This document shows, piece after piece, positions 1-64,000 of a DNA stretch of 64,000 nt (positions within the stretch are counted from its first letter, which is position 1; the number at the start of each line of letters is the position of its first letter). The translations under genes were made by a program, and so were the position numbers. The stretch is from Bacteroidota bacterium (GTDB lineage Bacteria; Bacteroidota; Bacteroidia; Bacteroidales; JACABE01), in NCBI GenBank assembly GCA_013377005.1, contig JACABE010000021.1, positions 4,294 through 68,293 on the forward strand. The letters are read 5' to 3'. The notes below the pieces were generated by a model. The model saw only the letters and a list, made by a program, of their open reading frames with translations, was not told where the DNA came from and made no database searches.

Positions 1-1
1 A

Positions 2-1825
2 TTTAATAAGTCATATCAAGCAGATTTGCAAATTGGCAACTTTAGTTTTGAAGGCATTACTGGTGCAAAAATCAGTAATATCTCTCTCAAACCTAATAAT
101 GGTGATACATTGCTTTATGTAGAATCAGTTTATGCAAAAGTTAATTTTTGGAAATTACTTGTTTTCAAAATTAGTTTAACTGATTTTGAATTAAAAAAAG
201 CTAATATTTCTTTGGTTGCAAAAGATAGTATCAATAATTATAATTTTTTGCTTAAACGCAATAGCAATGAAAATAAATCAGAAGAAACAGCTGTTACGGA
301 AAATGATTATTCATCTGAAATCAGTCGTTTACTAAATGCAGTCTTTTATAAACTTCCTTCCAATATCAAGATTCAAAACCTGAATATTTGTTCAAATACT
401 AACGGGCATTTGATTACAATAGAACTTCCGGAATTAATTGTAGCAGAACATCAGTTTAAATCAATTATTTCATTGTGCGAACATGAAAAAATTAAACAAT
501 GGATGGCAGAAGGTAGGATAGAACCCTCTGAGAAGATTGTTAAATTTAAACTTTATTCTGCCGACACTTCCAAAGTGAAACTTCCTTTTTTGGAATATAA
601 ATGGAAATGTCAAATAAGTTTTGACACCATACAGTTCAGTTTTAATGGTAATTATTGGAAGAATGGGGAAACAATTATCAATGGCTTTTCCTCTGTAAAT
701 GGGCTACTTATCAATCATACACGCATTTCCACTTCGGATGTTTTTTTAAACAATGCTTCTATAAACTATCAATTAAATGTAGGTAAAGATTATTTTGAAT
801 TAGACAGTGCTTCTGTCGCAGTTTTTAATAAACTAATTTTGCACCCCTATTTATATTATCGTCCAATGCCAACACATCAATTTGCCTTACGTTTACATAA
901 AGAACGTTTTCCTTCTCAAGATTTGTTTGAATCTTTACCTAAAGGCTTATTTTTAAATTTAGAAGGCATGAAAACTACCGGTGAATTGGCATATAATTTA
1001 GATTTCTTTGTTGATATTGACAATCCTGATTCTATTATTTTTGAATCAGATTTGCAACGTTTTAATTTTAGAATATCTAAATACGGCAATACCAATCTTG
1101 ATAAGATGAACGAGGATTTTCTTTATACTGCTTATGAAAAAGGAGAAGCTGTGAGAAGTTTTATCATTGGTCCTGAAAATCCTAATTTTAGACGTATTGA
1201 TGAGATTTCTGATTTTCTTAAAAATTCTGTATTAATTTCTGAAGATTGTGCATTTTTCTGGCATCGCGGTTTTTTGCCTGAGTCATTTAAAGCTTCTATC
1301 ACTAAAAATATTAAAACAAAACGCTTTGCACGTGGTGGTAGTACAATAAGTATGCAATTGGTTAAAAATGTATTTCTTAATCGTAACAAAACTGTTGCCC
1401 GTAAATTGGAAGAAGCACTTATTGTATGGCTCATCGAAAACAATAGCTTAACTTCTAAAAATCGAATGTTTGAAGTTTATCTTAACATTATTGAATGGGG
1501 TCCGTTAGTATACGGTGCCAATGAAGCTGCTCATTTTTATTTTAACAAAGATGCTTCTAAACTTACGTTGGCTGAATCTTTGTTTCTGTCAAGCATGATC
1601 CCGCATCCAAAATGGTATAGATATTCGTTTGACGAAAGTGGGAAACTTAAACCTTTTTTAGCCGATTATTTTTCATTTGCAGCCAATCGAATGTTGAAAA
1701 AAGAAATGATTACACAAGAAGATTTCGACAAGCTTCTCCCGCAGATTGATGTAAAAGGTCCTGCCAAAGCACTGATATTGATAACAGATTCTTTACCTAT
1801 AAACTCTATTGAATATACCTTTTAA
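2..1825 (+). CDS. Peptidoglycan glycosyltransferase (GT51 transglycosylase) domain protein with a long N-terminal extension; 5' end probably cut by the window edge
   Basis: The C-terminal half carries GT51 motifs EDCAFFWHRGF, GGSTISMQLVKN and RKLEEALIVWLIE. The frame is open from position 2 up to the listed TTG at 26, so the true start is likely upstream of the window. Confidence 0.75.
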   Translation, partial: FNKSYQADLQIGNFSFEGITGAKISNISLKPNNGDTLLYVESVYAKVNFWKLLVFKISLTDFELKKANISLVAKDSINNYNFLLKRNSNENKSEETAVTENDYSSEISRLLNAVFYKLPSNIKIQNLNICSNTNGHLITIELPELIVAEHQFKSIISLCEHEKIKQWMAEGRIEPSEKIVKFKLYSADTSKVKLPFLEYKWKCQISFDTIQFSFNGNYWKNGETIINGFSSVNGLLINHTRISTSDVFLNNASINYQLNVGKDYFELDSASVAVFNKLILHPYLYYRPMPTHQFALRLHKERFPSQDLFESLPKGLFLNLEGMKTTGELAYNLDFFVDIDNPDSIIFESDLQRFNFRISKYGNTNLDKMNEDFLYTAYEKGEAVRSFIIGPENPNFRRIDEISDFLKNSVLISEDCAFFWHRGFLPESFKASITKNIKTKRFARGGSTISMQLVKNVFLNRNKTVARKLEEALIVWLIENNSLTSKNRMFEVYLNIIEWGPLVYGANEAAHFYFNKDASKLTLAESLFLSSMIPHPKWYRYSFDESGKLKPFLADYFSFAANRMLKKEMITQEDFDKLLPQIDVKGPAKALILITDSLPINSIEYTF

Positions 1826-1990
1826 TAAATATTTCTAATTTATATATAAATTCTAATAAATAAAATTAAATTGCAAAACTTTAAATTAATGTTATTTATA
1901 ATGAACACAACTAACTGTTTCAAGGCTAAATAAATATTAATTTCAAAAAAATTGAAATATTATTTTTTCATTTAAAAAAATAATTCAGTT

Positions 1991-3829
1991 CTACTCTACA
2001 GTAACTGATTTTGCTAAATTTCTGGGTTGATCAACATTACAACCTCTATTTATTGCAATATGATAAGCCAATAATTGCAATGGTATTGTTGCTAAAATTG
2101 GAACTAACATTTCTTTTACTTCAGGAATTTCAATATAGTAATCAGAAAGGTCTTTAACTGTCACATCACCTTGTGTTACAATAGAAATTATTTTACCTTT
2201 TCGTGCTTTTACTTCTTGAATATTGCTAATTACTTTTTCGTAAGTTCCTTGATTTGTTGCAATCACAACAACAGGCATTTCTGCATCTATTAAAGCTATA
2301 GGACCGTGTTTCATTTCGGCTGCAGGATAGCCTTCTGCATGAATATAGGATATTTCTTTCAGTTTTAATGCTCCTTCTAATGCAACTGGGAAATTATAGC
2401 CACGACCTAAATAGAGGAAATTACGAGCATAAGTGAATATTTTCGCAATTTCTTTAATATTATGATCTTGTTTCAAAACTTCCGCCACTTTCTGAGGAAT
2501 TGATTCTAACTCATCAACAATTTCTTTAAACAGTACATTGTCAACAGTTCCTTTTTCTTGAGCTATAGCTAATGCCATTAGTGTAAGTACTGCAACCTGA
2601 GCCGTAAACGCTTTGGTTGATGCAACTCCAATTTCAGGGCCTGCATGCGTGAAAGATCCTGTATGTGCTGCTCTTGCAATCGAAGAACCTACAACATTAC
2701 ATATTCCATAAATAAAAGCACCTTGTGATTTAGCCAAATCAATAGCAGCTAAAGTATCTGCTGTTTCTCCTGATTGCGATATTGCAATTATAATATCATC
2801 TTTGTATATAAGTGGTTTGCGATAGCGAAATTCTGAAGAATATTCAACTTCAACAGGTATTTTTGCTAACTCTTCAAATAAATACTCAGCTACTAAACCT
2901 GCGTGCCATGAAGTGCCACATGCAAGAATAATAATTCTTCTTGCGTTTATAAACTTATCTTTATGATCAATAATACCAGCTAACGATATATGGCTGATTT
3001 CTTTGTGAATACGTCCACGACAACTATCGAATATAGTTTTGGGTTGTTCGTAAATTTCTTTTAACATGAAATGATTGTAGCCTTCTTTTTCAAGTTCACT
3101 TAAATTCATTTCAAGTTTGTGAATCATCGGTGTCTTTTCAACATTCTTGATGGTTTTTACCTGTAGTTTTTCTCCTCGTCTGAGAATAGCAATTTCTTCA
3201 TCATCAAGATATACCACATTTTTGGTATATTCAATAATAGGTGTTGCATCAGAAGCCAGAAAAAAATCATCTTCTCCTATTCCAATTACCAATGGACTAC
3301 CTTTACGGGCAGCAATTAATGTATTTGGATCATCTTTTGAAATAACTACAATTGCATAAGCTCCAATTACTTGGTTTAAAGCTAATTGAACGGCATCAAA
3401 GACAGAAACTTTATTGGTTTCTTTAATATATTCAATCAATTGAATTAAAACTTCTGTATCAGTATTACTTGAAAATGTATAACCATGTTTGATAAGTTCT
3501 TCTTTTAAAATTGCATAGTTTTCAATAATTCCATTATGTATTAAAGCTAAATTTTCTGACTGTGAATAATGTGGATGTGCATTCACATTATTGGGTTCAC
3601 CATGTGTGGCCCAACGTGTATGGGCAATACCAATAGTTCCTGAAAGATCTTTGTCTTTTACAAAATTTTCTAAATCGGCAACTTTTCCTTTGGTTTTATA
3701 AACGTGTAATTTGCTGTTTAGGATTGCTATTCCTGCACTGTCGTAACCTCTATATTCCAGACGGTGCAGTCCTTTTATTAATATTGGATAAGCCTCTCTT
3801 GGACCTATATAACCTACTATTCCGCACAT
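1991..3829 (-). CDS. glmS: Glutamine--fructose-6-phosphate aminotransferase (isomerising)
   Basis: 612 aa. It starts MCGIVGY (N-terminal nucleophile Cys), has two SIS domains (GTSWHAG, SQSGETADT) and the C-terminal LAKSVTVE typical of GlmS. Confidence 0.97.
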   Translation of the reverse strand: MCGIVGYIGPREAYPILIKGLHRLEYRGYDSAGIAILNSKLHVYKTKGKVADLENFVKDKDLSGTIGIAHTRWATHGEPNNVNAHPHYSQSENLALIHNGIIENYAILKEELIKHGYTFSSNTDTEVLIQLIEYIKETNKVSVFDAVQLALNQVIGAYAIVVISKDDPNTLIAARKGSPLVIGIGEDDFFLASDATPIIEYTKNVVYLDDEEIAILRRGEKLQVKTIKNVEKTPMIHKLEMNLSELEKEGYNHFMLKEIYEQPKTIFDSCRGRIHKEISHISLAGIIDHKDKFINARRIIILACGTSWHAGLVAEYLFEELAKIPVEVEYSSEFRYRKPLIYKDDIIIAISQSGETADTLAAIDLAKSQGAFIYGICNVVGSSIARAAHTGSFTHAGPEIGVASTKAFTAQVAVLTLMALAIAQEKGTVDNVLFKEIVDELESIPQKVAEVLKQDHNIKEIAKIFTYARNFLYLGRGYNFPVALEGALKLKEISYIHAEGYPAAEMKHGPIALIDAEMPVVVIATNQGTYEKVISNIQEVKARKGKIISIVTQGDVTVKDLSDYYIEIPEVKEMLVPILATIPLQLLAYHIAINRGCNVDQPRNLAKSVTVE

Positions 3830-3831
3830 AA

Positions 3832-5205
3832 CTATTTAATTATTGTGTATTTTAATTCAAGTTTTATTCTACCTATTAAGCTTTTGTCAGTACCTTTAAA
3901 TACAAATCTATTAGCTGTAGTTCTCCTGCTATCTATCAGCATTACTAATCCATAATCAGGAGTGGTTGTGTTTAACATATCCTGGAAGTACCTGGTAATA
4001 CGCATTCTATATTCTTTTGTTGTGGAATTATAGATTCCATCAAAAAAAGAGGATCCTTCAAAAATATCTGGTAAAAAAGCAGTTTTCCCATCAGCAAGTT
4101 TTTTCAAGATAGTGAGTAAAGATGGGGGGGTATTTTTATCATCGACGTCATCATTCTTAATAACCAATACTGCCTCGTTAATAATAATTTTCTGATTTTT
4201 AATCAGATCTCTAAGATAAGGAAATTCGAAGTTGACTTTTACTCCACCCATGGACTGTAAATATAGTTTTTTCTGCCCTAAAGTAATATCTTTCGTATAA
4301 CCAAATGCTCCAATTTGTTTTTTGAGTGTGTCTTTAGCAGCAAGTGTTCCATCAGATCCAATGTAGCCATAATGATTAAAATTTGTATATTTTGCACATT
4401 TATCATTGATAACAAAATTAAATTTGGAGCTAACAGTATCAGTTGAAGTTTTTTTATAATATAAAGTCATATTTGCTAGTGAAGATAGCAGATTAAAATA
4501 TAATATAGAACCTTTGTTTTCCTGAGAAGTGTTTAATGGCTGTGCTTGTAAAAATAATCCCTTAAAAAAAGTTGTAAAATTATCATTGTCTGACAAATCT
4601 GTTGAATTAGCAGTCAATAAAGCGTTTCCTAATGTATTACTTAATTTTATCTGTAATAATGGAGGATATTTAACACCATTAATTGTAACACTATCTTTTG
4701 GATTGGGTGTGAAAGTAAAATTAGCCAAAATATTGCTAGTATTAAGTATACGATCTGAATAATAAACGCTATCGATATACATTTTTTGACTAACTTCAAA
4801 CACTTTAACCTGTAATGGAGTTGGTTTTGAAGATTTATTATCAGTAGAATAACTTCCTGAATAAGGTAAATACAATACCAAAGAATCTAAAGTAGCACTA
4901 CTCCCAAAACTTGGGTTAAGTGTAGAAAGGCGTAATTGTGTAAAAATACTTGCAGAGGTTGTTCCAAAAACAGGATCATTAAAGGTTCCAAGTAAATTGG
5001 CTGAGTAATTATCTGTTCTCAAAGAATCATCAATAGCCGAATATGCAACAATAGTAGTGGTATCAGAAAATCCTAATCCTAATTTTTCATTTTGTAATTG
5101 CGAAAGTCCGATTAAATCCGGTTCTTCTTCACAGGAAGCGAGAATAATCATGGAACATAGAAAGAAAAGCTGTAATTTTTTTAAGCCAAAAAGTTGTGTT
5201 TTCAT
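3832..5205 (-). CDS. Lipoprotein, DUF4270-like (the Bacteroidota protein usually found between glycogen synthase and glmS)
   Basis: Signal peptide plus lipobox (ILASC). Size and position between the glgA-like gene and glmS match the conserved Bacteroidota arrangement. No catalytic motif recognised. Confidence 0.45.
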   Translation of the reverse strand: MKTQLFGLKKLQLFFLCSMIILASCEEEPDLIGLSQLQNEKLGLGFSDTTTIVAYSAIDDSLRTDNYSANLLGTFNDPVFGTTSASIFTQLRLSTLNPSFGSSATLDSLVLYLPYSGSYSTDNKSSKPTPLQVKVFEVSQKMYIDSVYYSDRILNTSNILANFTFTPNPKDSVTINGVKYPPLLQIKLSNTLGNALLTANSTDLSDNDNFTTFFKGLFLQAQPLNTSQENKGSILYFNLLSSLANMTLYYKKTSTDTVSSKFNFVINDKCAKYTNFNHYGYIGSDGTLAAKDTLKKQIGAFGYTKDITLGQKKLYLQSMGGVKVNFEFPYLRDLIKNQKIIINEAVLVIKNDDVDDKNTPPSLLTILKKLADGKTAFLPDIFEGSSFFDGIYNSTTKEYRMRITRYFQDMLNTTTPDYGLVMLIDSRRTTANRFVFKGTDKSLIGRIKLELKYTIIK

Positions 5206-5237
5206 TTATTCAATTAAAAATTAATAACATTTTGTAA

Positions 5238-6062
5238 TTAAGATACAACTGGTTCTGTGATGAGTAATTCATCATAAAATTTCGCATAAGCAGCAACATA
5301 CTTTTCTTTAGTTTGGTAAGAAAGTAATGGTTTCCCACTATTTTGGGCGTATATTAATAAGTCTTTATTAATTATCTCACTACCAATAATGATGCCATCA
5401 CAAAAATCAATTGCAGCTTTCATTACATTAACGTAGGTAGGTGTTTTATATTGTTTAGTTTCTTTTGAAGTAATACCAGGTAATTTAATTTTGGCAGCAA
5501 AATCTTTGCTCATCGTTTCTTTAAAATCATCATCATATAAAGAAATAACAATTTTTGTATCAGTAAATAAAGGGTTATCCTTGAATGCCTTTTTAATATA
5601 AAGTGGAATTAAGCTTGTCATCCAACCATGACAATGAATTACTTCCGGCGACCAACTTAATTTCTTTACAGTTTCTATAACACCTCTTGAAAAGAAGATA
5701 ACTCGCTCATCATTATCTGAATAAAAGACATTGTTTTTGTCTGAGAAAACAGCTTTACGTTGAAAATAATCTTCATTATCAATAAAATAAATCTGCATAC
5801 GAGCCGATTGAATCGAAGCTACTTTTATGATTAATGGATGATCTTGGTCGTTGATGATCAGATTCATACCTGAAAGACGAATTACTTCATGTAATTGATT
5901 TCTTCTTTCGTTAATATTTCCAAATCGAGGCATGAAAGTTCTAATTTCTTTACCTGTTTCCTGAATTCCTTGAGGTAGATAGCGACCAATATTTGCCATG
6001 TGACTTTCTTTTAAATACGGCGTAATCTCTTGGGTAACAAATAATATCCTGCCTTTACTCAT
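5238..6062 (-). CDS. Short glycogen/starch synthase-like protein (GT5 N-terminal catalytic domain only)
   Basis: The N-terminus ILFVTQEITPY...GRYLPQ...G.E.R.FMPRFG and HCHGWMTSLIPLY resemble the starch synthase catalytic domain. At 274 aa it is about half of a full GlgA. Confidence 0.6.
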   Translation of the reverse strand: MSKGRILFVTQEITPYLKESHMANIGRYLPQGIQETGKEIRTFMPRFGNINERRNQLHEVIRLSGMNLIINDQDHPLIIKVASIQSARMQIYFIDNEDYFQRKAVFSDKNNVFYSDNDERVIFFSRGVIETVKKLSWSPEVIHCHGWMTSLIPLYIKKAFKDNPLFTDTKIVISLYDDDFKETMSKDFAAKIKLPGITSKETKQYKTPTYVNVMKAAIDFCDGIIIGSEIINKDLLIYAQNSGKPLLSYQTKEKYVAAYAKFYDELLITEPVVS

Positions 6063-6098
6063 CTTTTTCTAAAATTAAATTGGAATATATAATTTTTT

Positions 6099-6130
6099 TG
6101 CAAAATTAGTTAAAAATTAGAACTTAATCA
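6099..6130 (-). promoter_or_regulatory. Candidate Bacteroidota sigma-A type promoter for the glycogen-synthase-like gene
   Basis: The minus strand reads TTG (6130-6128), a 21-nt spacer, then TAATTTTG (6106-6099), matching TAnnTTTG. The motif ends 36 nt upstream of the ATG at 6062. Confidence 0.4.
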
Positions 6131-6189
6131 ATTTAAATTTTCTTTTATCTGATTATGAATTTTTTATTGCATTTTATAAAAAATAATTG

Positions 6190-7596
6190 TTATTCAACAG
6201 GAGGCAATGATTCAATACTTGTATAAGTATAAAAAATAGTTTTCCCTTTTATAATATTAAATTTTAGTGTTTCTTTTTTCGGTGTTGAGGGGTTATGAGA
6301 ATATGCCGAAAAATCAATCACGTTTTCTCCAGCTGGTAACGTTATTCTCGTGTAAGAAATTGAGTAAGGAAGGGTTTGCCAGTTGCGTGTATCTGTTTTT
6401 TCAGTTAATGCATTCACAATACTAATTGCTGAGCCCAGATTTTCGTTTTCTTTGCGAGCAGCAGCTTCCAATGCTTTTTTAGTAGCTAATCTTAAAATGG
6501 CATTTCCCATTTCTCGAAGCATTCTATCATTAAGTGTTTTAAATGCAATTCCATTAATATCTTGGGCAAATTGTAAAGAATATGTTTTACCGTTTGCTGT
6601 AATATCGGCATTTGTAAAAATTGGTTTTCGCTCTAAATATTTGGGGAATGCAATTCTTAAAAAACTAAGTTTTGAAAATCCTGATTTTTCATTGTCTGAC
6701 TTATCACCAATGTATATCGGGAACGACATACCATATTGTTCATTGGCAAAAGTTACAAATCCATTATTGCTACTGGTTTTGGTGAAATTAATGCTCCATT
6801 CCGATTTTACAGGGCCAAAACCATTGTGCCAAAAGAAAACCAATTCGCCACCATCATTTGGTTTGGTCTCATATTTAAGGTTAAATTTTTGTTCGTAAAA
6901 TCTAAGTTCTTCATTAAAACCTGTTCGATAGGCGGCACGCATTAAATCCCATTTCAATTGCTCCGGAACTTGAATATTGAAATTTGTTTTGTAAGAATTT
7001 TCGTAAACATTCAATGCATTGCGATAAGCAACAAAAGCATCATTATACTCGTGATTGGCATCATAAATCAAGCCCATTACAATATGAGCAAAAGCATCAT
7101 CCTGATAACGATTTTTATGATCCGGATATTTGTCGTTCAATTGATTTAGTTTCTCATTTACTCGCCTAACCTCAACCAACGCATCACTATATTTTCCTAT
7201 ATTTAAGTAATTTAGTGCTTTAAAATAATTTACCAATACTACTTCAAAATCTTCGGGTTTATATGGCTTTACATTTGGATTCGTAATTAATGCTAATGCT
7301 TCGAGACCATAATTTTTTTGCTGGTCTTCTATCATTTTATCAGCTTCTTCTAATGCAGTATTACTTTCTGTATTTTCGTTCATCATCCAGTTGAGCCATC
7401 CTTTGTTGAATAAATACAAAATCCTGTTTTTCCCGGTTTTCCCTTTGTCGCTTTCGAGTAATTCTTTGGCTTTTGGTAATTCCCCATTAGCAACTGATGT
7501 TTGAAATTTTATATTTTGCTGGTAATAGGTTGCACATGAAGTTAATATCAGCAAAGGCAGTAAAACTAAAAGAGAAAAAAAGTATTGTTTACGCAT
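6190..7596 (-). CDS. TPR-containing lipoprotein (COG3014-like)
   Basis: Lipobox LLILTSC. The N-terminal half has TPR-like helical repeats (YFKALNYLNIGKYSDALVEVRR, GLIYDANHEYNDAFVAYRNAL). It sits next to an LpoB-like gene, as COG3014 proteins do elsewhere. Confidence 0.4.
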   Translation of the reverse strand: MRKQYFFSLLVLLPLLILTSCATYYQQNIKFQTSVANGELPKAKELLESDKGKTGKNRILYLFNKGWLNWMMNENTESNTALEEADKMIEDQQKNYGLEALALITNPNVKPYKPEDFEVVLVNYFKALNYLNIGKYSDALVEVRRVNEKLNQLNDKYPDHKNRYQDDAFAHIVMGLIYDANHEYNDAFVAYRNALNVYENSYKTNFNIQVPEQLKWDLMRAAYRTGFNEELRFYEQKFNLKYETKPNDGGELVFFWHNGFGPVKSEWSINFTKTSSNNGFVTFANEQYGMSFPIYIGDKSDNEKSGFSKLSFLRIAFPKYLERKPIFTNADITANGKTYSLQFAQDINGIAFKTLNDRMLREMGNAILRLATKKALEAAARKENENLGSAISIVNALTEKTDTRNWQTLPYSISYTRITLPAGENVIDFSAYSHNPSTPKKETLKFNIIKGKTIFYTYTSIESLPPVE

Positions 7597-7650
7597 ACCA
7601 ATTGAGTATAAAGTTATTAAGCAAAAATGTAGTTTTAAGTATAACGCATT

Positions 7651-7679
7651 AAAAAAAGGAGTAAAAAACTTTTTACTCC
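7651..7679 (-). terminator. Intrinsic terminator after the LpoB-like gene
   Basis: The minus strand reads GGAGTAAAA-AGTT-TTTTACTCC followed by T7. The 9-bp stem is at 7658-7666/7671-7679. Confidence 0.7.
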
Positions 7680-7704
7680 GTTTATTAATATGATTTACAA
7701 AAAT

Positions 7705-8295
7705 CTAATCAGAAATTATTTTTTTAATTTCTTTATCACCAATCCAAACAATTTCGTTGGTTTCAATATTGGTAAGCTCGAGGTTTATTTTATAGTTCAC
7801 AACTTTATCTTTGTTAAATGAATCAACGGTAGAATTGATACTTCCTTGTAAAATAAAATCAGCGCCTAATTCTTTACCCCACTTTTTGGTAGTTTCGGCT
7901 GAGGCATAATCTTGTTGATCGGCTCTTTCGCCTCGTAATTGATCTCTTTTATCACCAGCTTGAACCAGTCTTACCTTACCATTTGTAAGGAAAGCTCTTT
8001 CAACATCTTTAATGAAAGTTTCGGAGCTAATATGTTCGCTGGTTTTGTTATTTACCAAACCTACTATAACAATTGGGCGTTTGCCTTCAAATTGTTTTTG
8101 GTATTCTGACAACCAAGCTTCGCTTAACACTTGAGCTATCATGGCTTCGGCGGTCATTTTTGCATCAGTATCGTTCCAACGTCCGCTCAAATCAAATTGT
8201 TGATTGGGTGCTACTCGCTTAACTTCTCTGGTAGGAGAACATGCACTGATAGCTATTACAAAAATCACAACAGATAGTTTGAAAATCTTTTTCAT
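7705..8295 (-). CDS. LpoB-like (COG3417) lipoprotein
   Basis: Lipobox AISAC. The pattern IVIVGLVNNKTSEHI...L.NGKVRLV...LGADFILQGSI...Y.INLELTNIETNEIVW aligns by eye with the LpoB fold region (VDSVNNRT...NGKFTLVS...GAHYVLY...LMLVQTGEIIW). Confidence 0.6.
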   Translation of the reverse strand: MKKIFKLSVVIFVIAISACSPTREVKRVAPNQQFDLSGRWNDTDAKMTAEAMIAQVLSEAWLSEYQKQFEGKRPIVIVGLVNNKTSEHISSETFIKDVERAFLTNGKVRLVQAGDKRDQLRGERADQQDYASAETTKKWGKELGADFILQGSINSTVDSFNKDKVVNYKINLELTNIETNEIVWIGDKEIKKIISD

Positions 8296-8355
8296 ATTTT
8301 TTAAATTTTGGATTACATTAACATTCGTTTTATCAAATCTTATGCCAAAGATAAT

Positions 8356-8379
8356 AAAAAAAGGGAATGATTCATCCCC
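8356..8379 (-). terminator. Intrinsic terminator after the small LPP20-like gene
   Basis: The minus strand reads GGGGATG-AAT-CATTCCC (one mismatch) followed by T7, which is the complement of the A-run at 8356-8362. Confidence 0.5.
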
Positions 8380-8401
8380 TTTTGTGTTTTTTGAAATAGG
8401 A

Positions 8402-8992
8402 TTATTTATTTTCCATTTTCTTCATTTCTTCATCAAAAGTTTTTTTGAACTTTTCGTAATCGTAATCAATTTTTAATTCTTTATCGGCAGATAATTTATT
8501 ACCAACACCTTTTACGATGTCTTCTGCTGTAATCTCCACACATATATATGTTTTAAAATTGCCATCGGCAGTTTTTGTTTGCTTTTCGCAAATAACTCTT
8601 ACGCCATTCAATTGTTGGTTGATAACTTCGCGGGTATTACCTTCAAATCTTTCTTCCAAAGCCTCTACATTATTTGCCTCTGAAGATTTAATATAATTAT
8701 CGGTAACGCCTTTCATGATAGTTTGAATTAAGCCTGCTAATTCACCTTTTACATTGCTCATAGCTTTCTTCTTTGAAACCATTTGATCCATACTTTCGCC
8801 AACAGCACTGGCTCTAAAATACTCTTTAGTGCTCATAAATTCTTTTTCTCCTGCACAATAGTTGTTAATTAAAACTTCCCCTTTGGGTTCTGGTTTTGGA
8901 GCAGGTGTTACTACTTTTTCTTTCGATTTACATCCTACTGCTAATGTTGCAATAAGCATTATTGCTGATAAAAAATAACTTAGCTTTCTCAT
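8402..8992 (-). CDS. LPP20-like lipoprotein
   Basis: Lipobox LAVGC. The segment YFRASAVGESMDQMVSKKKAMSNVKGELAGLIQTIMKGV resembles the LPP20 lipoprotein fold signature. Confidence 0.4.
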   Translation of the reverse strand: MRKLSYFLSAIMLIATLAVGCKSKEKVVTPAPKPEPKGEVLINNYCAGEKEFMSTKEYFRASAVGESMDQMVSKKKAMSNVKGELAGLIQTIMKGVTDNYIKSSEANNVEALEERFEGNTREVINQQLNGVRVICEKQTKTADGNFKTYICVEITAEDIVKGVGNKLSADKELKIDYDYEKFKKTFDEEMKKMENK

Positions 8993-9102
8993 GTGTTTTG
9001 TTTTTAAGATTAATATTTGTTTTTTGTATTCTTGTTGACAAAATTTGTGCCAATTTTGTTTTGTTTATAAAGTTATAATGTGTAAAAATACTCAAATTTT
9101 AG

Positions 9103-10515
9103 TTACAAATCCAAATTATTTAATTCAGGGACTATTTCATCTTTAATCTTTTGTAATGCTTTTTGTTGGGCATCTTTCAATGCATTTTCGTAATCGCGAA
9201 TTTGCATACCTTTGAAATTGGTAAATCCATTGCTAAATATTTCAGCATCTGTTTTATTATCAATAATAGAAATTTCGCAATCCACATATACCACATAAAG
9301 GTCATTTTTCTCAAGATAAGTACCTTTGGTAGTTTTGCAAATTATTTTAACCGTAACATCTGCTTTTTGCTTGCTATCGGTAAAAGAAAATAATTTCTCC
9401 GACAATTCTTTCTTAAAGCCGTTTCCAATGGTTTTTCGTTGTGATGGGGTTCCGAAATCAGTTTCTTCCATTTCCATAAATGCTTTTTTACCTTCCACAT
9501 CTACGGTTATTTTACACTGAGGAATATTACTTTCAAAAGCAAAAAGCTGACTACTTAATTTATCTTTTCCAAGATCGCCCATAATAGCATCAATATCCAA
9601 TGCAGCTTTAATTTGTTGTACTTTGCCTTTGTTGGTAACCTTTGCTGTTGAAAGAATGGCTTCGCCTCCTGTGTTGGTAATAATTTTTTCGTCTAATACA
9701 CTTTTACCTTTTACAAAAGTAAAACGCAATGGCAAGCCAGAAACTGGTGTTGGTGTTTTCCCTGCTTTTACATTCTGATATGCAGCCGTAACAATGATAT
9801 CTTTGGTAATTGGCGTGGAAAGACTCACAAAAAGCTTATCAATATTAGGTTTTAAATGAATATTGTGTAAAATTTCCTGAACAGAATTATAAATTTCGGT
9901 ACCCAGATTTATATTTCCCTTGGTTGGCGAAAAAATTGTAAGTTCATCAGCAAGGTGTTTTTTAATGATATCAAAAGCTTTTAAATAAGAAATGATAGCA
10001 TTGTTGTAATCAGCTACTTCTTCGTACTCGCTTGCTTTTTCATAAAAACTTAAGGCTCTTTTCTTGATGTCGTCCAGTTTCTTGGCTTTGGCATCAGCAT
10101 ATAATTTCTTTGATAATTTGTAAAATACCCAATATTCATTTTCGTTTCCCCACGAAGCTGATAATTCATAACCTTCTAAGTTTTCTTTTATCGAAGTATT
10201 GGTATAGGTTTTAAATTCTTCTTTTAATTCCGTTTTATTTTCAAATTGATACAGCATCGAATTACCTGAAATCTTGATAGAAATTTCGGAAACCAAATCG
10301 TTTAAGGCATTGTTTCGAGCTACAGAAATATAATTGTCACTTAAACCCGATTTTTTTGCCATACCAATACCGATGTAATAATCATTCATCACAGGGCGGC
10401 TTCCAACCCATTGTGGAGTAATATTTGCAGGTTGTTCTACAATTGCTTGTTGTGTTTTACAAGCTTGAAAAACAAGGAGGATAGAGAATAAAAGAATATG
10501 TAATTTTTTAAACAT
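9103..10515 (-). CDS. LPP20-domain lipoprotein with a large C-terminal extension
   Basis: Lipobox VFQAC. The N-terminal PQWV...DYYIGIGMAKK...VARNNALNDLVSEISIKISG is LPP20-like. The remaining roughly 330 aa have no recognisable family. Confidence 0.45.
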   Translation of the reverse strand: MFKKLHILLFSILLVFQACKTQQAIVEQPANITPQWVGSRPVMNDYYIGIGMAKKSGLSDNYISVARNNALNDLVSEISIKISGNSMLYQFENKTELKEEFKTYTNTSIKENLEGYELSASWGNENEYWVFYKLSKKLYADAKAKKLDDIKKRALSFYEKASEYEEVADYNNAIISYLKAFDIIKKHLADELTIFSPTKGNINLGTEIYNSVQEILHNIHLKPNIDKLFVSLSTPITKDIIVTAAYQNVKAGKTPTPVSGLPLRFTFVKGKSVLDEKIITNTGGEAILSTAKVTNKGKVQQIKAALDIDAIMGDLGKDKLSSQLFAFESNIPQCKITVDVEGKKAFMEMEETDFGTPSQRKTIGNGFKKELSEKLFSFTDSKQKADVTVKIICKTTKGTYLEKNDLYVVYVDCEISIIDNKTDAEIFSNGFTNFKGMQIRDYENALKDAQQKALQKIKDEIVPELNNLDL

Positions 10516-10580
10516 AAATATGGGGTATTAAACAGTTTTCAAATTTATGAAAAATTATGTTTCAAAAACCATGCCGAAAA

Positions 10581-10621
10581 AATAAAAAAATCTCGTTCCG
10601 ATTTTTAACGAAACGAGATTT
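10581..10621 (-). terminator. Intrinsic terminator after the lpxK-PNP pair
   Basis: The stem AAATCTCGTT (10588-10597) pairs with AACGAGATTT (10612-10621). On the minus strand it is followed by TTTTTTTATT. Confidence 0.6.
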
Positions 10622-10643
10622 CATTTGTAAAAAGTATATTCTT

Positions 10644-11462
10644 TTATAATTCAACAGTCGCTATTAACTCTTTAATTACTTGTGTCATTTTCGGTTCGGT
10701 AGCTTTAGCAGCTTCTATTACTTCCTGATGCGATATTTCCATAATTTTGCCTTCTACACCCAAATCGGTAATTACCGAAACAGCGAAACAAGGAATATCC
10801 ATATGGCGGGCAACAATAACTTCGGGAACGGTTGACATACCAACAGCATCTCCACCTAATATTCTGTAAAGTTTATATTCTGCAGGAGTTTCATAGGTGG
10901 GACCCGTAACAGCAACATAAACGCCCAACTGATAGTTTACATTGTTCTTCTTTGCAATTTCAATTCCTTTTTTAATTAATTCTTTATCATAAGGAATATG
11001 CATATCAGGAAAACGAGGTCCTAATTCATCATAATTTTTACCTAACAATGGATTATCGCCCATCATATTAATATGATCGGTAATAATCATCATATCACCT
11101 ATTTTGAAATCAGGATTCATACCGCCACTGGCATTCGAAAGCACCAATAATTTTATACCTAGCATTTTCAATACACGAATCGGGAAGGTAACTTCTTTCA
11201 TGTTATAGCCTTCGTAGTAATGAAAACGTCCTTGCATGGCAACCACTTTTTTATTACCCAATGTACCGAAAATCAATTGTCCGCTATGACCTTCTACTGT
11301 TGAAACAGGGAAATTAGGGATTGATTTGTATGGAATTGTAAATTTAATATCTATTTCGTTGGTAAGATTTCCTAATCCGGTACCTAAGATTATGCCTACT
11401 TCAGGAACAAAATCAATTTGTTTTTGAATAAAATTAGTGGTTTGTTTTATTTTTTCTAACAT
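10644..11462 (-). CDS. Purine nucleoside phosphorylase (trimeric PNP-I family)
   Basis: 272 aa with GIILGTGLG, STVEGHSGQLIFG, MQGRFHYYEGY, GPRFPDM and VGMSTVPEVIVARH, all typical of PNP/MTAP-family phosphorylases. Confidence 0.9.
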   Translation of the reverse strand: MLEKIKQTTNFIQKQIDFVPEVGIILGTGLGNLTNEIDIKFTIPYKSIPNFPVSTVEGHSGQLIFGTLGNKKVVAMQGRFHYYEGYNMKEVTFPIRVLKMLGIKLLVLSNASGGMNPDFKIGDMMIITDHINMMGDNPLLGKNYDELGPRFPDMHIPYDKELIKKGIEIAKKNNVNYQLGVYVAVTGPTYETPAEYKLYRILGGDAVGMSTVPEVIVARHMDIPCFAVSVITDLGVEGKIMEISHQEVIEAAKATEPKMTQVIKELIATVEL

Positions 11463-12498
11463 AGTTTATTATTTGTTTTTCAAACTTGTCTTTATCTTTT
11501 TTATGAAATTTAACCTCAATGGGAAGATAAAAGAGGGGCAAATTTACAAAAAAATTCATTAATGGAGTGCCATTTATTCTCATCGCATCTTTCTCTGTAG
11601 TCACTATTATTTTGTTTTTTGAGAATATGCTTTCGAACATCTCCTTGATTTTCAACATATCTTTTGGCTGATATTGATAATGATCGCGGAATTTAATAGT
11701 TTCAACGGTGTCAGCAATAGATTTCAATTGATCTTCAAGTGGATATGGGTTGGCAATTCCGGCAAACATAAGGATAGTAGAAAATTTCTCAGCGGCTATT
11801 TTTTCTGCAAAAGCATTCATTGGAATTAAATTCCCATAATCAATATAAGAATAATATACGTGTTGTCCATGTTGGATTTTCATATCTTCTTCCATGGATT
11901 TGCATGTGATAGGAGAAATTACTCGAGGACACTTCGTTACAACAATAATGTCGGCTCGCTTCATGCCACTTCTGGATTCTCGCAATGTACCACTTGGGAG
12001 TATATAATCATGCGAAAAAGGCTTGTAGTAATCTGTTAGCAAAATCGATAATCCTGCTTTAACATACCTGTGTTGAAAAGCATCATCTAACAATACAACT
12101 TTTGTTTCCGGATTCTTTTCTAGTATTTTAGCAATTCCTCTTTTCCTTTTTTCGTCTAAAGCTACACAAATTTCAGGGAATTTTTTTCTGTATTGCAAAG
12201 GTTCATCACCAGCAGTTTCTGAGGTTGCAACTTCATCAACCAATAAAAAACCCTTTGTTTTTCTGCCATATCCACGACTTAAAGTGGAAATATTAAAATC
12301 TTTTCGTAATAAGTTTATTAAGTATTCAATATGAGGTGTTTTGCCTGTTCCGCCTACGCTTAAATTCCCAACTGAAATTACAGGAATAGCAAAAGATTTT
12401 GATTTTAAAATTTTAAAATCAAACATTTTATTTCTTACATATACAATTAATCCGTAAAGAACTGCAAGTGGAAGTAAAAGTAAACCTGTAATATTCAT
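11434..12498 (-). CDS. lpxK: Tetraacyldisaccharide 4'-kinase
   Basis: P-loop VGNLSVGGTGKTP, then LSRGYGRK and DDAFQH. The 3' end overlaps the PNP start by 29 nt. Confidence 0.9.
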   Translation of the reverse strand: MNITGLLLLPLAVLYGLIVYVRNKMFDFKILKSKSFAIPVISVGNLSVGGTGKTPHIEYLINLLRKDFNISTLSRGYGRKTKGFLLVDEVATSETAGDEPLQYRKKFPEICVALDEKRKRGIAKILEKNPETKVVLLDDAFQHRYVKAGLSILLTDYYKPFSHDYILPSGTLRESRSGMKRADIIVVTKCPRVISPITCKSMEEDMKIQHGQHVYYSYIDYGNLIPMNAFAEKIAAEKFSTILMFAGIANPYPLEDQLKSIADTVETIKFRDHYQYQPKDMLKIKEMFESIFSKNKIIVTTEKDAMRINGTPLMNFFVNLPLFYLPIEVKFHKKDKDKFEKQIINYVRKNKTNH

Positions 12499-12625
12499 GC
12501 AATAACGAATAATTTATTTATATTTTGCATTATACGCAATAGTTAAATAAAAGTTCCCAATTGATGTATGATAAGAAATTAAATATTAGCAACTTTGTAT
12601 TAATACAAATTTACCAATACAAGAT

Positions 12626-12656
12626 TTTGCACTCTTGTTGTTTTTCAGTAATTTTG
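12626..12656 (+). promoter_or_regulatory. Candidate Bacteroidota promoter for pdxJ
   Basis: TTTG (12626-12629), a 19-nt spacer, then TAATTTTG (12649-12656). The motif ends 16 nt before the ATG at 12673. Confidence 0.5.
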
Positions 12657-12672
12657 TCAAAATTTAATAATA

Positions 12673-13389
12673 ATGACCAAGTTAAGTGTAAATATCAACA
12701 AAATAGCAACGTTACGCAATGCTCGTGGAGGGAATGTACCCAATGTATTAAAAACTGCTTTAGATTGCGAGCGTTTCGGAGCTCAAGGGATAACAGTTCA
12801 TCCTCGCCCCGATGAAAGGCATATTCGCTATAGTGATGTATATGAATTGAAACCAAACATAACAACTGAATTTAATATTGAAGGTTATCCGAATAAAGAG
12901 TTTATTCATCTGGTAACTTCAATAAAACCTACTCAAGTAACTTTGGTACCTGATCCACCTGATGCATTAACTTCTAATGCAGGATGGGATACAATTGAGA
13001 ATGAAGCTTTTTTAAAAGATGTAGTTGCACAGTTTCATAGTTTTGGCATCAGAACTTCAATCTTTATTGAAACTGACTTGAAGATGATTGAAAATGCTGT
13101 TAAAACAGGCACTGACCGCATAGAACTATACACTGAAAGCTATGCCAAAAACTATCCTGTTGATAAAGAGAAAGCAATAGCTCCATTTATTGAAGCAGCT
13201 AAAAAAGCAAACGAATTAGGCTTAGGTATCAATGCCGGACATGATTTAGATTTGAATAATCTGGCTTATTTTGCAAAAAATATTCTTGGCTTATTAGAGG
13301 TTTCCATAGGTCATGCTTTAATTAGCGATGCATTATATTTAGGATTGGAAAACATCATACAACTATACTTAAGACAATTGAAAATTTAG
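12673..13389 (+). CDS. pdxJ: Pyridoxine 5'-phosphate synthase
   Basis: [37 protein letters not shown] and NAGHDL are conserved PdxJ motifs. Confidence 0.95.
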
Positions 13390-13486
13390 TTTTTTTTGGT
13401 GATAAAATCAAATTTTTTTGAACTAAATAACTTTATGAATTAATTTTTGTTATTTTTACACATTATATTTTGAAAACATAATAAAT

Positions 13487-14542
13487 ATGGAAAAAGCGAT
13501 ATTAATTACCGGTGGTGCAGGATTTATTGGCTCGCACGTTGTTAGATTATTTGTAAATAAATATTCCGATTACAAAATTATAAATCTTGATAAATTAACT
13601 TACGCAGGTAATCTTGCAAATCTGACAGATATAGAAAACAAGCCTAATTACGAGTTTGTAAAAGCCGACATTGTGGATGCTCAGGCAATGAACGAATTAT
13701 TTGAGAAATACAAATTTGATGGTGTAATTCACTTAGCAGCTGAGTCTCATGTAGATCGATCGATTGCTAATCCGATGGAATTTATCATGACAAATATTAT
13801 AGGAACTGTTAATCTTTTAAATGCAGCCCGTAACATCTGGAAAGATAATTTGGAAGGTAAACGTTTTTATCATATCTCAACGGATGAAGTTTACGGTTCT
13901 TTGGGCGAGGAAGGTTTCTTTACTGAAGAAACAGCTTACGATCCACGTAGTCCGTATTCTGCATCTAAAGCAAGTTCAGATCATTTGGTGAGAGCATATT
14001 TTCATACTTACAAAATACCGATAGTAGTTTCTAATTGCTCGAATAATTACGGACAATTTCAGTTTCCTGAAAAATTATTACCGCTTTCAATTAATAATAT
14101 TAATAACAATAAGCCTATTCCAATCTATGGAAAAGGTGAGAATATCCGTGATTGGTTATATGTGGTAGATCATGCCCGTGCTATTGACCTTATTTTCCAT
14201 GAAGGGAAAATAGGCGATACTTATAACATTGGTGGAAATAATGAATGGACTAATATTGACCTTATTCATAAATTATGTGAAATAATGGACAGAAAACTCA
14301 ATCGAGAACCAGGATCCTCCATTAAATTAATTACTTATGTAAAGGATCGTGCCGGACATGATTTACGTTATGCTATTGATTCAACAAAATTACAAAAGGA
14401 ATTGGGTTGGAAACCTTCCTTGCAATTTGAAGAGGGTATGGAAATAACAGTTGATTGGTATTTAAATAATGAAGAATGGCTTAATAATGTGACTTCCGGC
14501 GATTATCAGAAATACTACGATAAACAATACGATAAAAGATAA
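13487..14542 (+). CDS. rfbB: dTDP-glucose 4,6-dehydratase
   Basis: Rossmann GGAGFIGS, HLAAESHVDRS, STDEVYG and the catalytic YSASKASSD. Length is 351 aa. Confidence 0.92.
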   Translation: MEKAILITGGAGFIGSHVVRLFVNKYSDYKIINLDKLTYAGNLANLTDIENKPNYEFVKADIVDAQAMNELFEKYKFDGVIHLAAESHVDRSIANPMEFIMTNIIGTVNLLNAARNIWKDNLEGKRFYHISTDEVYGSLGEEGFFTEETAYDPRSPYSASKASSDHLVRAYFHTYKIPIVVSNCSNNYGQFQFPEKLLPLSINNINNNKPIPIYGKGENIRDWLYVVDHARAIDLIFHEGKIGDTYNIGGNNEWTNIDLIHKLCEIMDRKLNREPGSSIKLITYVKDRAGHDLRYAIDSTKLQKELGWKPSLQFEEGMEITVDWYLNNEEWLNNVTSGDYQKYYDKQYDKR

Positions 14543-14557
14543 TTCTTGAAGTGATGA

Positions 14558-14590
14558 TTGTTGAATACTGAATTTCAACATACTTTTTTT
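14558..14590 (+). terminator. Possible intrinsic terminator after rfbB
   Basis: An imperfect hairpin TGTTGAAT/ATTTCAACA around GTTGAA(14560-14565)/TTCAAC(14574-14579) is followed by TACTTTTTTT. Confidence 0.35.
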
Positions 14591-14626
14591 ATAATTTTTT
14601 GATTTTATATTTCTCAAACTGTTTTA

Positions 14627-15373
14627 ATGTCAATACTTGGAAATCTATTTGCTTCGAGAAAATTGAGTCAACCAATTAATTTGGCTGTTATTGGAACAGA
14701 TATGCATTCGCATTTAATTCCAGGAATTGACGATGGAGTTGCAACAATGAATCAGTCAATTGCTCTGATTAAGGAAATGTACAATCTAGGCTTTAATAAA
14801 ATAATTACTACACCTCATATTCAGGGCGAAGTTTATAAAAATACGCCTGAAATTATTCTCTCTGGTTTAGAAGATGTTCGTAAAGCTATTAAATCAGAAG
14901 GTATCAATATTCAATTAGAGGCTGCTGCCGAATATTTATTGGATGATAGGTTTGATGAAAAGTTTAAGGCTAACAAATTGCTTACATTTGGCAGTAAACA
15001 CATACTTGTTGAAATGTCATATTTTAGCCCACATCCTAATCTTTTTAATTTTATTTTTGAGTTGCAGATAGAGGGTTACAAGGTTATTTTAGCTCACCCT
15101 GAGCGTTATTCATATTGGTTTAATAGTTTTAATAAATATGAAGAGTTGAAAGACAGAGGCGTTTTTTTTCAATTAAATACTATTTCGCTTGGAGGCTATT
15201 ATGGTGAAAAGGTAAAAAAGATTGCTGAAAAACTTATTGATTTGAATATGATTGATTTTCTGGGAACAGACCTGCACAATGATAATTACATGATAGGGCT
15301 TCAAAATGCTCGTTTTGAGAAATCTTTAGATAAATTACTCTCATCAGGAAAGATTATGAATAATATCCTATAA
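14627..15373 (+). CDS. PHP-family protein-tyrosine phosphatase (CpsB/YwqE-like, capsule/EPS regulation)
   Basis: DMHSHLIPGIDDG at the N-terminus, plus TPH, ILAHPERY and GTDLH metal-binding motifs. Confidence 0.8.
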   Translation: MSILGNLFASRKLSQPINLAVIGTDMHSHLIPGIDDGVATMNQSIALIKEMYNLGFNKIITTPHIQGEVYKNTPEIILSGLEDVRKAIKSEGINIQLEAAAEYLLDDRFDEKFKANKLLTFGSKHILVEMSYFSPHPNLFNFIFELQIEGYKVILAHPERYSYWFNSFNKYEELKDRGVFFQLNTISLGGYYGEKVKKIAEKLIDLNMIDFLGTDLHNDNYMIGLQNARFEKSLDKLLSSGKIMNNIL

Positions 15374-15460
15374 TTTATAGACTTCCTTTCTTTGCTACAA
15401 ATATGAAAAATTGTTTTTATTGCCAAATTTTTCGTAAAATTGCAGCCAAAATCTAAAAAA

Positions 15461-15856
15461 ATGAACTTACTAATAACCAGAGAATTAATTTTAAAGTTTT
15501 TGAAATTTGGCATGGTTGGTGCTTCAGGTGTAATTGTTGATTTTGGATTTACCTATCTGTGTAAAGAAATTCTTAAATTACAAAAATACTTAGCCAATGC
15601 CATTGGCTTCACTCTTGCTGCAAGTTCTAATTATATATTCAACAGAATATGGACTTTCCACAGCTTAAACCCTGAAATAGGCATAGAATATAGTAAATTT
15701 CTTCTTATTTCACTTATCGGCCTTGGAATTAACACACTGATATTATGGTTGTTGGTAAGTAAATATAATAAAAAATTTTATGTTTCTAAGTTATTTGCTA
15801 TTGGAATCGTAACTGTATGGAATTTCTTTATAAATCTTATATTTACATTCAATTAA
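15461..15856 (+). CDS. GtrA-family membrane protein
   Basis: KFLKFGMVGASGVIVDFG followed by four predicted TM helices. I prefer the ATG at 15461 over the TTG listed at 15440. Confidence 0.7.
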   Translation: MNLLITRELILKFLKFGMVGASGVIVDFGFTYLCKEILKLQKYLANAIGFTLAASSNYIFNRIWTFHSLNPEIGIEYSKFLLISLIGLGINTLILWLLVSKYNKKFYVSKLFAIGIVTVWNFFINLIFTFN

Positions 15857-15973
15857 GGACTGTGATTAAAGATACTATCTGTTATAGAATTATTTGTTGA
15901 TTATACCCCAATATTGTTAAGCTTGTCTCTTTTTAGGTTTTATTTAAAAGATGAAATAAAGCCATCCTTTTTA

Positions 15974-16969
15974 CTACAGCTCTAATTTTTCCTCTTCAGG
16001 TAGATTATTTGTTACCATGTCATAAACACGTCTACGTCTTTGCCTCACATTTCTAATTCCGACATAGATAAGCATTGATAGAATCATAAGAATAATTGAT
16101 AGAATTACGTACAATCCAGTTGCGTTTTCGGTTTCAGTTCCAAAACGAATACCTTTTCCAAAAAAAATACGAAAAGCGGCTAAACTTATTATAAAAAAAG
16201 AAACGAAACCCCAAGAAAAATCATACAGAGGAGGTTCGTCTTCTAAATTAGGAATCATAAAGGAGTCGAACCTGAAATAAGTAGGTATGAGCATAACAAG
16301 CATTGAAACATTAATTAATATTTCGTGCAAAGGAATTTTGGGCAAATATAATAAAAACAAAATAATACTTCCTGCAAACCAAGGTATAAAAACTTGATTT
16401 TTAATAAAAAGTGCTCTGTTTTTATTATTAATAAGTGTAAATGAATTAGCTGAAGTTAAGATAGAAAAAACAGAATAATTTCCAATAAGAAGTAAAATAA
16501 CAATTGCTATGGCTACAACTAATATTTTGATTTCCATACCTAAATACAACCAATCAACAATCAAATTAGAGCCATATAATAAAAAGATAGATCCAATAGC
16601 AAATGATCCTATTATGCGATTTACGAAATGAAGTGCCCCCCACAAGAAAAATAATTTTATGATGCTATCGGTATTAGAAAATCTTCGGTATAGCATAATA
16701 AAAACAAAAGCCATAAATATTGAAATTAATGGACCAGAAGCAAAAATAGTTAGAGCAGAATCGGAATACCAGAATTTTGAATTGTCGGGCGTTAACCATT
16801 TAATTTCGTTATAATATAGGATAACTCGAATGAAATATTGTCCTGCAATAAAGGCAGTAATAAACTGATAAACAAAATAAACAAACAAAAATGAAAGGAC
16901 ATAAATAACAGTAGAATCAAGGGCTATTAAATTGAACATTCTTTTACTTTCGCTGCCTAATTTTTGCAT
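15974..16969 (-). CDS. Polytopic membrane protein of unknown function
   Basis: About 9 hydrophobic segments and a basic C-terminal tail (RNVRQRRRR). No recognisable motif. Confidence 0.5.
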   Translation of the reverse strand: MQKLGSESKRMFNLIALDSTVIYVLSFLFVYFVYQFITAFIAGQYFIRVILYYNEIKWLTPDNSKFWYSDSALTIFASGPLISIFMAFVFIMLYRRFSNTDSIIKLFFLWGALHFVNRIIGSFAIGSIFLLYGSNLIVDWLYLGMEIKILVVAIAIVILLLIGNYSVFSILTSANSFTLINNKNRALFIKNQVFIPWFAGSIILFLLYLPKIPLHEILINVSMLVMLIPTYFRFDSFMIPNLEDEPPLYDFSWGFVSFFIISLAAFRIFFGKGIRFGTETENATGLYVILSIILMILSMLIYVGIRNVRQRRRRVYDMVTNNLPEEEKLEL

Positions 16970-17031
16970 AGTTGAGGTTATTTTCTTTTACAAACGTACA
17001 TTTAATTTTAGGATTAAACAAACCTTTTATT

Positions 17032-17065
17032 AAAAAGCCGAAATAAAAAAATATTCCGGCTTTTT
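17032..17065 (-). terminator. Probable intrinsic terminator after the mreBCD-peptidase unit
   Basis: AAAAAGCCG (17032-17040) pairs with CGGCTTTTT (17057-17065). The GC core is short, and a T-tract lies on the minus strand. Confidence 0.45.
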
Positions 17066-17085
17066 AAAATCTAATAAAAAGCAAA

Positions 17086-18780
17086 TTATTTGGTTACAAA
17101 TTGTTTTGCATAATATTTTGCTGTTAATTTTTCGCCGGTGGCTTGTTCTATCATATCATTCCAATATAAGCTTTTGCCAGGTATAAATACTTTTTCGGTA
17201 AAAAATTTCCCGATTTCAGGATTAACGGTGAAACTTTGTGTTTTCAAGTCACTTGCTTTTATCACTTTTTCAGTAACATAATAGCTGAATTGTGATGCCA
17301 ACAGTTCACCTAATAAATAATTATGATAATAACATGGATAAATAGCAATATGAATTTTTGTAGCCCAATCAGGAGCATTTCTGTCTGTTGGTTTCTTTAG
17401 CATTTGATATTTTTCAACCAAATCCCACCAAAGTTTATTCAAATCCTGATCAGGGTTGGCATACATTGCTTTTTCGAAACGATATACAACTTGTGCCCAA
17501 CGGCTAAAAACCATTTGTTCGAGTCGTAATGTTTTATAGCAATCTTCTGCTATTTTAACTTTTTCAGCTTCGGTAATGCCAATCATGGTTTTTAACCATT
17601 CGGGATTGCTTGATAATCTGCCAAAAAACATAGCAATGGCTTCGGTAGTGAAGGTATGCGCAGGTTCGCGTAATGAAAAAGGTAAACCACGATCAATAAA
17701 TTTATCGTAAGATGCGTGTCCAAATTCATGTAACATTGTTCCCATCCATTGTTGATTAGGTTTTATGTTGCACAATACTCTAACATCACCTTCATTATCA
17801 ATATCTGTACAAAAAGCATGTTGGTTTTTGCCCGGTTTTTCATATAAATCGCTGTTTTTTATCATATCATCAATAGGCAATCCAATACCTTTGTAATAAT
17901 CTGTAGTTATCTTATCTAAATTAGTTTTTGCATAATATTTATCCAAATCAACAGCATACAACTTAGGTGCTTCCTGAAAGAAACGATTTTGATAATGCCA
18001 AGGCATTAAATCGGTTTTGCTAATCTTATATCTTTTGGCAAAATAATCGTCCATTTCATTTTTTAAATCGGCAAAAGTACCTCTGGTTAAGCTGTCTAAT
18101 TCATCAAAAAGGCTTTCTATTTCTTTTGGATCTTGCTCGCTGAGTTGCAAACTCATGTTATGGTAATTATCAAACCCAAGTTCTTTTGCAATTTCATTGC
18201 GCATTTTTACCAATTTAATGATATCTTTATTAACCGAATCTCCTATTTTTTTCTGAGTCATCCATGTTTCTTTCAATTCATTGGAATTAACTGATGTTTT
18301 TAGGATTTCCTCAATCTGATTGTCTGATAGTTTTTTGCCTTTTATTTCGGTTCTGAAATTTGAGAATTTTTTTTCAATATTGGTTTGCAACTTTATTACG
18401 GCATTTAATTTTGCGGTATCAACAGCAGCACTTAAATAGGCATTGTAAAGAACTATTAATTGTCGGCTTAGTAATTTGTCTTTTATTTTATTTGATTCTT
18501 TGATAGCTTTTAAAGTGGCAAATGAAGCTGGATTTGCATATACATTGGTAAGTTTTACTGATAAGGCTTCTGATTTTGCATAATCTTCATCTTTACCGCT
18601 AATTGCAGCATTCCAACTTGCCAGGTTAGCTTCTTTGCTTAGTTTTACTGTTAAAGAATCGTGTTGCTTGATGAAGTTGATTAATTTTTGTTTCATGTTT
18701 TCTTTGTGTGAGGATTTACATCCAATTGCCATAGCTATTGTGATAATTACAATCGTAAAAAGAATTGATTTTGTTTTCAT
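17086..18780 (-). CDS. M2-family (ACE-like) zinc metallopeptidase, lipoprotein
   Basis: Lipobox AIGC and the zinc site MLHEFGHASY with a downstream EAIAMFF glutamate. The segment WWDLVEKYQMLKKP...KIHIAIYPCYYHNY resembles the angiotensin-converting-enzyme family. Confidence 0.6.
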   Translation of the reverse strand: MKTKSILFTIVIITIAMAIGCKSSHKENMKQKLINFIKQHDSLTVKLSKEANLASWNAAISGKDEDYAKSEALSVKLTNVYANPASFATLKAIKESNKIKDKLLSRQLIVLYNAYLSAAVDTAKLNAVIKLQTNIEKKFSNFRTEIKGKKLSDNQIEEILKTSVNSNELKETWMTQKKIGDSVNKDIIKLVKMRNEIAKELGFDNYHNMSLQLSEQDPKEIESLFDELDSLTRGTFADLKNEMDDYFAKRYKISKTDLMPWHYQNRFFQEAPKLYAVDLDKYYAKTNLDKITTDYYKGIGLPIDDMIKNSDLYEKPGKNQHAFCTDIDNEGDVRVLCNIKPNQQWMGTMLHEFGHASYDKFIDRGLPFSLREPAHTFTTEAIAMFFGRLSSNPEWLKTMIGITEAEKVKIAEDCYKTLRLEQMVFSRWAQVVYRFEKAMYANPDQDLNKLWWDLVEKYQMLKKPTDRNAPDWATKIHIAIYPCYYHNYLLGELLASQFSYYVTEKVIKASDLKTQSFTVNPEIGKFFTEKVFIPGKSLYWNDMIEQATGEKLTAKYYAKQFVTK

Positions 18781-18807
18781 ATCTATATATTATGTTTTAT
18801 TAAAAAA

Positions 18808-19317
18808 TTATTTCTTCTTATAAAAAAGATATTGACTAATGATAATAAGCAGTAAACTAGCTATAGTACTAAGTATTACTCTTCCAAATGTGTAAAAAAA
18901 CTCGTGAAAATTAAAAACTTCGAGATAAAAAAACACCAAGTGATGAATAAGTACCAGTATGGTAGAATATCTGATAAACCAGTTGAACCCTAAATCATTA
19001 ATACCCGGAGTTATTCCTACTTCATAATCTTTGGATGAAAATACCATTCTGAGTACGCCGGGACGACAAAAAGCCATAAAAACACAAGCGGCTGTGTGCA
19101 TTCCCATAGTATCGGAAAACAAATCTACACCAAACCCCAGCAAAAATGCAGAAATCAATAACAACCATTGCGGAGTTTCGAAAGGAAGCAATAAAATAAA
19201 AAGGACATAAATGTATGGATTGATATATCCATTCAGATGCATATTATCAAATACTAACACTTGCAAAAGTATCAACAAAAAGAAACGGGAAATATTTCGG
19301 AAATAGATATTATTCAT
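18808..19317 (-). CDS. mreD: Rod shape-determining protein MreD
   Basis: 169-aa polytopic membrane protein immediately after mreC, overlapping it by 8 nt. Size and position fit MreD. Confidence 0.75.
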   Translation of the reverse strand: MNNIYFRNISRFFLLILLQVLVFDNMHLNGYINPYIYVLFILLLPFETPQWLLLISAFLLGFGVDLFSDTMGMHTAACVFMAFCRPGVLRMVFSSKDYEVGITPGINDLGFNWFIRYSTILVLIHHLVFFYLEVFNFHEFFYTFGRVILSTIASLLLIIISQYLFYKKK

Positions 19318-20137
19318 GTTGATATTCTTTTAGTTTCAATTGTTCGTCTTTAAACATATTTTTAACCACATACACGTAATCGAGTTTATTGAAATCGGTA
19401 GAATAATTAATTTTAATATGATAAAAGTTATCGCCTGGATTTAATCTGTATTCGGCAATGGTACCAATTGTTATCCCTTCAGGAAAATCTAGAGAAAATC
19501 CACTGGTAATAACAGTGTCACCGGTCATCATCCGAATATGTGAGGGAATATCGGTAAGGCTGCCTTTTTTATAGCTTCCACCTTCCCATGTAACAGAACC
19601 TGCCGCATTGGTCTTTTTTAACTTAGCACTAATTTTAGTTTCAGAATGTAACAACGACATAACTGAACTAAAATTTCCTGAAACCCCATTTACAATTCCT
19701 ACAATTCCGTTTGAACTCACAACAGCCATATTGTTCCTAATTCCCTGATTATAGCCTTTGTTCAACATTAAATAATTGTTTCGTTTGCCTGTTGAATTAC
19801 TGATTACTTTGGCATCGATGTACTTGAATTGTTGTTTGTATAAAGTATCGTGAATAGTTATTTCGCTGGTGGTAAATTTAACATACGATTTTTCAATCGT
19901 GGCACGAAGGTTTGCATTTTCTTCTGCAAGTATCCGGTTGTTTTGTTTGAGGTATAGATAATCGAATATATCGTTGTAAGATTGGTAAACACCTCCTGTT
20001 AATTGATTGGCAGTATTCAATATGCGTGCACCCTGATAGTATGTATTGTTAGCAATCATTACAAAAGCTATTATTTCGAGCAGCAGAAATAAAAAGAAAA
20101 AATAATATTTTATCAGAAACGCAAAAAGCTGTCGCAT
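19310..20137 (-). CDS. mreC: Rod shape-determining protein MreC
   Basis: One N-terminal TM helix, a coiled-coil (ILAEENANLRATIE), then beta-rich domains with GIVGIV and GDTVITSG motifs. It lies downstream of mreB. Confidence 0.85.
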   Translation of the reverse strand: MRQLFAFLIKYYFFFLFLLLEIIAFVMIANNTYYQGARILNTANQLTGGVYQSYNDIFDYLYLKQNNRILAEENANLRATIEKSYVKFTTSEITIHDTLYKQQFKYIDAKVISNSTGKRNNYLMLNKGYNQGIRNNMAVVSSNGIVGIVNGVSGNFSSVMSLLHSETKISAKLKKTNAAGSVTWEGGSYKKGSLTDIPSHIRMMTGDTVITSGFSLDFPEGITIGTIAEYRLNPGDNFYHIKINYSTDFNKLDYVYVVKNMFKDEQLKLKEYQHE

Positions 20138-20182
20138 TTTTTTTAGTTATAGGTAAATTCTTGTTGGCAAAGTTAATAAAAT

Positions 20183-20224
20183 ACGAATTATGAATTACGA
20201 ATTAGGGATTAAAAATGACGAATG
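20183..20224. repeat. Six tandem heptamers in the mreB-mreC spacer
   Basis: Reads ACGAATT ATGAATT ACGAATT AGGGATT AAAAATG ACGAATG; the first four fit ANGRATT. Confidence 0.5.
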
Positions 20225-20362
20225 ATATGCACTGATATTAAAAACCTTTCTTCTGTATTATTTAATTTATAGAGGAAGGAGCATAGCATACCATATCAGT
20301 AACCAGCATTTTCAGCCGGAACAAAAAATGCAATCAAGAATAATGCAATTAACTTTGTTTAC

Positions 20363-21385
20363 TTACTTAATAAGGAATGTGAATTTATCGAAGTTTTTCA
20401 ATGCAATACCAGTTCCACGTGCCACTGCTCTTAATGGGTCTTCGGCTACATGAACAATTAGCTTTGTTTTTTGGGCAATACGTTTATCTAAGCCTCTAAG
20501 CATAGAACCACCACCTGCCAAATAAATTCCGGTGCAATAAATATCTGCACACAGCTCAGGAGGTGTCATCTCTAATGCATTAAGGATGGCAGCTTCTATT
20601 TTTGAGATTGATTTATCTAAACAATGTGCAATTTCGGTATAATTTACATACACTTCTCTTGGTGTTCCTGTGAGCATATCACGTCCTTGTACTGCAAAGT
20701 CTTCAGGTGGATTTTCTAACTCAGGAATGGCCGATCCTACTTCAATTTTTATTCTTTCAGCAGTACGTTCGCCAATAACCACATTGTGCTGTTTGCGTAA
20801 ATACTCTTCAATATCCTGATTAAAATCGTCGCCGGCAATACGTATAGATTTATTACACACAATACCACCTAATGCAATAACAGCAATTTCGCTGGTACCT
20901 CCACCAATATCAATTACCATATTTCCATTGGGTTCAAGTACATCAATACCAATACCAATAGCGGCAGCCATTGGTTCATGAATTAACTTTACTTCTTTGG
21001 CTCCGGCTTGTTCTGCAGAATCTCTAACGGCTCTTTCTTCCACTTCGGTAATCCCTGAAGGAATACAAATAACCATTTTTAAGGCTGGCGGAAATAAAGG
21101 TTTCTTAGGGCTTATCATTTTAATCATTTCCCTTATCATGTATTCTGCCGATTGAAAATCAGCAATAACACCATCTCTTAAAGGGCGAATGGTTTTGATA
21201 TTTTCGTGTGTTTTACCATGCATGAGCATGGCTTTTTTGCCAACTGCAATAATTTTACCGGTTGTACGGTCAATTGCAACAATAGAAGGTTCGTCCACAA
21301 CCACTTTGTCGTTGTGTATTATAATAGTGTTGGCTGTACCTAAGTCAATTGCTATTTCTTTTGTTAAAAAAGAAAAAAGTCCCAT
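20363..21385 (-). CDS. mreB: Rod shape-determining protein MreB
   Basis: Actin-fold motifs IDLGTANT, DIGGGTSEIAVI and GIYLAGGGSMLRGLD. Length is 340 aa. Confidence 0.97.
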   Translation of the reverse strand: MGLFSFLTKEIAIDLGTANTIIIHNDKVVVDEPSIVAIDRTTGKIIAVGKKAMLMHGKTHENIKTIRPLRDGVIADFQSAEYMIREMIKMISPKKPLFPPALKMVICIPSGITEVEERAVRDSAEQAGAKEVKLIHEPMAAAIGIGIDVLEPNGNMVIDIGGGTSEIAVIALGGIVCNKSIRIAGDDFNQDIEEYLRKQHNVVIGERTAERIKIEVGSAIPELENPPEDFAVQGRDMLTGTPREVYVNYTEIAHCLDKSISKIEAAILNALEMTPPELCADIYCTGIYLAGGGSMLRGLDKRIAQKTKLIVHVAEDPLRAVARGTGIALKNFDKFTFLIK

Positions 21386-21461
21386 ATTTTTTTAATTTAA
21401 TTTCTAATTTAAACGATATACCTTACGAAAAATCAGAAAATTAGTTACAATAATTTATTAA

Positions 21462-22979
21462 TCAATGTTTAAAATGCCTGTTTCCTGTAAATACCATTGC
21501 CAATTGGTGTTGGTTGCAAAAATCAATACTATCCTGATCTCTAACAGAACCTCCTGGTTGTATAACGGCTTTTATACCCTCATTGCAGGCAATTTCAACG
21601 GAATCAGCAAAAGGGAAATAAGCATCAGAAGCCATTACAGCTCCTTCTAACGCAAACCCAAAACTTTTTGCCTTCGCAATTGCTTGCTTCAATGCATCTA
21701 CCCTTGAGGTTTGGCCCACTCCACTTGCCAATAATTGTTTATCTTTTACAAGAACAATCGCGTTTGATTTTGTATGTTTTACAAGTATATTAGCAAATAA
21801 CATATCTGAAATTTGCTTATCAGTAGGTAAAAGATGTGTTACAACTTTTAAATCTTCAGGTTTTTCAATCAAAGCATCACGTTCTTGAGCTATAACTCCA
21901 TTTAATACCGTTTTGAATTGCTTGTTGTTCAATACAAAATCTTTTTTTTGCAAAATTATTCTATTTTTCTTAGATTTTAGTATTTCTAAAGCATTATTTT
22001 CGTAATTAGGTGCAATTATTATTTCAAAGAATAATTTATTGATTTCTAATGCAGTTTCTTCATCAACAATCCTGTTACAAATCAGTATTCCACCAAAAGC
22101 CGAAATAGGGTCTGCTGCAAGAGCATCTTTCCACGCATCAATGAGTTTATCACGACTTGCCAATCCACAAGCATTGTTATGTTTAATAATAGCAAAAGTG
22201 GTTTCCTCAAAATCAGTAATTAAAGCAATAGCCGCATCTATATCAAGCATGTTATTGTATGAAATTTCTTTGCCATGCAACTGATGAAAGTAATCAGATA
22301 TATTTCCATGGTAAATTGCTTGCTGATGCGGATTTTCACCATATCGCAACGAATTGCTTTGTAAAATACTTTGTTTAAAAACAGGAATTTGAGCTTCTTT
22401 GTTGAAATAATTAAAAATATGAGTATCGTAATGAGATGAAACATTAAAGGCTTTTGCAGCAAATAATTTACGGTCGCTTATTTCAGTATATCCTTGCTTT
22501 TCGTTCAACAACGATAGTAAATTAGTGTATTCATCTACAGATGGAATAATCACAACATCTTTAAAATTTTTCGCAGCAGCTCGTATCAAAGAAATACCAC
22601 CGATATCGATTTTCTCTATAATTTCTGTTTCATTTGTAGTAGATACAACTGTTTTTTCAAATGGATATAAATCAACAATTACCAGATCAATTTCCGGAAT
22701 TCCGTATTCTTGTAATTCAGTTAAATCAGAAGCTAATTCACGTCTGCCTAATATTCCACCAAATATTTTTGGATGTAGTGTTTTAACTCTTCCGCCTAAG
22801 ATAGAAGGATATGATGTAATTGATTCAACAGCAATAGCTTCAATACCAATACTTTTTATGTAATCAAAAGTACCTCCTGTTGAAAATATTTTTACATTTA
22901 ATTCGTTTAGTTTTCTAATAATGGGTTCAATACCTTCTTTTGAATAAACCGAAATGAGTGCACTGTTAATCTTTTTCAT
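21462..22979 (-). CDS. purH: Bifunctional AICAR transformylase / IMP cyclohydrolase
   Basis: ALISVYSK, STGGT, GRVKTLHP, NPHQ and QPGGSVRD motifs. Length is 505 aa. Confidence 0.96.
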   Translation of the reverse strand: MKKINSALISVYSKEGIEPIIRKLNELNVKIFSTGGTFDYIKSIGIEAIAVESITSYPSILGGRVKTLHPKIFGGILGRRELASDLTELQEYGIPEIDLVIVDLYPFEKTVVSTTNETEIIEKIDIGGISLIRAAAKNFKDVVIIPSVDEYTNLLSLLNEKQGYTEISDRKLFAAKAFNVSSHYDTHIFNYFNKEAQIPVFKQSILQSNSLRYGENPHQQAIYHGNISDYFHQLHGKEISYNNMLDIDAAIALITDFEETTFAIIKHNNACGLASRDKLIDAWKDALAADPISAFGGILICNRIVDEETALEINKLFFEIIIAPNYENNALEILKSKKNRIILQKKDFVLNNKQFKTVLNGVIAQERDALIEKPEDLKVVTHLLPTDKQISDMLFANILVKHTKSNAIVLVKDKQLLASGVGQTSRVDALKQAIAKAKSFGFALEGAVMASDAYFPFADSVEIACNEGIKAVIQPGGSVRDQDSIDFCNQHQLAMVFTGNRHFKH

Positions 22980-23142
22980 AAATAATAGAACATTTGAGAC
23001 TGAAAATCAGATTTGTAAAATACATTTATTATTTTGCAATTTTATTAAAAAAATAGCTTAAATACCAATTTATTTTCATAATATTTCTAATTTTACCGTT
23101 TAATAAAAGATAACTGAAATAGTTGAAATTCAAATTTTAAAA

Positions 23143-24405
23143 ATGAAACACAAGTTGTTGATATTTGTCAAACTATTTAGAGAAAGCTATTTGTTTGCTT
23201 TTCAGGCGATAATAGTTAATAAATTACGAACTATGCTTACTTTACTAGGCATTACAATTGGGATTTTTTCTATAATATCTGTTTTTACAGTGTTTGACTC
23301 GCTTGAAAATAAGATTAAAACAAGTATTGATTCATTGGGCGACAATGTATTATTTGTACAAAAGTGGCCCTGGGCCTTTGGTAGTGATTATCCTTGGTGG
23401 AAATATCTCAGCAGACCGGTAGCAAAAATAAATGAACTCTCTGAAATAGAAAAAAGAAGCGATGCTTTTAGTGCAGCAACTTTTGTTGTAGGAAATACAA
23501 AAACTGTTAAATATAAAAGTAATAGTGTTTCAAATGCCAGTATTATGGCAGTTTCAAAAGACTATGATAAAGTTATGACAATGAATATTGCAGACGGAAG
23601 ATATTTTTCTATTAGTGAATCGGTTGGAGGAAGAGCTGTAGCTATTATTGGAAATGATATTGTAAACAATCTTTTTAATAATGCCAATCCGCTTGGTAAA
23701 GATATTACTGTATTCGGAAGAAAAGTTAATATAGTAGGCACTTTTAAAAAAGAAGGCGATGTGACAATTGGGCGAAGTGTTGATAATCAGGTAATGTTGC
23801 CCATAAACTTTGCGCGCAATGTAATGGATATTTCAGATGAAAGTAATGATCCTACTATTATTGTAAAAGCAAAACCTAATGTAAGTAATCAGGAATTAAA
23901 AGATGAACTTACAGGTATAATGCGTTCTGTTAGGCGATTGAAGCCTTCAGCAGAAGATAATTTTGCGATTAATGAAATGAGTTTAATTACCAAAGGTTTT
24001 GAAGGGATTTTTAGCACAATAAGTATCATTGGCTGGATTATTGGTGCATTTTCATTAATAGTTGGGGGTTTTGGTATTGCAAACATAATGTTTGTTTCTG
24101 TTAAAGAAAGAACGAATATTATTGGTATTCAAAAATCCTTAGGTGCCAAAAACTATTTTATATTACTACAGTTTTTATTCGAAGCTATTTTCCTCTCTCT
24201 TATTGGTGGTTTTTTGGGATTGTTAATCGTTTTCATTGGCACATTAATAGTAACTTATGCTTTTGATTTTGCGCTAAGTCTAACTTTTGGAAATATTTTC
24301 TTGGGACTAAGCGTTTCTTTTATTATCGGTTTAATAGCTGGTTTTATTCCTGCTTTTAGCGCTTCTCGTTTAAATCCTGTTGAAGCAATTCGTTCTTCTA
24401 GTTAA
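23143..24405 (+). CDS. ABC transporter permease, MacB/FtsX-like
   Basis: An N-terminal TM helix, a periplasmic MacB-like core domain and three C-terminal FtsX TM helices, ending in the conserved PAFSASRLNPVEAIR. No adjacent ATPase. Confidence 0.8.
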   Translation: MKHKLLIFVKLFRESYLFAFQAIIVNKLRTMLTLLGITIGIFSIISVFTVFDSLENKIKTSIDSLGDNVLFVQKWPWAFGSDYPWWKYLSRPVAKINELSEIEKRSDAFSAATFVVGNTKTVKYKSNSVSNASIMAVSKDYDKVMTMNIADGRYFSISESVGGRAVAIIGNDIVNNLFNNANPLGKDITVFGRKVNIVGTFKKEGDVTIGRSVDNQVMLPINFARNVMDISDESNDPTIIVKAKPNVSNQELKDELTGIMRSVRRLKPSAEDNFAINEMSLITKGFEGIFSTISIIGWIIGAFSLIVGGFGIANIMFVSVKERTNIIGIQKSLGAKNYFILLQFLFEAIFLSLIGGFLGLLIVFIGTLIVTYAFDFALSLTFGNIFLGLSVSFIIGLIAGFIPAFSASRLNPVEAIRSSS

Positions 24406-24687
24406 AAAATAGGTTTTTGATTCTACAAAGCAATTAGCTTGAAAATAAATATAAAAGCAACTGAACTCAGGTTAAAAATAGTAATAATGTGTTTTATAAC
24501 TGAATTATTGTGTAATTCACTAAAATGAAAAACAAGCAAAAAGCCATTATATAGCAAAATTTGCAAGATATTTGTACAAGAAATATAAAGCAATAATTGA
24601 TGGTTCTGATGACTGTGTTATGAAAGTTTTTATGAAGGAACATTAGAAGTCCTAAAACAATAAAAACCTTATTCACAAGCATATATT

Positions 24688-24720
24688 AAAAAAGGAGTTA
24701 TTTTTTATAACTCCTTTTTT
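24688..24720. terminator. Bidirectional intrinsic terminator (mainly serving the DPP-IV gene)
   Basis: AAAAAAGGAGTTAT-TTTTT-ATAACTCCTTTTTT. The perfect 8-bp core is flanked by A6 and T6. Confidence 0.75.
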
Positions 24721-24730
24721 AATTTAAATA

Positions 24731-26869
24731 TTATAGATTTTGTTTGTAATATTCATAGATTTTTCGAAATAAATGAGTACGATCTATGCCACTAACATTA
24801 TGTTCATGAGTTGGATAGATAAAGTAATCCACTTGTTTGCCCAAATCAATACATTTTCTCAGAAAAGAAGAACTGTGTTGCGGAACAACAGTATTATCAA
24901 TACCTCCTTGAATTATTAGCAGCTTTCCCTCTAATTTGTCGACATAATTAAGTAAAGAGGCATTTTTATAACCTTCAGGGTTTTGTTCAGGTGTGTCCAT
25001 ATAACGTTCGCCATACATTACTTCATACCATTTCCAATCAATAACCGGGCCGCCGGCAGTAGCTACCTTAAACACACCAGGGTTTTTCAATTTCATCGAA
25101 ATTGTCATAAAGCCACCATAGCTCCATCCATCTACACCCAAACGACTGGAATCCACGTAGCTGAGAGATTTCAAATAAGCAACACCTTCCATCTGATCGG
25201 CAACTTCCAGAGTTCCGCAATTACGATGAATGGCGCTTTCGAAAGCAAAGCCTCTATTGGCAGAACCACGATTGTCCATCGTAAATACCACATATCCTTG
25301 TTGAGCCAGAAAGTTAAAAAATAAGTTAGCTCCTCCTAACCATGAATTAGTAACTAATTGTGCATGAGGTCCACCATAAACATAAATAATGACAGGATAT
25401 TTTTTAGTAGCATCAAAATCAGAAGGTTTAATTAAACGACAATATAAGTCGGTGCCATCTTTGGCTTTAATCGTAAGCATTTGTGTTTCACCTAAGTTGT
25501 ATTCTTTTAAAGGATTTTTATCTTCCATGATGGTTTGTATTGCTTTACCTTCAGCATTAATAACCATAGTTTTCCGTGCAATTTCGGTATTACTGAATAT
25601 ATCAATAATATAATTGCCATTTTTGTCAATAATTGGACTATGAGTACCTTTTATTGTAGTAACAAGTTTAATTTCAGAAGATTTAATATCAACAACATAA
25701 ATATCATTATCCAATGGAGTTTCTTTTGTGGCTGAAATAAAAACTTTATTACCTTTGGCATCAAATCCTTCAACGTCTTTCACCATCCAATTACCTTTGG
25801 TAAGTTGTTTAATAAGTTTTCCATCTGTATTATACAGATATAAGTGATTGTATCCATCTCTTTCACTCAACCATAGAAATTCATTAGGATCTGATTTCAG
25901 GAAAAACAATCCATTTTCTGGTTCTACATATTTATCATTTTTTTCTTCAAACAAAGTGCTTATAAATTCTCCATTTGTAGCATTGTATTTATTTATTTTC
26001 AAATGGTTTTGATCTCGGTTTAATACAGCAATATAAATACTTTTTTCATCAGGACTCCAGCTAATGTTGGTAAGGTATTGTTCAGCAGGTTCACCTGTTT
26101 TCAGAAAAATTGTTTTTTGTGTAATAGGATCAAAAACGCCAACAGTAACATGATGGCTTTTCATTCCTGCCATTGGATACTTAATGCTTTTTAATTCTGC
26201 AACACGAGGCTCAATATCTACCAATGGATAATCGGTAACCATGGTTTCATCCATACGATAATAAGCCAATAAATTACCTTTAGGTGACCAAAAAGTTCCT
26301 TTTTTGATACCAAATTCATTGCGATGAACGCTTTGGCCATTTACAATCCCTTTGTCTTTATCGTCGGTTACTGTTATTTCAGTACCTCTGTATGAAATAT
26401 AAAGGTTGTTGTCAATAGTATAGGCAATATTATAAGTATTGGGTTCAATATCTGTATTTTCTGCTTTTTCCGGGTATTTATTCAACTCAGAAACTTGTTT
26501 TTTTGCAATATCAAAATTAAAAAGTTTACTACTGCTACTAAAGGTAAAATTGGTTTTATTTATCCAATTGATAGCAGGAAATTTTTTTACTTCCTTTTCG
26601 GTAATTGCTTTTAAACCCTGATTAATAGCTTCGATACCAAGGATAGTATCTTTTGTCTCTGTTTTTATGTTACCTTTCACTAATTTATTATTGACAATCC
26701 ATGTGTAATTGCCACTTTCGTCCATCCATTGCAGATTGTTAAGCATAGAAGGATACAATTTGCGATTCGTAATCAATTCATCCAGTTTTAATTGTTTGGT
26801 TTGAGCAGATAAAAAGCTTGTGGCAAACATTAAAAATGTCAATACCCATAATTTATTGAAGTGTTTCAT
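24731..26869 (-). CDS. Dipeptidyl-peptidase IV (S9B serine peptidase)
   Basis: Signal peptide, a DPP-IV N-terminal propeller, and a catalytic hydrolase domain with GVDGWSYGGFM (Ser nucleophile), GGIDNTV and HEHN. Confidence 0.9.
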   Translation of the reverse strand: MKHFNKLWVLTFLMFATSFLSAQTKQLKLDELITNRKLYPSMLNNLQWMDESGNYTWIVNNKLVKGNIKTETKDTILGIEAINQGLKAITEKEVKKFPAINWINKTNFTFSSSSKLFNFDIAKKQVSELNKYPEKAENTDIEPNTYNIAYTIDNNLYISYRGTEITVTDDKDKGIVNGQSVHRNEFGIKKGTFWSPKGNLLAYYRMDETMVTDYPLVDIEPRVAELKSIKYPMAGMKSHHVTVGVFDPITQKTIFLKTGEPAEQYLTNISWSPDEKSIYIAVLNRDQNHLKINKYNATNGEFISTLFEEKNDKYVEPENGLFFLKSDPNEFLWLSERDGYNHLYLYNTDGKLIKQLTKGNWMVKDVEGFDAKGNKVFISATKETPLDNDIYVVDIKSSEIKLVTTIKGTHSPIIDKNGNYIIDIFSNTEIARKTMVINAEGKAIQTIMEDKNPLKEYNLGETQMLTIKAKDGTDLYCRLIKPSDFDATKKYPVIIYVYGGPHAQLVTNSWLGGANLFFNFLAQQGYVVFTMDNRGSANRGFAFESAIHRNCGTLEVADQMEGVAYLKSLSYVDSSRLGVDGWSYGGFMTISMKLKNPGVFKVATAGGPVIDWKWYEVMYGERYMDTPEQNPEGYKNASLLNYVDKLEGKLLIIQGGIDNTVVPQHSSSFLRKCIDLGKQVDYFIYPTHEHNVSGIDRTHLFRKIYEYYKQNL

Positions 26870-27045
26870 ATATTAATTAGAATTAAAATCAGACGGCTAA
26901 AATAAAGAAAATTTGGCTAAGCAGAATCAGGAAACGAAATTATTCGATGAAAGTAATGTTTTTGCCGATGAAATTTCAAGACAATTTCTTAGTTTTGTTT
27001 GAGTTTAATTTATTTGACGAACCTATAACGATTATACGTTCTTAA

Positions 27046-27732
27046 TTAAAAAGAGAAAGAGTAACTTAATCCAGTAACAAAATAATTGTAAGGATCTTTC
27101 TGATGATATTCATTCTGAATGAGATAATATAATTCAAAAGACTTGCGCTTGTTTATTTTATACTCGGCTCCTATACAGTATCTCATTTTGGTTATGTCAA
27201 AGAATTGAGTGTGCTTTTGGGACGGAGACAAAGAATTATAAGATTCAAGATAAAGATAAGGTTTGATTCTTTTCGTGAAGTTATATTTTACTTGTACTTT
27301 ATTGAGCCATTGATAATCAGGTATCATTCCTTTGACAGAGGTTAAGATGTCTTTATACTCCATTTCAGCACGGGTTCTTAGCTGAAAAGTAAATAAGTAA
27401 TACGATTTTTTGAATGATACATCGAGATTAAAACGATGTCTGATAGAGTAAAAATCTTCATTTTTACGTTTTGAAAAATATCGATATCCTCCTGAAAGCA
27501 CCCAGGTTTTATTGAGTTTATAATCCATTCCGATTTCGGAATATGCAGTTCCTGTTTCTGATAAGTTTTCGCTGAATCTAAGCCCACCTTCTATATAGGC
27601 AGTAATATTACTATTAAATTTATGATCAATTTTTACATCTGTCCATAGTTGAGCATCGTTGGTTTGTGCAAATACTTTATAAGCACTAAATATAATGGTA
27701 ATGATTATAAAAAAGATTTTTAACTTACTCAT
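27046..27732 (-). CDS. DUF2490-like outer-membrane beta-barrel protein
   Basis: Signal peptide (VFAQ), alternating-hydrophobic beta strands, an aromatic C-terminal residue (SYSFSF) and WTDVKIDHKF...GGLRF. ATG at 27732 preferred over TTG at 27735. Confidence 0.5.
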   Translation of the reverse strand: MSKLKIFFIIITIIFSAYKVFAQTNDAQLWTDVKIDHKFNSNITAYIEGGLRFSENLSETGTAYSEIGMDYKLNKTWVLSGGYRYFSKRKNEDFYSIRHRFNLDVSFKKSYYLFTFQLRTRAEMEYKDILTSVKGMIPDYQWLNKVQVKYNFTKRIKPYLYLESYNSLSPSQKHTQFFDITKMRYCIGAEYKINKRKSFELYYLIQNEYHQKDPYNYFVTGLSYSFSF

Positions 27733-27749
27733 CAAAAGATTTTTTCTAT

Positions 27750-28541
27750 TTAAAATTGGGTTTCAGTAATTGTATTTATATGATTATCTGAATAATAGTA
27801 AACATTAATTGAGGCTGTATCTTTCAAAAAATCCATTTTGTTTACTGATACTCTATGAATATTTAAGCCAGTTCTTTCTTTAAGGTCTTCAATAAGTTTA
27901 CTGTAATTTTCAGCTTTAATAAATTCAATTTTTTCGTATTGAATCTGTCGATATGACTCGTGTTTAAAAATAATATTGCCATCGAGTATAAGAGTTGAAA
28001 GAATAAGAATACCATTAATAATTCCCAGTTCATAATATTCGAGTTGAATAGCACTAAGTAAACCAATAGCAATAACAATAAAAAGGTAGGTCATGTCTTT
28101 TACTGAGATACCTTCGGTTCGATAACGCAGCATTGAGAAAACGGCAAACAGTCCGAATGCTGCCCCCATTGACATCTTGACCTGATTGAGTAAAAACGTC
28201 AATAAGAAAATAGAGATATTAAAGGTGAAATAAGTAAAAAAAAGTTCTTTGTTACGGCAGTTTCTAAAGTAGATGAAAATAATAATAGTTAGAACCGTGA
28301 GGATATCTATCAACAAATCAATATAAAATGATTCGGTAATTTGGAGTTCTTTATTCTTTTTTTTCTTTTTCTTTTCTTTTAACTCTGAGTTATCTGAATT
28401 TTCATTATTATCATTTTGTTGTTGAAGTATTTCTGTCGCTTTCTGTGGTGACAAATCCTGAGTTTGTGCTTGAGTTGAAGAAAAAGGTATCCAGCTCAGG
28501 GAAATAATAAAAATGAAAATACTTAATTTAGTAAAGTTCAT
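27750..28541 (-). CDS. DUF4956-like integral membrane protein
   Basis: Signal/anchor, an acidic-then-polylysine linker (ELKEKKKKKKNKE), four or five TM helices and a soluble C-terminal domain. It overlaps the VTC gene by 14 nt, which is the usual VTC/DUF4956 pairing. Confidence 0.5.
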   Translation of the reverse strand: MNFTKLSIFIFIISLSWIPFSSTQAQTQDLSPQKATEILQQQNDNNENSDNSELKEKKKKKKNKELQITESFYIDLLIDILTVLTIIIFIYFRNCRNKELFFTYFTFNISIFLLTFLLNQVKMSMGAAFGLFAVFSMLRYRTEGISVKDMTYLFIVIAIGLLSAIQLEYYELGIINGILILSTLILDGNIIFKHESYRQIQYEKIEFIKAENYSKLIEDLKERTGLNIHRVSVNKMDFLKDTASINVYYYSDNHINTITETQF

Positions 28542-29313
28542 GATTAATTTTTTTAAGGGTTAATAGTTTTGGTTTGAAATTGTTTTGTTTTACGTTCTGG
28601 TACAGATTAATAACTCCTAAGCAATATTTACTAATCGAAAGTTCTTTTATTGCATAAGATTTAATTATTTCTGTAAAAGCTGATTTACACCTTTTCTCTT
28701 GCTTAAGTTCGGCTATTACAATATTACTCATGTATTTTGTAGCATTATCATTTTTAAAATGAAGATTAAGATCAAGTGTTAAACGTTCTGTCTGAGTTTT
28801 ATTTACTAAAGTAATACGCGCATAATTTGCCCATAATTTAGGTTTTAAATCAGCATCATTGATAAGAGCATTATTATGATAGAATGCCAATGATTTTTTA
28901 TTAATCTGTGGTGAATCTTCAATGATTTTTAAGCGAGTTTTAAAAGTGATATCCTTATTATTTTTGTTTTTTATTTCAAAAAAATGGAGGTCCGACTGCA
29001 CATAGGTTCTGTAACGAACTTTACTACGGTTTCCTTTACCACATCGATGATGGTTGTAAAATAAAAAATCATCGGTATCATAATATAGTGTATGATAGTC
29101 TGTAATGTTGTGGCCATTAACATTCAACACACGATAATTCAGAGCCAGCTTTTGCAAAATTTCAGGGAATAATTCAAGATTGAATACAAATTTAGTATCC
29201 ATCCTGCTCATCAGTTGTACATTGTCCATTTCTGTCAATGTAATCTGATCGAAGCCTGATAAAATACTTCCATATTCATTCATCGCGAATTGACTATCGT
29301 TTTGTATAGACAT
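28528..29313 (-). CDS. VTC-domain protein (triphosphate-tunnel, polyphosphate-polymerase-like)
   Basis: 261 aa, cytoplasmic. The strands RMDTKF, YHTLYYDT, KVRYRTY, FFEIK and IAELK have the alternating charged beta-strand pattern of the VTC/CYTH tunnel fold. Confidence 0.55.
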   Translation of the reverse strand: MSIQNDSQFAMNEYGSILSGFDQITLTEMDNVQLMSRMDTKFVFNLELFPEILQKLALNYRVLNVNGHNITDYHTLYYDTDDFLFYNHHRCGKGNRSKVRYRTYVQSDLHFFEIKNKNNKDITFKTRLKIIEDSPQINKKSLAFYHNNALINDADLKPKLWANYARITLVNKTQTERLTLDLNLHFKNDNATKYMSNIVIAELKQEKRCKSAFTEIIKSYAIKELSISKYCLGVINLYQNVKQNNFKPKLLTLKKINHELY

Positions 29314-29776
29314 ATTTCTTTACAGATATCAGTTTTTTATTGCCATCAAAAATCTTTTTTTCGACTTTAAAACCTTTAGCATCATAAGTTGTATAACTTT
29401 GTTTAAGAATGTTTCCGCTACCATCGTAATCAATTTCACCTATTTTTTCGTCGTTGGTGTTATATATATATGAAGTTTTGGAGATAAGTTTCCCTGTTGC
29501 ATCATATACAGTTTCTTCAATTTTATTTTTGTTAGCACTATAGGTGTGTTTTTCAGTCGTTTTAATTGCACCATCTTTGTTATAATCTATTTTTTCAATT
29601 GCATTCCCATTTTTATCATATGCGGTATACGAATCTTTTATCTCTTTACTATCCGCTGATTTAGTATTATATACCGTTTCTGAGGTAATTTTGTTTTCCC
29701 GTATTTCTTTTTTGCTTTGTGCAAATACGCTGGTATGCAGGTATAACAAAATGAATATTAAATTTAAAATTTTCAT
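29294..29776 (-). CDS. Small secreted protein made of YD-like repeats
   Basis: Signal peptide (VFAQ), then about six repeats of the form Y.YD..G..I.K..Y (YTAYDKNGNAIEKIDY, VYDATGKLISKTSY, DYDGSGNILKQSY, TYDAKGFKVEKKIF). Confidence 0.45.
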   Translation of the reverse strand: MKILNLIFILLYLHTSVFAQSKKEIRENKITSETVYNTKSADSKEIKDSYTAYDKNGNAIEKIDYNKDGAIKTTEKHTYSANKNKIEETVYDATGKLISKTSYIYNTNDEKIGEIDYDGSGNILKQSYTTYDAKGFKVEKKIFDGNKKLISVKKYVYTKR

Positions 29777-29811
29777 GTCTTTAGAAGTATTTAATTTTTA
29801 TTATGTTATTG

Positions 29812-30231
29812 TTAATTTTGAGGTGTGTCTGCAATCACTAAATCTTTTGTAGTAACAGTTGCGTCATTTTCGGAAATAGTAACATCTTCAATAACGGCAA
29901 ATTGCCCGGATGGATTCGTTAAAGTTGTGTCTAAAGAAAAAGTATAGACTTTATATTTGCCTTTACGCAGATATTTAAACTCAAAGGTTCCACCTTCATT
30001 TGTTCGTTGTTTATCGCCATAAGCAACATTGTCGCCATAACAGATATAAACATATTTATTTGGGGCATAACATTCACCTAAAAAACTGGTAAAGGTTTTG
30101 TTATAATATCTGGCATATACTTTACCTTGAATAGAAGAGGTTCCACCTTCTCCGGCATCTTTTGAGCATGATATATTGGTTAACAAAAGAATAATTGTGC
30201 TAAGTGTTAACCACTTTTTTTGAATGTTCAT
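29812..30231 (-). CDS. Small lipoprotein with a carboxypeptidase-regulatory-like beta-sandwich
   Basis: Lipobox NISC. IQGKVYA...TNEGGTFEFKYLRKGKYKVYTF fits the CarboxypepD_reg pattern. Confidence 0.45.
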   Translation of the reverse strand: MNIQKKWLTLSTIILLLTNISCSKDAGEGGTSSIQGKVYARYYNKTFTSFLGECYAPNKYVYICYGDNVAYGDKQRTNEGGTFEFKYLRKGKYKVYTFSLDTTLTNPSGQFAVIEDVTISENDATVTTKDLVIADTPQN

Positions 30232-30251
30232 ATTGTGATTTTTTATATGGT

Positions 30252-32543
30252 TTACTGTTTGATTATCTTTTTAATTTCACTGTTATTGCCCCAACTTGCT
30301 TTTAAAAAATAGACACCTTTTGCAAAACTGCTTAGATCTATTGTATTATAAGAGGATGTGGTTGCTGAATTAAAATCAAATTGCGTGCTTATAACAGATT
30401 GTGATAAAGAATTAAATAATTCAATTTTTACTGTTACGTTTTGAGCATTCACTTCAAAATTTAGCTCACTACTTGTTGGATTAGGATAGACCCACAGAAG
30501 CTCATTTTCTGATGTTGGTAAAAAGTTATAAGATGAAAATGAAGGTTTCATTACCGTAAAACTACCTGTTCCGTTTGGATAACGCCCAAAACTTAAATTT
30601 ACAGGTAGTTGGGCATAAGATATTGCATCAATTTCATGTCCATTTTGATAAGTAATATATAGGTTTCCGTTGGCAGAGGGTAATGAAAAATTTATATTCA
30701 CACTATCATTTGCAAATGAATTATTTAAACCCAATATCATATATTTTCTTGAAGGAATAATAGTATCTGGTAGCTTCCACTGAAGACGATTTGAGCTATC
30801 GTTTGACAAAAAAAGATTACATAGTAATATATTTTCATTCGTATTGTTGAAGAGTTCAATCCAACTTCCTTGTTCTAATGTTGTAATCCCATTATTATTC
30901 GATTTTATTTCATTAATAACTACATCGCCTTTAATAAGCTGAGGTTGGATTGAGTAGAATTCATATTCAGCTCGTTCTGGAGAAAAACTACCTGTACTAT
31001 CATTTTCAGCCCAAATATAATATTGTAAAACTTTTCCTTCCGACACTATTTTTGCACCATAAATTCCATCCCCTGCACTTTCATCGTGATGGTTTCCATC
31101 GTCATACATTTCTATGGATGTAAATGGAGCTTTGCTATGATTTCGATATGAAAGTAATGTTGCTGATGAATTTGAAATTTGTGCAGAAACCCAAACCTCA
31201 GAATTTTGCTCAACTACTGTAGGTTGATGTTTTACGTCAGTAATAATAGGATAATTTGAAAATCCCACATAAGATGATAAATAGGATAAACGTGCATCCA
31301 TAAGACTTTTTAGTCCTGGTATTTTTCCAGATGTCGGACCTGCATCTACTGTAAGATTGTTTTTATAATCTGAGTAAGTGTAAAATTTATTAGTATCAAG
31401 GTAAACAGCAGAATCAATGATATTTTGGTATTGTGTGGCGAGATTAAAATACTCATTGTTCTCCAGATTTTCTTTTACAATAGTTCTAAGATGAGCCAGA
31501 TACATTTTTTGATAACGTGGAATAACAAAAAGTTTCTTCATCAGAGGACGAGGAGTATAGGAATTATAATAAAGATGCTGTAATGGATCTAATTTCCCAA
31601 TTTTGTCAATGGTAAGACTTAACGAAATTCCATCAGTATTTCTGAAACTGCCAAAAGACATATTTAAATCCCATGGAATGGTGTTAAACCTATTGTAATC
31701 GTCTTTGTAGAGGTAATAATTTTGCGAGTAACCAATATAGCTGTCAAGATTAAGTATTGCATAATTAAAAGCGTGCATCCACAATGCTCTGTCAATGTTC
31801 AATACTTCTGAGATATGTGTAGTATCAATATTTAAAACATAGATAAAATTAAACAAATCTTTCCAACCGTAGTAATTCGATTCGAGTTTGTAATAAGGAA
31901 TATAGGCAGAGAAATCAGTTCCGTGTGTATAGGCAAGATTAGCATTTTGACCAAACGGATATTGTAATACTGCAGGACTACCTTTAAAGAAACTATTTCC
32001 TGATGATTTGAAGAATTTTTGAGTAAAATTGTCATCCACTGATTCAACATTTGTATAAAGTCCGATATAATAATCATTCACATATACTTTGGCAAAATTA
32101 GCCTGAGATGCCGGCATGTATTTCTGTGCTATTTTATAGGATACCACTTCGCGAACAAAAGAGGGATCGTATATCACGTTTGCCAATCTTAGTTTTGTAT
32201 TTCCTTGATAATTAAGTTTTTTAAATGTATAATTAAGATCAATACTGAATGGATTTTTCATGCGACTTACATCATAAGAACTATAACCTTTATACCGAAG
32301 ACCTGATTTTGGAAAAGATTTCCCGTTTACGGTAACGTCACAGACCAAGCGTCCCTCTTCGCCAAAATTAACAAAAAGGCTATCAAGTATTTCTCTCCAG
32401 TTGGACTCCTTAATGCTGATTTTTATTTCCTGCATCTCATTGATATCAAATAAACTGCTTTGAGAATAAAGTGAATGATTCCAGCTAAATAAAAGCAGTA
32501 TTAATGAGATTAGTAATAATCGCAAACAGGATTTTAAATTCAT
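30252..32543 (-). CDS. CotH-family atypical kinase with a lamin-tail-like domain and a T9SS C-terminal sorting domain
   Basis: The CotH core has NYYLYKDDYNRFNTIPWDLNMSFG and LWMHAFNYAILNLDSY. The LTD-like segment is VVINEIKSNN...WIELFN. The C-terminus VYPNPTSSELNF...GVYFLKA...KIIKQ is a type-A T9SS CTD. Confidence 0.7.
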   Translation of the reverse strand: MNLKSCLRLLLISLILLLFSWNHSLYSQSSLFDINEMQEIKISIKESNWREILDSLFVNFGEEGRLVCDVTVNGKSFPKSGLRYKGYSSYDVSRMKNPFSIDLNYTFKKLNYQGNTKLRLANVIYDPSFVREVVSYKIAQKYMPASQANFAKVYVNDYYIGLYTNVESVDDNFTQKFFKSSGNSFFKGSPAVLQYPFGQNANLAYTHGTDFSAYIPYYKLESNYYGWKDLFNFIYVLNIDTTHISEVLNIDRALWMHAFNYAILNLDSYIGYSQNYYLYKDDYNRFNTIPWDLNMSFGSFRNTDGISLSLTIDKIGKLDPLQHLYYNSYTPRPLMKKLFVIPRYQKMYLAHLRTIVKENLENNEYFNLATQYQNIIDSAVYLDTNKFYTYSDYKNNLTVDAGPTSGKIPGLKSLMDARLSYLSSYVGFSNYPIITDVKHQPTVVEQNSEVWVSAQISNSSATLLSYRNHSKAPFTSIEMYDDGNHHDESAGDGIYGAKIVSEGKVLQYYIWAENDSTGSFSPERAEYEFYSIQPQLIKGDVVINEIKSNNNGITTLEQGSWIELFNNTNENILLCNLFLSNDSSNRLQWKLPDTIIPSRKYMILGLNNSFANDSVNINFSLPSANGNLYITYQNGHEIDAISYAQLPVNLSFGRYPNGTGSFTVMKPSFSSYNFLPTSENELLWVYPNPTSSELNFEVNAQNVTVKIELFNSLSQSVISTQFDFNSATTSSYNTIDLSSFAKGVYFLKASWGNNSEIKKIIKQ

Positions 32544-32565
32544 ATTATTTATAGTAATTATATGA

Positions 32566-33819
32566 TTATCTTACAATTATTTTTTTAGTAATTGAGTTGG
32601 ATGAATCGGAAAGTTGTATAAAGTACAATCCAGATAATAAATTTGCTATATCAATTTTGTTTTCAGAAGACTTTAACATTTTACTGAGTATAACTTTTCC
32701 TTGTGCATCCATAATTTTTAAATAATATGAATGATTGTAACTGTTGATTATTAGAATATCTTGTGCAGGATTTGGGTAAATATCAACAAAAGAGTTTGTT
32801 GGAATAGATTCTATCCCAACAGTACCATTAAAATAAGAGACACCACCACCAGTGGCTATCCATGGCTTTTGAAACTTATCTAAGGCTATGCTTGTAACTT
32901 GTGTATTCACCAAGCCATCGGTAACGGAATATGAAACCCAGTTCGTTCCATCGAATCTACTAATACCACCATCAAAATTATAATCAGCAAATACGCCAAC
33001 CCATATATTTCCATCAACATCAGTTTTCATATCACGAACAAAATTGTTGTACAAACCATCATTTGCTCTATAGTTTTTAACCCAAACATTAGAAGTGTTA
33101 AGTTTAGTGATACCATAAAAAGTGCCAATATATCGGTTGTTATTAAGGTCAAAAGCAATTGCGAAAGTATTGTCATCGAGTAAACTATCTGTTGTTAATT
33201 TTGTAAAATTTGTAAAAGTTGTTCCGTGGAGCTTTGAAACACCTCCCATTTGGGTGCAAAACCACATATCACCAGTTAAGTCAGAAGAAATATAAGAAAT
33301 AGAGTTCGTCGAAATGCCATTACTAGTAGTATAATTGGTGAATGTTCCCTGATTGAATTTGGAAACCCCACTTTGAGTTGCAAACCAAACACTTCCATCT
33401 GGAGCTCCATAAATATAATTTACATTATTATCTATAAGACCTTGTGTTGTAGTAAAATTAGTCCATGAAGTTCCATTAAACTTACTAACGCCATTATTTG
33501 TTCCTACCCATACGTTATTGCTTTTATCTGTGGCAATACAAACTGCATAATTATCTATTAAACCATTAGTAGTTGTATATGAAGTCCATGTTACATCGTT
33601 ATATTTTGCAACACCAGAAGTAGTAGAAACCCATTTTACATTATTAGTATCTATTGCAATTCCTGTTACAAAGTTATCAATAAGCCCATTTGTTGTTGTA
33701 TAATTAATAAAATTCTGACTTTTCCCATTCGAATAAGAGAAAAGCAAAATAAAAATCATTGAAACCATTAAAAAATGATTCTTTGATACATTTTTAATTT
33801 TTAACGCTGATTTTTTCAT
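32566..33819 (-). CDS. Beta-propeller protein (two-component-regulator propeller repeats) with a T9SS CTD
   Basis: At least 7 repeats of TT.NGLIDN.V..IA.D..NN.WVGT..GVSKFNG, then IYPNPAQDILI...GLYFIQL...KKIIVR. Confidence 0.7.
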   Translation of the reverse strand: MKKSALKIKNVSKNHFLMVSMIFILLFSYSNGKSQNFINYTTTNGLIDNFVTGIAIDTNNVKWVSTTSGVAKYNDVTWTSYTTTNGLIDNYAVCIATDKSNNVWVGTNNGVSKFNGTSWTNFTTTQGLIDNNVNYIYGAPDGSVWFATQSGVSKFNQGTFTNYTTSNGISTNSISYISSDLTGDMWFCTQMGGVSKLHGTTFTNFTKLTTDSLLDDNTFAIAFDLNNNRYIGTFYGITKLNTSNVWVKNYRANDGLYNNFVRDMKTDVDGNIWVGVFADYNFDGGISRFDGTNWVSYSVTDGLVNTQVTSIALDKFQKPWIATGGGVSYFNGTVGIESIPTNSFVDIYPNPAQDILIINSYNHSYYLKIMDAQGKVILSKMLKSSENKIDIANLLSGLYFIQLSDSSNSITKKIIVR

Positions 33820-33837
33820 TTTTTCTATTTTTAAAAA

Positions 33838-36009
33838 TTATTTATTCAATACAATTTTACTTTGTTGAACCAATTTACCATCAACCTTTATCATAATAAA
33901 ATAAATCCCGTTGCTTAAATCAGAAAGATTCAGGGTTGATTGGTTGCTGTTTTTCAGAACCTCTTTTCCATAAATATTGATAATTTCGGTTTCAAAGCTA
34001 TTGATTGAAGCGGGTATTGATAAATTTATAATGCTTTGGGTTGGGTTTGGATAAATTATAATTTTCTGAGTTAAACTGTTATTTTCAGGAATACCCACTG
34101 TAGGCGTATAAGCAGATGAAATAGAAGTACAACCATTAGCATCTGTAACCTGAACTTGATATGATCCAGCTTGGGGAGGAGTATACGTATTTCCTGTAGC
34201 ACCTTGAATAATGTTGTTGTTGAAATACCATTGATTTCCAGAGCTGGCACTGGATGTCATTGTATTTCCTGTTTGTGAAATTGTTGGTGTTACAGGTGAC
34301 GAATATAATATAACAGATGTTGTATTGGTAGCAATATCTGAACCACTGGTTACAGTAACTGTATAACTTGTATTAGAAGTTGGAACTACTGTAGGATTTT
34401 GTAAAGTGGAAGTAAATCCAGCAGGAGATGATGTCCATTGGTAGGTATAGGAAGTTCCTCCACTTGGAGTAGAATTTAATTGAACTGTTGACCCTGGACA
34501 AACATTTACAGGCATTGCCGTTGCACTTACAGTTAAAGTGCTACTTCCTGTAATATTTACAGTAACAGAGGCTGTATCGGAACATCCAATAGCAGTATTG
34601 GTTATAATTACAGTATAAGTAGCGTTAGAAGTTGGAGAAATACTAGGATTTTGTTGCGTTGATGTAAAACCGGAAGTTGAAGTCCAAGCATAAGAATAAG
34701 TGGGACTGGATTCTGTAACCGATGTTGCTGAGGAACTTAAGGTAACTGCTGTGCCCGAAGTTACTAGAGTAGAAGAAGCACTTGCCAAAGCAATTGGAGC
34801 TCTTACGTAACATAATTCATATCTATAAGCATGAACAGATTTTGCATTTGAAATAGTTTGTAAAGTTGTTCCGTTTGGACTTACCTCGAATACACTACCA
34901 CCAGGATTACATACTAATTCATTTCCATTTCCTAATTGTTGCGAATTTCCCATATCACTTGCAGTAAATGAAGGAATTGTGGGGTTAATAACTGTTGTAG
35001 GTCCAACAATTGAACCAGCTGTATAGGTGTAATTATATCCATTATAGGGAGGATTCCAAATAGCAACTTTTACATTTCCACCGCTATTATTATTATAGAC
35101 ACACATATAATTTGGATATAATGGATTTGTAGATGGGATCCAATGTGCATCATGAATTACGTTAAATCCACTATTGTTAGCTGTTGAAGAAAGTCCATAT
35201 GTTGCAGGATTCCCCCAACGATATAGGAAATCACCACCCTTTCCGGAATTTCCTCCAGTATGTGTTGCAGCTTGAGCTGTTGTAGTACTATGGTCAATTA
35301 CATAAATTTCGCTCAATGCATGAGAGCTAATCATAATTTGGTCTAATTGAGGATTGTAATCAATACCGTTCATGTGAAACCAATCTTGTTTAATAGAATA
35401 ATTTACGTTCATTCTTTCTGGATGTTCAGACACATTGGTAACATAAGTTGATGTTACACTCGAATATACGCTTTGGCACAAATGATCCCACAAATGCCAT
35501 TCCCAAACTATGGTTCCAGTTGTAGCACCTGTAGGTTTAACTTCTATAATTTTTTCTGACCAAACAGTTATGGTTGATGAACAGCCTACGGTAGTTGGAG
35601 ATGCACTTTTTGTCTCATAACAAACCAATAAGACGTTACCATTTGGTAATGCACAAACATCGTGGTGCATTTGTGTTGAGGCATCTGATACTGCATATTC
35701 CCAAACAGTAGTTCCTGCCCAATTGACTTTTCTCACTTTACCTGTAATACCACCTTGACCAATACTTCCCGATTGATATTTGACCGTTTGAAGTATTGTG
35801 TCCCCTGGCAGAAGATAAGCAGAATATGCAGTAGATGAGCTTAAAGCCCATGTTTTATATGTAGTTCCTGTAGTATCAATCAACTTTGCCTGAGTCGTGT
35901 TTTGAGTTGCGTAAAAGGTATACATTCCCCATTTTTGCGACATTACTTTTGTGCAATTTATCGAAATAGCCCAAAGTATTATAAATGATAAAATCGTTTC
36001 TTTTCTCAT
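33838..36009 (-). CDS. Arylsulfotransferase (ASST)-like beta-propeller protein with three Ig-like repeats and a T9SS CTD
   Basis: MHHDVCALPNGNVLL, WEWHLWDH, FHMNGIDYNP and VIHDAHW resemble the ASST family. The C-terminus IYPNPTQSIINL...GIYFIMI...KIVLNK is a T9SS CTD. Confidence 0.5.
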   Translation of the reverse strand: MRKETILSFIILWAISINCTKVMSQKWGMYTFYATQNTTQAKLIDTTGTTYKTWALSSSTAYSAYLLPGDTILQTVKYQSGSIGQGGITGKVRKVNWAGTTVWEYAVSDASTQMHHDVCALPNGNVLLVCYETKSASPTTVGCSSTITVWSEKIIEVKPTGATTGTIVWEWHLWDHLCQSVYSSVTSTYVTNVSEHPERMNVNYSIKQDWFHMNGIDYNPQLDQIMISSHALSEIYVIDHSTTTAQAATHTGGNSGKGGDFLYRWGNPATYGLSSTANNSGFNVIHDAHWIPSTNPLYPNYMCVYNNNSGGNVKVAIWNPPYNGYNYTYTAGSIVGPTTVINPTIPSFTASDMGNSQQLGNGNELVCNPGGSVFEVSPNGTTLQTISNAKSVHAYRYELCYVRAPIALASASSTLVTSGTAVTLSSSATSVTESSPTYSYAWTSTSGFTSTQQNPSISPTSNATYTVIITNTAIGCSDTASVTVNITGSSTLTVSATAMPVNVCPGSTVQLNSTPSGGTSYTYQWTSSPAGFTSTLQNPTVVPTSNTSYTVTVTSGSDIATNTTSVILYSSPVTPTISQTGNTMTSSASSGNQWYFNNNIIQGATGNTYTPPQAGSYQVQVTDANGCTSISSAYTPTVGIPENNSLTQKIIIYPNPTQSIINLSIPASINSFETEIINIYGKEVLKNSNQSTLNLSDLSNGIYFIMIKVDGKLVQQSKIVLNK
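34110..34800 (-). repeat. Three tandem Ig-like modules of about 75 aa inside the ASST-like gene (approximate bounds)
   Basis: Repeats share SSTL...YSYAWTSTSGFTSTQQNPSISPTSNATYTVIITN / YTYQWTSSPAGFTSTLQNPTVVPTSNTSYTVTVTS / GNQWYFNN...GNTYTPPQAGSYQVQVTD. Confidence 0.5.
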
Positions 36010-36126
36010 ACTAAAATTTTTATTTTTTTATATCAGTTTATTTTTAAAAGTAATTCTAACTTATTTTTTAACAATATTAAAAAAGTGATATGTTTATACA
36101 AAACTTATTAGGGGTTTAGTGTTTTT

Positions 36127-36158
36127 TTATCGGTAATTCTGTATAATTTATCGATAAA
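36127..36158. promoter_or_regulatory. Two TTATCGnTAA palindromic sites 21 bp apart upstream of the T9SS-cargo/CotH/VTC operon
   Basis: TTATCGGTAA lies at 36127-36136 and TTATCGATAA at 36148-36157, within the 12-bp perfect palindrome TTTATCGATAAA (36147-36158). They are 118-149 nt upstream of the ATG at 36009. Confidence 0.25.
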
Positions 36159-36623
36159 CTATACTTAATAAAATAATTGAATTTTAAATAAATTAAAAAA
36201 TCATTTTCTTCTAAATTTTCTTAAATGTTTTTTTAAATTTAATCTTTTATATATTTTACGATGCAATATTAATATAAACTTAATGTTGGAATGTTATAAC
36301 ATTATGAAAATATGTTATGAAATTTTAATAGAATAAATAATCTATCTTATTTATTCTTTTGTGAAAACTTTTCTGTTTTTTTGCTAAATTACATTGTGTC
36401 GCTTAATATATTTTGGAGATACATTGCGGGAGAGTGTAAATTATTAAGTAAAATAAACTTTTGATGTTTAATAACTATTTGTTTTCAAGTTCGAATAATA
36501 ATTTTAGTTGAAATAATTAAAGAACATAATAACTTATTTCCTGCTTAAAAGAAAGAGGTTAATATATATCCTAAAAAAACAAATACAATAACTACTGTTT
36601 ATATTTAACCAACTATATACAAT

Positions 36624-36651
36624 AAAAAAAGGACTGTTTCCAGTCCTTTTT
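36624..36651 (-). terminator. Intrinsic terminator after the M16 peptidase pair
   Basis: GGACTG-TTTC-CAGTCC (36631-36646) is flanked by A7 and T5, and the T-tract is on the minus strand. Confidence 0.65.
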
Positions 36652-36673
36652 CATTATAGAGTTTTCATTGATA

Positions 36674-39586
36674 TTAGTATCCGAAGATATCTTCCATTTT
36701 TAAGTATTTCACTTTTCCGTATTTTTTCAATACATTAAAGTCAATTTCCTTTTTATCACCTAATACCAAGTAAGTGTGTTTCTTATCTTTAATATATTTG
36801 GTGTGGAATGTTTTTACATCATTAAAAGTCATATTTGGGACTTTAGCATATACATCCTTACGAAGATCATAATCAACGCCCAATTTTTTAGCACTTTCGT
36901 ATTGCCATAAAATATCAGATTTGGTTATTCTATCGGTTCTCATTTTCTGAATAATACCATTTTTAGCTAGAGTAAATGCTTTTTCAGATTCCGGCATATT
37001 ATTTAACAAACTGGTTAAAGCAGCCAAAGCATCATTTAATTTGTCATTCTGAGTAGCAATATAAGAAATCCCCATATAAGAATTATCTTTTTTATTAGGA
37101 CTTTGATACATTGACATAGCAGTATAAGCTAAAGAACGTGATTCTCTTAATTCTTGAAATACGATAGAATTCATACTTCCGCCAAAATATTCATTGAATA
37201 AATTTACATCAGCAGCTATATTTTTATCATATAAACCACCTTTATTTAAAAGTAACATTTGTGATTGCTTAGCATCAAAATCAACATGATAAACAATATC
37301 TTTTTTTGTTTCTAGTTCAACAAATTTTACTTCAGCAGGAACTGTTTTTAATTGTGCAGGTGTTTTGTGATAAGTATTCAGAATCTGAGTTAATTCTTCT
37401 GGTTTCTGGCTTCCGTAATACATAATATGATGTTGATATGAAAGTAAACCTTTAATAATAGTAACAAGTTCTTCTGGCTTTAATGATTTCAATTCAGCTT
37501 CGGTTAGAATATTAGTCATTGGTGATTTAGCACCGTATTTTCCATAGTTAACCATCGCACCAAAAGCTCTTTGTGGATTTAATTTGGCATCGGTTCTTTT
37601 TTTCATGATGTCTTTAATTACATTATCAAAAGCTTCCTGATCGGGTTTACAATCAGCTAAAACTTCTTCAAATAATTGCAACGCTTTTGACATATTTTCG
37701 GTTAAACCGCTTAAACTTACATAAACCTGATCCGCTGCAGCAGATACATTAAAAGAGCAACCTAATTTATAATACTCTTCTTTTAATTGATCATCAGTAT
37801 ATTTTGAAGTTCCTAAGAATTTTAAATAATTAGTTGCAACACTTAACTTTTTATCGTTATTACTTCCCATTTCAAAAACATAGAAAATATCAAACGTTTT
37901 ATTTTCAGTGTTTTCTTTATAAGTAACAGGTATATTGTTTTTAACAGTAAAGAATTGTAAATCTTTTTTGAAATCCAAAAATACAGGTTCAATTTCAGCA
38001 GGTTTATTTGCCTGTATCATTTTTAAGAAATCAGATTCAACATCGCGGTTGATTTTAATAGGCGTAATTTTAGGTTTTTTTACTTTTTTGATAGATTCGT
38101 CTTTACCTTTTCTTTTGTAAACAACTACATAATTGTCTTTTAAATTAGTTTTAGCAAAATCAACAATTTCCTGTTTGGTAATTTTTGATAATTTATCAAT
38201 ATTTTCAACAACATCTTTCCATGATTCGTTTTGGATAAAAGCATCAACAAATGCCATAGCTCTGTTGCTGTTACTTTCATATTCTTTAATTCTGCGAAGT
38301 TTTAAATCATTGATGATAGCAGGAATTAACCAATCAGGAAATTCACCTTTTTTTACCAATTCTATCTGAGAAATTAATAAATCTCTAACTTCATCTAAAG
38401 TTTGACCTGCTTTTGGTTTTCCTGTTAGCATTAATGAAGAATAATCATGCATGATATTAGGGCTTGACCCTGCACTCATTACTTTTTGTTTCTGATTCAG
38501 GTTTAAATCAATCAAACCGGCAGTACCATTGGTCAAAACCATATCAATCATAGTAATCATATCTGCTTCTCTTGAGCCACTTCCAGCAAAACGATAAGCC
38601 ATCATCATATTTTCCGCATCTGGACCAAATACTTCTTTTACAATAGGTTTTGTTATTGGTTGTTCTTGTCCAAAAGTAAATGGAGGAACTATAGAATTTT
38701 TCAATGCACCAAATTTGGAATCAATAACTTTGATTACATATTCAGGGTCAAAATCTCCTGACAAACAAATTGCAATATTATTTGGGACATAATATTTAGC
38801 AAAAAATTCTCTGATATTTTTCATCGAAGGATTTTTAATATGTTCCTGAGTTCCAATAGTAGTTTGGGTTCCGTAAGGATGATTTTGGAATAAACCTTCC
38901 AAAACTGCAGTATAAACTTTACGTCCATCATTGGTTAAGGTCATATTTTTTTCTTCATAGATGGTTTCCAATTCCGTGTGGAATAAGCGTAATACTGGAT
39001 CACTAAAACGATTAGCCTGGATAGTTGCCCAATTATCTATTTGGTTGGAAGGAATATCATCAACAAAAACAGTTTCTTCTAAGGAAGTAAAAGCATTGGT
39101 TCCATCTGCTCCGATAGCCGACATTAATTTATCATATTCGTTTGGAATTGCATAAGTAGAGGCAATATAAGAAATACTGTCAATTATTCCATACATTTGT
39201 TTTCTTTGATTTTCATCTGTCATCAACCTATATATTTCAAATAAAGAATCAATTTTTGCAATATAAGGAGCTTCCATTTTCCAATCTTTTGAACCATATT
39301 TTGAAGTACCTTTAAACATCATGTGTTCAAAATAGTGAGCCAAACCTGTAGTTTCGTGGGGGTCATTTTTGCTGCCTGCTCTAACAGCAACATAGGTTTG
39401 AATACGTGGTGCGTCTTTGTAAACAGTCATATACACTTTTAGTCCGTTATCCAGTGTATAAATCCTAGCTTTCAAAGGATCACCGGGAACTGTTTCATAA
39501 GTGTACTGTTTCTGAGCATGTACATTTACAACAAAAAGCGAAATGCTGATTAAAGCAATTCCAATAAATTTTAATTTGTTTTTCAT
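36674..39586 (-). CDS. M16-family (insulinase/pitrilysin-like) zinc peptidase
   Basis: Signal peptide, the inverted zincin motif HYFEHMMFKGT and 970 aa with duplicated M16 halves. Confidence 0.85.
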   Translation of the reverse strand: MKNKLKFIGIALISISLFVVNVHAQKQYTYETVPGDPLKARIYTLDNGLKVYMTVYKDAPRIQTYVAVRAGSKNDPHETTGLAHYFEHMMFKGTSKYGSKDWKMEAPYIAKIDSLFEIYRLMTDENQRKQMYGIIDSISYIASTYAIPNEYDKLMSAIGADGTNAFTSLEETVFVDDIPSNQIDNWATIQANRFSDPVLRLFHTELETIYEEKNMTLTNDGRKVYTAVLEGLFQNHPYGTQTTIGTQEHIKNPSMKNIREFFAKYYVPNNIAICLSGDFDPEYVIKVIDSKFGALKNSIVPPFTFGQEQPITKPIVKEVFGPDAENMMMAYRFAGSGSREADMITMIDMVLTNGTAGLIDLNLNQKQKVMSAGSSPNIMHDYSSLMLTGKPKAGQTLDEVRDLLISQIELVKKGEFPDWLIPAIINDLKLRRIKEYESNSNRAMAFVDAFIQNESWKDVVENIDKLSKITKQEIVDFAKTNLKDNYVVVYKRKGKDESIKKVKKPKITPIKINRDVESDFLKMIQANKPAEIEPVFLDFKKDLQFFTVKNNIPVTYKENTENKTFDIFYVFEMGSNNDKKLSVATNYLKFLGTSKYTDDQLKEEYYKLGCSFNVSAAADQVYVSLSGLTENMSKALQLFEEVLADCKPDQEAFDNVIKDIMKKRTDAKLNPQRAFGAMVNYGKYGAKSPMTNILTEAELKSLKPEELVTIIKGLLSYQHHIMYYGSQKPEELTQILNTYHKTPAQLKTVPAEVKFVELETKKDIVYHVDFDAKQSQMLLLNKGGLYDKNIAADVNLFNEYFGGSMNSIVFQELRESRSLAYTAMSMYQSPNKKDNSYMGISYIATQNDKLNDALAALTSLLNNMPESEKAFTLAKNGIIQKMRTDRITKSDILWQYESAKKLGVDYDLRKDVYAKVPNMTFNDVKTFHTKYIKDKKHTYLVLGDKKEIDFNVLKKYGKVKYLKMEDIFGY

Positions 39587-39636
39587 TTTTTAGATTTGTT
39601 AATAATATTTGATACTTGTTTTTTCTTTTCGTAAAA

Positions 39637-39671
39637 AAATTTGCCCAAAATATCTAATTTTGGGCAAATTT
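39637..39671 (-). terminator. Hairpin or terminator between the two M16 genes
   Basis: A perfect 15-bp stem, AAATTTGCCCAAAAT / ATTTTGGGCAAATTT, with loop ATCTA. On the minus strand the A/T-rich end of the stem runs into TTTTTAC. Confidence 0.6.
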
Positions 39672-39681
39672 TTGCTTTTAA

Positions 39682-42498
39682 TTATTTAGCCTCTTCGGGC
39701 ATTAAAACTACTCTTACATAATGGTCTTTAGTAAAACATTTTAAAGATAATTGTTTCAAATCTTCAATAGAAATTGCTTTCAATCTATCTTCAAACTTCA
39801 AGGTAAGATTAATATCATCACCATCAAAATAAGCAGATTCTAATTTCTGGAGCCAATAATTATTTTTCTTTAAATTAGTTTCTCTTTCTCTAATAACAGC
39901 TTCTTTGGCTTTATCAAAGTCAATTTGAGTTGGACCTTTTTTTAATAAATCTTTCATTATTCCAAAAACAGCTTTGGTTAATTTATCAGCATTTTTAGGT
40001 GAACAACCAAACATAACCATTATATTATATTCTGATTTTGGGTAATGCTCCATATTTATCATTGCCTGAGGACTATAAACACCACTCATTTTTTCACGAA
40101 TAACTTCAACAAGTTTAATATCAATTATTTCTTGTAATAAAGCAATTGATAGTCTGTTTTTGTCGTTCCACTCAATGTTTCCTGATATAAGTAATCCAAC
40201 CATGCCTTGTTTTTCGGTACCTTTATGAAATTTAATTTCAGTTATACCTTTTGCAAATTCAGAACTTACGTCTTTCCATGTTTCTTTTCTGTTGGTAATA
40301 GGCAAGCTACCAATATATTTTTCAATCATAGGTGTAATAGAATCCACATCAAAGTTACCCACAAAGAAAAATTTAAAATCGCTTGCATCAGCAAATCTAT
40401 CCTGATAAATCTGAAATGCTTTATCTAGTTTTATTTGATTTATTTGTTCTTCATTGGGAACAATGATCAATCTTTTTGCTCCCGGATAGGATGATTTATA
40501 TAAAGTATCATAAAAAGCAAATTGAGGATTAGCCTTAATAAATTTCAACTGATTTTTCATTTGAGATGCAAAAGTACTAAAAGCAGCTGTGTCTTTTCTT
40601 GGCGATTTAAAATAAAGGTAAGTTAATTGTAATAATGTTTCAAAATCTTTTGGTGTAGAACTTCCGGTAAATCCTTCTTTTATATCAGAAATATAAGGAC
40701 TTATCTGTACAACTTTTCCTTTTAATTTCTTTTCTAATTGTACATTGTCAAAATTACCAATTCCACTTTGGTCAACAATTTGGCTTGAAAAATTTGCCGA
40801 AATAAAATCTTGATCAGGATATAAAGAATGACCACCTGGGCTGTATGCTGAGACTAAAATTTCATCGTTTTTAAAATCGGTAGGCTTCAACACTACTTTA
40901 ATGCCATTAGCTAAAGTTAATTCAGTAAAACCAACTTCTTTATTTTCTTTTTTTGAAATAACTTTTGATCCTTTAATATTCTCAGCCAAAAGAGGTTCTG
41001 TTTTGAAATTGTCAATATAAGGTTCTATTTGTTTGGTTTTTGAATTTTTAATAATACTAAGGATTTGATCATTAGTAGGTACTTTAACACCTTCTTTTTC
41101 AGGAGCATTAACTACTAAAGCCATATTATCGTCTGACACCCATATTTTTGCTAATGCATTAATTTCAGCAAGTGTAATTTCCGGTAATAATTTTTTAGCA
41201 TATTTTAATTCATTTTTTACACCGGGAATAGGTTCTTCCGAAAGAAAATTGCTGGCATATTCAGAACAAAAATTTGCTGATTCGGTTTTATCTGCTTCTT
41301 TAGCAGCTTTTTCCATATTACTGAGGATATCTTCTTTTTGTCTTTCAAATTCAGATACAAGAAAACCGTATTTTTTAACTCTTTCGTTTTCCATCAATAG
41401 AACTTCCAGCGATTTATCTATTTGATTTTCTTTTGCAGCAGCATAAGAAGAATAAGCATCTCCACTACGAGCTAAAAATTGGCCATAAGAAGTTGAGGCG
41501 CCAATAAATGGAGCATCTTGTTTTAAAGAAATTTCAGATAATCTGGCATTTAACATTTCTGTATATAATTGCTCTATTAAATATTCTTTATAATCGGCTA
41601 AGGTCTTTTTAACAACATGAGGGTGTTTGTAGAATAACATCACCATATTACTAGTAGCTTCTTTATCTGTTGTAATGGCAATTAATGGTTCTTTATTTGC
41701 CGGTAAATCAAAGGTTGTTCTTGGTTTAGGATTTTCAGGATTTTTGATTCCTCCAAAATGTTGTTTTATCTTTGCTTCCGCTGAATCTACATTTATATCT
41801 CCAACAACAATAACAGCTTGTAAATTCGGACGATACCAATCATGGTAAAATTCGCGTAAAGTTTCATGTTTAAAACTCTGCAAATTTTCGTAAGTTCCGA
41901 TTGGAACTCTGTCGGCATATTTAGATCCTTTGAAAATTACAGGAAAATATTTTTTACGCATTCTATCATTGGCTCCTAATCCTAATCTCCATTCCTCGGT
42001 AATTACACCTCTTTCTTTATCAATTTCTTTGCCATCCATTGTTACATTGTGTGCCCAATCTTCAATGACTTGATAGCCTTTTTCAAGCAAACCTTCTTTA
42101 TCAGTAGGAATTTGAAGCATATACACGGTTTCGTCGAAACTTGTATATGCATTAATATCAGCTCCAAAACGAACACCTATGGTTTGTAAGAAATTCACTA
42201 ATTCATTTTTAGGAAAATGGGTTGTGCCATTAAAACACATGTGTTCGGTAAAATGTGCTAAACCTTGTTGGATATCTGTTTCCATTATAGAACCTGTGTT
42301 AACAGCTAAACGCAATTCAACACGTTTTTCCGGTTTTTTATTTTGACGAATGTAATAAATCAATCCATTGTCTAATTTTCCAATTCTAACTTTTGGATCA
42401 ACAGGTATTGATTTATTCAAATCAATTTTGGATTCTTGTCCAAATACGCTGGCAACCATAAATGCCAGTAATAAAAGGCTTAAAAATTTAATTTTCAT
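39682..42498 (-). CDS. M16-family zinc peptidase
   Basis: Signal peptide, HFTEHMCFNGT (HxxEH) and 938 aa. Confidence 0.85.
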   Translation of the reverse strand: MKIKFLSLLLLAFMVASVFGQESKIDLNKSIPVDPKVRIGKLDNGLIYYIRQNKKPEKRVELRLAVNTGSIMETDIQQGLAHFTEHMCFNGTTHFPKNELVNFLQTIGVRFGADINAYTSFDETVYMLQIPTDKEGLLEKGYQVIEDWAHNVTMDGKEIDKERGVITEEWRLGLGANDRMRKKYFPVIFKGSKYADRVPIGTYENLQSFKHETLREFYHDWYRPNLQAVIVVGDINVDSAEAKIKQHFGGIKNPENPKPRTTFDLPANKEPLIAITTDKEATSNMVMLFYKHPHVVKKTLADYKEYLIEQLYTEMLNARLSEISLKQDAPFIGASTSYGQFLARSGDAYSSYAAAKENQIDKSLEVLLMENERVKKYGFLVSEFERQKEDILSNMEKAAKEADKTESANFCSEYASNFLSEEPIPGVKNELKYAKKLLPEITLAEINALAKIWVSDDNMALVVNAPEKEGVKVPTNDQILSIIKNSKTKQIEPYIDNFKTEPLLAENIKGSKVISKKENKEVGFTELTLANGIKVVLKPTDFKNDEILVSAYSPGGHSLYPDQDFISANFSSQIVDQSGIGNFDNVQLEKKLKGKVVQISPYISDIKEGFTGSSTPKDFETLLQLTYLYFKSPRKDTAAFSTFASQMKNQLKFIKANPQFAFYDTLYKSSYPGAKRLIIVPNEEQINQIKLDKAFQIYQDRFADASDFKFFFVGNFDVDSITPMIEKYIGSLPITNRKETWKDVSSEFAKGITEIKFHKGTEKQGMVGLLISGNIEWNDKNRLSIALLQEIIDIKLVEVIREKMSGVYSPQAMINMEHYPKSEYNIMVMFGCSPKNADKLTKAVFGIMKDLLKKGPTQIDFDKAKEAVIRERETNLKKNNYWLQKLESAYFDGDDINLTLKFEDRLKAISIEDLKQLSLKCFTKDHYVRVVLMPEEAK

Positions 42499-42535
42499 TT
42501 GTTTATATTATTAATTAGTAAAAGTGTTATTTGTA

Positions 42536-44266
42536 TTAAAATTCAATTTCAAGATTCAAATCATTCTTTAATTTAATTATTTCAGGATTCTTTTCCGCCA
42601 TTTTTTTAAATTTATCATTATCAGTATAAGCTATTTCGCTTATAGACTCAGAAGCAATTACATGTGTATCTATTTGAAGAGTATAATTACCTGTTTTATT
42701 TCTAAAAAAATCTAATAAATCCCCTTTTTTCTGCTTTATTTCAATTTCTTGAATTTTGTTATCAATTGTTATGTCAATAATATTTTTTTGTAATAGTGGC
42801 TTATTTTTTGTTAGTGTTGCATACAAACTTGGTGACGATTCTTCAATAGTACTCATATATTCCGTCCAAAGCTCTTCAAACTTCTTTTGGGAAACTTCAT
42901 ATTGAACCTCCGGTTCTTGAGCCATAGTTAATGCTTCATTTTTAACTTTTTGTTCTGGGTTAGTATTTTCTGTCATCATTGATTTTACAGAAATTCCACT
43001 ATAATTAGAATCTTTGTTTGTAGATATTGGTTTTATTATTTCCTGTTTAGCAATAGTATCTGGATTCTGCTTAGATATTTCTACTTGCGGCTTAGGAATT
43101 TCCAATAATGGTTTTGTCTCTTGTTTTGGTGGATTTATCTCTTGTTTTTTTACTATTTCTGAATCAAAAGATGCACTTAATAAAGAACTTAATTGCATTA
43201 GCATAATTTCAATGCTCAACCTTTTATTGTTACTAATTTTATAGTTTAAATCGCACTGATTTATTATTTCTAATGATTTAAACAAAAATGGAATCGGGCA
43301 TTTAGCAGATTGCTCTTTATATCTTCCTTTTAAATTTTCTCCTATTTCAAGCAATTTGATAGTTGCAACATCTTTACAAACCATAAGATTACGAATATGT
43401 TCGCCCAATCCAATAATAAAATGCTGACCATCAAAACCCTTTTCAATTACTTCGTTGAAAAGCAGTAATGTATTAGGGATTTCATTTTCAAGAAAATAAT
43501 CGCACAATTTAAAATAGTAATCGTAATCGAGAACATTTAAGTTTTCAATAACAGCCTGATACGTTAAATGACTACCTGCAAAACTTACCAATTGGTCAAA
43601 AATAGAAAGCGCATCGCGCAAGGCACCATCTGCCTTTTGTGCAATAATATGCAATGCATCTTTATCTGCAATAATGCCCTCTTTGGCTGCAATATAATCC
43701 AAATGATGAGCAATATCTTCTATTTTAATTCTTTTGAAATCAAAAATCTGACAACGTGATAATATGGTAGGTATTATTTTATGCTTTTCGGTTGTAGCAA
43801 GAATAAATTTTGCATAAGCTGGTGGTTCTTCCAATGTTTTTAAAAAAGCATTAAACGCAGCTGTTGAAAGCATGTGAACCTCATCAATAATATAGACCTT
43901 ATATTTTCCATTTTGCGGTGGAATTCTTACCTGTTCTACTAAGCTACGAATGTCATCCACTGAATTGTTTGAAGCAGCATCTAACTCATATATATTAAAA
44001 GAAGCCGAATTATTAAAAGAGGTACATGATTCACAACTATCACAAGCTTCTATTTTATCAGTAATATTTTGACAATTAATTGTTTTTGCTAAAATTCTGG
44101 CGCATGTAGTTTTTCCAACACCACGAGGTCCACAGAATAAAAAGGCTTGAGCCAAATGATTATTCTTAATAGCATTTTTTAATGTATTAGTGATAGAGGC
44201 TTGCCCAACAACCGTATCAAATGTATTAGGTCGATATTTTCGAGCTGAAACTATATAATTTTCCAT
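42536..44266 (-). CDS. dnaX: DNA polymerase III subunits gamma/tau
   Basis: Walker A GPRGVGKTT, a Zn module (CxxC...CxxC: CQNITDKIEACDSCESC), DEVHML, a SRC sensor motif and a long low-complexity tau tail. ATG at 44266 preferred over TTG at 44269. Confidence 0.93.
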   Translation of the reverse strand: MENYIVSARKYRPNTFDTVVGQASITNTLKNAIKNNHLAQAFLFCGPRGVGKTTCARILAKTINCQNITDKIEACDSCESCTSFNNSASFNIYELDAASNNSVDDIRSLVEQVRIPPQNGKYKVYIIDEVHMLSTAAFNAFLKTLEEPPAYAKFILATTEKHKIIPTILSRCQIFDFKRIKIEDIAHHLDYIAAKEGIIADKDALHIIAQKADGALRDALSIFDQLVSFAGSHLTYQAVIENLNVLDYDYYFKLCDYFLENEIPNTLLLFNEVIEKGFDGQHFIIGLGEHIRNLMVCKDVATIKLLEIGENLKGRYKEQSAKCPIPFLFKSLEIINQCDLNYKISNNKRLSIEIMLMQLSSLLSASFDSEIVKKQEINPPKQETKPLLEIPKPQVEISKQNPDTIAKQEIIKPISTNKDSNYSGISVKSMMTENTNPEQKVKNEALTMAQEPEVQYEVSQKKFEELWTEYMSTIEESSPSLYATLTKNKPLLQKNIIDITIDNKIQEIEIKQKKGDLLDFFRNKTGNYTLQIDTHVIASESISEIAYTDNDKFKKMAEKNPEIIKLKNDLNLEIEF

Positions 44267-44292
44267 CAATCCTATTTAATTATAATAGTTTC

Positions 44293-44326
44293 CAAAATTA
44301 TAAAAAATATTAAGTGTTTGCTTCAA
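44293..44326 (-). promoter_or_regulatory. Candidate promoter for dnaX
   Basis: The minus strand has TAATTTTG (44300-44293), ending 26 nt before the ATG. A TTG lies at 44326-44324, but the 23-nt spacer is longer than consensus. Confidence 0.3.
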
Positions 44327-44532
44327 CTACTTGAAAGTTTTTAGTTTTTTTATATTTTTAAAAAGCTTTATTTGCACTTTGCGAGCTTTAACTTTGCTTA
44401 TGCAATATTATGATTTATGTAAATCGTGATTAAATTTATTAGACAAATGAAGCTTTTATCAGCTTGAAGTAGTATTTTTTAAAGATAAAAGCCCAAAGAG
44501 TGAAAAAAAGTTTTTTTTCACAAAAAAATAAA

Positions 44533-44540
44533 TACTTTTG
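44533..44540 (+). promoter_or_regulatory. Candidate -7 element for the tandem OMP genes
   Basis: TACTTTTG matches TAnnTTTG and sits 46 nt upstream of the ATG at 44587. There is no good -33 TTG. Confidence 0.3.
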
Positions 44541-44586
44541 CATAGTATTTGAAGAAATTAGTTTTATTTTAACAAACAAAAACACA

Positions 44587-45681
44587 ATGAAAAAAATTTA
44601 CTTTTTATTATTTTTAGGTATGTTTATGATAAACAATACCTTTTCGCAAATGAGTTTCAAAGGAAATTCCACTCAAAAATCAGCATTTGATTTAACAGAA
44701 AAAAAATTGAATATGCTGAATAATAAAAATTTAGACACCAAAGTTCTCATTACTGCTGAGGAAAATGATATGATGGCAAAGAGAAGACGCAGTAGTCGAA
44801 GCAGAGGTAGTTCATCTGAAGGAGGATTATACGCAAGCTTTGGATTAGGTTATGGCCTTGGATTAGGCTCGCAGAATATTGATGGGTTTACTGATCAAAC
44901 TTCTACCAAAACATCAACAACACTTCCTGCTTCAACAACAGAAGATCAAATAAACTTTTCTTTAGGTAAAGGTTTATGTATTAATGGAGCTTTTGGTTAT
45001 ATGATTAACGGCAATTTAGGATTTGAATTAGGATTTTCATATCTGATAGGAGGTAAGAACACTGCTACAAATACTGAAAATGAAAATACTACTGAAACTA
45101 TAGTAACTTATACTACTAACACTATTAAAAAAAATGAAACAGTAACAACATACAATGCTTCCATGTTTAGGTTAAGTCCTTCTGTAATTATTTCTTCCGG
45201 TATGGAAGGCATTAATCCTTATGCAAAGTTTGGAATGACTATAGGATTTGGATCATTTTACAAAGAAGCATCGGAAAATGGCAGTAAAAGAGTGATTAAT
45301 AAAAATTCAGGTATTTTATTATATGATTCAACTACTATCTCCAGTAGCTTAAGAAAAGACCAATATAGCGGAGGAGTTGCTATTGGGTTTAATGCTACAT
45401 TGGGTTGTGCTTTTACTGTTAGTGATAATATTTCGATATTTGCCGAATTTAATATGATTAATATGTCGTATTCACCAACGATGAGTGAAGTTACAGAATA
45501 CAATGAAAATGGCGTTAATCAGATACCATCATCTATAACTGCTGCACAAAAACAAACTTATTATTATGATACATTAACCTCCAGTACAACTTTCGATCCT
45601 AATGCATCACCTATAGCGTTAAAACAATCATTTTCTTTTGGCAGTATTGGGTTAAATATTGGAATGAAAATTAGCTTCTAA
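44587..45681 (+). CDS. Outer-membrane beta-barrel protein (paralogue A)
   Basis: The internal ATG at 44587 gives a signal peptide, MKKIYFLLFLGMFMINNTFSQ. The body is Gly/Ser/Thr-rich with alternating strands and ends in the terminal aromatic ...GMKISF. Confidence 0.6.
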   Translation: MKKIYFLLFLGMFMINNTFSQMSFKGNSTQKSAFDLTEKKLNMLNNKNLDTKVLITAEENDMMAKRRRSSRSRGSSSEGGLYASFGLGYGLGLGSQNIDGFTDQTSTKTSTTLPASTTEDQINFSLGKGLCINGAFGYMINGNLGFELGFSYLIGGKNTATNTENENTTETIVTYTTNTIKKNETVTTYNASMFRLSPSVIISSGMEGINPYAKFGMTIGFGSFYKEASENGSKRVINKNSGILLYDSTTISSSLRKDQYSGGVAIGFNATLGCAFTVSDNISIFAEFNMINMSYSPTMSEVTEYNENGVNQIPSSITAAQKQTYYYDTLTSSTTFDPNASPIALKQSFSFGSIGLNIGMKISF

Positions 45682-45755
45682 CTCTTTAAAATGATATCTT
45701 AGTCTGTAAACTATTATATATTTATCAACTATTTATTAATTTATTAATCAAAAAA

Positions 45756-46493
45756 ATGAAAAAAACATTACTTTTAGTATGCTTGGGTATGTTTATGGCA
45801 AACATTACTTTTTCACAAATGAGTTTCTCTGGAAACAAACTTAAAAAATCAGCTTTTGACTTAACTGAAAAAAAAGCTAACTTTAATGAAGACAATTCTT
45901 TAACAACAAAAGTAGTCATTACTGATGAAGATAATGACATGATGAAAAAAAGAAGAAAAAAAGGTGGTCACAGAGGTGGCGGTAGTGGCGATTATAGCAA
46001 TAGCATAAAAGTCAATCCATTATCTATGATTTTTGGAACCTTTAGTGGAATGTATGAAAGAAAAATAAGTGATAATATTTCTTTAGGATTATCAGCAGGA
46101 TTTGTTTCAAGATCTACTGGTATTGCTAGTATTATGGAATATACTTATAGTGGATTTACACTTGCACCTGAATGCCGTTACTATTTTAGTGAAGCTATTC
46201 AAGGTTGGTACGGTTCTGCTTTTTTCACATTCTCTTCAATTACTGAAAAAATGACAGTAACAGGACAAGATGATTTAAAAAATACTATTACTGTTATTGG
46301 TGGAGGAGTTGTTGCCGGACATCAATGGATATGGGGCGGTTTTACACTTGATGTATATGCAGGAATCGGTTATACAAGTATGAGTGTTTCTTATGATTCT
46401 TCTTATGATCCTAATCAAGTTTTAGGCGCAAGTGGATTGTCTTTTAGTGGAGTTTTACCAGCTTTAGGTACTGCTGTTGGTTATTCATTCTAA
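45756..46493 (+). CDS. Outer-membrane beta-barrel protein (paralogue B)
   Basis: Signal peptide MKKTLLLVCLGMFMANITFSQ, an N-terminal module shared with paralogue A, a beta-barrel body and the terminal ...VGYSF. Confidence 0.6.
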   Translation: MKKTLLLVCLGMFMANITFSQMSFSGNKLKKSAFDLTEKKANFNEDNSLTTKVVITDEDNDMMKKRRKKGGHRGGGSGDYSNSIKVNPLSMIFGTFSGMYERKISDNISLGLSAGFVSRSTGIASIMEYTYSGFTLAPECRYYFSEAIQGWYGSAFFTFSSITEKMTVTGQDDLKNTITVIGGGVVAGHQWIWGGFTLDVYAGIGYTSMSVSYDSSYDPNQVLGASGLSFSGVLPALGTAVGYSF

Positions 46494-46510
46494 GTTAAGA
46501 AAAAAATTTT

Positions 46511-46540
46511 AAAAGGCTCTCAATTTTGAGAGCCTTTTTT
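46511..46540. terminator. Bidirectional intrinsic terminator between convergent genes
   Basis: AAAAGGCTCTC-AATTTT-GAGAGCCTTTTTT. The 7-bp GC-rich stem is at 46515-46521/46528-46534. Confidence 0.75.
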
Positions 46541-46949
46541 ATTTCCTATTAAAAGTTGTATTATAAGCCGAGCTATCTGTATTATTCTTTACATAATAAT
46601 GCCAGTTTATAAAATTTTTATTTTCCATATTACCATACCCTTCAATTGTATTGCCACTATATGTTTGTTTTGGAAGAATCACACTTTTCCCATTTACGAT
46701 AGCAAAAGCAGTATCATTTAAACTTGCAAAGTTTGAAATTCTTATATTACTTGTTGTAGTAGCATCAATAAAAATGGAACAATCAAAATTTAAATTTTTA
46801 GCAAGAGGTACCTCAGTACAAGACCAAGATCCAACATAATCGGCTCGGGTAATTGTTTCTGTTGGAGTCGTCGGTGTATCGTCTTTTTTACAAGCAGCTA
46901 TGCTCATAGTTATAAGTAATCCTATAATAAAAATGTTTTTTGTTTTCAT
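46539..46949 (-). CDS. Small lipoprotein of unknown function
   Basis: Lipobox SIAAC. The 136-aa protein is beta-rich with no recognisable motif. Confidence 0.5.
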   Translation of the reverse strand: MKTKNIFIIGLLITMSIAACKKDDTPTTPTETITRADYVGSWSCTEVPLAKNLNFDCSIFIDATTTSNIRISNFASLNDTAFAIVNGKSVILPKQTYSGNTIEGYGNMENKNFINWHYYVKNNTDSSAYNTTFNRK

Positions 46950-47000
46950 TTTTGTAAATTTTTAGATTATAAAAATACAATATCTATGCCAATTATTTTA

Positions 47001-47008
47001 CAAACTTA
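47001..47008 (-). promoter_or_regulatory. Candidate -7 element for the small lipoprotein gene
   Basis: The minus strand reads TAAGTTTG (TAnnTTTG), ending 51 nt upstream of the ATG at 46949. Confidence 0.25.
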
Positions 47009-47137
47009 TGAAAAATATCTTTAATGAAAATAAAAACAAACAAATCGTTGTTATAAATATAAAAGTTTAGTTAGGATATTTTTAATTGTACTATCTTAGC
47101 AAACAAAATCAAAAGCTTTTAAAAACAGGCTTATGTA

Positions 47138-50100
47138 ATGATATTAAAATTCTGCAAAATAAAGACATTTAATGTATTAAGGATAATAATATTTCTTTTT
47201 TTAAGTAATATTATTCATTTTGGTTTTGCCCAATTTTATAGTGGATTGCAATTGAATTTTGGAAAAAACCGTGTACAATATGATGATTTTTTTTGGACTT
47301 ATTATCGCTACGAAAAATTTGACGTTTATTTTTATCTTGGAGGTAAACAATTTGCCAATTATACTGCCAACTACACACTTAAGCATTTAAAAGAAATTGA
47401 AACAAAACTCGATTTTGAGATAGAAGATAAAATGCAATTTATAATTTTTAATAAACTATCAGATTTTAAACAAAGTAATATTGGTTATGTAAATGATGAG
47501 AGTTACAATACTGGTGGACTTACTCATATAATGGGAAACAAGGTTTTTCTTTATTTCAATGGCAATTATTCTGATTTTCAGCAACAAATACGTGCAGGTA
47601 TTACTGAAGTAGTTTTTAATCAATTAATGTTTGGAAGCAGTTTAACGGCTCAGATAAAAAATAAAACAATTTTCACCATACCTGATTGGTATTCTAAAGG
47701 CTTAATTGCATATATTTCCAGTAATTGGAACACAGAAGTTGATAATATTGTAAGAGATGGGGTTTTGACAGGTAAATATAAGAAATTTAATTCATTAACG
47801 GGAGAGGATGCTATTTATGCAGGTCAATCGTTTTGGAAATTTATTGCTGAAAAATATGGTGAACAAAATATTTCTAACATTATTTATATGTCGAGAGTAA
47901 GTAGAAATATTGAAACAGGATTTTTATATGTTTTGGGTGTTTCATATAAAGAAATTGTAAATGAATGGATTGCATACTATCAAGAAAAATATTCACAATC
48001 TTTCCAACGTAACTTACCATCTTGTGAACCAATAATAAAAAAAATAAAATCGTCAAGAGTTTACAATAGGCTTAAAATCAGTAATGATGGGATACATTCG
48101 GCTTATGTAAGTAACGAAATGGGACAATATAAAGTTTGGATATATAACACAGAAACTCAGAAAAGGAAAAAAATAATGAAATCGGGTTATAAATTAGACG
48201 ATAAAACCGATTATTCATATCCTTTACTTGCATGGCATCCTTCTGGCGAAATACTTTCTATTATTGTAGAAACCAAAGGTTTAATTTATCTTTACCTTTA
48301 TAACCTCGAGGAGAAGAAGTTTGAGAAAATATTACTGCAATACTTTCAGAAAGTATTGGATTTTTCATATTCACAAAATGGACAATTGCTTGTTTTATCT
48401 GCTGTACAGAATGGGCAATCAGATATTTTTGTATATAACATGGCTTCACACTCTTCCGAACAAATCACTAAAGATATTTATGATGATGCAACACCCAGAT
48501 TTATCAATAATTCAAAAGAAATTATTTTTTGCTCCAATCGAATAAGTGATACTCTCAACTCAAATGTTTCTCTTAACTCAAATTTAATGGAGAATAAAGA
48601 TATTTTTCTTTATGATTATGCTCAACATAAAAAAATACTAAGAAGAGTTACAAAAACATCAAATGCAAATGAGGTATTCCCAATGGAATATGAAAATGGT
48701 TATATTAGTTATTTAAGCGACGAAAACGGAATCTACAATAGATATGTTGCGCGTTTTGATAGTGTTATCAGTTATATTGATACTACCACGCATTATAGGT
48801 ATATTACAAAATCTTTTCCAATTACAGATTATAAACAAAATATTATTGAGCAGGATATAAGCCCAAGAGCTAAAAAGACTGCGGAAATTATCTATACAGA
48901 TGGTGTTTACAAAATGTTTCTTGAAGATAATAGTGCTTTTCGTAATCTTTCCTCTAAAAAAATAAGCAATACTTATTATATCAATCGTTTACTTGCTGAA
49001 AAAGAGAATTTTAAAAAAGATACGCTGAAAAAAGAAAATGATAAAGTCTTAAGCATAAAGAAAAAACTTCGTAACGTATATTACTCTGACATAGAAAAGG
49101 ATGAACAAGATACAGACAACATCAGTGTAAATTATTACAAACAAGCCTTTTTGGAAATTAATTCAAAAGATAGTAATAATATTCAAGATGATAAATTGTT
49201 ATTTTCTCAAGAAACTCAACGAAATTATGAAGTTGAATATACTGCCAATGAAATTACTACTCAACTTGATTTTAGTTTTTTAAATGCAAATTATCAACAA
49301 TTTTCAGGTGGAGGATCACCTATTTATCTTAATCCAGGGTTTAATTTTCTTATGAAAATCGGACTAAGTGATTTAATGGAAGATTATAGAATAACAGGTG
49401 GGTTTAGATTTTCTTTTAATTTCGACAATTTTGAGTACTTGTTAAGCTATGAAAATCTGAAACATAGACTTGATAAACAAATTATTTTTCATCGACAATC
49501 GATAGATAATAATTCATATTATTATAAGTCTCATCAATATACACATTCTGTTTATTACATATTACGTTGGCCTTTCAACAACGTTATGAGTTTAAGGGGA
49601 ACAGCCTATTTACGTAATGACAAAGAAGTTTTTCTTTCTACAGATCAACAAATGCTGGAACAACGAGATATCAATAATAATTGGTCAGGGTTAAAAGGAG
49701 AGTTTGTATTTGATAATACTCGAAATATAGGTTTAAATCTTTATTATGGAACTCGTTATAAACTTTGGGGGGAATATTATCAATCAATTGATAGCAAAAA
49801 TCGGAATCTTTTTGTAATTGGCTTTGATTTTAGGAATTATCAAAAAATCCATAAATCATTTATTTGGGCTAATAGGTTTGCAACCAGTACGTCATTTGGT
49901 AAGAATAAATTAATATATTATATGGGAGGTGTTGATAATTGGCTATTTCCCAAATTTAACAGAGATATTGATATTGCTACGGATCAAAATTATACATATC
50001 AAACCTTAGCTACAAATATGCGAGGTTTTACACAAAATATAAGAAATGGTAATAGTTTTGCTGTTTTAAACAGTGAGTTGCGATTTCCTGTGTTTAGATA

Positions 50101-50410
50101 TTTCTCTAATAAACCAATGCGTTCCGACTTCTTATATAATCTGCAAATTATTGGGTTTGGAGATTTGGGTACAGCATGGACAGGCGCAAGTCCTTGGGAT
50201 AAAAACAACTCTTTTTTTACTAAAACTCTTTATGGAAATCCTTTTGTTGTTACATTAGAAAAAGAAATAGATCCTTTGGTGGGTGGTGTCGGATTTGGTG
50301 TAAGGTCAAGATTATTAGGATATTTTATGCGGGCTGACTATGCATGGGGTATAGAAAACGGAATTGTAAAATCAGGTATTTTTTATTTTTCGTTAAGTTT
50401 GGATTTTTAA
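47138..50410 (+). CDS. Large outer-membrane protein: N-terminal domain, TolB/PD40-like beta-propeller and an Omp85-superfamily C-terminal barrel
   Basis: It has a signal peptide and PD40-like repeats (SNDGIHSAYVSNEMGQYKVWIY, LAWHPSGEILSIIV, YSQNGQLLVLSAVQNGQSDIFVY). The C-terminus has GFGDLGTAW and GGVGFGVRSRLLGYFMRADYAWGI, as in BamA-family barrels, and ends in F. Confidence 0.55.
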   Translation: MILKFCKIKTFNVLRIIIFLFLSNIIHFGFAQFYSGLQLNFGKNRVQYDDFFWTYYRYEKFDVYFYLGGKQFANYTANYTLKHLKEIETKLDFEIEDKMQFIIFNKLSDFKQSNIGYVNDESYNTGGLTHIMGNKVFLYFNGNYSDFQQQIRAGITEVVFNQLMFGSSLTAQIKNKTIFTIPDWYSKGLIAYISSNWNTEVDNIVRDGVLTGKYKKFNSLTGEDAIYAGQSFWKFIAEKYGEQNISNIIYMSRVSRNIETGFLYVLGVSYKEIVNEWIAYYQEKYSQSFQRNLPSCEPIIKKIKSSRVYNRLKISNDGIHSAYVSNEMGQYKVWIYNTETQKRKKIMKSGYKLDDKTDYSYPLLAWHPSGEILSIIVETKGLIYLYLYNLEEKKFEKILLQYFQKVLDFSYSQNGQLLVLSAVQNGQSDIFVYNMASHSSEQITKDIYDDATPRFINNSKEIIFCSNRISDTLNSNVSLNSNLMENKDIFLYDYAQHKKILRRVTKTSNANEVFPMEYENGYISYLSDENGIYNRYVARFDSVISYIDTTTHYRYITKSFPITDYKQNIIEQDISPRAKKTAEIIYTDGVYKMFLEDNSAFRNLSSKKISNTYYINRLLAEKENFKKDTLKKENDKVLSIKKKLRNVYYSDIEKDEQDTDNISVNYYKQAFLEINSKDSNNIQDDKLLFSQETQRNYEVEYTANEITTQLDFSFLNANYQQFSGGGSPIYLNPGFNFLMKIGLSDLMEDYRITGGFRFSFNFDNFEYLLSYENLKHRLDKQIIFHRQSIDNNSYYYKSHQYTHSVYYILRWPFNNVMSLRGTAYLRNDKEVFLSTDQQMLEQRDINNNWSGLKGEFVFDNTRNIGLNLYYGTRYKLWGEYYQSIDSKNRNLFVIGFDFRNYQKIHKSFIWANRFATSTSFGKNKLIYYMGGVDNWLFPKFNRDIDIATDQNYTYQTLATNMRGFTQNIRNGNSFAVLNSELRFPVFRYFSNKPMRSDFLYNLQIIGFGDLGTAWTGASPWDKNNSFFTKTLYGNPFVVTLEKEIDPLVGGVGFGVRSRLLGYFMRADYAWGIENGIVKSGIFYFSLSLDF

Positions 50411-50568
50411 TAAAGAGGAAGTGCTAAACCTTTACATATTTTTAATGGCAAAATCCATTGGATAATGGATTGAATACAAAGCATTAATTCTAAAATTATA
50501 ATGAACATATTAAATTACTTTGAATTCTTAATTCGGACTTTCTTCTTAACAATTAACAACTTAATATT

Positions 50569-50943
50569 ATGGATATGAATACAGTAACAGTTTTAATCTT
50601 ATTAGCAATCGGACTATTTGCCGGTATCTTTGGCGGAATGGTTGGTTTAGGTGGTGGTGTAATTATGATACCGGCTATGATTTATTTTTTAGGAGTCAGT
50701 CAACAATCAGCACAAGGCACAAGTTTAGCCGTAATGTTGCCTCCCGTTGGTTTAATGGCTGTAATGAATTACTACAAAGCTGGACAAATGAATTTTAAAT
50801 ATGCTGCAATTATAGCTATAGCTTTTTTTGTAGGTGGGTATTTTGGTTCGAAAATTGCATTAAATATTTCACCTGATAAAATGAAAAAAGTTTTTGCTAT
50901 AGCTTTAATGCTAATCGCAATAAACATGTTAATCAAAAAATAA
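50569..50943 (+). CDS. Half-size TSUP (TauE/SafE) family membrane protein
   Basis: 124 aa with four TM helices and GGMVGLGGGVIMIPAMIYFLG..QQ.AQGTSL, typical of one TSUP repeat. Confidence 0.65.
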   Translation: MDMNTVTVLILLAIGLFAGIFGGMVGLGGGVIMIPAMIYFLGVSQQSAQGTSLAVMLPPVGLMAVMNYYKAGQMNFKYAAIIAIAFFVGGYFGSKIALNISPDKMKKVFAIALMLIAINMLIKK

Positions 50944-50956
50944 TAAATTCAAGTAA

Positions 50957-51388
50957 ATGAATAATATAGAAACGAGAATAATCGATTTCATTAGCGAACA
51001 TCATATTTTCACTCTTGCTACATCATACAACAACCAACCCTATACATCTACTTGTTTTTATGTTTATATTGCAGAATTGAATATGTTTGTGTTTACATCT
51101 GATATTACGACCAAACATATTACGGATGCAATTAATCAACCTTTTGTCGCGGGTGCAATAGCTCTCGAAACAAGTATTATTGGCAAAATCAGAGGTATAC
51201 AATTTACTGGATTTATTAAAAAGCTTGAAAAAAAAGAACTCTCTGAGGCTAAAAAAGCATATATTATTAGGTTTCCAATAGCATTATTAGCTAAAACAAC
51301 ACTTTGGGGAATAACACCTAACTATATAAAAATGACCGATAACCGCCTTGGATTTGGTAAAAAAATAATTTGGGAATCCCCAAATTAA
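50957..51388 (+). CDS. Pyridoxamine-5'-phosphate-oxidase-fold protein (YhbP/UPF0306-like)
   Basis: 143 aa. The segments HHIFTLATSYNNQPYTSTCFY and IRGIQFTG are consistent with the split-barrel FMN-binding fold. Confidence 0.45.
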   Translation: MNNIETRIIDFISEHHIFTLATSYNNQPYTSTCFYVYIAELNMFVFTSDITTKHITDAINQPFVAGAIALETSIIGKIRGIQFTGFIKKLEKKELSEAKKAYIIRFPIALLAKTTLWGITPNYIKMTDNRLGFGKKIIWESPN

Positions 51389-51501
51389 TAAAATTGTGCT
51401 GGGGGTTAAATATTTATTAACATAGTAATCGTATAGTAATTCAGCGTTATAACGCATATCTTACATGTATTGTTAATTACTCTTTTTGCTGGATATGGAT
51501 A

Positions 51502-51509
51502 TACATTTG
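51502..51509 (+). promoter_or_regulatory. Candidate -7 element upstream of nrdJ
   Basis: TACATTTG matches TAnnTTTG, ending 83 nt upstream of the ATG at 51593. There is no well-spaced -33 TTG. Confidence 0.25.
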
Positions 51510-51592
51510 TATATTTACAATCAAAATTTTTGGTAATTATTACGCTGATATTCAGTTTTTAAAAATTAAATAATAAATATTTGATTCATTTT

Positions 51593-54289
51593 ATGGAAAA
51601 CTCACTTTTTGCAGCACTGGAAATCAACACTCTAAACAAAGAGAAAGAAGCCAATTACAATGGATTTATTGAATCTAGAAAATTACCAAATATTTTTGAC
51701 AACGGAAATGACCCAAATACCAAAATAGAAGTAATGATTGAACCAACCAACAACCTTAAAGAGCCTCAGAAGTTTACTTATGAAGAAGTAATGGAAAAGT
51801 CTACGGCTTATTTTCAAGGAGATACATTAGCCGCAAGTGTATGGATGAATAAATACGGTCTAAAAGACAGTGCTGGCAACTTATATGAGTTATCTCCTGA
51901 TGATATGCACCATAGAATTGCTTCTGAAATTGCCCGTATTGAGAAAAAATATCCAAATCCAATGTTGGAAAATGAGATTTATGATTTACTTAAAGACTTT
52001 AAATATATTATTCCTCAAGGTAGTCCAATGGCTGGAATTGGGAATAATTTTCAGGTTGCTTCTCTTTCAAATTGCTTTGTAATAGGTAATAATGGAAATT
52101 CTGATTCCTATGGTGGTATTATGAAAATTGATCAAGAACAAGTTCAGTTAATGAAACGTCGCGGTGGAGTTGGACATGACTTATCTCACATTCGTCCATC
52201 AGGAAGCCCCGTAAAAAATAGTGCTTTAACTTCAACCGGTATTGTTCCTTTTATGGAAAGATATTCAAACTCAACAAGGGAAGTAGCACAAGACGGGCGA
52301 AGAGGTGCATTAATGTTAAGTATTTCAATTAAACATCCTGACTCTGAAAATTTTATTGATGCAAAATTAGAAGAAGGAAAAGTAACCGGAGCAAACGTTT
52401 CTGTGAAAATTGATGATGAATTTATGCAAGCTGTTGTTGAAAATAAAATGTATCGACAGCAATATCCAATAGATTCTAAAAATCCTGCTGTAATAAAAGA
52501 AATTGACGCACGGCAATTATGGGATAAAATTATTCAGAATGCTTGGCAATCAGCAGAACCAGGGATTCTTTTCTGGGACACTATTTTAAAAGAATCAATA
52601 CCTGACTGCTACGCTGATTTAGGTTTTAAAACTACATCAACTAATCCCTGTGGAGAAATACCACTTTGTCCTTATGATAGTTGTAGACTTTTAGCTATCA
52701 ATTTATACAGTTACGTCGAAAATCCGTTTACACCAGAGGCTAGTTTTAACTCAGAACTTTTTGTAAAACATGCACACATGGCTCAGCGTATGATGGACGA
52801 TGTAATAGATCTAGAACTAGAAAAAATAGAAAAAATATTAGAAAAAATAGATGCTGATCCGGAAGAAGAAGAAATAAAAAGAACTGAAAGAAATCTTTGG
52901 CTGAATATCAAAATGAAAGCTCTGGAAGGAAGAAGAACTGGTTTTGGAATTACAGCAGAAGGAGACATGCTTGCAGCATTGGGTTGCAAATATGGGACTG
53001 AAGTTGCTACCGACTTTTCCGTTGAAGTACATAAAATGCTAGCTCTGGAAGCTTACAGATCTTCTATAATTTTAGCAAAAGAACGTGGTGCATTTCCCTT
53101 ATATGACACTCAAAGAGAAATGAATAATCCTTTTATTCTTCGTCTAAAAGAAGTGGCACCTTTGGTTTATCAAGATATGGTAAAGCATGGGAGAAGAAAC
53201 ATTGCTTTATTAACCATTGCACCGACAGGAAGTGTAAGTATTTGTACACAAACAACTTCTGGGATTGAACCTGTTTTTATGATTTCTTATAAAAGAAGGA
53301 AAAAAGTTAATCCAAACGATAAAAATGTAAATGTTTCTTTTGTTGATGAAACTGGTGATTCATGGGAGGAATACAACGTTTTTCATCCAAAATTTTTACA
53401 ATGGCTTAAAGTAAATAATTATAATGTTGATGAAGTAAAGCTTTATAATGAAGCACAACTTGAAAATATTATTAAAAAATCACCTTATTACCAAGCCACT
53501 TCCAATGATATTGATTGGGTTAGCAAAGTCAGAATGCAGGGTGCTGTTCAAAAATGGGTTGATCATTCTATTAGTGTTACTGTAAATGTACCCAAAGATA
53601 CTTCCAAAGAATTGGTAAGTAATATATATCAAACAGCTTGGGAAACAGGTTGTAAGGGAATTACTATTTATAGGGATGGGTCTCGTGCAGGAGTATTGGT
53701 TGCTCATTCTGATACTAAAGAGGATGATTATGAATTCAGAGAAACAAAAGCACCTACTCGCCCTAGGAAATTAGAAGCGGAAGTTGTTCGTTTTCAAAAT
53801 GATTACGAAAAATGGATTGCTGTAGTGGGTGTTTTAGATAATAAACCTTACGAAGTTTTCACAGGAAAAGCTGATGGGTTTTATCTTCCACCATGGGTTA
53901 CAAAAGGATATGTTATCCGAAATAAAGAAGGTAATGAAAAAGCTCGTTACGATTTCCAATTTGAAGATAAAGAAGGTTATAAAGTTACGATAGAAGGACT
54001 TTCAAGGTCTTTTAACAAGGAATACTGGAACTATGCAAAATTAATTTCAGGGATTTTACGTCATGGTATGCCATTGCCTTTTGCTGTAGATTTAATTTCT
54101 AACCTAAACCTTGAAATAGATTCTATCAACACATGGAAAAATGGAGTGGTAAGAGCACTTAAAAAATATATACCCGATGGAACATTAGCTTCAGAAGCGT
54201 CTTGTCCGGAATGTGGCGCGAAAGGAGGCTTAATTTACAAAGAAGGTTGTTTAGCGTGTAAACATTGCGGATATTCAAAATGTGGCTAA
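51593..54289 (+). CDS. nrdJ: Adenosylcobalamin-dependent (class II) ribonucleotide reductase
   Basis: The catalytic loop is TNPCGEIPL, with SNCFV, RRGGVGHDLS and TIAPTGS. The C-terminal Cys-rich tail is CPECG...CLACKHCGYSKCG. ATG at 51593 preferred over TTG at 51581. Confidence 0.88.
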   Translation: MENSLFAALEINTLNKEKEANYNGFIESRKLPNIFDNGNDPNTKIEVMIEPTNNLKEPQKFTYEEVMEKSTAYFQGDTLAASVWMNKYGLKDSAGNLYELSPDDMHHRIASEIARIEKKYPNPMLENEIYDLLKDFKYIIPQGSPMAGIGNNFQVASLSNCFVIGNNGNSDSYGGIMKIDQEQVQLMKRRGGVGHDLSHIRPSGSPVKNSALTSTGIVPFMERYSNSTREVAQDGRRGALMLSISIKHPDSENFIDAKLEEGKVTGANVSVKIDDEFMQAVVENKMYRQQYPIDSKNPAVIKEIDARQLWDKIIQNAWQSAEPGILFWDTILKESIPDCYADLGFKTTSTNPCGEIPLCPYDSCRLLAINLYSYVENPFTPEASFNSELFVKHAHMAQRMMDDVIDLELEKIEKILEKIDADPEEEEIKRTERNLWLNIKMKALEGRRTGFGITAEGDMLAALGCKYGTEVATDFSVEVHKMLALEAYRSSIILAKERGAFPLYDTQREMNNPFILRLKEVAPLVYQDMVKHGRRNIALLTIAPTGSVSICTQTTSGIEPVFMISYKRRKKVNPNDKNVNVSFVDETGDSWEEYNVFHPKFLQWLKVNNYNVDEVKLYNEAQLENIIKKSPYYQATSNDIDWVSKVRMQGAVQKWVDHSISVTVNVPKDTSKELVSNIYQTAWETGCKGITIYRDGSRAGVLVAHSDTKEDDYEFRETKAPTRPRKLEAEVVRFQNDYEKWIAVVGVLDNKPYEVFTGKADGFYLPPWVTKGYVIRNKEGNEKARYDFQFEDKEGYKVTIEGLSRSFNKEYWNYAKLISGILRHGMPLPFAVDLISNLNLEIDSINTWKNGVVRALKKYIPDGTLASEASCPECGAKGGLIYKEGCLACKHCGYSKCG

Positions 54290-54290
54290 A

Positions 54291-54329
54291 AAAACGGGCT
54301 GTCTCAATTTAGAGACAGCCCGTTTTTTT
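54291..54329. terminator. Strong bidirectional intrinsic terminator after nrdJ
   Basis: AAAACGGGCTGTCTC-AATTTA-GAGACAGCCCGTTTTTTT. The perfect 11-bp stem is at 54295-54305/54312-54322. Confidence 0.85.
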
Positions 54330-54348
54330 AACATATTAACTTATTTTC

Positions 54349-54918
54349 TTACAAAAAAATCAAAGCCAGTATCGGTACTACTAATCCTGCTAAAACAAAC
54401 CAAATACCGCGTTTGCTAAGACTGTTTTTGCTTTTGGCAATAATAAACAATCCACTTATAGCAATAATAATCATCCCTACACAAAACAAATCTGAAAACC
54501 ACAGCCACCACTTACCAGGGTTGTAATGAAGAAAATTAACTTCAAAAAATAAAGGTCTTTTGCTTATTTTTTCAATATAACCTTCTTTAGTTTCTATATT
54601 TAAGGTAACAGAGCCATTGTCAATAAAAATTTTCAATGTACGACTATCAGGGAAAAAGTATTTTTTATAATGATCTTCTTCATGATAATTTTTCAGAAGT
54701 TCCATTACCCAGTCTCTATTTACTGATGCTTTATCGATATTTTGATTAATGGCAAACTCTTTGTAAGTGATATTATAATTAGGATTCCAATCTTTTTTGT
54801 GGTTTAATGCAATACCTGAGATGCAATAAATAATAGTGAGTCCGAAAAAAAAATAACCAATATCCCTATGTAGAATTCTATTCCATTTCCTAAAAATTCT
54901 CAATCTGTTTGATGACAT
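54349..54918 (-). CDS. PepSY-associated TM-helix protein
   Basis: WNRILHRDIGYFFFGLTIIYCISGIALNH at the N-terminus, a soluble middle section and two C-terminal TM helices. Confidence 0.55.
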   Translation of the reverse strand: MSSNRLRIFRKWNRILHRDIGYFFFGLTIIYCISGIALNHKKDWNPNYNITYKEFAINQNIDKASVNRDWVMELLKNYHEEDHYKKYFFPDSRTLKIFIDNGSVTLNIETKEGYIEKISKRPLFFEVNFLHYNPGKWWLWFSDLFCVGMIIIAISGLFIIAKSKNSLSKRGIWFVLAGLVVPILALIFL

Positions 54919-54943
54919 AGGAGCTATAAGTTAGAAAAGAAAT

Positions 54944-55543
54944 TTATTTTTTAATAGCTTTTAAGGTTTTGCAATCAATTGCATATATAGAGATGTAGGT
55001 TTTCCCACTTTCTTCCAATTTTTTGCGAAATTCTTTTACACTAGCATAAGGATCTGTTTCTTCTGAAGTCTCTTTTACTTGAGCTTCGCCTTTTTTGTTT
55101 TTCTGCCCTTTTAGAGCTTTGCCATCTTCTGTGCAAACTTTTTGATCTTTATCTTCTAAAGAAGCTTTGATTTCAGCTTCCCAGTCATTTAAAAAGTTAG
55201 CATCAACTTTTTGATCTTCTATAACAGTACCTGTAATTTCGACATCAGTGCCTTCATATTTAAGATCAAAAGTTGACATTTCTCCACCTGCGTTCACTTT
55301 AACAGTAGTTTCAGGATCAGCACCAAAGAGAAATAATTTCTTTCCACTGTGTTTGCAAATATGAGAAACAGTACCTGTAATAACAATATCTTTACCAGCC
55401 CAGGTTTCAGGTTTAACTAAAAAACTGTCAACAGTAATTGCAACATTGGTTGAATCAGTTTTCTGCTTTCCTTTGTTTTTACAACCAATGTTACTTCCAA
55501 TAATAAGAATTCCAATGAATAATAAAAAAAATATCTTTTTCAT
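54944..55543 (-). CDS. Lipoprotein with an OB-fold-like module, function unknown
   Basis: Lipobox NIGC. The segment WAGKDIVITGTVSHICKHSGKKLFLFG...VEITGTV precedes a Lys/Glu-rich linker. Confidence 0.45.
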   Translation of the reverse strand: MKKIFFLLFIGILIIGSNIGCKNKGKQKTDSTNVAITVDSFLVKPETWAGKDIVITGTVSHICKHSGKKLFLFGADPETTVKVNAGGEMSTFDLKYEGTDVEITGTVIEDQKVDANFLNDWEAEIKASLEDKDQKVCTEDGKALKGQKNKKGEAQVKETSEETDPYASVKEFRKKLEESGKTYISIYAIDCKTLKAIKK

Positions 55544-55699
55544 GTTTTTAAATTTAAATGTTTTATACTTTGCAAAAATAGTAAATTTTTATTACAAAAT
55601 TAACAGAAATTATAAAATATAAAAATATAAGGCATGAATCAATTTTATTAATCCATGCCTTATATTCAATATTTCTGTTTAAATTTATAGAAATCTTTT

Positions 55700-56470
55700 T
55701 TATTTAACTATCTTAGCATCTTCCATAATTACTTCATAAAAGTAATCATAACCTAAATCTTTGTTTAATGCAATTTTGCCTTCTAAGGTAACAATATCTC
55801 CAACTTTAGCAGTAAATTTACCTGTAATAGTTAAATCGAATTTGCCTTCAGATTCAGTTCCATCTTGGATGTGGATCCAGTTTTTTTCCATAATATCTGG
55901 ACTAAACTTTGTAACTTGTCCTTTAACCTTTATAGTTTTACCAGAATAAGATGCTTTTTTTGCATACAAGTCTGCAATTTTAACACCTCCGGCAATTGGA
56001 TCAATTTTAACTTCAATTTTAGTCATTTTAGGTTTTGCGCCATTCATAACATTTGAGTCTGATGATGACATATTTCCATGAGCAGACACTTCAGCCATTT
56101 CTTTTTTTACAAAATCAGATGTTTTACTTAAATTATCCAGAAATAATACTTCTTTAAAAGTTCTGTTAAGTTCTTTACTTACAAAGTCTTTCATGGGATA
56201 ACCACCTTTATAATATAGTGTTTCTCCTATTTTTGAGTCCGTTTTCGGAACAGCAGCCCATAATGTATCTTTTTCATTTACTTGTGGATTACCTTCTTCT
56301 TTTAATCGGAAATAAGTGTATTGACTGGTTTGTATTATTTCCTGAACAGTAACTGTGTGAACGCCGATTTTTAATAATTCAGCTTGTTTTGGATCCATTT
56401 TTGATTTACAACCAACTAAGCCTATTAAACCTATAAATATTAGTTTTAAAATATTAGAATAAACTCTCAT
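55700..56470 (-). CDS. Two-domain lipoprotein, function unknown
   Basis: Lipobox LVGC. The N-domain is SQYTYFRLKEEG...LWAAVPK...FVSKELNRTFKEVLF. After a His/Met/Ser linker, the C-domain is OB-like (SGKTIKVKGQVTKF...WIHIQDG...GDIVTLEGK). Confidence 0.45.
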   Translation of the reverse strand: MRVYSNILKLIFIGLIGLVGCKSKMDPKQAELLKIGVHTVTVQEIIQTSQYTYFRLKEEGNPQVNEKDTLWAAVPKTDSKIGETLYYKGGYPMKDFVSKELNRTFKEVLFLDNLSKTSDFVKKEMAEVSAHGNMSSSDSNVMNGAKPKMTKIEVKIDPIAGGVKIADLYAKKASYSGKTIKVKGQVTKFSPDIMEKNWIHIQDGTESEGKFDLTITGKFTAKVGDIVTLEGKIALNKDLGYDYFYEVIMEDAKIVK

Positions 56471-56538
56471 TTTTTATATTTTTTTAATTTATATGGATGC
56501 AAAAATACTGAATATATTTTACAAACCATAAGGCGAAA

Positions 56539-56569
56539 GACAAATATCATAATCGAAATGATATTTGTC
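56539..56569. promoter_or_regulatory. Perfect 12-7-12 palindrome in the divergent intergenic region of the cytochrome island
   Basis: GACAAATATCAT-AATCGAA-ATGATATTTGTC. It lies 69 nt from the start of the lipoprotein gene (56470) and 227 nt from the ccsBA ATG (56796). Confidence 0.4.
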
Positions 56570-56795
56570 AAAAACAGATGCTTATTATGTAACAATAGTT
56601 TCTTAACAACAAATTGCAAAATACTGTTATACTGTAATTAGAAGTTTCGTATTTTAATTGAAAAAGAAAAGAAATACTCAATATTAAGAAGTTTCTAAAT
56701 GATAAATAAAAAAAATTAGATGAAATTTACTTTGTTTTTTTTGTAATATTGCAAAGAGTTTAGGTTAAACTTTATTCTTTAATTAAATATTTTCA

Positions 56796-59700
56796 ATGAA
56801 ACGCTTTTTAAACTTTTTTTCATCCTCAAAAGCTACAATGATATTGCTGTTTATTTTAGCATTAGCAATGGCTGTAGCAACATTCATCGAAGATAAATAT
56901 GATACCGTATCTGCCAGAAGTATAGTATATAATACAAGGTGGTTTGAATTATTATTCGTGCTACTTGCTCTAAACTTAATAGGACATATTAAAACATACA
57001 ACTTGATTTCCTGGAAGAAAATAGGTGGACTTATATTTCATCTTGCTTTTATTTTAATGATTATTGGTGCTGGTATTACAAGATATTTTGGATTTGAAGG
57101 GAATATGCATATTCGTCAAGGCGAAGCATCAAAAATAGTGTATAGTGCAGATCCTTATTTAATGATATCATATACTGATAATAAGCAAAATTATAACTAT
57201 GATCATCCCATTCGAATTGGTTTAATTACAGATAATTCATTTCACATAAGTATTCCAACAGATGATAAAGGAAATATTGATATAAAGTTTAAAGAATTTA
57301 TTAGCAATGCAGTTGAAAAAATAGAAGAAAATGTTGCTGGAGGAAAGAATATGATAGAACTTTCTGTATTAACATCTTCTGGTTTGCAAAATGTTTTCAT
57401 AAATGAAGGAGAGGTAAAGAATTTGGGGTTAATTAAAATTTCTTATAATAATAGTAGTGATAATGATGCCGTTAAGTTAGATGAAAAAGAAGGAAAACTT
57501 TATATTTCTTCGCCTTATGATATTCGACAAGCTACAATGGATGAATCAGTTGTTGATACTTTAATGAAAGATTCTTTATCAATTTTTCAGGAAAAGAAAA
57601 TTTATAGTACCAATGGTTTATCATTTGTGTGTAATAAGTTTTATAAAAGTGCCCTAAAGAAAATTGTTTCAGGAGTTTCTACTAATATGGAAAGTAATGG
57701 AAATGATGCAATCGTTCTTGAAGTAGCTATTAATGGAAAAAAACATGAGGCTATTGTGATGTATAATGCCAGTTATTCTTCTGGGTATAACGATTATAGT
57801 TTTGATGGTACTAATATTAAAATTGGTTTTGGAAGCAAAACCATTGAACTTCCTTTTGCCTTGTATCTGAAAAATTTTATTTTCGAAAAATATCCCGGAT
57901 CTGAAAGACCCTCTTCCTATAAAAGTGAAGTTACATTAATTGACGATAAAAACAATGTCAAAGAAGATTATAGCATTTTTATGAATAATGTTTTGGATTA
58001 TAAACAATATAGATTTTTCCAATCTTCCTATGATACAGATGAGCGAGGTACAATATTGTCTGTAAATCATGATTACTGGGGGACTTTTGTTTCTTACTTA
58101 GGTTATACATTATTGACCATAGGTTTTATCATTACATTATTCAATAAAAACTCACGTTTTCTTTCTTTGAGAAAATTTATAACTGATGCAAGAAATAAAC
58201 GAAAATCTATTTTATTGTGTATTATTTTCTTATTAGGATTTAATGGAATTGGTTTTTCTCAAAATAATTCAGCTAATATAATAGATGCTTTTCATGCAGA
58301 TAAATTCGGACATTTACTTACACAAACTTATGATGGACGTTTTGCACCTGTACATACCTTAGCTATAGATTTAATGCACAAAATTGCCAAAAAGGACAAT
58401 TTCAATATTGAAGGAAAAGGTAAAATGAATGCTATGCAGGCATTCATTGATATGATGGCTGAGCCTCAGTTTTGGCAACAACAGAAAATTATTTATGTTC
58501 CTCAGAAAGCCATAAGAGATATCATAGGAATTAATACTGAATATGCATCTTTCCTTGATTTCTTTGATGCAAATCAGCAATATAAAATGGATAAATATAT
58601 CAATGATGCTTTTCGAAAAAAACAATCCGAAAAAAACAAAGTTGATAAAGAAATTTTAAAAGTTGACGAGCGATTAAACATCTTTAGTATGATTATTAAT
58701 GGAAGTATTCTTAAGATATTTCCTGAACAGAATTCAAAAAATAATAAGTGGATAAGTTGGGACGATAATTCCTCAATGATTCCCTTAACAGGAGCTATTA
58801 GCATTATTAATAATGATTTGCAACTGAAAACGTTTAATTATGCTAATATCATGCACGCCTATATTTTTGAGGTACAGAAAGGTATTAGCACATCAGATTA
58901 TTCAAAAGCAGATAAAATTGTAGGTTATATTTCTGATATCCAGAAACAAATCTCAGATCCAAGCTTATTACCATCTGATACAAAAAGAAATGCTGAGATT
59001 TTTTATAACAATGCCGATATTTTTATCTTTCTTAAGAATGTATATGCTTTATTTAGTGTATTGCTTCTTGTTCTGGCATTTATTGAAAATGTAAAAACAC
59101 AAAAGAGTAAATTTATTGGATATACTTTAAATATCTTAACAATACTTTTGGTGATAGCTTTTTTGTACCACACATTAGGAATGGGATTAAGATGGTATAT
59201 CACTGAACACGCACCTTGGAGCAATGGTTATGAAGCTTTAATCTTAGTTGCTTGGGGAGCATTACTTGCAGGATTTAGTTTTGCAAAAAATTCAAAACTC
59301 ACATTAGCAGCAACCACTTTATTAGCTTTCTTTGTGTTAATGACGGCAAGTCATAGTAGCTATGACCCTCAATTAACAAACCTGCAACCGGTTTTAAAAT
59401 CCTACTGGCTTATTATTCATGTAGCTACACTTACAATCAGTTATGGGTTCTTGGGTTTGGGATTTATACTTGGTTTAATGAATCTGTTTATTTATTTATC
59501 AAAAACAAAAAGCAATTCTACTCGTCTAGATTTGTTAATTACTGAAAATACCTATATTATTGAAATGAACTTAATCATTGGACTATTCTTAGCCACTTTA
59601 GGAACATTTTTGGGAGCCGTATGGGCAAATGAATCATGGGGAAAATATTGGGGATGGGATGCTAAAGAAACATGGGCTCTGGTGATTGTAGTAACATATT

Positions 59701-59951
59701 CTATTATCATACACATGAGATTTATTCCAAAGTTTAATACTAAATTTGCCTTTAATGTTGCATCTGTATTAGGGTTTTCAAGTGTAATAATGACTTTTGT
59801 GGGTGTAAATTATTATTTGTCAAAAGGAATGCATAGTTATGGTGCAGGAGATACTCCTGTTTTTCCATTATGGGCATGGGGCACGATTATTGCTATTATC
59901 ATACTTATTATCTCTGCTGGAATAAAAGAGAGAAATAATAAATTAAATTAA
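56796..59951 (+). CDS. ccsBA: Fused System II cytochrome c synthase (ResB/CcsB + CcsA)
   Basis: 1051 aa. The N-terminal ResB-like part has TM helices and a large periplasmic loop. The C-terminal CcsA part has the Trp-rich haem-handling motif WGKYWGWDAKETW and flanking His residues. Confidence 0.85.
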   Translation: MKRFLNFFSSSKATMILLFILALAMAVATFIEDKYDTVSARSIVYNTRWFELLFVLLALNLIGHIKTYNLISWKKIGGLIFHLAFILMIIGAGITRYFGFEGNMHIRQGEASKIVYSADPYLMISYTDNKQNYNYDHPIRIGLITDNSFHISIPTDDKGNIDIKFKEFISNAVEKIEENVAGGKNMIELSVLTSSGLQNVFINEGEVKNLGLIKISYNNSSDNDAVKLDEKEGKLYISSPYDIRQATMDESVVDTLMKDSLSIFQEKKIYSTNGLSFVCNKFYKSALKKIVSGVSTNMESNGNDAIVLEVAINGKKHEAIVMYNASYSSGYNDYSFDGTNIKIGFGSKTIELPFALYLKNFIFEKYPGSERPSSYKSEVTLIDDKNNVKEDYSIFMNNVLDYKQYRFFQSSYDTDERGTILSVNHDYWGTFVSYLGYTLLTIGFIITLFNKNSRFLSLRKFITDARNKRKSILLCIIFLLGFNGIGFSQNNSANIIDAFHADKFGHLLTQTYDGRFAPVHTLAIDLMHKIAKKDNFNIEGKGKMNAMQAFIDMMAEPQFWQQQKIIYVPQKAIRDIIGINTEYASFLDFFDANQQYKMDKYINDAFRKKQSEKNKVDKEILKVDERLNIFSMIINGSILKIFPEQNSKNNKWISWDDNSSMIPLTGAISIINNDLQLKTFNYANIMHAYIFEVQKGISTSDYSKADKIVGYISDIQKQISDPSLLPSDTKRNAEIFYNNADIFIFLKNVYALFSVLLLVLAFIENVKTQKSKFIGYTLNILTILLVIAFLYHTLGMGLRWYITEHAPWSNGYEALILVAWGALLAGFSFAKNSKLTLAATTLLAFFVLMTASHSSYDPQLTNLQPVLKSYWLIIHVATLTISYGFLGLGFILGLMNLFIYLSKTKSNSTRLDLLITENTYIIEMNLIIGLFLATLGTFLGAVWANESWGKYWGWDAKETWALVIVVTYSIIIHMRFIPKFNTKFAFNVASVLGFSSVIMTFVGVNYYLSKGMHSYGAGDTPVFPLWAWGTIIAIIILIISAGIKERNNKLN

Positions 59952-59975
59952 TACTAACCTAAAAAAAGAACGACA

Positions 59976-60488
59976 ATGAAAAAAACGTTAATTGTAATAG
60001 CTTGTATGCTATTTTTATTAAGTAATGGGTTATTAGCTCAAAATAAATATGTAGGAGCTAAAAACTGCAAAATGTGCCATATGGCAAAAGGCAAACAGTA
60101 TCCAACATGGTCTGAATCAAAACACGCAAAAGCTTTTGAAACACTAAAAGGACCTGAAGCATTAAAAATTGCAAAAGAAAAAGGTATTGCAGATCCTTCA
60201 ACAGATGAAAAATGCTTAAAATGTCATTCAACTGTTGCTTCAATTGATGCCAAATTGAATGGAGGAATTACCAAAGAAGAAGGCGTTTCATGCGAAACAT
60301 GCCATGGAGCCGGAAGCGCTTATAAAGCTCCTGCTGTTATGAGAAATCATGATGCATGTGTTACCAATGGATTGATTATTCCTGATGAAAAATTATGTTT
60401 AAAATGCCATAATTCAGGAAGTCCTACTTTTAAAGGGTTTGATTTTGCAACATATAGTGCAAAAATAACCCACAAAAATCCTAAATAG
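59976..60488 (+). CDS. Periplasmic tetrahaem cytochrome c
   Basis: Signal peptide and four CxxCH sites (CKMCH, CLKCH, CETCH, CLKCH) in 170 aa. Confidence 0.85.
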   Translation: MKKTLIVIACMLFLLSNGLLAQNKYVGAKNCKMCHMAKGKQYPTWSESKHAKAFETLKGPEALKIAKEKGIADPSTDEKCLKCHSTVASIDAKLNGGITKEEGVSCETCHGAGSAYKAPAVMRNHDACVTNGLIIPDEKLCLKCHNSGSPTFKGFDFATYSAKITHKNPK

Positions 60489-60524
60489 GAAATAGGAGAA
60501 CTTCAAATAGCTGAAGTAAAGAAG

Positions 60525-60564
60525 AATAATCCGCATTCTGTTGAATAACGGAATGCGGATTATT
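60525..60564 (+). other. Intercistronic stem-loop between the two cytochrome genes
   Basis: AATAATCCGCATTC (60525-60538) pairs perfectly with GAATGCGGATTATT (60551-60564) around a 12-nt loop. The only following T-tract is weak (TTAATTAT). Confidence 0.5.
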
Positions 60565-60592
60565 TAATTATAAACTATAAATAAAATTATAT

Positions 60593-62092
60593 ATGAAATT
60601 ACCACGTACATATTACAATAATATTTCCTATTTTGGAACCATTATTGCTATAATAGCTTGGATAACACTAATATTTTTTGTTATTCAAATTAATATTTTC
60701 AGAATTAATAATGTTTATTTTGATTTATATACATTTGTTGTAACTCCTGCTTTCTTGGTAATAGGACATATTCTTATTCCCTTTGGAATGTATAGAACCA
60801 GGAAAAAACTTAAAAAAGGACTCCCTGTTTCAAATGATAAATTATTTGTTTTAGATCTTAAAGATTCAAAAACAAGAAATGCTATACTGATATTTTCTAT
60901 TGTATCTGTGTTTTTTGTTATTTCAACCATAGTTGGGAGCTATAAAGCTTTTCATTATACTGAATCTGTTGAATTTTGCGGAAAACTTTGTCATAAAGTT
61001 ATGCAACCTGAATATGTTGCTTATCAGAATTCTCCGCATGCAAGAGTAAAGTGTGCCGAATGTCATGTGGGCGAAGGTGCTGATTTTTACGTAAAATCAA
61101 AAATGTCCGGTTTACGACAAGTTTATAAATATATTTTGGGAACTTACCCCAGACCTATTGCAACACCAATAGAGAATTTACGTCCAGCAAGAGAAACTTG
61201 CGAAAAATGTCACTGGCCACAAAAATTTTATACCAATGCCTTACGCAAGGAAAAATATTATCTTGCAGATTCAGCTAATACTGAATGGAATATTACTTTA
61301 AATATGAAAATTGGAGCCAATCATCAGGCATTAGGATTAACAGAAGGAATTCACTGGCATATAAATCCTAATTTCCAGATTGATTATAAATCTAATCCCA
61401 AAAGAAATGAAATATATTCAGTAAAAATTACCAATAAAAAAACTGGTGTTGAAACCATCTATAAAAATGATGAGCTTGAAGTAAAACCAGATGCTATTTC
61501 AAAAATGGAATCAAGAGGAATGGATTGTATGGATTGCCACAACAGACCTTCTCATGAATACAGATCTCCTTCGAAATATATTAATACCCTACTTGCTTCT
61601 CAGCCTCAATTAGCTTCTATTCCATGGTTAAAAAGTGCTGTGATGGATGCCGTTAAAGTGCCTTATTCTACCACTGATTCGGCTGCAAATGAAATTAAAA
61701 ATAAAATCATAAAGTATTATAAAGAGCAATATCCTGCTATTTATAAAAAGAATGGTAAAGAAATTTTAAGTGCTATTGAAGAAATTAAAACAGTATATTT
61801 TAAAAATACTTTCCCCGAAATGAAAGTTGATTATAGTGTTTATCCGAGACATATTGGTCATCTTGAGTCTAATGGATGTTTCAGATGTCATAATGATAAA
61901 TTTAAATCACCTACAGGAAAGAAAATTTCTAAAGATTGTAATCTGTGTCATACTATTGTTGCCCAAGGTAAATCTAATGATATGAAATATACCGGAATAA
62001 ATAGCACTTTGGAATTTATGCATCCTGTTGATATTGGAGATGCATGGAAAGAATCAAATTGCATGGATTGTCATGCTGAAATGTATAAATAA
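60593..62092 (+). CDS. Membrane-anchored NapC/NirT-like multihaem cytochrome c (seven haem sites)
   Basis: It has three N-terminal TM segments. FCGKLCHKVMQPEYVAYQNSPHARVKCAECHVG parallels the NapC/NrfH quinol-dehydrogenase signature. The haem sites are CGKLCH (CX3CH), CAECH, CEKCH, CMDCH, CFRCH, CNLCH and CMDCH. Confidence 0.8.
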   Translation: MKLPRTYYNNISYFGTIIAIIAWITLIFFVIQINIFRINNVYFDLYTFVVTPAFLVIGHILIPFGMYRTRKKLKKGLPVSNDKLFVLDLKDSKTRNAILIFSIVSVFFVISTIVGSYKAFHYTESVEFCGKLCHKVMQPEYVAYQNSPHARVKCAECHVGEGADFYVKSKMSGLRQVYKYILGTYPRPIATPIENLRPARETCEKCHWPQKFYTNALRKEKYYLADSANTEWNITLNMKIGANHQALGLTEGIHWHINPNFQIDYKSNPKRNEIYSVKITNKKTGVETIYKNDELEVKPDAISKMESRGMDCMDCHNRPSHEYRSPSKYINTLLASQPQLASIPWLKSAVMDAVKVPYSTTDSAANEIKNKIIKYYKEQYPAIYKKNGKEILSAIEEIKTVYFKNTFPEMKVDYSVYPRHIGHLESNGCFRCHNDKFKSPTGKKISKDCNLCHTIVAQGKSNDMKYTGINSTLEFMHPVDIGDAWKESNCMDCHAEMYK

Positions 62093-62117
62093 ATATTTTA
62101 ATCAATTAAATTATATT

Positions 62118-62918
62118 ATGTCTATGAAAAAAAGGATTATTTTTTCAATTATGGTAGTAATATTAACTATCAGTTTTAATCTATTTACAAAGAGTTTGCA
62201 AGCTCAAACTACAGGAAATTTGACCTTTAGTGTTACAACAACATCTACAGGAAACTTCAGCCCCAGGCATGTTATTGCCATTTGGATTGAAAAATCTGAC
62301 GGTACTTTTGTAAAAACAAAACTTAAAAAAGCAGCTGCCAGGGTTCAATATTTGAATCAATGGGTTGCCAAATCAGGATCGAATGTTGTAGATGCTACTA
62401 CCGGAGCTACCGTTAGTGCTCATCAAACCGAAAGTATTACATGGAATGCTACCGATGTTACCGGAGCTACAGTTGCTGATGGCGATTATAAATTATGGAT
62501 ACAAATGGCATGGTCTAATAATAATGGACCTACTTACAGCATTGCTTTTACCAAAAATGCTACTGCTGCTCATATTACTCCTGCTGATCAGACTAACTAT
62601 ACAGGAATGGTTTTGGATTGGACTCCTAATACCGCTGGTATTGCCGAAAATCAAAACCAAAGCACTTTTACAGTTACTCCTAATCCTGTTACAAGTCAAA
62701 GTTCAATTAATTACTCATTAAAAGAATTAACGGATGTAACTATAGGATTATATGATGTTACAGGTAAATTAATAAATGTATTGTTTGATGATAACCAAAC
62801 TGCAGGTAATTATAGTTTATCTTTAGCTTCAGAAGAAAAACTAAAACCAGGCACTTATTTTGTAAAAATGAATACCGGCAAAACTCAACATACCGAAAGA
62901 GTTTTGATTTTAAAATAA
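62118..62918 (+). CDS. DUF2271-like domain protein with a T9SS C-terminal sorting domain
   Basis: The ATG at 62118 gives a signal peptide (SLQAQ). LTFSVTT...SPRHVIAIWIEKSDGTFVKT...VDATTGATV...DGDYKLWIQ resembles DUF2271. The C-terminus TVTPNPVTSQSSINY...GTYFVKM...RVLILK is a T9SS CTD. Confidence 0.5.
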   Translation: MSMKKRIIFSIMVVILTISFNLFTKSLQAQTTGNLTFSVTTTSTGNFSPRHVIAIWIEKSDGTFVKTKLKKAAARVQYLNQWVAKSGSNVVDATTGATVSAHQTESITWNATDVTGATVADGDYKLWIQMAWSNNNGPTYSIAFTKNATAAHITPADQTNYTGMVLDWTPNTAGIAENQNQSTFTVTPNPVTSQSSINYSLKELTDVTIGLYDVTGKLINVLFDDNQTAGNYSLSLASEEKLKPGTYFVKMNTGKTQHTERVLILK

Positions 62919-62944
62919 ATTTGTTTCAATTTATTTAATTAGAG

Positions 62945-62993
62945 ATTGAGAAATATCATAAAATTGTTTTGCAATTTTATGATATTTCTCAAT
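62945..62993. terminator. Very long perfect hairpin between convergent genes (bidirectional terminator or boundary element)
   Basis: ATTGAGAAATATCATAAAATTG (62945-62966) pairs perfectly with CAATTTTATGATATTTCTCAAT (62972-62993) around the loop TTTTG. The downstream sequence is T-rich (TTGCTTTTACTGTGTTTTTTTTT). Confidence 0.6.
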
Positions 62994-63030
62994 TTGCTTT
63001 TACTGTGTTTTTTTTTGACGTTGACAGGTC

Positions 63031-63999
63031 TTACACTCCTTCTACCACTATTTTCGCGAGGCTAAAGGTAAATTCCTGTTCTTCGTTGTCGGAAGTTAGT
63101 TCTACGCCGCTTTGTTGGAAATCTTTGTAACCAACAGCCGTAATTTTAATGGTGTATGTGCCCGGTACTACTTCGTCGGTGTAAAATTCGCCATCCTCAT
63201 CGGTAGTAGTGCTGAGGGTAGTGCCCAAAATTTCAACCATAGCATCTTCTATTACTTCTTCGGTTTCGGCGTCGGTAACTGTGCCTTGGAAAATGGCAGC
63301 ATTTACTTCTGCATCGGCTAATTTAACCGTCTTCTTTTTAGGCGAAACGTCTAAAATATAATTGTGTTGATTGTCGGGATCGTCTTCAAAAATCAATTTG
63401 CCGGCTTTGGCAATGGTAGCGGTGAGTTTCCACAATTCGTCGTAAGCCTTTACCCTGTTGCCGGTGGCAATGTAGCGGGCTTTTTTGGCCTGTTCCTGTT
63501 GTATATTAGCGGTATCCAAATCGGAGGAGAGGTGAGTAATTTCATCAATAGTGGTTTGCGACAAGCCTTTTTGCAAAAGCACAGTTTTGTACTTATTCAG
63601 CGTAACCACAAAGTTTTTTAGAAACAATATGAGCTTGCTTTGGGTGTTGATTACCTTTTTTAGTTCGGGATAGCCAAATTCGTAGAGGTGAAGATGATCG
63701 CCCGGAAAAACCTTTTCTACGTAATACCTTATGGTTCGTACGGCGGCAATGGCTGAGTTGGAGAACGTAATTACTTTCTGAGTTTCCTGCATTTGCAGGG
63801 CTAGCAACACATAGTCGGCTGGAATGGCTTCTACTTCGCCAATTTTATGGATAAGCTGATTGGAATAATCGGGACTCAATTCGGGATCGAAAGCCGTAAA
63901 TCTCGCAAGATCAGTCTTAAATGATTGATGAATGTTTTTCGAAATTTCCAGTTGTCTCGATTGAGAAATGCCTTTGGAAGTGTGTTGTGATGTTTTCAT
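63031..63999 (-). CDS. Hypothetical protein: helical N-terminal region plus a carboxypeptidase-regulatory-like beta-sandwich
   Basis: 322 aa with no signal peptide. The C-terminal FQGTVTDAETEEVIEDAMVEILG...TDEDGEFYTDEVVPGTYTIKITAVGYKDF fits CarboxypepD_reg. The gene is visibly more GC- and CpG-rich than its neighbours. The start codon is at the window edge. Confidence 0.55.
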   Translation of the reverse strand: MKTSQHTSKGISQSRQLEISKNIHQSFKTDLARFTAFDPELSPDYSNQLIHKIGEVEAIPADYVLLALQMQETQKVITFSNSAIAAVRTIRYYVEKVFPGDHLHLYEFGYPELKKVINTQSKLILFLKNFVVTLNKYKTVLLQKGLSQTTIDEITHLSSDLDTANIQQEQAKKARYIATGNRVKAYDELWKLTATIAKAGKLIFEDDPDNQHNYILDVSPKKKTVKLADAEVNAAIFQGTVTDAETEEVIEDAMVEILGTTLSTTTDEDGEFYTDEVVPGTYTIKITAVGYKDFQQSGVELTSDNEEQEFTFSLAKIVVEGV

Positions 64000-64000
64000 T

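Follow-up and report, generated by a model that had tools for sequence, protein, structure and literature searches.

A VTC-type tunnel enzyme and its DUF4956 membrane partner in a conserved Bacteroidota envelope gene array: a possible bacterial polyphosphate system

Results

Gene organization of the locus

The window (the whole stretch of DNA analysed here, 64,000 nucleotides) comes from a Bacteroidota bacterium (GCA_013377005.1 JACABE010000021.1:4294-68293). Three minus-strand genes encoding VTC, DUF4956 and DUF2490 proteins had been proposed from a model's reading of the sequence alone (the sequence-only reading), and all three products gave Pfam matches far above the gathering cut-offs. The coordinates agree with the spacing claimed for these genes: VTC and DUF4956 overlap by 14 nt (28528-28541), and 17 nt lie between the DUF4956 stop codon (27750-27752) and a DUF2490 ATG at 27732, which is one codon after the TTG at 27735 and is the likelier start. 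Translation of VTC may begin at Met11 (29283), the position at which most homologs start, which would give a protein of 251 aa.

The same reading treated the trio as the unit, and here it fell short: the conserved unit reaches upstream of 27046-29313, to 29776, 30231 and 32543, and has the order (T9SS CotH kinase)–lipoprotein–p160–VTC–DUF4956–DUF2490. The functional array is five to eight genes, with DUF2490 its least constant member (Table 1). Gaps among the co-directional T9SS genes upstream are 18-22 nt, and Pfam matches together with signal and topology prediction spread the products over every envelope compartment.

Table 1. Genes of the array, in positions of the window
Feature	Coordinates	Strand	Remarks
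VTC-type triphosphate tunnel enzyme, putative polyP polymerase, predicted cytoplasmic	28528..29313	-	261 aa, Pfam PF09359
DUF4956 inner-membrane protein	27750..28541	-	263 aa, Pfam PF16316
DUF2490 putative outer-membrane beta-barrel	27046..27735	-	229 aa from TTG, Pfam PF10677
p160, basic beta-hairpin-repeat protein, predicted secreted/periplasmic	29294..29776	-	160 aa; signal peptide; directly upstream of VTC
Lipoprotein	29812..30231	-	139 aa; lipobox ...NISC, C22
CotH-family atypical kinase + lamin-tail (LTD) + T9SS C-terminal sorting domain	30252..32543	-	Pfam CotH, LTD, Por_Secre_tail
Reg_prop beta-propeller protein, T9SS-tailed	32566-33819	-	Pfam; possible accessory member of array
Arylsulfotransferase-like propeller + PKD domains, T9SS-tailed	33838-36009	-	Pfam; possible accessory member of array

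A terminator-like hairpin lies upstream of the array (36652-36625). A scan for sigma-70 promoters gave background levels only, with a consensus that is ill-suited to Bacteroidota. PADLOC models returned zero matches at the locus, and a defence-system reading was dropped on that ground.

Conservation of the gene array

Gene neighbourhoods were compared across 80 related Bacteroidota loci, with loci that had room for the gene in question as denominators. DUF4956 directly followed VTC in 69/74 loci, and in about 62-68 of the 74 its first in-frame ATG fell inside the overlapping 3′ end of VTC. Directly before VTC lay p160 (66/77 loci). DUF2490 came after DUF4956 in 46/73 loci, and a further 18 loci had it at another position; it was missing or detached in a third of loci. 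Being conserved across Bacteroidota loci, the VTC-DUF4956-DUF2490 arrangement is not due to chance.

Outside Bacteroidota the two genes are adjacent in Deinococcus, Aminobacter, Shinella, Nitratireductor and Nonomuraea, and in 7/7 sampled Roseobacter-group genomes; the order of VTC and DUF4956 is reversed there while the pair stays together. Adjacency across phyla, together with overlap in most of the 74 Bacteroidota loci, bears out the claimed coupling of VTC with DUF4956. The claim that an outer-membrane barrel accompanies the pair also held, since DUF2490 is recurrent in Bacteroidota and an Alginate_exp barrel lies beside the pair in one Roseovarius. With the two genes adjacent or overlapping in 69/74 Bacteroidota loci and kept together in no fewer than four further phyla, whichever of them comes first, the conservation data effectively refute the explanation that the genes are mere neighbours without shared function, to which we assign a negligible probability.

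Among the sampled alphaproteobacterial contexts, a PHO4/PiT gene was directly downstream in 5 and a gene for a Phytase-like protein, which has a signal peptide, was present in 6. Further neighbours in these operons were His_Phos_1 or Inositol_P genes and a HisKA/response-regulator pair. CotH accompanied VTC and DUF4956 in Deinococcus and in many Bacteroidota loci (27/65 with room for it), and it was absent from alphaproteobacterial loci and from many other Bacteroidota loci.

In Firmicutes and Actinobacteria, published reports that do no more than list the genes place cotH, 'polyphosphate polymerase' and DUF4956 near polysaccharide loci, Pel among them. The same three families occur in C. perfringens NELoc-2, where DUF4956 is apparently labelled 'tubulin/FtsZ GTPase'. 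The sequence-only reading had known of no experimental characterization of the trio; the literature searched contained none, although the association of CotH, VTC and DUF4956 is already in print. For B. thetaiotaomicron locus tags, the literature searched held only a non-significant iron-response entry.

The VTC protein and its active site

The product of the VTC gene matched the Pfam family VTC (PF09359) with E=5.8e-29 and 101.7 bits, where the cut-off is 23; its residues 37-237 span positions 2-234 of the 235-position profile. It has no signal peptide and consists of the VTC domain alone, in a protein of 251-261 aa that contains no SPX domain. When its AF2 model (pLDDT 90.6, pTM 0.88) was searched with Foldseek, the top 13 matches were all VTC subunits (E 1.7e-11 to 2.4e-9), headed by the yeast Vtc4/3/2 tunnel domains (E 1.7e-11 to 1e-9, TM about 0.6) and followed by a second tier made up of YgiF (4e-8) and then ThTPase/CyaB-type TTMs at about 1e-6. 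This ranking of Vtc4/3/2 ahead of other CYTH/TTM enzymes upholds the proposed VTC/CYTH fold and indicates that the protein adopts, as modelled, the VTC-type triphosphate-tunnel fold (eight-stranded beta-tunnel).

Similarity to Vtc4 at the level of sequence was weak (hhalign E=1.3e-3, probability 18%); the VTC profile run against the PDB recovered Vtc2 only (E=0.11), and a single-sequence phmmer search of the PDB gave nothing meaningful. For this reason the residue mapping depends on structural similarity and on the pattern of motifs. Using hhalign in local mode with low mact, against a Vtc4 reference sequence verified against 3g3q, the following pairs were obtained: K41=K200, R100=R264, R102=R266, K115=K281, Y164=Y359, R166=R361, E202=E426, S228=S457 and K229=K458. 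The alignment fits the arrangement of strands in the AF2 model. Eight of the mapped ligands are invariant and Y164 is conserved at 90% or more, both among 43 close homologs and in a cross-phylum alignment of Bacteroidota, Deinococcota and Alphaproteobacteria proteins (27-35% identity). In Vtc4 these nine residues are the triphosphate and Mn ligands, and their mutation abolishes polyphosphate (polyP) synthesis; K458 is absent from the inactive Vtc2 and Vtc3. Conservation of the tunnel residues, which the earlier reading had made decisive, extends to every Vtc4 triphosphate and Mn ligand, and by alignment the complete Vtc4 catalytic residue set appears to be kept in bacterial VTC proteins.

At position 39 the bacterial VTC proteins carry Asp or Glu, Vtc4 carries Thr and hydrolytic TTMs carry Glu, so some probability attaches to a hydrolase chemistry. 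CYTH enzymes reportedly carry an ExExK motif, and the Asp/Glu at position 39 recalls its second Glu. We therefore weighed an inward-acting system, in which DUF2490 or Alginate_exp together with DUF4956 would import polyP or organophosphate and the VTC protein would hydrolyse tri- or polyphosphate in the cytoplasm, in the manner of YgiF and its CYTH relatives. CYTH/TTM enzymes (YgiF, ThTPase, CyaB-type; 5a60, 5a65, 2aca) share with the VTC protein the eight-stranded tunnel and its alternating basic and acidic residues, most characterized TTM enzymes are hydrolases, YgiF is the next-best structural match, and the neighbouring genes are of the phosphate-scavenging kind. However, where the ExExK hydrolases and cyclases have their first Glu, the bacterial VTC proteins have an invariant Arg (R37), matching Vtc4 R196, and they possess the C-terminal Ser-Lys of Vtc4, whose polymerase-specific Lys (the K458 equivalent) is invariant here though lost in inactive Vtc2/Vtc3. 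Vtc proteins also outranked all hydrolases in the fold search, and the alphaproteobacterial operons already hold a separate PHO4 importer. Taken together, these observations make the inward-acting system distinctly unlikely.

The bacterial VTC family is large: at E<=1e-10, its members fall into 3,921 clusters at 50% identity. The literature searched contained no biochemical characterization of any member. No real VTC-DUF4956 fusion was present among 150 representatives. Two apparent fusions (L036, VTC-DUF4956; L073, DUF4956-DUF2490) were rejected, as their ORFs read through stop codons.

The DUF4956 membrane partner

DUF4956 matched its family (PF16316) over the full profile (E=4.8e-51, 173.3 bits). 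The N-terminus resembles a signal peptide, and the protein also has a disordered tail with acidic and poly-Lys stretches, five transmembrane helices and a C-terminal domain. The AF2 model, of moderate confidence (pLDDT 71.5), places the helices at residues 70-94, 98-120, 125-143, 147-164 and 169-187, where the monomer forms a compact five-helix bundle with no obvious pore. The C-terminal domain (beta-alpha-beta-beta) is predicted to be cytoplasmic, and the loop charges fit an N-out/C-in topology. Conserved polar residues are carried on the five helices, and a FGLFA motif, R141, E143 and TYxF are invariant across phyla. The family occurs in a long form with a conserved acidic and poly-Lys tail and a short form without the Lys tail.

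Foldseek searches of the PDB with the DUF4956 model found no significant match (best E 0.09) and no VTC chain among the matches, the small domain giving weak ACT/KH-like structural matches; phmmer against the PDB returned nothing meaningful. A Pfam DUF202 match was absent even at E<=10, and hhalign of the DUF4956 profile with verified Vtc1 gave a probability of 0.15%. Since a relation to Vtc1/DUF202 was not detectable, DUF4956 is best regarded as an analog, not a homolog, of the VTC membrane part. The idea of a bacterial counterpart of the eukaryotic VTC complex is thus supported for the Vtc4-like enzyme and fails for the membrane protein, given that it is not related to the membrane domain of VTC.

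That DUF4956 resembles no channel, that its monomer is a compact bundle and that its small domain recalls, through weak matches, the ACT/KH kind often used for ligand sensing are all consistent with a second explanation: the VTC product, polyP or other, would stay cytoplasmic, DUF4956 would be an anchor, sensor or regulator, and the periplasmic and outer-membrane genes would be unrelated or serve uptake, for example acquisition of phosphate compounds. The inconstant adjacency of DUF2490 points the same way, and the PHO4, phytase-like and two-component neighbours would also fit a phosphate-uptake/storage regulon. We nevertheless judge this explanation unlikely, if worth serious consideration. 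Cytoplasmic polyP is already stored in bacteria by PPK1/PPK2, and the explanation leaves unaccounted for both the obligatory, translationally coupled polytopic partner found in every phylum and the co-transcription with signal-peptide, lipoprotein, outer-membrane-barrel and T9SS proteins.

Outer-membrane, periplasmic and surface proteins

DUF2490 matched PF10677 (E=3.8e-24, 85.9 bits), with weak OMP_b-brl and BBP2_2 matches besides. The protein begins with a signal peptide running to ...VFA/Q and ends in ...SFSF, its last residue being Phe. The family has been listed as a putative porin (TC 1.B.81) and its AlphaFold models are outer-membrane barrels; a preprint describes a buried charge network inside some of them, and such barrels are perhaps plugged, not open. 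Conserved Arg/Lys residues at i,i+2 spacing form Arg ladders. The DUF2490 family has a median pI of 9.56, and mature p160 a pI of 8.5-9.4 in 67/67 orthologs, values that are weak evidence because the proteome (30% GC) is Lys-rich. No Pfam family was found for p160, which gave only weak RHS/YD/MORN-like repeat matches. The conserved features of the lipoprotein are an invariant C22, K24, GxGG and a CarboxypepD_reg-like motif. Its gene was adjacent in 44/72 loci, another 14 loci had it in a different place, and many of the detached copies adjoin a DUF2490 gene (e.g. L007, L011, L019, L037-L039); the lipoprotein is likely the outer-membrane partner of the DUF2490 barrel.

The kinase domain matched CotH (PF08757) with a Pfam E=5e-39 and 135 bits, and its profile matched B. 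cereus CotH (5jd9) at E=1.6e-26. D267, N275 and D292 are invariant; NLD267/N275/WD292 align with NFD/HN/WD of B. cereus CotH, and the spacing of the aligned Asp residues matches the 23-25 residues of B. subtilis D228 and D251. These positions correspond to the catalytic Asp, an Asn and the metal-binding Asp of the family. From its sequence the CotH kinase is predicted to be exported to the cell surface by the T9SS. Upstream of CotH, an ortholog of the ASST-like gene lies in 13 loci and one of the Reg_prop gene (at least 37% identity) in 8.

CotH is described as polyphosphorylating Ser/Lys/Arg-rich repeats, an activity that would suit a third explanation, in which the tunnel enzyme, instead of making free polyP, would load phosphate or polyphosphate onto a carrier (lipid, glycan or protein) and CotH would phosphorylate surface or matrix components. 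The Lys-rich periplasmic tail of DUF4956 and exopolysaccharide are example carriers. In keeping with this, cotH, VTC and DUF4956 travel together near Pel/polysaccharide loci, in Deinococcus and in many Bacteroidota, and the long form of DUF4956 conserves its acidic and poly-Lys tail. Yet the active site is of the type that polymerizes free chains. Moreover, CotH is missing from the alphaproteobacterial loci and from many in Bacteroidota, and the Lys tail is missing from short DUF4956 proteins, so neither is essential to the core chemistry, and a carrier-directed transferase appears very doubtful.

Discussion

The interpretation that we favour, held tentatively and with somewhat less than even confidence, is that the VTC/DUF4956 core makes polyP and moves it to the periplasmic side, with an envelope extension in Bacteroidota. 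The core would be a two-gene module of a cytoplasmic Vtc4-like tunnel enzyme and DUF4956. We infer polyP synthesis from the fully conserved Vtc4 active site: the enzyme would take the gamma-phosphate of ATP in a Mn2+/Mg2+-dependent reaction and build the polyP chain in its basic tunnel. The chain would be handed, at a putative VTC-DUF4956 interface, to DUF4956, which is predicted to expose its invariant R-x-E loop and small C-terminal domain on the cytoplasmic side and which, probably as an oligomer, would pass the polymer outward to the periplasmic side.

In Bacteroidota, p160, the lipoprotein and the Arg-lined DUF2490 barrel may retain the polymer within the envelope or carry it across the outer membrane. 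The CotH kinase, exported by the T9SS, and further surface proteins are co-transcribed with them and may act in the same pathway. A stronger version, a trans-envelope polyP secretion system whose surface polyP is the phosphoryl donor or scaffold for T9SS-exported CotH kinases, seems improbable to us; were the donor role true, it would answer how extracytoplasmic kinases get a high-energy phosphate donor. In Alphaproteobacteria, the core with a PHO4 importer and a periplasmic phytase-like hydrolase would mirror the yeast cycle, in which vacuolar polyP is synthesized, hydrolysed in the lumen and recovered as re-imported Pi.

The yeast VTC complex (PDB 3g3q, 7ytj, 8i6v) is the closest point of comparison in several respects. 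Both systems have the tunnel fold and the full triphosphate/Mn ligand set, both tie a cytoplasmic catalytic part genetically to a polytopic membrane part, and the far-side hydrolase and phosphate transporter of yeast are also found in some bacterial operons. In contrast to the yeast complex, the bacterial VTC proteins have no SPX domain and so would not be under inositol-pyrophosphate control; the 3-TM DUF202/Vtc1 membrane part is replaced by a separate gene, DUF4956, with 5 TM helices and a soluble domain; and the target, the vacuole in yeast, would be the periplasm or cell surface, with outer-membrane and T9SS parts added.

Bacterial polyP synthesis has been attributed to PPK1 and PPK2, and VTC has been treated as a eukaryotic invention. 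PPK1/PPK2 would share with the VTC protein the proposed product, polyP made from nucleoside triphosphate, and PPK1 is membrane-associated, whereas the folds are unrelated and there was no PPK Pfam match among the window's proteins. PPK products stay in the cytoplasm, and PPKs are without a dedicated polytopic partner or outer-membrane components. If the bacterial VTC proteins are polymerases, they would give bacteria a third way of making polyP and would indicate that the eukaryotic enzyme originated in bacteria. Their pairing with an unrelated membrane protein and outer-membrane parts suggests that polyP is deposited outside the cytoplasm, and extracytoplasmic polyP would be relevant to the buffering of phosphate in the periplasm, to the chemistry of biofilm matrices, to virulence loci such as C. 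perfringens NELoc-2 and to the energy source of secreted CotH kinases.

The proposed layout follows the logic of exopolymer synthase systems (alginate Alg8/44-AlgK-AlgE, Pel, cellulose Bcs), namely polymerization at the cytoplasmic face, passage through the inner membrane, a periplasmic protein, then an outer-membrane lipoprotein and barrel, all for an anionic polymer. Apart from the Alginate_exp barrel of the one Roseovarius operon there is no homologous component; the Gram-positive module adjoins pel. Those systems have a glycosyltransferase and a c-di-GMP receptor; the array described here has neither, and its polymer would be inorganic. The Gram-positive pel/NELoc-2 gene set contains the same three families as the Bacteroidota array but belongs to monoderm bacteria and is without the lipoprotein, p160, DUF2490 and T9SS tails.

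The VTC, DUF4956 and DUF2490 genes

The sequence-only reading had proposed that these three genes may form a bacterial counterpart of the eukaryotic VTC polyphosphate (polyP) polymerase/translocase. All three families were recovered by Pfam searches with scores far above the curated cut-offs, and the open reading frames (ORFs) of the window (GC ~30%) bore out a trio on one strand with a 14-nt overlap between VTC and DUF4956 and a gap of 17 nt from the DUF4956 stop codon to an ATG (27732) of DUF2490, a second possible start one codon after the TTG. A search of NCBIfam gave no model for the VTC or DUF4956 protein. Translation of VTC may instead begin at Met11, where most homologs start, which would give a product of 251 aa.

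Genes and other features of the window, and a Roseovarius operon; counts are loci with the gene over loci with room among the best 80 loci
Feature	Position	Strand	Size or gene order	Pfam match	Predicted location	Loci
DUF2490	27735..27046	minus	229 aa from TTG	PF10677, E=3.8e-24	outer membrane; signal peptide, C-terminal Phe	46/73 directly after DUF4956; 18 more elsewhere in locus
DUF4956	28541..27750	minus	263 aa	PF16316, E=4.8e-51	inner membrane	69/74 directly after VTC
VTC	29313..28528	minus	261 aa	PF09359, E=5.8e-29	cytoplasm	
p160	29294..29776	minus	160 aa		periplasm; signal peptide	66/77 directly before VTC
Lipoprotein	29812..30231	minus	139 aa		membrane-anchored; lipobox with invariant Cys	44/72 adjacent; 14 more elsewhere in locus
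CotH	30252..32543	minus			cell surface; T9SS tail	27/65 inside locus
Two T9SS-tailed beta-propeller genes, directly upstream of CotH	32566-36009					
Whole array	36009-27046		eight genes			
AT-rich intergenic region	36009-36674		665 nt			
Strong terminator-like hairpin	36652-36625					
Tandem large M16 (insulinase-like) peptidase genes	36674-42498	as array	970 + 938 aa			
Long ORF	47138-50410		1,090 aa	none at E<=1e-5		
Roseovarius sp. operon (L088, JBGEHK010000002.1)	5390-10829		DUF4956-VTC-PHO4(PiT)-Phytase-like-Alginate_exp			

The VTC protein has the fold and ligand residues of Vtc4

A first search returned >3,100 relatives of the VTC protein, under the NCBI name 'polyphosphate polymerase domain-containing protein', and with the family profile 1.84 billion representatives yielded 7,762 clusters at E<=1e-3, of which 3,921 reached E<=1e-10; the top 150 matches are all stand-alone proteins of ~250 aa. 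By sequence the eukaryotic proteins were hardly within range: against the PDB, phmmer gave nothing meaningful and the family profile got no further than Vtc2 (E=0.11). An AlphaFold2 model (43 homologs; pLDDT 90.6) had as its 13 best PDB matches the tunnel domains of yeast Vtc4, Vtc3 and Vtc2 (E 1.7e-11 to 2.4e-9, TM ~0.6), followed by YgiF (3.8e-8) and the thiamine-triphosphatase/CyaB group (~1e-6).

A yeast Vtc4 tunnel-domain reference, agreeing residue by residue with PDB 3g3q and 8i6v, aligned weakly with the family profile (E=1.3e-3), but over its full length and with conserved residues falling on predicted strands. The alignment pairs window residues with Vtc4 residues as follows: R37 with R196, K41 with K200, R100 with R264, R102 with R266, K115 with K281, K125 with K294, Y164 with Y359, R166 with R361, R177 with R373, E202 with E426, K204 with K428, S228 with S457 and K229 with K458. 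In a cryo-EM study of the VTC complex, triphosphate is bound in Vtc4 by K200, R264, R266, K281, R361, K458, S457 and Y359, and Mn2+ by E426; polyP falls when any one of the eight that bind triphosphate is mutated, and K458 is the sole ligand residue missing from the inactive Vtc2 and Vtc3. The ligand positions are invariant in the 43 close homologs (Y164 in at least 90%) and stay so when Deinococcus and alphaproteobacterial members (27-35% identity) are added. Because the protein carries both the tunnel residues and the VTC/CYTH fold, the enzyme side of the proposed counterpart stands.

Position 39 of the bacterial family is Asp/Glu, where Vtc4 has Thr; the equivalent position in hydrolytic CYTH enzymes is the second Glu of the ExExK motif. 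The first Glu of that motif is replaced by an invariant Arg, as in Vtc4. We consider an inward-running, hydrolytic system improbable.

DUF4956 is unrelated to the VTC membrane domain

The DUF4956 protein (>6,000 relatives) was modelled with moderate confidence (pLDDT 71.5) as an N-terminal hydrophobic helix, a disordered segment (residues 20-64) containing an acidic stretch and the sequence KEKKKKKKNK, five helices within residues 70-187 and a beta-alpha-beta-beta domain at 195-250. Loop charges agree with an N-out, C-in topology, which would place the TM1-2 loop, the TM3-4 loop and the C-terminal domain in the cytoplasm. Comparison of loci L010, L014, L024, L026, L035 and L041 with L004, L007, L011 and others revealed two N-terminal forms in Bacteroidota, both compatible with an external N-terminus: a long form, found in the window, with a signal peptide, an A/Q cleavage site and, after it, an acidic stretch and conserved poly-Lys, and a short form with only an acidic tail of ~25 residues. 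The Lys-rich stretch (within residues 20-69) is unusual on the predicted periplasmic side and could bind a polyanion. Close relatives share an invariant block, KxSMGAAFGLFAVFSMLRYRTEGI..KDMTYLF; across phyla FGLFA, R141, E143, T151, Y152 and F154 persist, together with R223 and G225 of the C-terminal domain.

Pfam searches detected no DUF202 in the protein even at E<=10, hhalign against a verified Vtc1 sequence gave a probability of 0.15%, and the model matched no PDB fold (best E 0.09). By these measures DUF4956 is not a relative of the VTC membrane domain. A polyP-conducting role would make it an analogue of independent origin, and the proposed counterpart holds on the membrane side by analogy only.

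A conserved array in Bacteroidota

Scanning a single genome for each species yielded 588 confirmed relatives, and the window proteins were mapped onto the best 80 loci, nearly all Bacteroidota-named. The coupling of VTC and DUF4956 was upheld: in most loci the first in-frame DUF4956 ATG overlaps the VTC end, typically by 4 to 26 nt. The trio proved incomplete as a unit, as the conserved array also includes the lipoprotein, p160 and CotH genes. In the window its order is T9SS arylsulfotransferase-like, T9SS Reg_prop, T9SS CotH, lipoprotein, p160, VTC, DUF4956 and DUF2490, with all gaps <=35 nt. The arylsulfotransferase-like gene (with PKD domains) is kept upstream of CotH in 13 loci and the Reg_prop gene in eight; the adjacency of an extracellular group-transfer enzyme and an extracellular kinase is suggestive. 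The intergenic region before the array lies in a 2-kb bin of GC 0.255 and is likely its promoter region; the hairpin lies just past the preceding M16 peptidase gene.

The p160 protein is basic in 67/67 orthologs and DUF2490 has ~10 conserved Arg/Lys residues, several spaced i,i+2, a charge pattern that counts for little in a Lys-rich, low-GC proteome. Detached DUF2490 genes often lie immediately beside a lipoprotein gene, which suggests that lipoprotein and barrel form a pair. Residues 123 and 143 of the window DUF2490 (from ATG) are Glu and Leu, where 96% of 65 orthologs carry Gln and Arg; the differences may be real or may come from a local shift in the alignment. For the window CotH, the match to B. 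cereus CotH (5jd9) has E=1.6e-26, and the positions of the catalytic Asp, the Asn and the metal-binding Asp are all retained. Set beside predicted locations that span every envelope compartment, a cytoplasmic product with DUF4956 as anchor or sensor appears unlikely.

A second copy in altered order is present in some genomes (L020, L029, L030; ~8000-11600): lipoprotein, p160, DUF4956 and DUF2490 are co-stranded, VTC is missing from between p160 and DUF4956, and a VTC gene converges from the opposite strand. In at least one such MAG the canonical arrangement is present as well, on a different contig (L032).

The core pair outside Bacteroidota

A Deinococcus plasmid has the order CotH-VTC-DUF4956, and in Nonomuraea DUF4956 is just upstream of VTC. 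Plasmids of Aminobacter, Shinella and Nitratireductor carry DUF4956-VTC, often overlapping, then a phytase-like esterase; the Nitratireductor locus also has an inorganic phosphate transporter. With the Nitratireductor protein as query, a Roseobacter-group clade came to light, of which seven contexts were examined. DUF4956 was immediately upstream of VTC in all seven (7/7), PHO4/PiT directly downstream in 4/7, a Phytase-like protein present in 3/7, and His_Phos_1 or Inositol_P in 2/7; in 2/7, PHO4 was followed directly by a HisKA/response-regulator pair. In the Roseovarius operon, whose type, with Alginate_exp as an optional member, recurs at L089, L090, L093 and L085, the phytase-like protein carries a signal peptide and the last residue of the barrel is Phe; its Alginate_exp gene indicates that an outer-membrane barrel of anionic-polymer type can accompany the pair. 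These alphaproteobacterial contexts are independent evidence that the core pair works in phosphate economy.

In the yeast cycle, polyP is loaded into the vacuole by VTC and broken down by enzymes of the lumen, and a transporter brings Pi back. The alphaproteobacterial set is similar, and the periplasm would stand for the vacuole. VTC and DUF4956 probably act jointly in phosphate-polymer metabolism. The best-supported reading, which we hold tentatively, is that the VTC protein would be a polyP polymerase acting at the inner membrane in partnership with DUF4956, most likely handing the chain outward, and that the periplasmic, lipoprotein and barrel components of Bacteroidota would lengthen the export path; that DUF2490 itself is the export pore is doubtful. 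The sequence-only reading is thus borne out in part, for the enzyme and for the gene coupling. A system that works with CotH to place phosphate or polyphosphate on a carrier would draw on the CotH genes of the Bacteroidota and Deinococcus loci, but the alphaproteobacterial module is self-contained, phosphate-themed and without CotH, and we regard such transfer as improbable.

An 8-kb contig in an assembly labelled Candidatus Methanoperedens nitroreducens (L036, NZ_FZMP01000233.1) carries a VTC-DUF4956 pair that shares ~48% identity with its Bacteroidota counterparts; a contaminating bacterial contig in the bin is the probable explanation, not an archaeal copy.

Relation to published work

In the literature searched there was no experimental work on bacterial VTC-domain proteins or DUF4956, nor the specific mechanism proposed here. 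Genes for cotH, 'poly-phosphate polymerase' and DUF4956 (with DUF4832) have been published as an accessory group beside Gram-positive pel operons, function not assayed. In C. perfringens NELoc-2 there are two VTC genes, and behind each comes a gene for a membrane protein, apparently mislabelled 'tubulin/FtsZ', with CotH adjoining; in B. thetaiotaomicron, DUF4956 and DUF2490 are paired as BT3498-99. DUF2490 is catalogued as a putative porin of unknown function, and a 2026 preprint describes a buried charge network inside some of these barrels. For CotH, the ATP source at the site of action has been termed an open question. A 2023 review of polyP evolution analysed VTC distribution across eukaryotes only and assigned bacterial synthesis to PPK1 and PPK2. 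The catalytic domain is of a known kind, so named in databases; the split enzyme, its non-homologous membrane partner, the envelope-spanning accessories and the links to CotH and phosphate transport appear to be new.

Elsewhere in the window, the 1,090-aa ORF lies downstream of genes for an OMP_b-brl protein and a DUF3575 protein, and the tandem M16 peptidase genes lie upstream of the array.

Follow-up and report, generated by a model that had tools for sequence, protein, structure and literature searches.

The window analysed here comprises 64,000 nt of contig JACABE010000021.1 from a Bacteroidota bacterium. Eight tightly packed genes occupy positions 27046-36009 on its minus strand, as described in the earlier note and reproduced by the list of open reading frames. 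Gene 1 (33838-36009, 723 aa) encodes a secreted ASST-like beta-propeller with two PKD domains and a T9SS type A sorting domain, gene 2 (32566-33819, 417 aa) a secreted Reg_prop-type beta-propeller with a T9SS sorting domain, and gene 3 (30252-32543, 763 aa) a secreted CotH-family kinase with a choice-of-anchor X motif, a lamin-tail domain (LTD) and T9SS sorting. These are followed by gene 4 (29812-30231, 139 aa) for a small lipoprotein with a transthyretin-like (CarboxypepD_reg-like) beta-sandwich, gene 5 (29294-29776, 160 aa) for a periplasmic lysine-rich YD/RHS-like (MORN_2-like) repeat protein with a signal peptide, gene 6 (28528-29313, 261 aa) for a cytoplasmic VTC-domain protein of the triphosphate tunnel metalloenzyme type, a predicted polyphosphate polymerase, gene 7 (27750-28541, 263 aa) for a DUF4956 inner-membrane protein and gene 8 (27046-27735) for a DUF2490 outer-membrane beta-barrel. 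Gene 8 yields 229 aa if translation starts at TTG and 228 aa if it starts at the ATG at position 27732; the shorter version is the deposited database form P0241. The reported gaps of 18, 22, 20, 35, -20, -14 and 17 nt were recovered, the last becoming 14 nt with the TTG start; the start of gene 7 overlaps the VTC stop by 14 nt. The family assignments (Arylsulfotrans, Reg_prop, CotH, VTC, DUF4956 and DUF2490) all held on profile search, as did the predicted compartments: the VTC protein has no signal peptide, DUF4956 is a membrane protein, the lipoprotein carries Cys22, the YD-like protein has a signal peptide, DUF2490 is a barrel and three proteins are T9SS cargo.

The genes are preceded by an AT-rich non-coding leader and predicted promoter region of exactly the claimed 664 bp (36010-36673, minus strand). 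At its far end, directly after the stop codon of the upstream M16 peptidase gene, which it ends, lies a strong intrinsic-terminator-like hairpin (36625-36652, minus strand) with a 12-bp stem containing four G-C pairs, followed by a T run; its arms show 100% complementarity across 11 nt (36626-36651). This hairpin probably delimits the transcription unit on its 5′ side. The leader has no Rfam match and no credible open reading frame, holding just two of 27 and 45 aa, both on the opposite strand. About 90 nt of it are 79% identical to the region 5′ of the first ASST gene in loci L001 and L002, and a shorter match of 36 nt exists in locus L007.

Alignment of the upstream regions brought out four candidate regulatory elements, all on the minus strand. 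Repeat block 1 (36292-36318) consists of ATAACA-N15-ATAACA with starts 21 nt apart, alternatively readable, and also found, as the inverted repeat ATAACAT-N9-ATGTTAT; it is conserved in the window, L001 and L007 and may bind a regulator. The TTAATATTGCA box (36262-36272), conserved between the window and L001 and almost conserved in L007, is one mismatch from TAnnTTTG and a candidate distal Bacteroidota -7 promoter element, a role suggested by known Bacteroidetes promoter features. Repeat block 2 (36126-36155), ATCGATAAA-N12-ACCGATAAA, again with starts 21 nt apart, is another candidate regulator-binding site; it was found as an inverted repeat, each unit is nearly palindromic, and many columns of both units are invariant in all four aligned upstream regions. 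A second box, TTAATATTG (36071-36080), about 61 nt 5′ of the first ATG, has an ATTG core invariant in the same number of sequences (4/4) and could be the proximal -7 element.

The earlier note saw no internal terminator hairpins. No strong site was indeed present, but there are two weak terminator-like sites, both within the coding sequence of the 417-aa gene; for the whole region, four such sites were found against 4.8 expected, which is chance level, and none was found in the 176-bp gap after gene 8. Gaps of -20 to +35 nt, the terminator directly 5′ of the block and the conserved elements in the leader speak for a single operon, which we predict to be regulated and to combine two modules with linked functions. 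Consensus promoter scans gave chance-level matches everywhere, including the interior of the block, which would also suit genes that are mere neighbours with neither a common function nor a common transcript.

Synteny, like the short gaps, speaks against mere neighbours. The earlier note had made conservation of the neighbourhood a test of its own proposal, and the same eight families were found in the same order on 18 other contigs, where the VTC proteins are approximately 45-75% identical to that of the window and the flanking genes differ in the loci checked (L001-L003). Since this order is conserved across 18 other loci, the grouping is more than chance. The link of CotH, VTC and DUF4956 recurs, moreover, in Deinococcota, Firmicutes and Actinobacteria, the three genes being adjacent on a Deinococcus plasmid and in NELoc-2 of Clostridium perfringens. 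Although both modules are also found alone, the synteny comes close to refuting a chance association, which we regard as very improbable.

The idea of a single indivisible eight-gene system had to be given up in favour of a five-gene envelope core and a separate ASST/Reg_prop/CotH triad, which are joined in about half of the cases. The core, consisting of the lipoprotein, the YD-repeat protein, VTC, DUF4956 and DUF2490, is widely conserved: counting only loci whose contig flank allows it, DUF4956 adjoins VTC in 71 of 73 loci, the YD-repeat protein in 66/75, the lipoprotein in 59/71 and DUF2490 in 63/71, so that each core partner stands beside 83-97% of the VTC relatives. CotH adjoins VTC in 29 of 66 loci, and more than half of the cores lack it. 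Seen from the CotH side, among the 28 relatives that have 8 kb or more of downstream sequence, approximately 14 run on into a VTC core, and about half of the triads have no such core within 8-10 kb. The ASST and Reg_prop genes travel with CotH, not with VTC, and the Reg_prop gene adjoins CotH in nearly all CotH relatives. As both modules also occur apart, neither strictly needs the other in cis.

Within the core, gene 6 matches the VTC profile PF09359 at 5.8e-29. In the family alignment K41, R100, R102, K117, R166, R177, E202, S228 and K229 are invariant and Y164 nearly so, a set that agrees with the Vtc4 catalytic set in residue types and local spacings; the Vtc4 equivalents retained are K200, R264, R266, K281, Y359, R361, E426, S457 and K458. 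Judged by this alignment, all nine residues required in Vtc4 are present in gene 6, including the lysine equivalent to K458, which the inactive Vtc2/3 lack. Conservation of the full catalytic set argues for a working polymerase. The literature searched yielded no experiments on any bacterial VTC-domain protein.

The DUF4956 protein (PF16316, 4.8e-51) begins with a signal/anchor helix, followed by an acidic stretch, a strongly conserved poly-Lys tract, five transmembrane helices and a cytoplasmic ACT-like domain, and contains the motif GAAFGLFAVFSMLRYRT, invariant in the family alignment. In an AlphaFold2 model (mean pLDDT 69) the five helices are recovered; the loops predicted to lie in the cytoplasm are basic, and the ACT-like domain forms the C-terminal part, where it would be turned towards VTC. 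Among PDB folds the ACT domain was matched weakly and the membrane part matched no solved structure. Since DUF4956 also has no sequence relationship to DUF202, the channel of the eukaryotic VTC complex, a channel role for it is purely inferential.

Three envelope proteins complete the core. The YD-repeat protein, the commonest companion of VTC-DUF4956 among them, belongs to a family with weak RHS_repeat matches in 15 and MORN_2 matches in eight of 30 members and a median pI of 9.14. In the gene 4 lipoprotein family C22 is invariant and S21 nearly so, and 22-24 of 30 members match CarboxypepD_reg or SdrD_B weakly. This lipoprotein is a partner of the DUF2490 barrel, and additional lipoprotein-DUF2490 pairs are present in other loci. 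Gene 8 matches PF10677 at 3.8e-24; its AlphaFold2 model, built on 10 sequences, has a mean pLDDT of 74 and 11-12 strands. The nearest barrels of similar size were NanC (TM 0.49/0.54), KdgM (0.45/0.57) and OmpG (about 0.5), so that the modelled likeness to small porins would be one of fold level only, at TM about 0.5. DUF2490 is basic in every member (pI 8.77-9.95, median 9.55). That the barrel, the YD-repeat protein and the poly-Lys tract of DUF4956 are basic would suit a polyanionic cargo and is weak evidence for one.

Turning to the triad, gene 1 matches Arylsulfotrans PF05935 (1e-19, profile positions 21-268 of 374) and PKD, and its C-terminal sorting domain (CTD) matches PF18962 (2.8e-12) and TIGR04183. 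The motifs HHD, DWFH, IDHS and HD as well as R264 are invariant in its family; the profile built from this alignment matched no solved ASST structure. Gene 2 matches Reg_prop PF07494 (1.6e-14) and the CTD profile PF18962 (2.5e-16), with a weak match to the PorZ propeller region. Gene 3 matches CotH PF08757 (5.2e-39), LTD and CTD PF18962, and its family profile finds the B. cereus CotH structure 5JD9 at 1.6e-26. D267 and D292/N294 are invariant and align in the profile alignment with the B. cereus motifs 'NFDGF' and 'WDYD', and their 23-residue spacing equals that of D228 and D251 in B. subtilis CotH, in which mutation of D228 and D251 inactivates the kinase. By these alignments, both putative catalytic aspartates are retained in gene 3. 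A crystal form of B. cereus CotH had AMP bound, and we know of no CotH shown to use polyphosphate.

Taken together, we infer polyphosphate as the product, along with its outward movement, the contacts among the proteins and a CotH target. The VTC-type tunnel enzyme would transfer the terminal phosphate of NTP to polyphosphate in the cytoplasm, like yeast Vtc4, while docked on the five-helix DUF4956 protein with its cytoplasmic ACT-like domain. DUF4956 would carry the growing chain across the inner membrane, paralleling the coupling of synthesis and translocation in the eukaryotic complex, where transit in yeast follows a positively charged path (PMC9911596). On reaching the periplasm, the polyanion would meet the poly-Lys tract and the lysine-rich YD-repeat protein, and then exit through, or stay held at, the basic 12-strand DUF2490 barrel paired with the small lipoprotein. 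The type IX secretion system would export the CotH-LTD kinase and the ASST-like and Reg_prop propellers to the cell surface, where the triad would bind, use or modify the phosphate polymer or, alternatively, phosphorylate a surface protein or glycan with it. Synthesis of a phosphate polymer and its passage to the surface are consistent with the retention of catalytic residues, with the topology predicted and with the basic nature of the components in the periplasm and outer membrane; we favour this reading cautiously, as plausible but short of probable.

Alphaproteobacterial plasmids link the DUF4956-VTC pair to phosphate chemistry, as it stands beside a phytase-like gene in Aminobacter, Shinella and Nitratireductor, in the last of which an inorganic phosphate transporter adjoins too. 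Such neighbours are as compatible with uptake and storage of phosphate as with export. Phosphate capture with storage in the envelope would make DUF2490 an anion-selective uptake porin, which its basic character suits equally, and VTC-DUF4956 would deposit a periplasmic or inner-membrane polyphosphate reserve, much as yeast VTC, itself a storage system, fills the vacuole. Retention of the polymer would fall to the YD-repeat protein and the lipoprotein, and the secreted enzymes would free or process extracellular phosphorylated substrates. A kinase such as CotH would, however, be unexpected in a scavenging system, neither the operon nor its flanks contain a phosphatase, PstS or Pho-type gene, and the CotH-VTC-DUF4956 link also exists in monoderm bacteria, which have neither a periplasm nor an outer-membrane barrel. 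We consider capture and storage unlikely.

The earlier note knew of no functional description of CotH, VTC and DUF4956 as neighbours. This holds only in part. In Gram-positive pel loci CotH, a polyP-polymerase-domain gene and DUF4956 are known accessory genes (Whitfield et al. 2020, PMC7112168); the two-membrane version of the link in Bacteroidota appears to be undescribed. The Gram-positive cassette contains DUF4832 or DGC-PDE in addition and corresponds to SIR_1592-1594 in Streptococcus intermedius (PMC7112168, PMC12345266). In that species deletions of CotH and DUF4956 alter Pel level and aggregation, shifting the Pel amount in opposite directions, whereas no change in aggregation or Pel amount was reported for deletion of the VTC-domain gene (PMC12345266). 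As in the window, a secreted CotH, a cytoplasmic VTC-domain protein and a membrane DUF4956 with an ACT-like tail are encoded side by side. In contrast, the window operon has neither pel genes nor DUF4832, adds two-membrane parts (the poly-Lys N-terminal extension of DUF4956, the YD-repeat protein, the lipoprotein and the DUF2490 barrel), and its CotH carries LTD and T9SS sorting and travels with the ASST-like and Reg_prop propellers.

The pel attachment and these deletion effects favour a system that modifies surface matrix or glycans and exports no polymer. With ATP or another nucleotide as donor, CotH would then phosphorylate a surface protein, an exopolysaccharide or the LPS that anchors T9SS cargo, and VTC-DUF4956 would serve only as a regulator in cytoplasm and membrane, of the kind suggested by the MgtC architecture, that sets the ATP/phosphate balance or controls a synthase. 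The five-helix plus ACT-like layout of DUF4956 is common to MgtC-type proteins, but it has no sequence match to the MgtC family. A LytTR two-component pair flanks the module in approximately 15 of 80 genome-scan loci, and LytTR regulators often control matrix genes. Nevertheless, the operon has no polysaccharide synthase next to it, and sugar-related genes in its vicinity are limited to a GDP-mannose-dehydratase-like and a CpsB/CapC gene about 12-13 kb off. Such a system would also leave unexplained why the YD-repeat protein, the lipoprotein and the basic barrel are tied more tightly to VTC than CotH is, and the conserved Vtc4 set argues for a polymerase. Matrix modification without export likewise seems unlikely to us.

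The proposed export of a phosphate polymer also invites comparison with better-known machineries. The vacuolar polyphosphate polymerase-translocase of eukaryotes (Vtc4/Vtc3 or Vtc2/Vtc1) shares the catalytic domain family PF09359 and an obligatory pairing of the catalytic subunit with a membrane protein. The window VTC differs in being a separate 261-aa protein lacking the SPX sensor and the DUF202 transmembrane domain, its membrane partner is the unrelated DUF4956, and its polymer would be destined for the periplasm or cell surface instead of a vacuole. With the CotH-CotB/CotG spore-coat module of Bacillus the locus has in common an atypical CotH-family kinase with conserved catalytic aspartates that acts, here by prediction, on the outer cell layer. 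However, the Bacillus enzyme works in the ATP-containing mother-cell cytoplasm while the window CotH has a signal peptide and a T9SS sorting domain; the phylum is non-sporulating, and the operon has no gene for a CotB- or CotG-like Ser/Lys-rich substrate. The likeness to synthase-dependent exporters (alginate Alg8/44-AlgK-AlgE, Pel, PNAG, cellulose) is all architectural, not homologous: an inner-membrane polymerase-translocase, a periplasmic scaffold, a lipoprotein and a barrel are encoded in one operon together with secreted polymer-modifying enzymes. The operon, by contrast, encodes neither a glycosyltransferase nor a TPR scaffold, its predicted polymer is inorganic, and its barrel has just ~12 strands, with fold matches that include AlgE and the acidic-sugar channels KdgM and NanC.

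The ORF list places eight minus-strand genes at 27046-36009, in the order ASST-like, Reg_prop, CotH, lipoprotein (139 aa), YD-repeat protein (160 aa), VTC, DUF4956 and DUF2490. This layout matches the eight-gene operon proposed in the earlier note, and its intergenic distances of 18, 22, 20, 35, -20, -14 and 17 nt were reproduced. The last gap measures 17 nt if DUF2490 starts at the ATG at 27732, as in the deposited P0241, or 14 nt from a TTG at 27735. The VTC, DUF4956 and DUF2490 proteins of the window are each identical to a deposited protein from a 'Bacteroidetes bacterium' metagenome-assembled genome. The 664-bp leader (36010-36673) is indeed non-coding, with no credible ORF and no Rfam family; since the Rfam search of 26800-36800 was empty and no credible small ORF was found, a riboswitch or a leader peptide is unsupported. 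The statement that internal terminators are absent held in so far as the regional total of terminator-like sites is at chance level, but two weak sites lie inside the block, both within the coding sequence of the 417-aa gene. Behind the stop codon of the gene upstream lies a strong terminator-like hairpin (36652-36625, minus strand).

The flanking genes, a DPP-IV/S9 peptidase gene downstream and two M16 peptidase genes upstream, are unrelated to the block, and the farther neighbours include FtsX, PurH, MreBC, PdxJ, DnaX, ribonucleotide reductase and cytochrome c assembly genes. An origin of the block as a mobile element or defence island was rejected because housekeeping genes (PdxJ, MreBC, PurH, DnaX and ribonucleotide reductase) surround it. 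Between about 12 kb upstream and the window's near end downstream, no pel, other synthase or mobile-element genes were detected, and DUF4832 was found neither in these flanks nor in the eight proteins. The only sugar-related genes nearby, a GDP-mannose-dehydratase-like gene and CpsB/CapC, are about 12-13 kb away. We also noticed a 1090-aa ORF (47138-50410, plus strand) without a Pfam match at E up to 1e-5, which comes after two outer-membrane-barrel-like genes (OMP_b-brl and DUF3575).

The neighbourhood is conserved. In three relative loci (L001-L003), whose VTC proteins are 69-75% identical to that of the window, the same eight genes occur in the same order between other flanks. A VTC scan covering one genome per species yielded at least 588 relatives; ORFs were called in the best 80 of these loci, almost all from Bacteroidota, and searched with profiles of the window proteins, each partner being counted over the loci whose contig flank permits a count. 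DUF4956 lies beside VTC in 71 of 73 loci, the YD-repeat protein in 66 of 75, the lipoprotein in 59 of 71 and DUF2490 in 63 of 71, while the corresponding counts are 29/66 for CotH, 13/50 for the ASST-like protein and 9/59 for Reg_prop. The smallest conserved unit consists of the YD-repeat protein, VTC and DUF4956 (L004-L006). Approached from the other side, a metagenome scan with a CotH alignment returned 80 relatives (38-62% identity), nearly all with ASST-like and Reg_prop genes beside them, ordered ASST-Reg_prop-CotH or ASST-CotH-Reg_prop(-CotH2), and the VTC core follows in about 14 of the 28 CotH loci whose downstream sequence extends for 8 kb or more. In the VTC and CotH sets combined, the exact eight-gene order is found in 18 loci and the contiguous five-gene core in 50. 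The counts from both sides therefore show that the block is made of two modules, a core (lipoprotein, YD-repeat protein, VTC, DUF4956 and DUF2490) and a triad (ASST-like, Reg_prop and CotH), joined in about half of the cases from either direction. The earlier note's view of a single eight-gene system needs correcting accordingly. That the eight genes are merely adjacent appears highly improbable to us.

Several loci depart from this arrangement. At L013 (7814-9481) a secreted protein of about 555 aa with 'DIYAQ' repeats and a T9SS sorting domain takes the place of CotH, immediately ahead of the genes for the YD-repeat protein, VTC and DUF4956; its units, 'W.D.R...DIYAQRI', probably form a propeller. 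The same variant was seen in L018, L032, L035, L043, L044, L046, L048, L050, L053 and L059, and in these loci the lipoprotein-DUF2490 pair is shifted upstream. Two metagenome loci (L099, L154) run from the CotH triad into lipoprotein(-YD)-DUF2490 without VTC or DUF4956, and a third (L123) into VTC-DUF4956 without the lipoprotein, the YD-repeat protein and DUF2490. Runella limosa DSM 17973 (L069), an experimentally tractable carrier, has two CotH genes together with the YD-repeat protein, VTC, DUF4956 and DUF2490.

The VTC assignment passed profile search (PF09359, 101.7 bits against a gathering cut-off of 23, E 5.8e-29), with profile positions 2-234 of 235 covered. Whereas eukaryotic VTC subunits carry SPX and a C-terminal DUF202 transmembrane domain, neither was found in the 261-aa window protein, in which VTC is the sole domain, which makes this protein related to the catalytic domain but not a member of the eukaryotic complex architecture. 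Polyphosphate in bacteria is attributed to PPK1 and PPK2. Yeast Vtc4 requires K200, R264, R266, K281, Y359, R361, S457 and K458, as well as E426 for Mn2+; in Vtc2 and Vtc3, the inactive subunits, Ile or Leu stands in place of K458 (bioRxiv 10.1101/2023.01.27.525886); the triple mutant R264A/R266A/E426N is inactive (PMC9911596). Among 13 bacterial relatives (48-100% identity), K41, R100-x-R102-(15)-K117, R166, R177, E202 and S228-K229 are invariant and Y164 is nearly so, and the residue types and local spacings equal those of Vtc4. A PDB sequence search with the VTC profile did not recover Vtc4 even at E up to 10 and gave one weak match, to Vtc2. In the HMMER alignment with this subunit (3G3O, E 0.12), YxR falls on YTR, RxTxD on RVTID and S228-K229 on the 'SI' pair; thus, as far as an alignment this weak overall can tell, the lysine of the active subunit is kept. 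Because of that weakness, the mapping onto Vtc4 leans partly on motif spacing. Judged from its sequence, the window VTC appears to retain the residue set of the Vtc4 catalytic tunnel.

The DUF4956 assignment was equally sound (E 4.8e-51). Its AlphaFold2 model (35 sequences, mean pLDDT 69) consists of an N-terminal signal/anchor helix, a disordered acidic stretch, a poly-Lys tract, five TM helices (residues 70-187) and a C-terminal domain, with a beta-alpha-beta-beta unit at residues 195-250. The basic loops RNCRNK and RYRTEG lie on one side of the membrane (DUF4956 alignment A5), which under the positive-inside rule would put the C-terminal domain in the cytoplasm, on the VTC side, and the poly-Lys tract in the periplasm. 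In a fold search, weak matches of the tail to aspartate kinase ACT domains (E about 0.5) were the only PDB matches, and nothing significant was obtained for the membrane part. Five TM helices with a predicted cytoplasmic ACT-like domain correspond to an MgtC-type layout; no sequence relation to MgtC was seen, in that MgtC was not among the 25 commonest of the 59 families matched by 35 DUF4956 relatives (E up to 1). An acidic stretch followed by a strongly conserved poly-Lys sequence (KEKKKDKKK; window 28350-28400, residues about 48-66) is present in all 35 Bacteroidota DUF4956 proteins aligned, between the signal/anchor helix and TM1, in a segment predicted to be periplasmic and disordered. 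This tract could serve as a polyanion catcher or as a PASK-like site of lysine polyphosphorylation.

For the 139-aa and 160-aa proteins, profile searches returned no family above threshold. In the former, Cys22 is invariant and Ser21 nearly so, and 22-24 of its 30 relatives weakly match transthyretin-like models (CarboxypepD_reg or SdrD_B). The latter combines a signal peptide with lysine-rich repeats, each about 22 residues long; RHS/YD models match in 15 of 30 relatives and MORN_2 in 8 of 30, and the median pI is 9.14. The third envelope component, DUF2490, was recognized by profile search as claimed (E 3.8e-24). Its AlphaFold2 model, an 11-12-strand barrel with a mean pLDDT of 74, is built on a shallow alignment because the homologue search gave 10 proteins only. 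Among barrels of similar size, NanC (TM 0.49/0.54), KdgM (0.45/0.57) and OmpG come closest, all at a TM of about 0.5. The acidic-sugar channels KdgM and NanC are 12-strand monomeric barrels; profile search found no sequence-level match of the DUF2490 protein, modelled here from 10 sequences, to either. The family is always basic (median pI 9.55, minimum 8.77 in 74 sequences). Several loci hold extra lipoprotein-DUF2490 pairs, so the two proteins are probably partners.

The CotH assignment also proved correct (PF08757, 135 bits, E 5.2e-39), and the protein additionally carries a choice-of-anchor X motif, a lamin-tail domain and a sorting domain. A PDB search with the full-length sequence alone gave no match, and a profile was needed: A2, which aligns CotH domains of Bacteroidota, finds B. 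cereus CotH 5JD9 with E 1.6e-26. In B. subtilis CotH, mutation of the catalytic Asp and the metal-binding Asp, D228 and D251, inactivates the kinase (PMC7821199). Their counterparts D267 and D292 are invariant in A2 and in a second CotH alignment, A8; D267 and D292/N294 fall on the motifs 'NFDGF' and 'WDYD' in the B. cereus protein, and the spacing from D267 to D292 is 23 residues after indels, as between D228 and D251. The window CotH thus keeps the catalytic and the metal-binding aspartate. A spore-coat location and CotB/CotG-type substrates, as for Bacillus CotH, do not fit the window protein: it combines a signal peptide with a T9SS sorting domain, and the operon includes no gene resembling CotB or CotG.

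All three triad proteins match PF18962 and TIGR04183 above the cut-offs, and hydrophobic N-termini are visible in each, which fits predicted T9SS type A cargo; the window itself carries no recognised T9SS machinery genes. ASST was confirmed for gene 1 as a partial match (PF05935, 71 bits, E 1e-19, positions 21-268 of 374), next to PKD domains and a T9SS C-terminal sorting domain; gene 2 is composed of Reg_prop repeats and a sorting domain. Invariant residues of the ASST-like propeller are H115, H116, D117, H212, D239, H240, R264, H286 and D287 (alignment A9). These cannot be mapped onto a characterised ASST because neither approach reached a solved one in the PDB: the single sequence gave chance haemagglutinin matches only, and the profile returned generic propellers and sorting domains, among them the solved structures 8GLK and 8GLJ.

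The earlier note knew of no functional description for the CotH-VTC-DUF4956 association, which is only partly true. The association itself is published, for Gram-positive pel loci (PMC7112168), for S. intermedius (PMC12345266) and for C. perfringens NELoc-2 (PMC2879425). The Gram-positive cassette unites the same three genes in one cluster; it adjoins pelDEADAFG with DUF4832 or DGC/PDE, in contrast to the window block, whose scanned flanks hold no pel-type genes or DUF4832. The authors of the S. intermedius study report that they did not find synteny of the trio outside pel loci (PMC12345266). Counter to that remark, the Bacteroidota loci and plasmid p_TS293_4 of Deinococcus taeanensis (L167, 240069-242879), in which a CotH kinase, a polyphosphate-polymerase-domain protein and DUF4956 stand in a row without pel, show that it does occur there. 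DUF2490 is mentioned once in the literature searched, in an expression table of B. thetaiotaomicron, where BT3498-99 are DUF4956 and DUF2490, an adjacent pair that makes this species another tractable carrier. Neither the five-gene core nor its lipoprotein and YD-repeat families nor an ASST/Reg_prop/CotH T9SS triad was found described in the same literature, and for this reason we rate the Bacteroidota block as a variant of a known, functionally unsolved cassette.

Beyond these phyla, annotated plasmid records add independent cases: Aminobacter pANY103a (L168), Nitratireductor pOM-1 (L169) and Shinella (L171) carry DUF4956-VTC followed by a protein annotated as 'esterase-like activity of phytase family', from which a gene for an inorganic phosphate transporter separates it in Nitratireductor. 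Capture of phosphate and its storage in the envelope would be another function for the Bacteroidota block, which we consider unlikely. An ECF sigma/anti-sigma pair and an S8 peptidase were seen near the Aminobacter and Nitratireductor loci. Two short contigs, one labelled Candidatus Methanoperedens nitroreducens (L041, 8 kb) and one labelled Akkermansia (L072, 13 kb), encode VTC-DUF4956 with 46-48% identity to Bacteroidota; their binning to an archaeon and a verrucomicrobium could reflect mis-binning or horizontal transfer.

Best supported, and favoured by us tentatively, is a reading in which a VTC-type polymerase would make polyphosphate and be coupled to DUF4956 for transit of the inner membrane, on the pattern of the eukaryotic VTC complex, the periplasmic and outer-membrane parts added in Bacteroidota would handle the polyanion, and the T9SS-secreted kinase and propeller triad would act at the cell surface. 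Against it stand several points: the channel role of DUF4956 is a matter of inference, core and triad each also occur alone, and the literature searched contains no experiment of any kind on a bacterial VTC-domain protein. Furthermore, deletion of the VTC-domain gene in S. intermedius had no reported phenotype, unlike deletion of CotH and DUF4956 (PMC12345266). The VTC-DUF4956 pair might instead play a regulatory part in a system that modifies the matrix by means of a nucleotide-using kinase, an explanation to which we give little weight.

A bolder form of polyphosphate export, akin to the polymer-export hypothesis of the earlier note, would have the exported polymer serve as phosphoryl donor for CotH, in an extracellular phosphorylation independent of ATP; we regard this as decidedly unlikely. 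Polyphosphate made by VTC would be threaded through DUF4956, the lysine-rich YD-repeat protein and the lipoprotein would hand the chain to the basic DUF2490 barrel and so to the outside, and T9SS-anchored CotH, aided by the ASST-like and Reg_prop propellers, would phosphorylate surface proteins or glycans from the polymer and not from ATP. If true, this would be the first VTC polymerase-translocase from bacteria and the first polyphosphate channel of an outer membrane, and would explain how secreted CotH-family kinases work where ATP is lacking.

The operon offers a concrete, testable route to a second, eukaryote-like polyphosphate synthase in bacteria, to the passage of a highly charged inorganic polymer across two membranes, and to a phosphoryl source for secreted CotH-family kinases, which are also tied to streptococcal biofilm matrix and C. 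perfringens virulence loci. It suggests candidate roles for DUF4956 and DUF2490, both widespread and without assigned function, and for two small families present in no database, and close VTC relatives are encoded in at least 588 species-representative genomes.

Comparison of four upstream regions (window, L001, L007 and L003) revealed common elements in the leader, all on the minus strand: two repeat blocks (36318-36292 and 36155-36126) with units 21 nt apart, a distal TTAATATTG box at 36272-36262 and a proximal one at 36080-36071. The repeat blocks fit both direct and inverted symmetry and were assigned to neither. A sigma-70 scan and a count of the Bacteroidetes TAnnTTTG motif located no promoter, both giving numbers equal or close to those expected by chance. 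LytTR regulators recognise 9-bp repeats with 12 bp between them; the 21-nt period of the leader repeats agrees with this spacing. In about 15 of the 80 loci of the genome scan, the module lies next to genes for a LytS-type histidine kinase and a LytTR response regulator; among these loci are L003 and L007, which share the repeat blocks. No such pair was found in the 64-kb window. Control by LytTR through the repeat blocks is offered as a lead only. The kinase-regulator pair follows the operon at 12346-14119 in L003 and about 2.3-4 kb downstream of the VTC gene in L007. In the minimal YD-VTC-DUF4956 loci of Bacteroides-like MAG contigs (L004-L006 and L022), an 84-aa PqqD-like protein (11682-11936) is encoded between DUF4956 and the histidine kinase/LytTR pair.

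Follow-up and report, generated by a model that had tools for sequence, protein, structure and literature searches.

A Bacteroidota gene cluster that combines an ImcH-family cytochrome, a cytochrome c synthase and a T9SS-sorted DUF2271 protein

Background

A stretch of 64 kb from a low-GC Bacteroidota MAG, referred to here as the window, carries seven neighbouring genes (A to G) that encode cytochromes, a haem lyase, lipoproteins, a PepSY-like protein and a DUF2271 protein with a T9SS sorting domain. The initial annotation treated these genes as one island, considered the absence of a terminal reductase anomalous for a NapC/NirT-like cytochrome, and proposed a conduit from quinol via periplasmic haems to the cell surface, a type of route as yet undescribed in Bacteroidota. 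The question raised by this locus is where the electrons taken from quinol by such a protein could go.

In Listeria, flavin-based extracellular electron transfer uses the surface lipoprotein PplA, which is flavinylated by the ApbE-like protein FmnB. Wolinella succinogenes has dedicated CcsBA isoenzymes, NrfI for CxxCK and CcsA1 for CX15CH; and in Nitrosomonas, the tetrahaem cytochrome c554 is paired with cM552, a quinone reductase of the NapC/NirT family.

In Geobacter, ImcH takes electrons from menaquinol and passes them to PpcA, its acceptors being soluble periplasmic cytochromes (PMC6295460; 10.1101/2023.05.03.539133). ImcH proteins are defined by a length of 495-519 aa, three TM segments, an atypical CX3CH site adjoining the TM domain, and a further six sites of the CX2CH type (PMC6295460), and homologues have already been catalogued for Bacteroidetes/Bacteroidota, e.g. 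in Draconibacterium sediminis. The haem potentials of the Geobacter protein lie between -358 and -150 mV, and its haem 1 has been modelled with His/Gln ligation. For DUF2271 proteins, flavinylation at the motif [ST]GA[ST] has been demonstrated (PMC8238504), and the reduction of Fe(III) chelates for uptake has been proposed as the role of proteobacterial PepSY-like/DUF2271/ApbE clusters.

Results

Gene content of the locus

All seven ORFs were found where the initial annotation had placed them (Table 1), with plus-strand gaps of 24 (D-E), 104 (E-F) and 25 nt (F-G), the last being 31 nt with the start of G chosen by the gene caller (62124). Profile searches and predicted structures agree on the domain identities that had been assigned to the seven proteins.

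Table 1. Genes and sequence features of the locus (window coordinates)
Feature	Position	Strand	Description
Inverted repeat	54287..54330		perfect, 19 nt, 6-nt loop, 100% complementary; between convergent RNR gene and A
A	54349-54918	-	PepSY_TM_like_2 membrane protein, 189 aa, three TM segments
B	54944-55543	-	OB-fold lipoprotein, 199 aa
-7 promoter box	55573..55580	-	Bacteroidetes-type TAnnTTTG, upstream of B; also present in B orthologues
Hairpin	55623..55667	-	terminator-like, 20 bp, with T run; between C and B, splits C from the B-A unit
C	55700-56470	-	lipoprotein, two OB-fold domains
-7 promoter box	56500..56507	-	Bacteroidetes-type TAnnTTTG, upstream of C
TTTTTGTAATATTGC	56738..56752	+	44 nt upstream of ccsBA start
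D	56796-59951	+	fused System II cytochrome c synthase CcsBA, 1051 aa
E	59976-60488	+	secreted tetrahaem cytochrome c, c554 family, 170 aa
RNA hairpin	60524..60565	+	19 bp, E-F spacer; -31.7 kcal/mol, z = -8.95
F	60593-62092	+	ImcH-family inner-membrane cytochrome, 499 aa, 3 TM, CX3CH and six CX2CH
G	62118 or 62124-62918	+	signal peptide, DUF2271 domain, type A T9SS CTD
Inverted repeat	62945..62993	+	perfect, 22 nt, terminator-like score; after G, end of plus-strand unit

Among the window ORFs of at least 60 aa, CxxCH occurs solely in E and F, and neither of them has the CxxCK site of an NrfA-type enzyme, in agreement with the initial annotation. No Pfam match to a reductase or ApbE family was obtained for the window ORFs scanned, those outside the cluster being housekeeping, peptidase or T9SS cargo genes, or having no Pfam match. 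Outer-membrane cytochromes, porin-cytochromes and DUF5777 barrels are likewise absent from the 64 kb, as are DUF4198 proteins, iron transporters and TonB-dependent receptors.

The heptahaem cytochrome F

F matches Cytochrom_NNT (4e-14) and NrfH (5e-17) in addition to C-terminal c3/c7 domains, and a TM scan located its hydrophobic segments at residues 17-35, 48-66 and 97-115. Of its seven haem sites, the first, at residue 129, is CX3CH (CGKLCH), followed by six of the CX2CH type; F thus shows every feature of the published ImcH definition. The spacing of the haem motifs is 24, 49, 109, 117, 20 and 41 in F, 24, 49, 106, 117, 20 and 38 in Geobacter GSU3259, and 24, 49, 110, 117, 20 and 41 in the Draconibacterium homologue of the published list. 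Relatives from Melioribacter and Caldithrix share 48-52% identity with F, and in a Melioribacter sp. protein (locus L026) the haem spacing is exactly that of the published M. roseus ImcH homologue. Across 84 homologues of F, the seven motif His, six further His and one Gln are at least 97% conserved, which fits six bis-His haems and a His/Gln haem 1, as in the Geobacter model. Residues ~95-208 resemble Pfam Cytochrom_NNT and TIGR03153 (NrfH), this NrfH-like stretch spanning TM3 and the first haems. Among solved structures NrfH (2j7a_C) is the best match, and all NCBIfam scores fall far under the family cut-offs.

Judged from architecture and haem spacing in comparison with GSU3259, F is classified as a member of the ImcH family. 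It shares with the Geobacter sulfurreducens protein the length class, the three N-terminal TM segments, the CX3CH plus six CX2CH sites with near-identical spacing, the NrfH-like quinol site region, the lack of a cognate reductase and a small soluble multihaem partner, PpcA in Geobacter. The partner here, however, is a c554-type tetrahaem protein instead of a c7-type trihaem one, the operon includes a fused CcsBA of its own along with a DUF2271 flavoprotein sorted by the T9SS, and the locus belongs to a low-GC MAG of Bacteroidota in which the 64-kb window carries no outer-membrane porin-cytochrome. The resemblance to the quinol dehydrogenases NapC, NirT, NrfH and CymA lies in the Cytochrom_NNT and NrfH similarity; F differs from them in having three TM segments instead of one, seven haems instead of four or five, a CX3CH first site and no partner reductase.

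This assignment bears on the missing reductase, an absence that stands as an observation and no longer as an anomaly. ImcH-type proteins feed a periplasmic cytochrome pool, and therefore no dedicated reductase is needed. Consistent with this, no reductase gene was found beside any of the 84 imcH homologues, nor just outside the cluster in its relatives, where a cognate enzyme had been looked for as a set test. The recurrent neighbours of imcH are multihaem cytochromes, cytochrome b561, NrfC/D-like proteins, DUF5777 barrels and Crp/Fnr regulators, and another c-type cytochrome gene lies within 6 kb of imcH in 33 of the 72 loci that are at least 8 kb long.

Given that many imcH homologues are solitary among housekeeping genes, a general periplasmic role is possible in mostly fermentative lineages. 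ImcH and E could then form a hub that feeds soluble periplasmic reductases encoded elsewhere (for nitrite, N2O, peroxide or oxygen), with G, A, B and C unrelated; CymA, a promiscuous NapC/NirT-type hub, is a precedent. The large number of ImcH homologues (>7,800 matches), the solitary imcH genes that many Bacteroidales have amid genes for threonine biosynthesis, HAD and AhpC/redoxin proteins, the lack of an outer-membrane conduit in the window, and the placement of G in the closest relatives (not beside imcH in L002, distant from it in L001) all agree with such a hub. Nevertheless, a periplasmic reductase gene adjoins none of the 84 homologues, several independent lineages have G-like flavoprotein genes together with imcH or cytochrome clusters, and giant 16-19-haem cytochromes, typical of extracellular electron transfer, flank imcH in Ignavibacteria. 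We consider this explanation a reasonable one but rather unlikely.

The cytochrome c synthase and the tetrahaem cytochrome

D matches ResB and Cytochrom_C_asm (Pfam) as well as TIGR03144, and is a fused CcsBA. As with the Wolinella isoenzymes, a System II synthase shares an operon with a cytochrome that has a non-standard haem motif (here CX3CH). A ccsBA gene also adjoins imcH in L010, L022, L027, L077 and other loci, the adjacency recurring across distant lineages. A specificity of D for CX3CH is putative, and D may be the sole cytochrome c synthase of the organism.

E has a signal peptide, four CxxCH motifs and a match to Cytochrome_C554 (PF13435, 7.9e-17). In the ImcH-locus clustering, 11 loci have a homologue of E no more than ~10 kb from imcH; with later loci added the number is 14, Ignavibacteria included. 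We propose that E is the periplasmic acceptor of ImcH. The closest solved relative of E is cytochrome c554 of Nitrosomonas (PDB 1bvb, 2.6e-8), and this, together with the PF13435 match, would suit the opposite direction of flow, in which a periplasmic or external donor reduces E, and E passes electrons through F to the quinone pool, as c554 does through cM552. Such a direction is very improbable: no HAO-like or other oxidising enzyme was found in the window, the ImcH homologues described in the literature have so far been implicated in quinol oxidation only, and haems of -358 to -150 mV, if F resembles Geobacter ImcH, would disfavour the reduction of menaquinone by weak donors, Fe(II) for example.

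The divergent genes A, B and C

The initial description of B and C as OB-like lipoproteins is borne out by AlphaFold2 and Foldseek. B is predicted as a single OB fold (pLDDT 83.6) that matches the N-terminal OB domain of AsnRS/AspRS and the OB fold of RPA; in its family (707 representatives) H61 and C63 are invariant within the motif GTVxHxCxH, and this His/Cys pair could be a metal ligand. C (pLDDT 83.3) has two OB folds, at residues ~37-110 and 160-254, with a disordered linker between them, and matches the tandem-OB proteins HIN-200, POT1 and Teb1. The C family comprises 2512 proteins with a conserved NWIHIQDG motif. C also adjoins imcH at two distant loci, L038 and L043, and is ~6 kb from it in L021; it is probably an accessory of imcH.

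A belongs to PepSY_TM_like_2 (PF16357, 55.3 bits against a cut-off of 27). H17, H40 and H131 flank its helices and are invariant in 16 homologues of 47-100% identity; no PDB chain, FoxB included, was matched by its sequence. B is directly upstream of A in 11 of 13 metagenome loci, and in other genomes the pair mostly lies away from cytochrome genes, among unrelated ones; B-A is an autonomous two-gene module. It may be a transmembrane b-haem electron carrier of the PepSY-like class that was recruited beside the operon in this clade.

As the initial annotation stated, DUF2271 and PepSY-like proteins do occur together in flavin- or iron-related redox clusters: DUF2271 is present in 2,833 of 3,220 PepSY-like clusters, which are tied to Fur regulation, VIT1 and TonB-dependent receptors (PMC8238504). 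By analogy, A, the OB lipoproteins and a flavinylated G could reduce Fe(III) chelates for assimilation, with the cytochromes as a source of reducing power, and the three invariant His of A, as for a b-haem carrier, and the possible metal site of B are compatible with it. We regard this role as improbable, given that the window lacks ApbE, DUF4198, iron transporters and TonB-dependent receptors, that A and G are 7 kb apart in separate transcription units, and that most genomes with B-A have no DUF2271 gene alongside. With the PepSY-like flavinylation systems (Meheust et al. 2021; FoxB, VciB) the locus shares a three-TM PF16357 protein and a DUF2271 protein with the [ST]GA[ST] motif in the same neighbourhood; it differs in that A is paired with an OB lipoprotein and in the T9SS sorting domain of G. 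T9SS is unmentioned in that paper (PMC8238504).

The DUF2271 protein G

The DUF2271 assignment of G holds (34.9 bits, Pfam cut-off 27.3), and its C-terminus matches Por_Secre_tail (2.1e-10), TIGR04183 (6.2e-12) and solved T9SS CTD structures; three further T9SS cargo genes are present in the window. The ApbE flavinylation motif is kept as DATTGAT (D92 to T98), and its D92 and A93 do not vary in the 31 family members compared, at least 90% of which also keep G96 and T98.

A G-like gene accompanies imcH in the window and in L005, L085 and L092, and lies 9 kb from it in L001. At least three further lineages have relatives of G next to ImcH or cytochrome/ApbE clusters. DUF2271-PKD-T9SS proteins of 424 aa accompany imcH/DUF5777/multihaem clusters in L033, where the gene directly adjoins imcH, and in L048 (~8 kb off), and L083 combines ApbE and three DUF2271-T9SS proteins with ResB/CcsA, a 7-haem cytochrome, cytochrome b561 and DUF5777. 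Three of six G-family genes sampled without regard to imcH sit among unrelated genes.

Transcription units and conservation of the cluster

The seven genes form at least three transcription units: C, B-A and D-E-F-G. The repeat downstream of A is probably a bidirectional terminator that closes the B-A unit. Upstream of ccsBA, the 15-mer TTTTTGTAATATTGC is complete in five of six genomes and its core TTTGTAATATTGC is identical in all six, the spacers being otherwise diverged; it is probably a variant of the -7 promoter element, with possibly an operator. No TAnnTTTG box is present in the E-F or F-G spacer. The position of the E-F hairpin is kept in L001, L002, L003, L005, L085 and L092, in several cases followed by a T run, and it probably acts as an attenuator or stabiliser; such a strong conserved hairpin 3' of E could uncouple the expression of F-G from that of D-E.

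The cluster recurs in L001, L002, L003 (partial), L005, L085, L092 and L100 (partial), and the arrangement is therefore not due to chance. Synteny is incomplete, however: in L001 and L002, the closest relatives, the slot after imcH is occupied by a 4-haem/NrfC/NrfD-like/polytopic-membrane module instead of G. Lake or mine habitats are suggested by the names under which the closest relatives are recorded (LacPavin, ELA, Loclat, Umea, Kiruna); Lac Pavin and the ELA lakes are stratified and iron-rich.

Discussion

The observation made on this locus is confirmed, and its interpretation is partly supported. With a confidence slightly above even, we read D-G as an ImcH-type branch for electron export, of which they encode the stages in the inner membrane and periplasm, with G as a surface flavoprotein. 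CcsBA, from its domain identity, would attach haem to E and F; ImcH would oxidise menaquinol at the periplasmic face and pass the electrons to E, a transfer suggested by family membership, in parallel with Geobacter ImcH and PpcA, and by the recurrent adjacency of E and imcH. G would be exported by Sec, probably flavinylated at T98 by an ApbE encoded elsewhere, and delivered by the T9SS to the cell surface, where it may be a flavin-based reductase, either terminal or mediating, of external acceptors (Fe(III), Mn(IV) or humics, for example). An outward route is the most natural reading of the proposed conduit, but the link from the operon to an outside acceptor is putative, the window having no outer-membrane conduit. 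PplA of Listeria offers an analogy only, in the concept of a covalently flavinylated surface protein as terminal electron-transfer component: it has the FMN_bind fold and not DUF2271, and its Gram-positive host lacks an outer membrane and oxidises quinol without a multihaem cytochrome.

Since ImcH homologues were already catalogued in Bacteroidota, the claim of a route not described for this phylum is restricted to the T9SS-flavoprotein part. The operon represents a known kind of electron-export module whose unusual feature is the surface-addressed flavin protein G, and it is this T9SS-sorted DUF2271 protein with a flavinylation motif that seems to be new.

Results

Gene content of the cluster and of the window

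The seven ORFs of the initial annotation were recovered with exactly the same coordinates, and profile searches confirmed the domain calls made for them. Genes A, B and C are located on the minus strand and genes D, E, F and G on the plus strand. In D, PF05140 and PF01578 are present in a single polypeptide, as in a fused CcsBA protein; its score against TIGR03144 (162 bits) is under the equivalog cut-off of 187.6. The best solved relative of E is the cytochrome c554 of Nitrosomonas. The OB-like lipoproteins were also borne out, as AlphaFold2 models (pLDDT 83-84) searched with Foldseek show an OB-fold in B and a tandem of OB domains in C.

Features of the multihaem cytochrome cluster and their coordinates in the window
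Feature	Position	Strand	Description
A	54349-54918	-	PepSY_TM_like_2, three TM segments
15-nt element TTTTTGTAATATTGC	56738-56752	+	Upstream of ccsBA; spacers otherwise diverged
D	56796-59951	+	Fused ResB/CcsA System II cytochrome c synthase (profile search)
E	59976-60488	+	Secreted, 170 aa, four CxxCH, cytochrome c554 family
E-F spacer hairpin	60524-60565		19 bp, -31.7 kcal/mol, z = -8.95
F	60593-62092	+	Three N-terminal hydrophobic helices; NapC/NirT/NrfH-like region; C-terminal c3/c7-like haem domains
G	62118 or 62124-62918	+	DUF2271 and T9SS C-terminal sorting domain

Within the 64-kb window, CxxCH occurs in just two of the ORFs of at least 60 aa, E and F, and both lack the NrfA-type active-site motif CxxCK, as had been claimed; with no further CxxCH protein present, no porin-cytochrome or Mtr-type conduit was found in the window. 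Pfam scans of the window ORFs likewise agreed with the claim that no terminal reductase is encoded here. The remaining ORFs scanned either lack a Pfam match or encode peptidases, housekeeping proteins or further T9SS cargo. No RNA family of Rfam was matched in the window.

On the minus strand, positions 27046-36009 carry a run of genes encoding DUF2490, DUF4956 and VTC-domain proteins and a 160-aa ORF with no Pfam match, followed by three more proteins with a T9SS C-terminal domain (30252-36009), namely a CotH kinase-like protein that also has a lamin-tail domain, a Reg_prop propeller, and a protein resembling arylsulfotransferases that carries PKD domains; this run may be a polyphosphate/CotH-related surface module. 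The T9SS machinery genes are absent from the window. At positions 63031-63999 (minus strand) there is a 322-aa ORF with a C-terminal CarboxypepD_reg domain that begins at the window edge and is possibly incomplete; no counterpart adjoins the cluster in the relatives.

F as a predicted member of the ImcH family

ImcH has been defined as a protein of ~500 aa with three TM helices, an atypical CX3CH motif beside the last helix and six CX2CH motifs (Zhong and Shi 2018, PMC6295460); its length is ~495-519 aa in the Geobacter group and 463-603 aa in the homologues (PMC6295460). F has 499 aa, within this range, and three N-terminal TM helices (hydrophobic segments 17-35, 48-66 and 97-115), those of the Geobacter sulfurreducens ImcH, GSU3259, being located at 13-35, 45-67 and 100-122 (PMC6295460, Table S3). 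The first haem site of F is a CX3CH (CGKLCH, residue 129) just after the TM domain, and the six CX2CH sites are at residues 154, 203, 312, 429, 449 and 490. The spacing of these sites is 24, 49, 109, 117, 20 and 41 in F; from the motif positions in Table S3 of PMC6295460 it is 24, 49, 106, 117, 20 and 38 in GSU3259, and 24, 49, 110, 117, 20 and 41 in the homologue listed for Draconibacterium sediminis (Bacteroidetes). Proteins of Melioribacter sp., Rosettibacter and Caldithrix in the genome collection are 48-52% identical to F; the haem spacing of the first is exactly that of the published M. roseus ImcH homologue (PMC6295460), and that of the Caldithrix protein is close to its published counterpart.

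In 84 homologues of F, the seven motif His, six further His and one Gln are conserved in at least 97%, which fits the model of Geobacter ImcH with six bis-His haems and a His/Gln haem 1 (Pimenta et al. 2023 preprint). Residues E124 and K170 of F are also conserved and Y185 is conserved below 97%; they lie one position off the offset that the haem motifs imply for Geobacter E127, K173 and Y188, and are not taken as their equivalents.

The likeness of F to the NapC/NirT/NrfH proteins is confined to TM3 and the first haems (PF03264, 95-185; NrfH 2j7a_C, 119-223), and all its NCBIfam scores are far under the family cut-offs. On the basis of its architecture and of transitive similarity, rather than of a direct alignment with GSU3259, F is better described as belonging to the ImcH family. 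In contrast to F, the classical NapC/NirT proteins (NrfH, NapC, TorC, CymA) have a single TM anchor and four or five haems; these proteins, except for CymA, are encoded alongside a cognate reductase, whereas none is found in the window or beside the 84 homologues. A rival but less probable reading of F is that of a CymA-like general periplasmic hub.

Neighbours of imcH in other genomes

The initial annotation had pointed out that the reductase usual for NapC/NirT proteins is missing. Among the clustered neighbours of the 84 homologues no catalytic reductase is encoded beside imcH, and thus no cognate reductase emerged in the relatives either; the absence is a property of the ImcH family and not an anomaly. 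In Geobacter, ImcH has no dedicated enzyme partner; it oxidises menaquinol, the protons going to the periplasm and the electrons to the soluble trihaem PpcA (Pimenta et al. 2023 preprint). Menaquinol oxidation, the reduction of periplasmic cytochromes and the requirement of ImcH for reducing high-potential extracellular acceptors have been demonstrated only for Geobacter (Pimenta et al. 2023 preprint).

The recurrent neighbours of imcH in these 84 loci encode 5-7-haem cytochromes, monohaem cytochromes, a cytochrome b561, NrfC/NrfD-like proteins, Crp/Fnr-type regulators, a DUF5777 'membrane bound beta barrel' protein and a polytopic membrane protein of ~550 aa; in Ignavibacteria, giant cytochromes of 16-19 haems are found. 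Another c-type cytochrome gene is located at 6 kb or less from imcH in 33 of the 72 loci of at least 8 kb, and in many of the remaining loci imcH is alone amid housekeeping genes.

In the two closest relatives (L001:11715-15940 and its equivalent in L002), the slot after imcH is occupied by genes encoding a 145-aa cytochrome with four haems, an FeS protein like NrfC, a membrane protein like NrfD and a polytopic membrane protein of ~558 aa that has a coiled coil at its N-terminus; the last of these also adjoins imcH by itself in ~12 loci. This module was considered as the cognate reductase and rejected, given that it is quinone-interacting and has no catalytic subunit.

Sets formed by a DUF5777 barrel and a 7-haem cytochrome adjoin imcH in ~20 other genomes and are absent from the window. 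In Bacteroidota (L016, L018, L020, L021, L029, L032, L033, L039, L042, L048 and L069, around locus position 10001) the genes beside imcH encode a small Cys-rich lipoprotein (~130 aa), the DUF5777 beta-barrel, a monohaem cytochrome c and the 7-haem cytochrome, as well as a cytochrome b561 and a 5-6-haem cytochrome, and a Crp/Fnr regulator is often near. By its composition, this set seems to be a candidate for a combined porin-cytochrome and CbcL-like module; no mention of DUF5777 was found in the literature searched.

G, a DUF2271 protein with a T9SS sorting signal

G matches DUF2271 with 34.9 bits, the Pfam cut-off being 27.3, and this domain is precomputed for most members of the G family. 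Its C-terminal domain matches models of the T9SS sorting domain as well as T9SS CTDs of solved structure; together, the hydrophobic N-terminus (Sec signal peptide) and the TIGR04183/PF18962 domain mark G as predicted T9SS type A cargo. DUF2271 has been experimentally shown to be an ApbE substrate, flavinylated at [S/T]GA[S/T] (Meheust et al. 2021, PMC8238504). In G the motif T95-G96-A97-T98 is found inside DATTGAT, and in 31 sequences of the family D92 and A93 are invariant, with G96 and T98 conserved in at least 90%. The family is small (71 matches) and, save for a few weak or borderline matches, its members combine DUF2271 with the T9SS CTD.

The gene encoding G is directly after imcH in the window and in L005, L085 and L092, and 9 kb apart from it in L001; in L001 and L002 its place is taken by the 4-haem/NrfC/NrfD module. 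DUF2271-PKD-T9SS proteins of 424 aa carrying DAITGST or DAITGPT accompany the imcH/DUF5777/multihaem clusters of L033, where the gene is immediately beside imcH, and L048, where it is ~8 kb off. A redox island in another genome (L083:7057-20455) includes genes for ApbE, two DUF2271-T9SS proteins, a 945-aa Laminin_G/T9SS protein with two DUF2271-like repeats, a split ResB/CcsA, a dihaem and a monohaem lipoprotein, a cytochrome c, a cytochrome b561, a 7-haem cytochrome, DUF5777 and a NapH-like Fer4_5 protein. In contrast, when six G-family genes were looked up independently of imcH, three were amid unrelated genes and a fourth was located after a complex I operon and a Crp-type regulator. Directly upstream of a G homologue, and after a complex I operon and a Crp-type regulator, L088:8406-8957 encodes a 183-aa secreted protein with CAKPECH, a possible CX4CH haem site.

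ApbE was not found among the window ORFs scanned. In L083 its gene adjoins a G homologue with 41% identity, and a search of all the loci retrieved, with this ApbE as query, returned L083 only. An Rnf operon (RnfA/E/G/D/C/B) is directly beside the cluster in L085 (10882-15924), and a run of similar gene sizes is present at L092:10574-15100. RnfG requires ApbE; the L085 organism at least should therefore encode ApbE somewhere. Our literature search found neither ApbE-type flavinylation linked with T9SS export nor PepSY joined with ImcH.

Conservation and transcriptional organization of the cluster

The full cluster recurs in L001, L002, L005, L085 and L092, while L003 and L100 have it in part. 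Its occurrence in three gene orders speaks for selection acting on this neighbourhood in the clade. E-like tetrahaem genes are found at ~10 kb or less from imcH in 14 loci, including those of distant Bacteroidales and Ignavibacteria; C-like lipoprotein genes are at this distance also in L021, L038 and L043, and ccsBA adjoins imcH in several distant lineages.

Canonical Bacteroidetes -7 boxes (TAnnTTTG) are located upstream of B and C, both in the window and in the orthologues, and terminator-like hairpins follow C, A and G; from these signals the transcription units would be C, B-A and D-E-F-G. The TAnnTTTG motif was used in place of a sigma-70 promoter scan, which was uninformative (56 matches vs 54 expected). 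A direct repeat of 28 nt that precedes both B and C was dismissed as a shared operator, since it corresponds to the ordinary -7 box. The core TTTGTAATATTGC of the element TTTTTGTAATATTGC is identical in six out of six genomes, and the full 15-mer is present in five; it is near-palindromic in the window (TTTGTAAT/ATTGCAAA), which would suit either an operator or a variant promoter.

A hairpin of differing sequence is found at the same place between E and F in L001, L002, L003, L005, L085 and L092; several copies have a T run and resemble intrinsic terminators, and no TAnnTTTG box was found downstream of it. The hairpin may favour the soluble cytochrome over ImcH and G, by attenuation or transcript stabilisation.

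The B-A pair and gene C

Residues H17, H40 and H131 of A are invariant down to 47% identity and are compatible with b-haem ligands as in the PepSY-like FoxB; A has no detectable sequence match among solved chains. The B family comprises 707 representatives, in which H61 and C63 are invariant. In BLASTP the likeness of B and C is limited to the signal peptide, and hhalign aligned residues 33-122 of B only weakly (probability 12%) with the C-terminal one of the two OB domains in C; the two are therefore not claimed as paralogues.

In 11 out of 13 metagenome loci, most of them amid unrelated genes, B directly precedes A, and hence B-A is an autonomous module, juxtaposed to the imcH operon in this clade only. 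The PepSY and OB genes and domains of the initial annotation are real, but the pair is probably no obligatory part of the operon function. In a close relative (L091:7415-9269, A 89% identical) B-A is located after GDP-mannose dehydratase and CpsB/CapC genes; in the window these gene types are at 13487-15373, 40 kb from B-A, which shows a recent rearrangement around the pair.

Another rival reading, of lower probability, is an iron-assimilation system of the PepSY/DUF2271 type. In the PepSY-like flavinylation system (Meheust 2021) a three-TM protein of PF03929/PF16357 clusters with ApbE and/or a flavinylated substrate, and A might belong to such a system, since it matches PF16357 and G is 7 kb off; however, the two are in separate transcription units, B-A occurs without a DUF2271 gene in most genomes, and ApbE and DUF4198 are absent from the cluster.

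Discussion

Taking together the domain identities, the haem and flavinylation motifs, the sorting signal and the gene neighbourhoods, and from what is known of these families, menaquinol would be oxidised by ImcH, which would pass the electrons to the tetrahaem E in the periplasm, both cytochromes presumably being matured by CcsBA. More tentatively, G might be flavinylated in the periplasm and exported by the T9SS, to act as a flavin reductase or mediator at the surface. The crossing of the outer membrane is missing from the window, and the DUF5777 barrel and 7-haem sets of other genomes are candidates for this step. The membership of E in the c554 family would also suit a c554/cM552-like system operating in reverse, a rival reading that we consider very unlikely.

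The electron conduit proposed initially is partly supported, and was reasonable as a direction of thought; its missing reductase is explained by the ImcH family, its link to the surface is conjectural, and the PepSY/OB pair is the part of it that is probably dispensable. The idea that such a route was not described for Bacteroidota holds in part. ImcH homologues had already been catalogued there (PMC6295460; Pimenta et al. 2023 preprint), and a role in extracellular electron transfer has been put forward for the multihaem cytochromes secreted in this phylum (PMC11495043); a DUF2271 protein that is addressed to the T9SS, is competent for flavinylation and is tied to clusters of ImcH or cytochrome genes seems to be undescribed.

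A broader reading, which we consider rather unlikely, is that Bacteroidota have their own architecture for extracellular electron transfer, in which ImcH- or CbcL-like quinol oxidases and periplasmic multihaem cytochromes would feed T9SS-exported, surface-anchored, covalently flavinylated DUF2271 terminal reductases, a Gram-negative counterpart of Listeria PplA, with the DUF5777 barrel/multihaem sets encoded elsewhere as the outer-membrane conduit.

The annotation 'NapC/NirT family cytochrome c', which thousands of proteins bear in Bacteroidota, Ignavibacteria and Calditrichota, is better replaced by ImcH-family quinol oxidase, and the recurrent partner sets (DUF5777 barrel, 7-haem cytochrome, cytochrome b561, NrfCD-like proteins) merit study. 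If both the flavinylation of G and its export by the T9SS prove true, G would be the first known case of a flavin-based redox protein among T9SS cargo. The disposal of electrons outside the cell by the abundant anaerobic Bacteroidota of iron-rich lakes and sediments is at present inferred solely from catalogues of multihaem cytochromes, and G would, on the same condition, give a concrete and testable handle on it.
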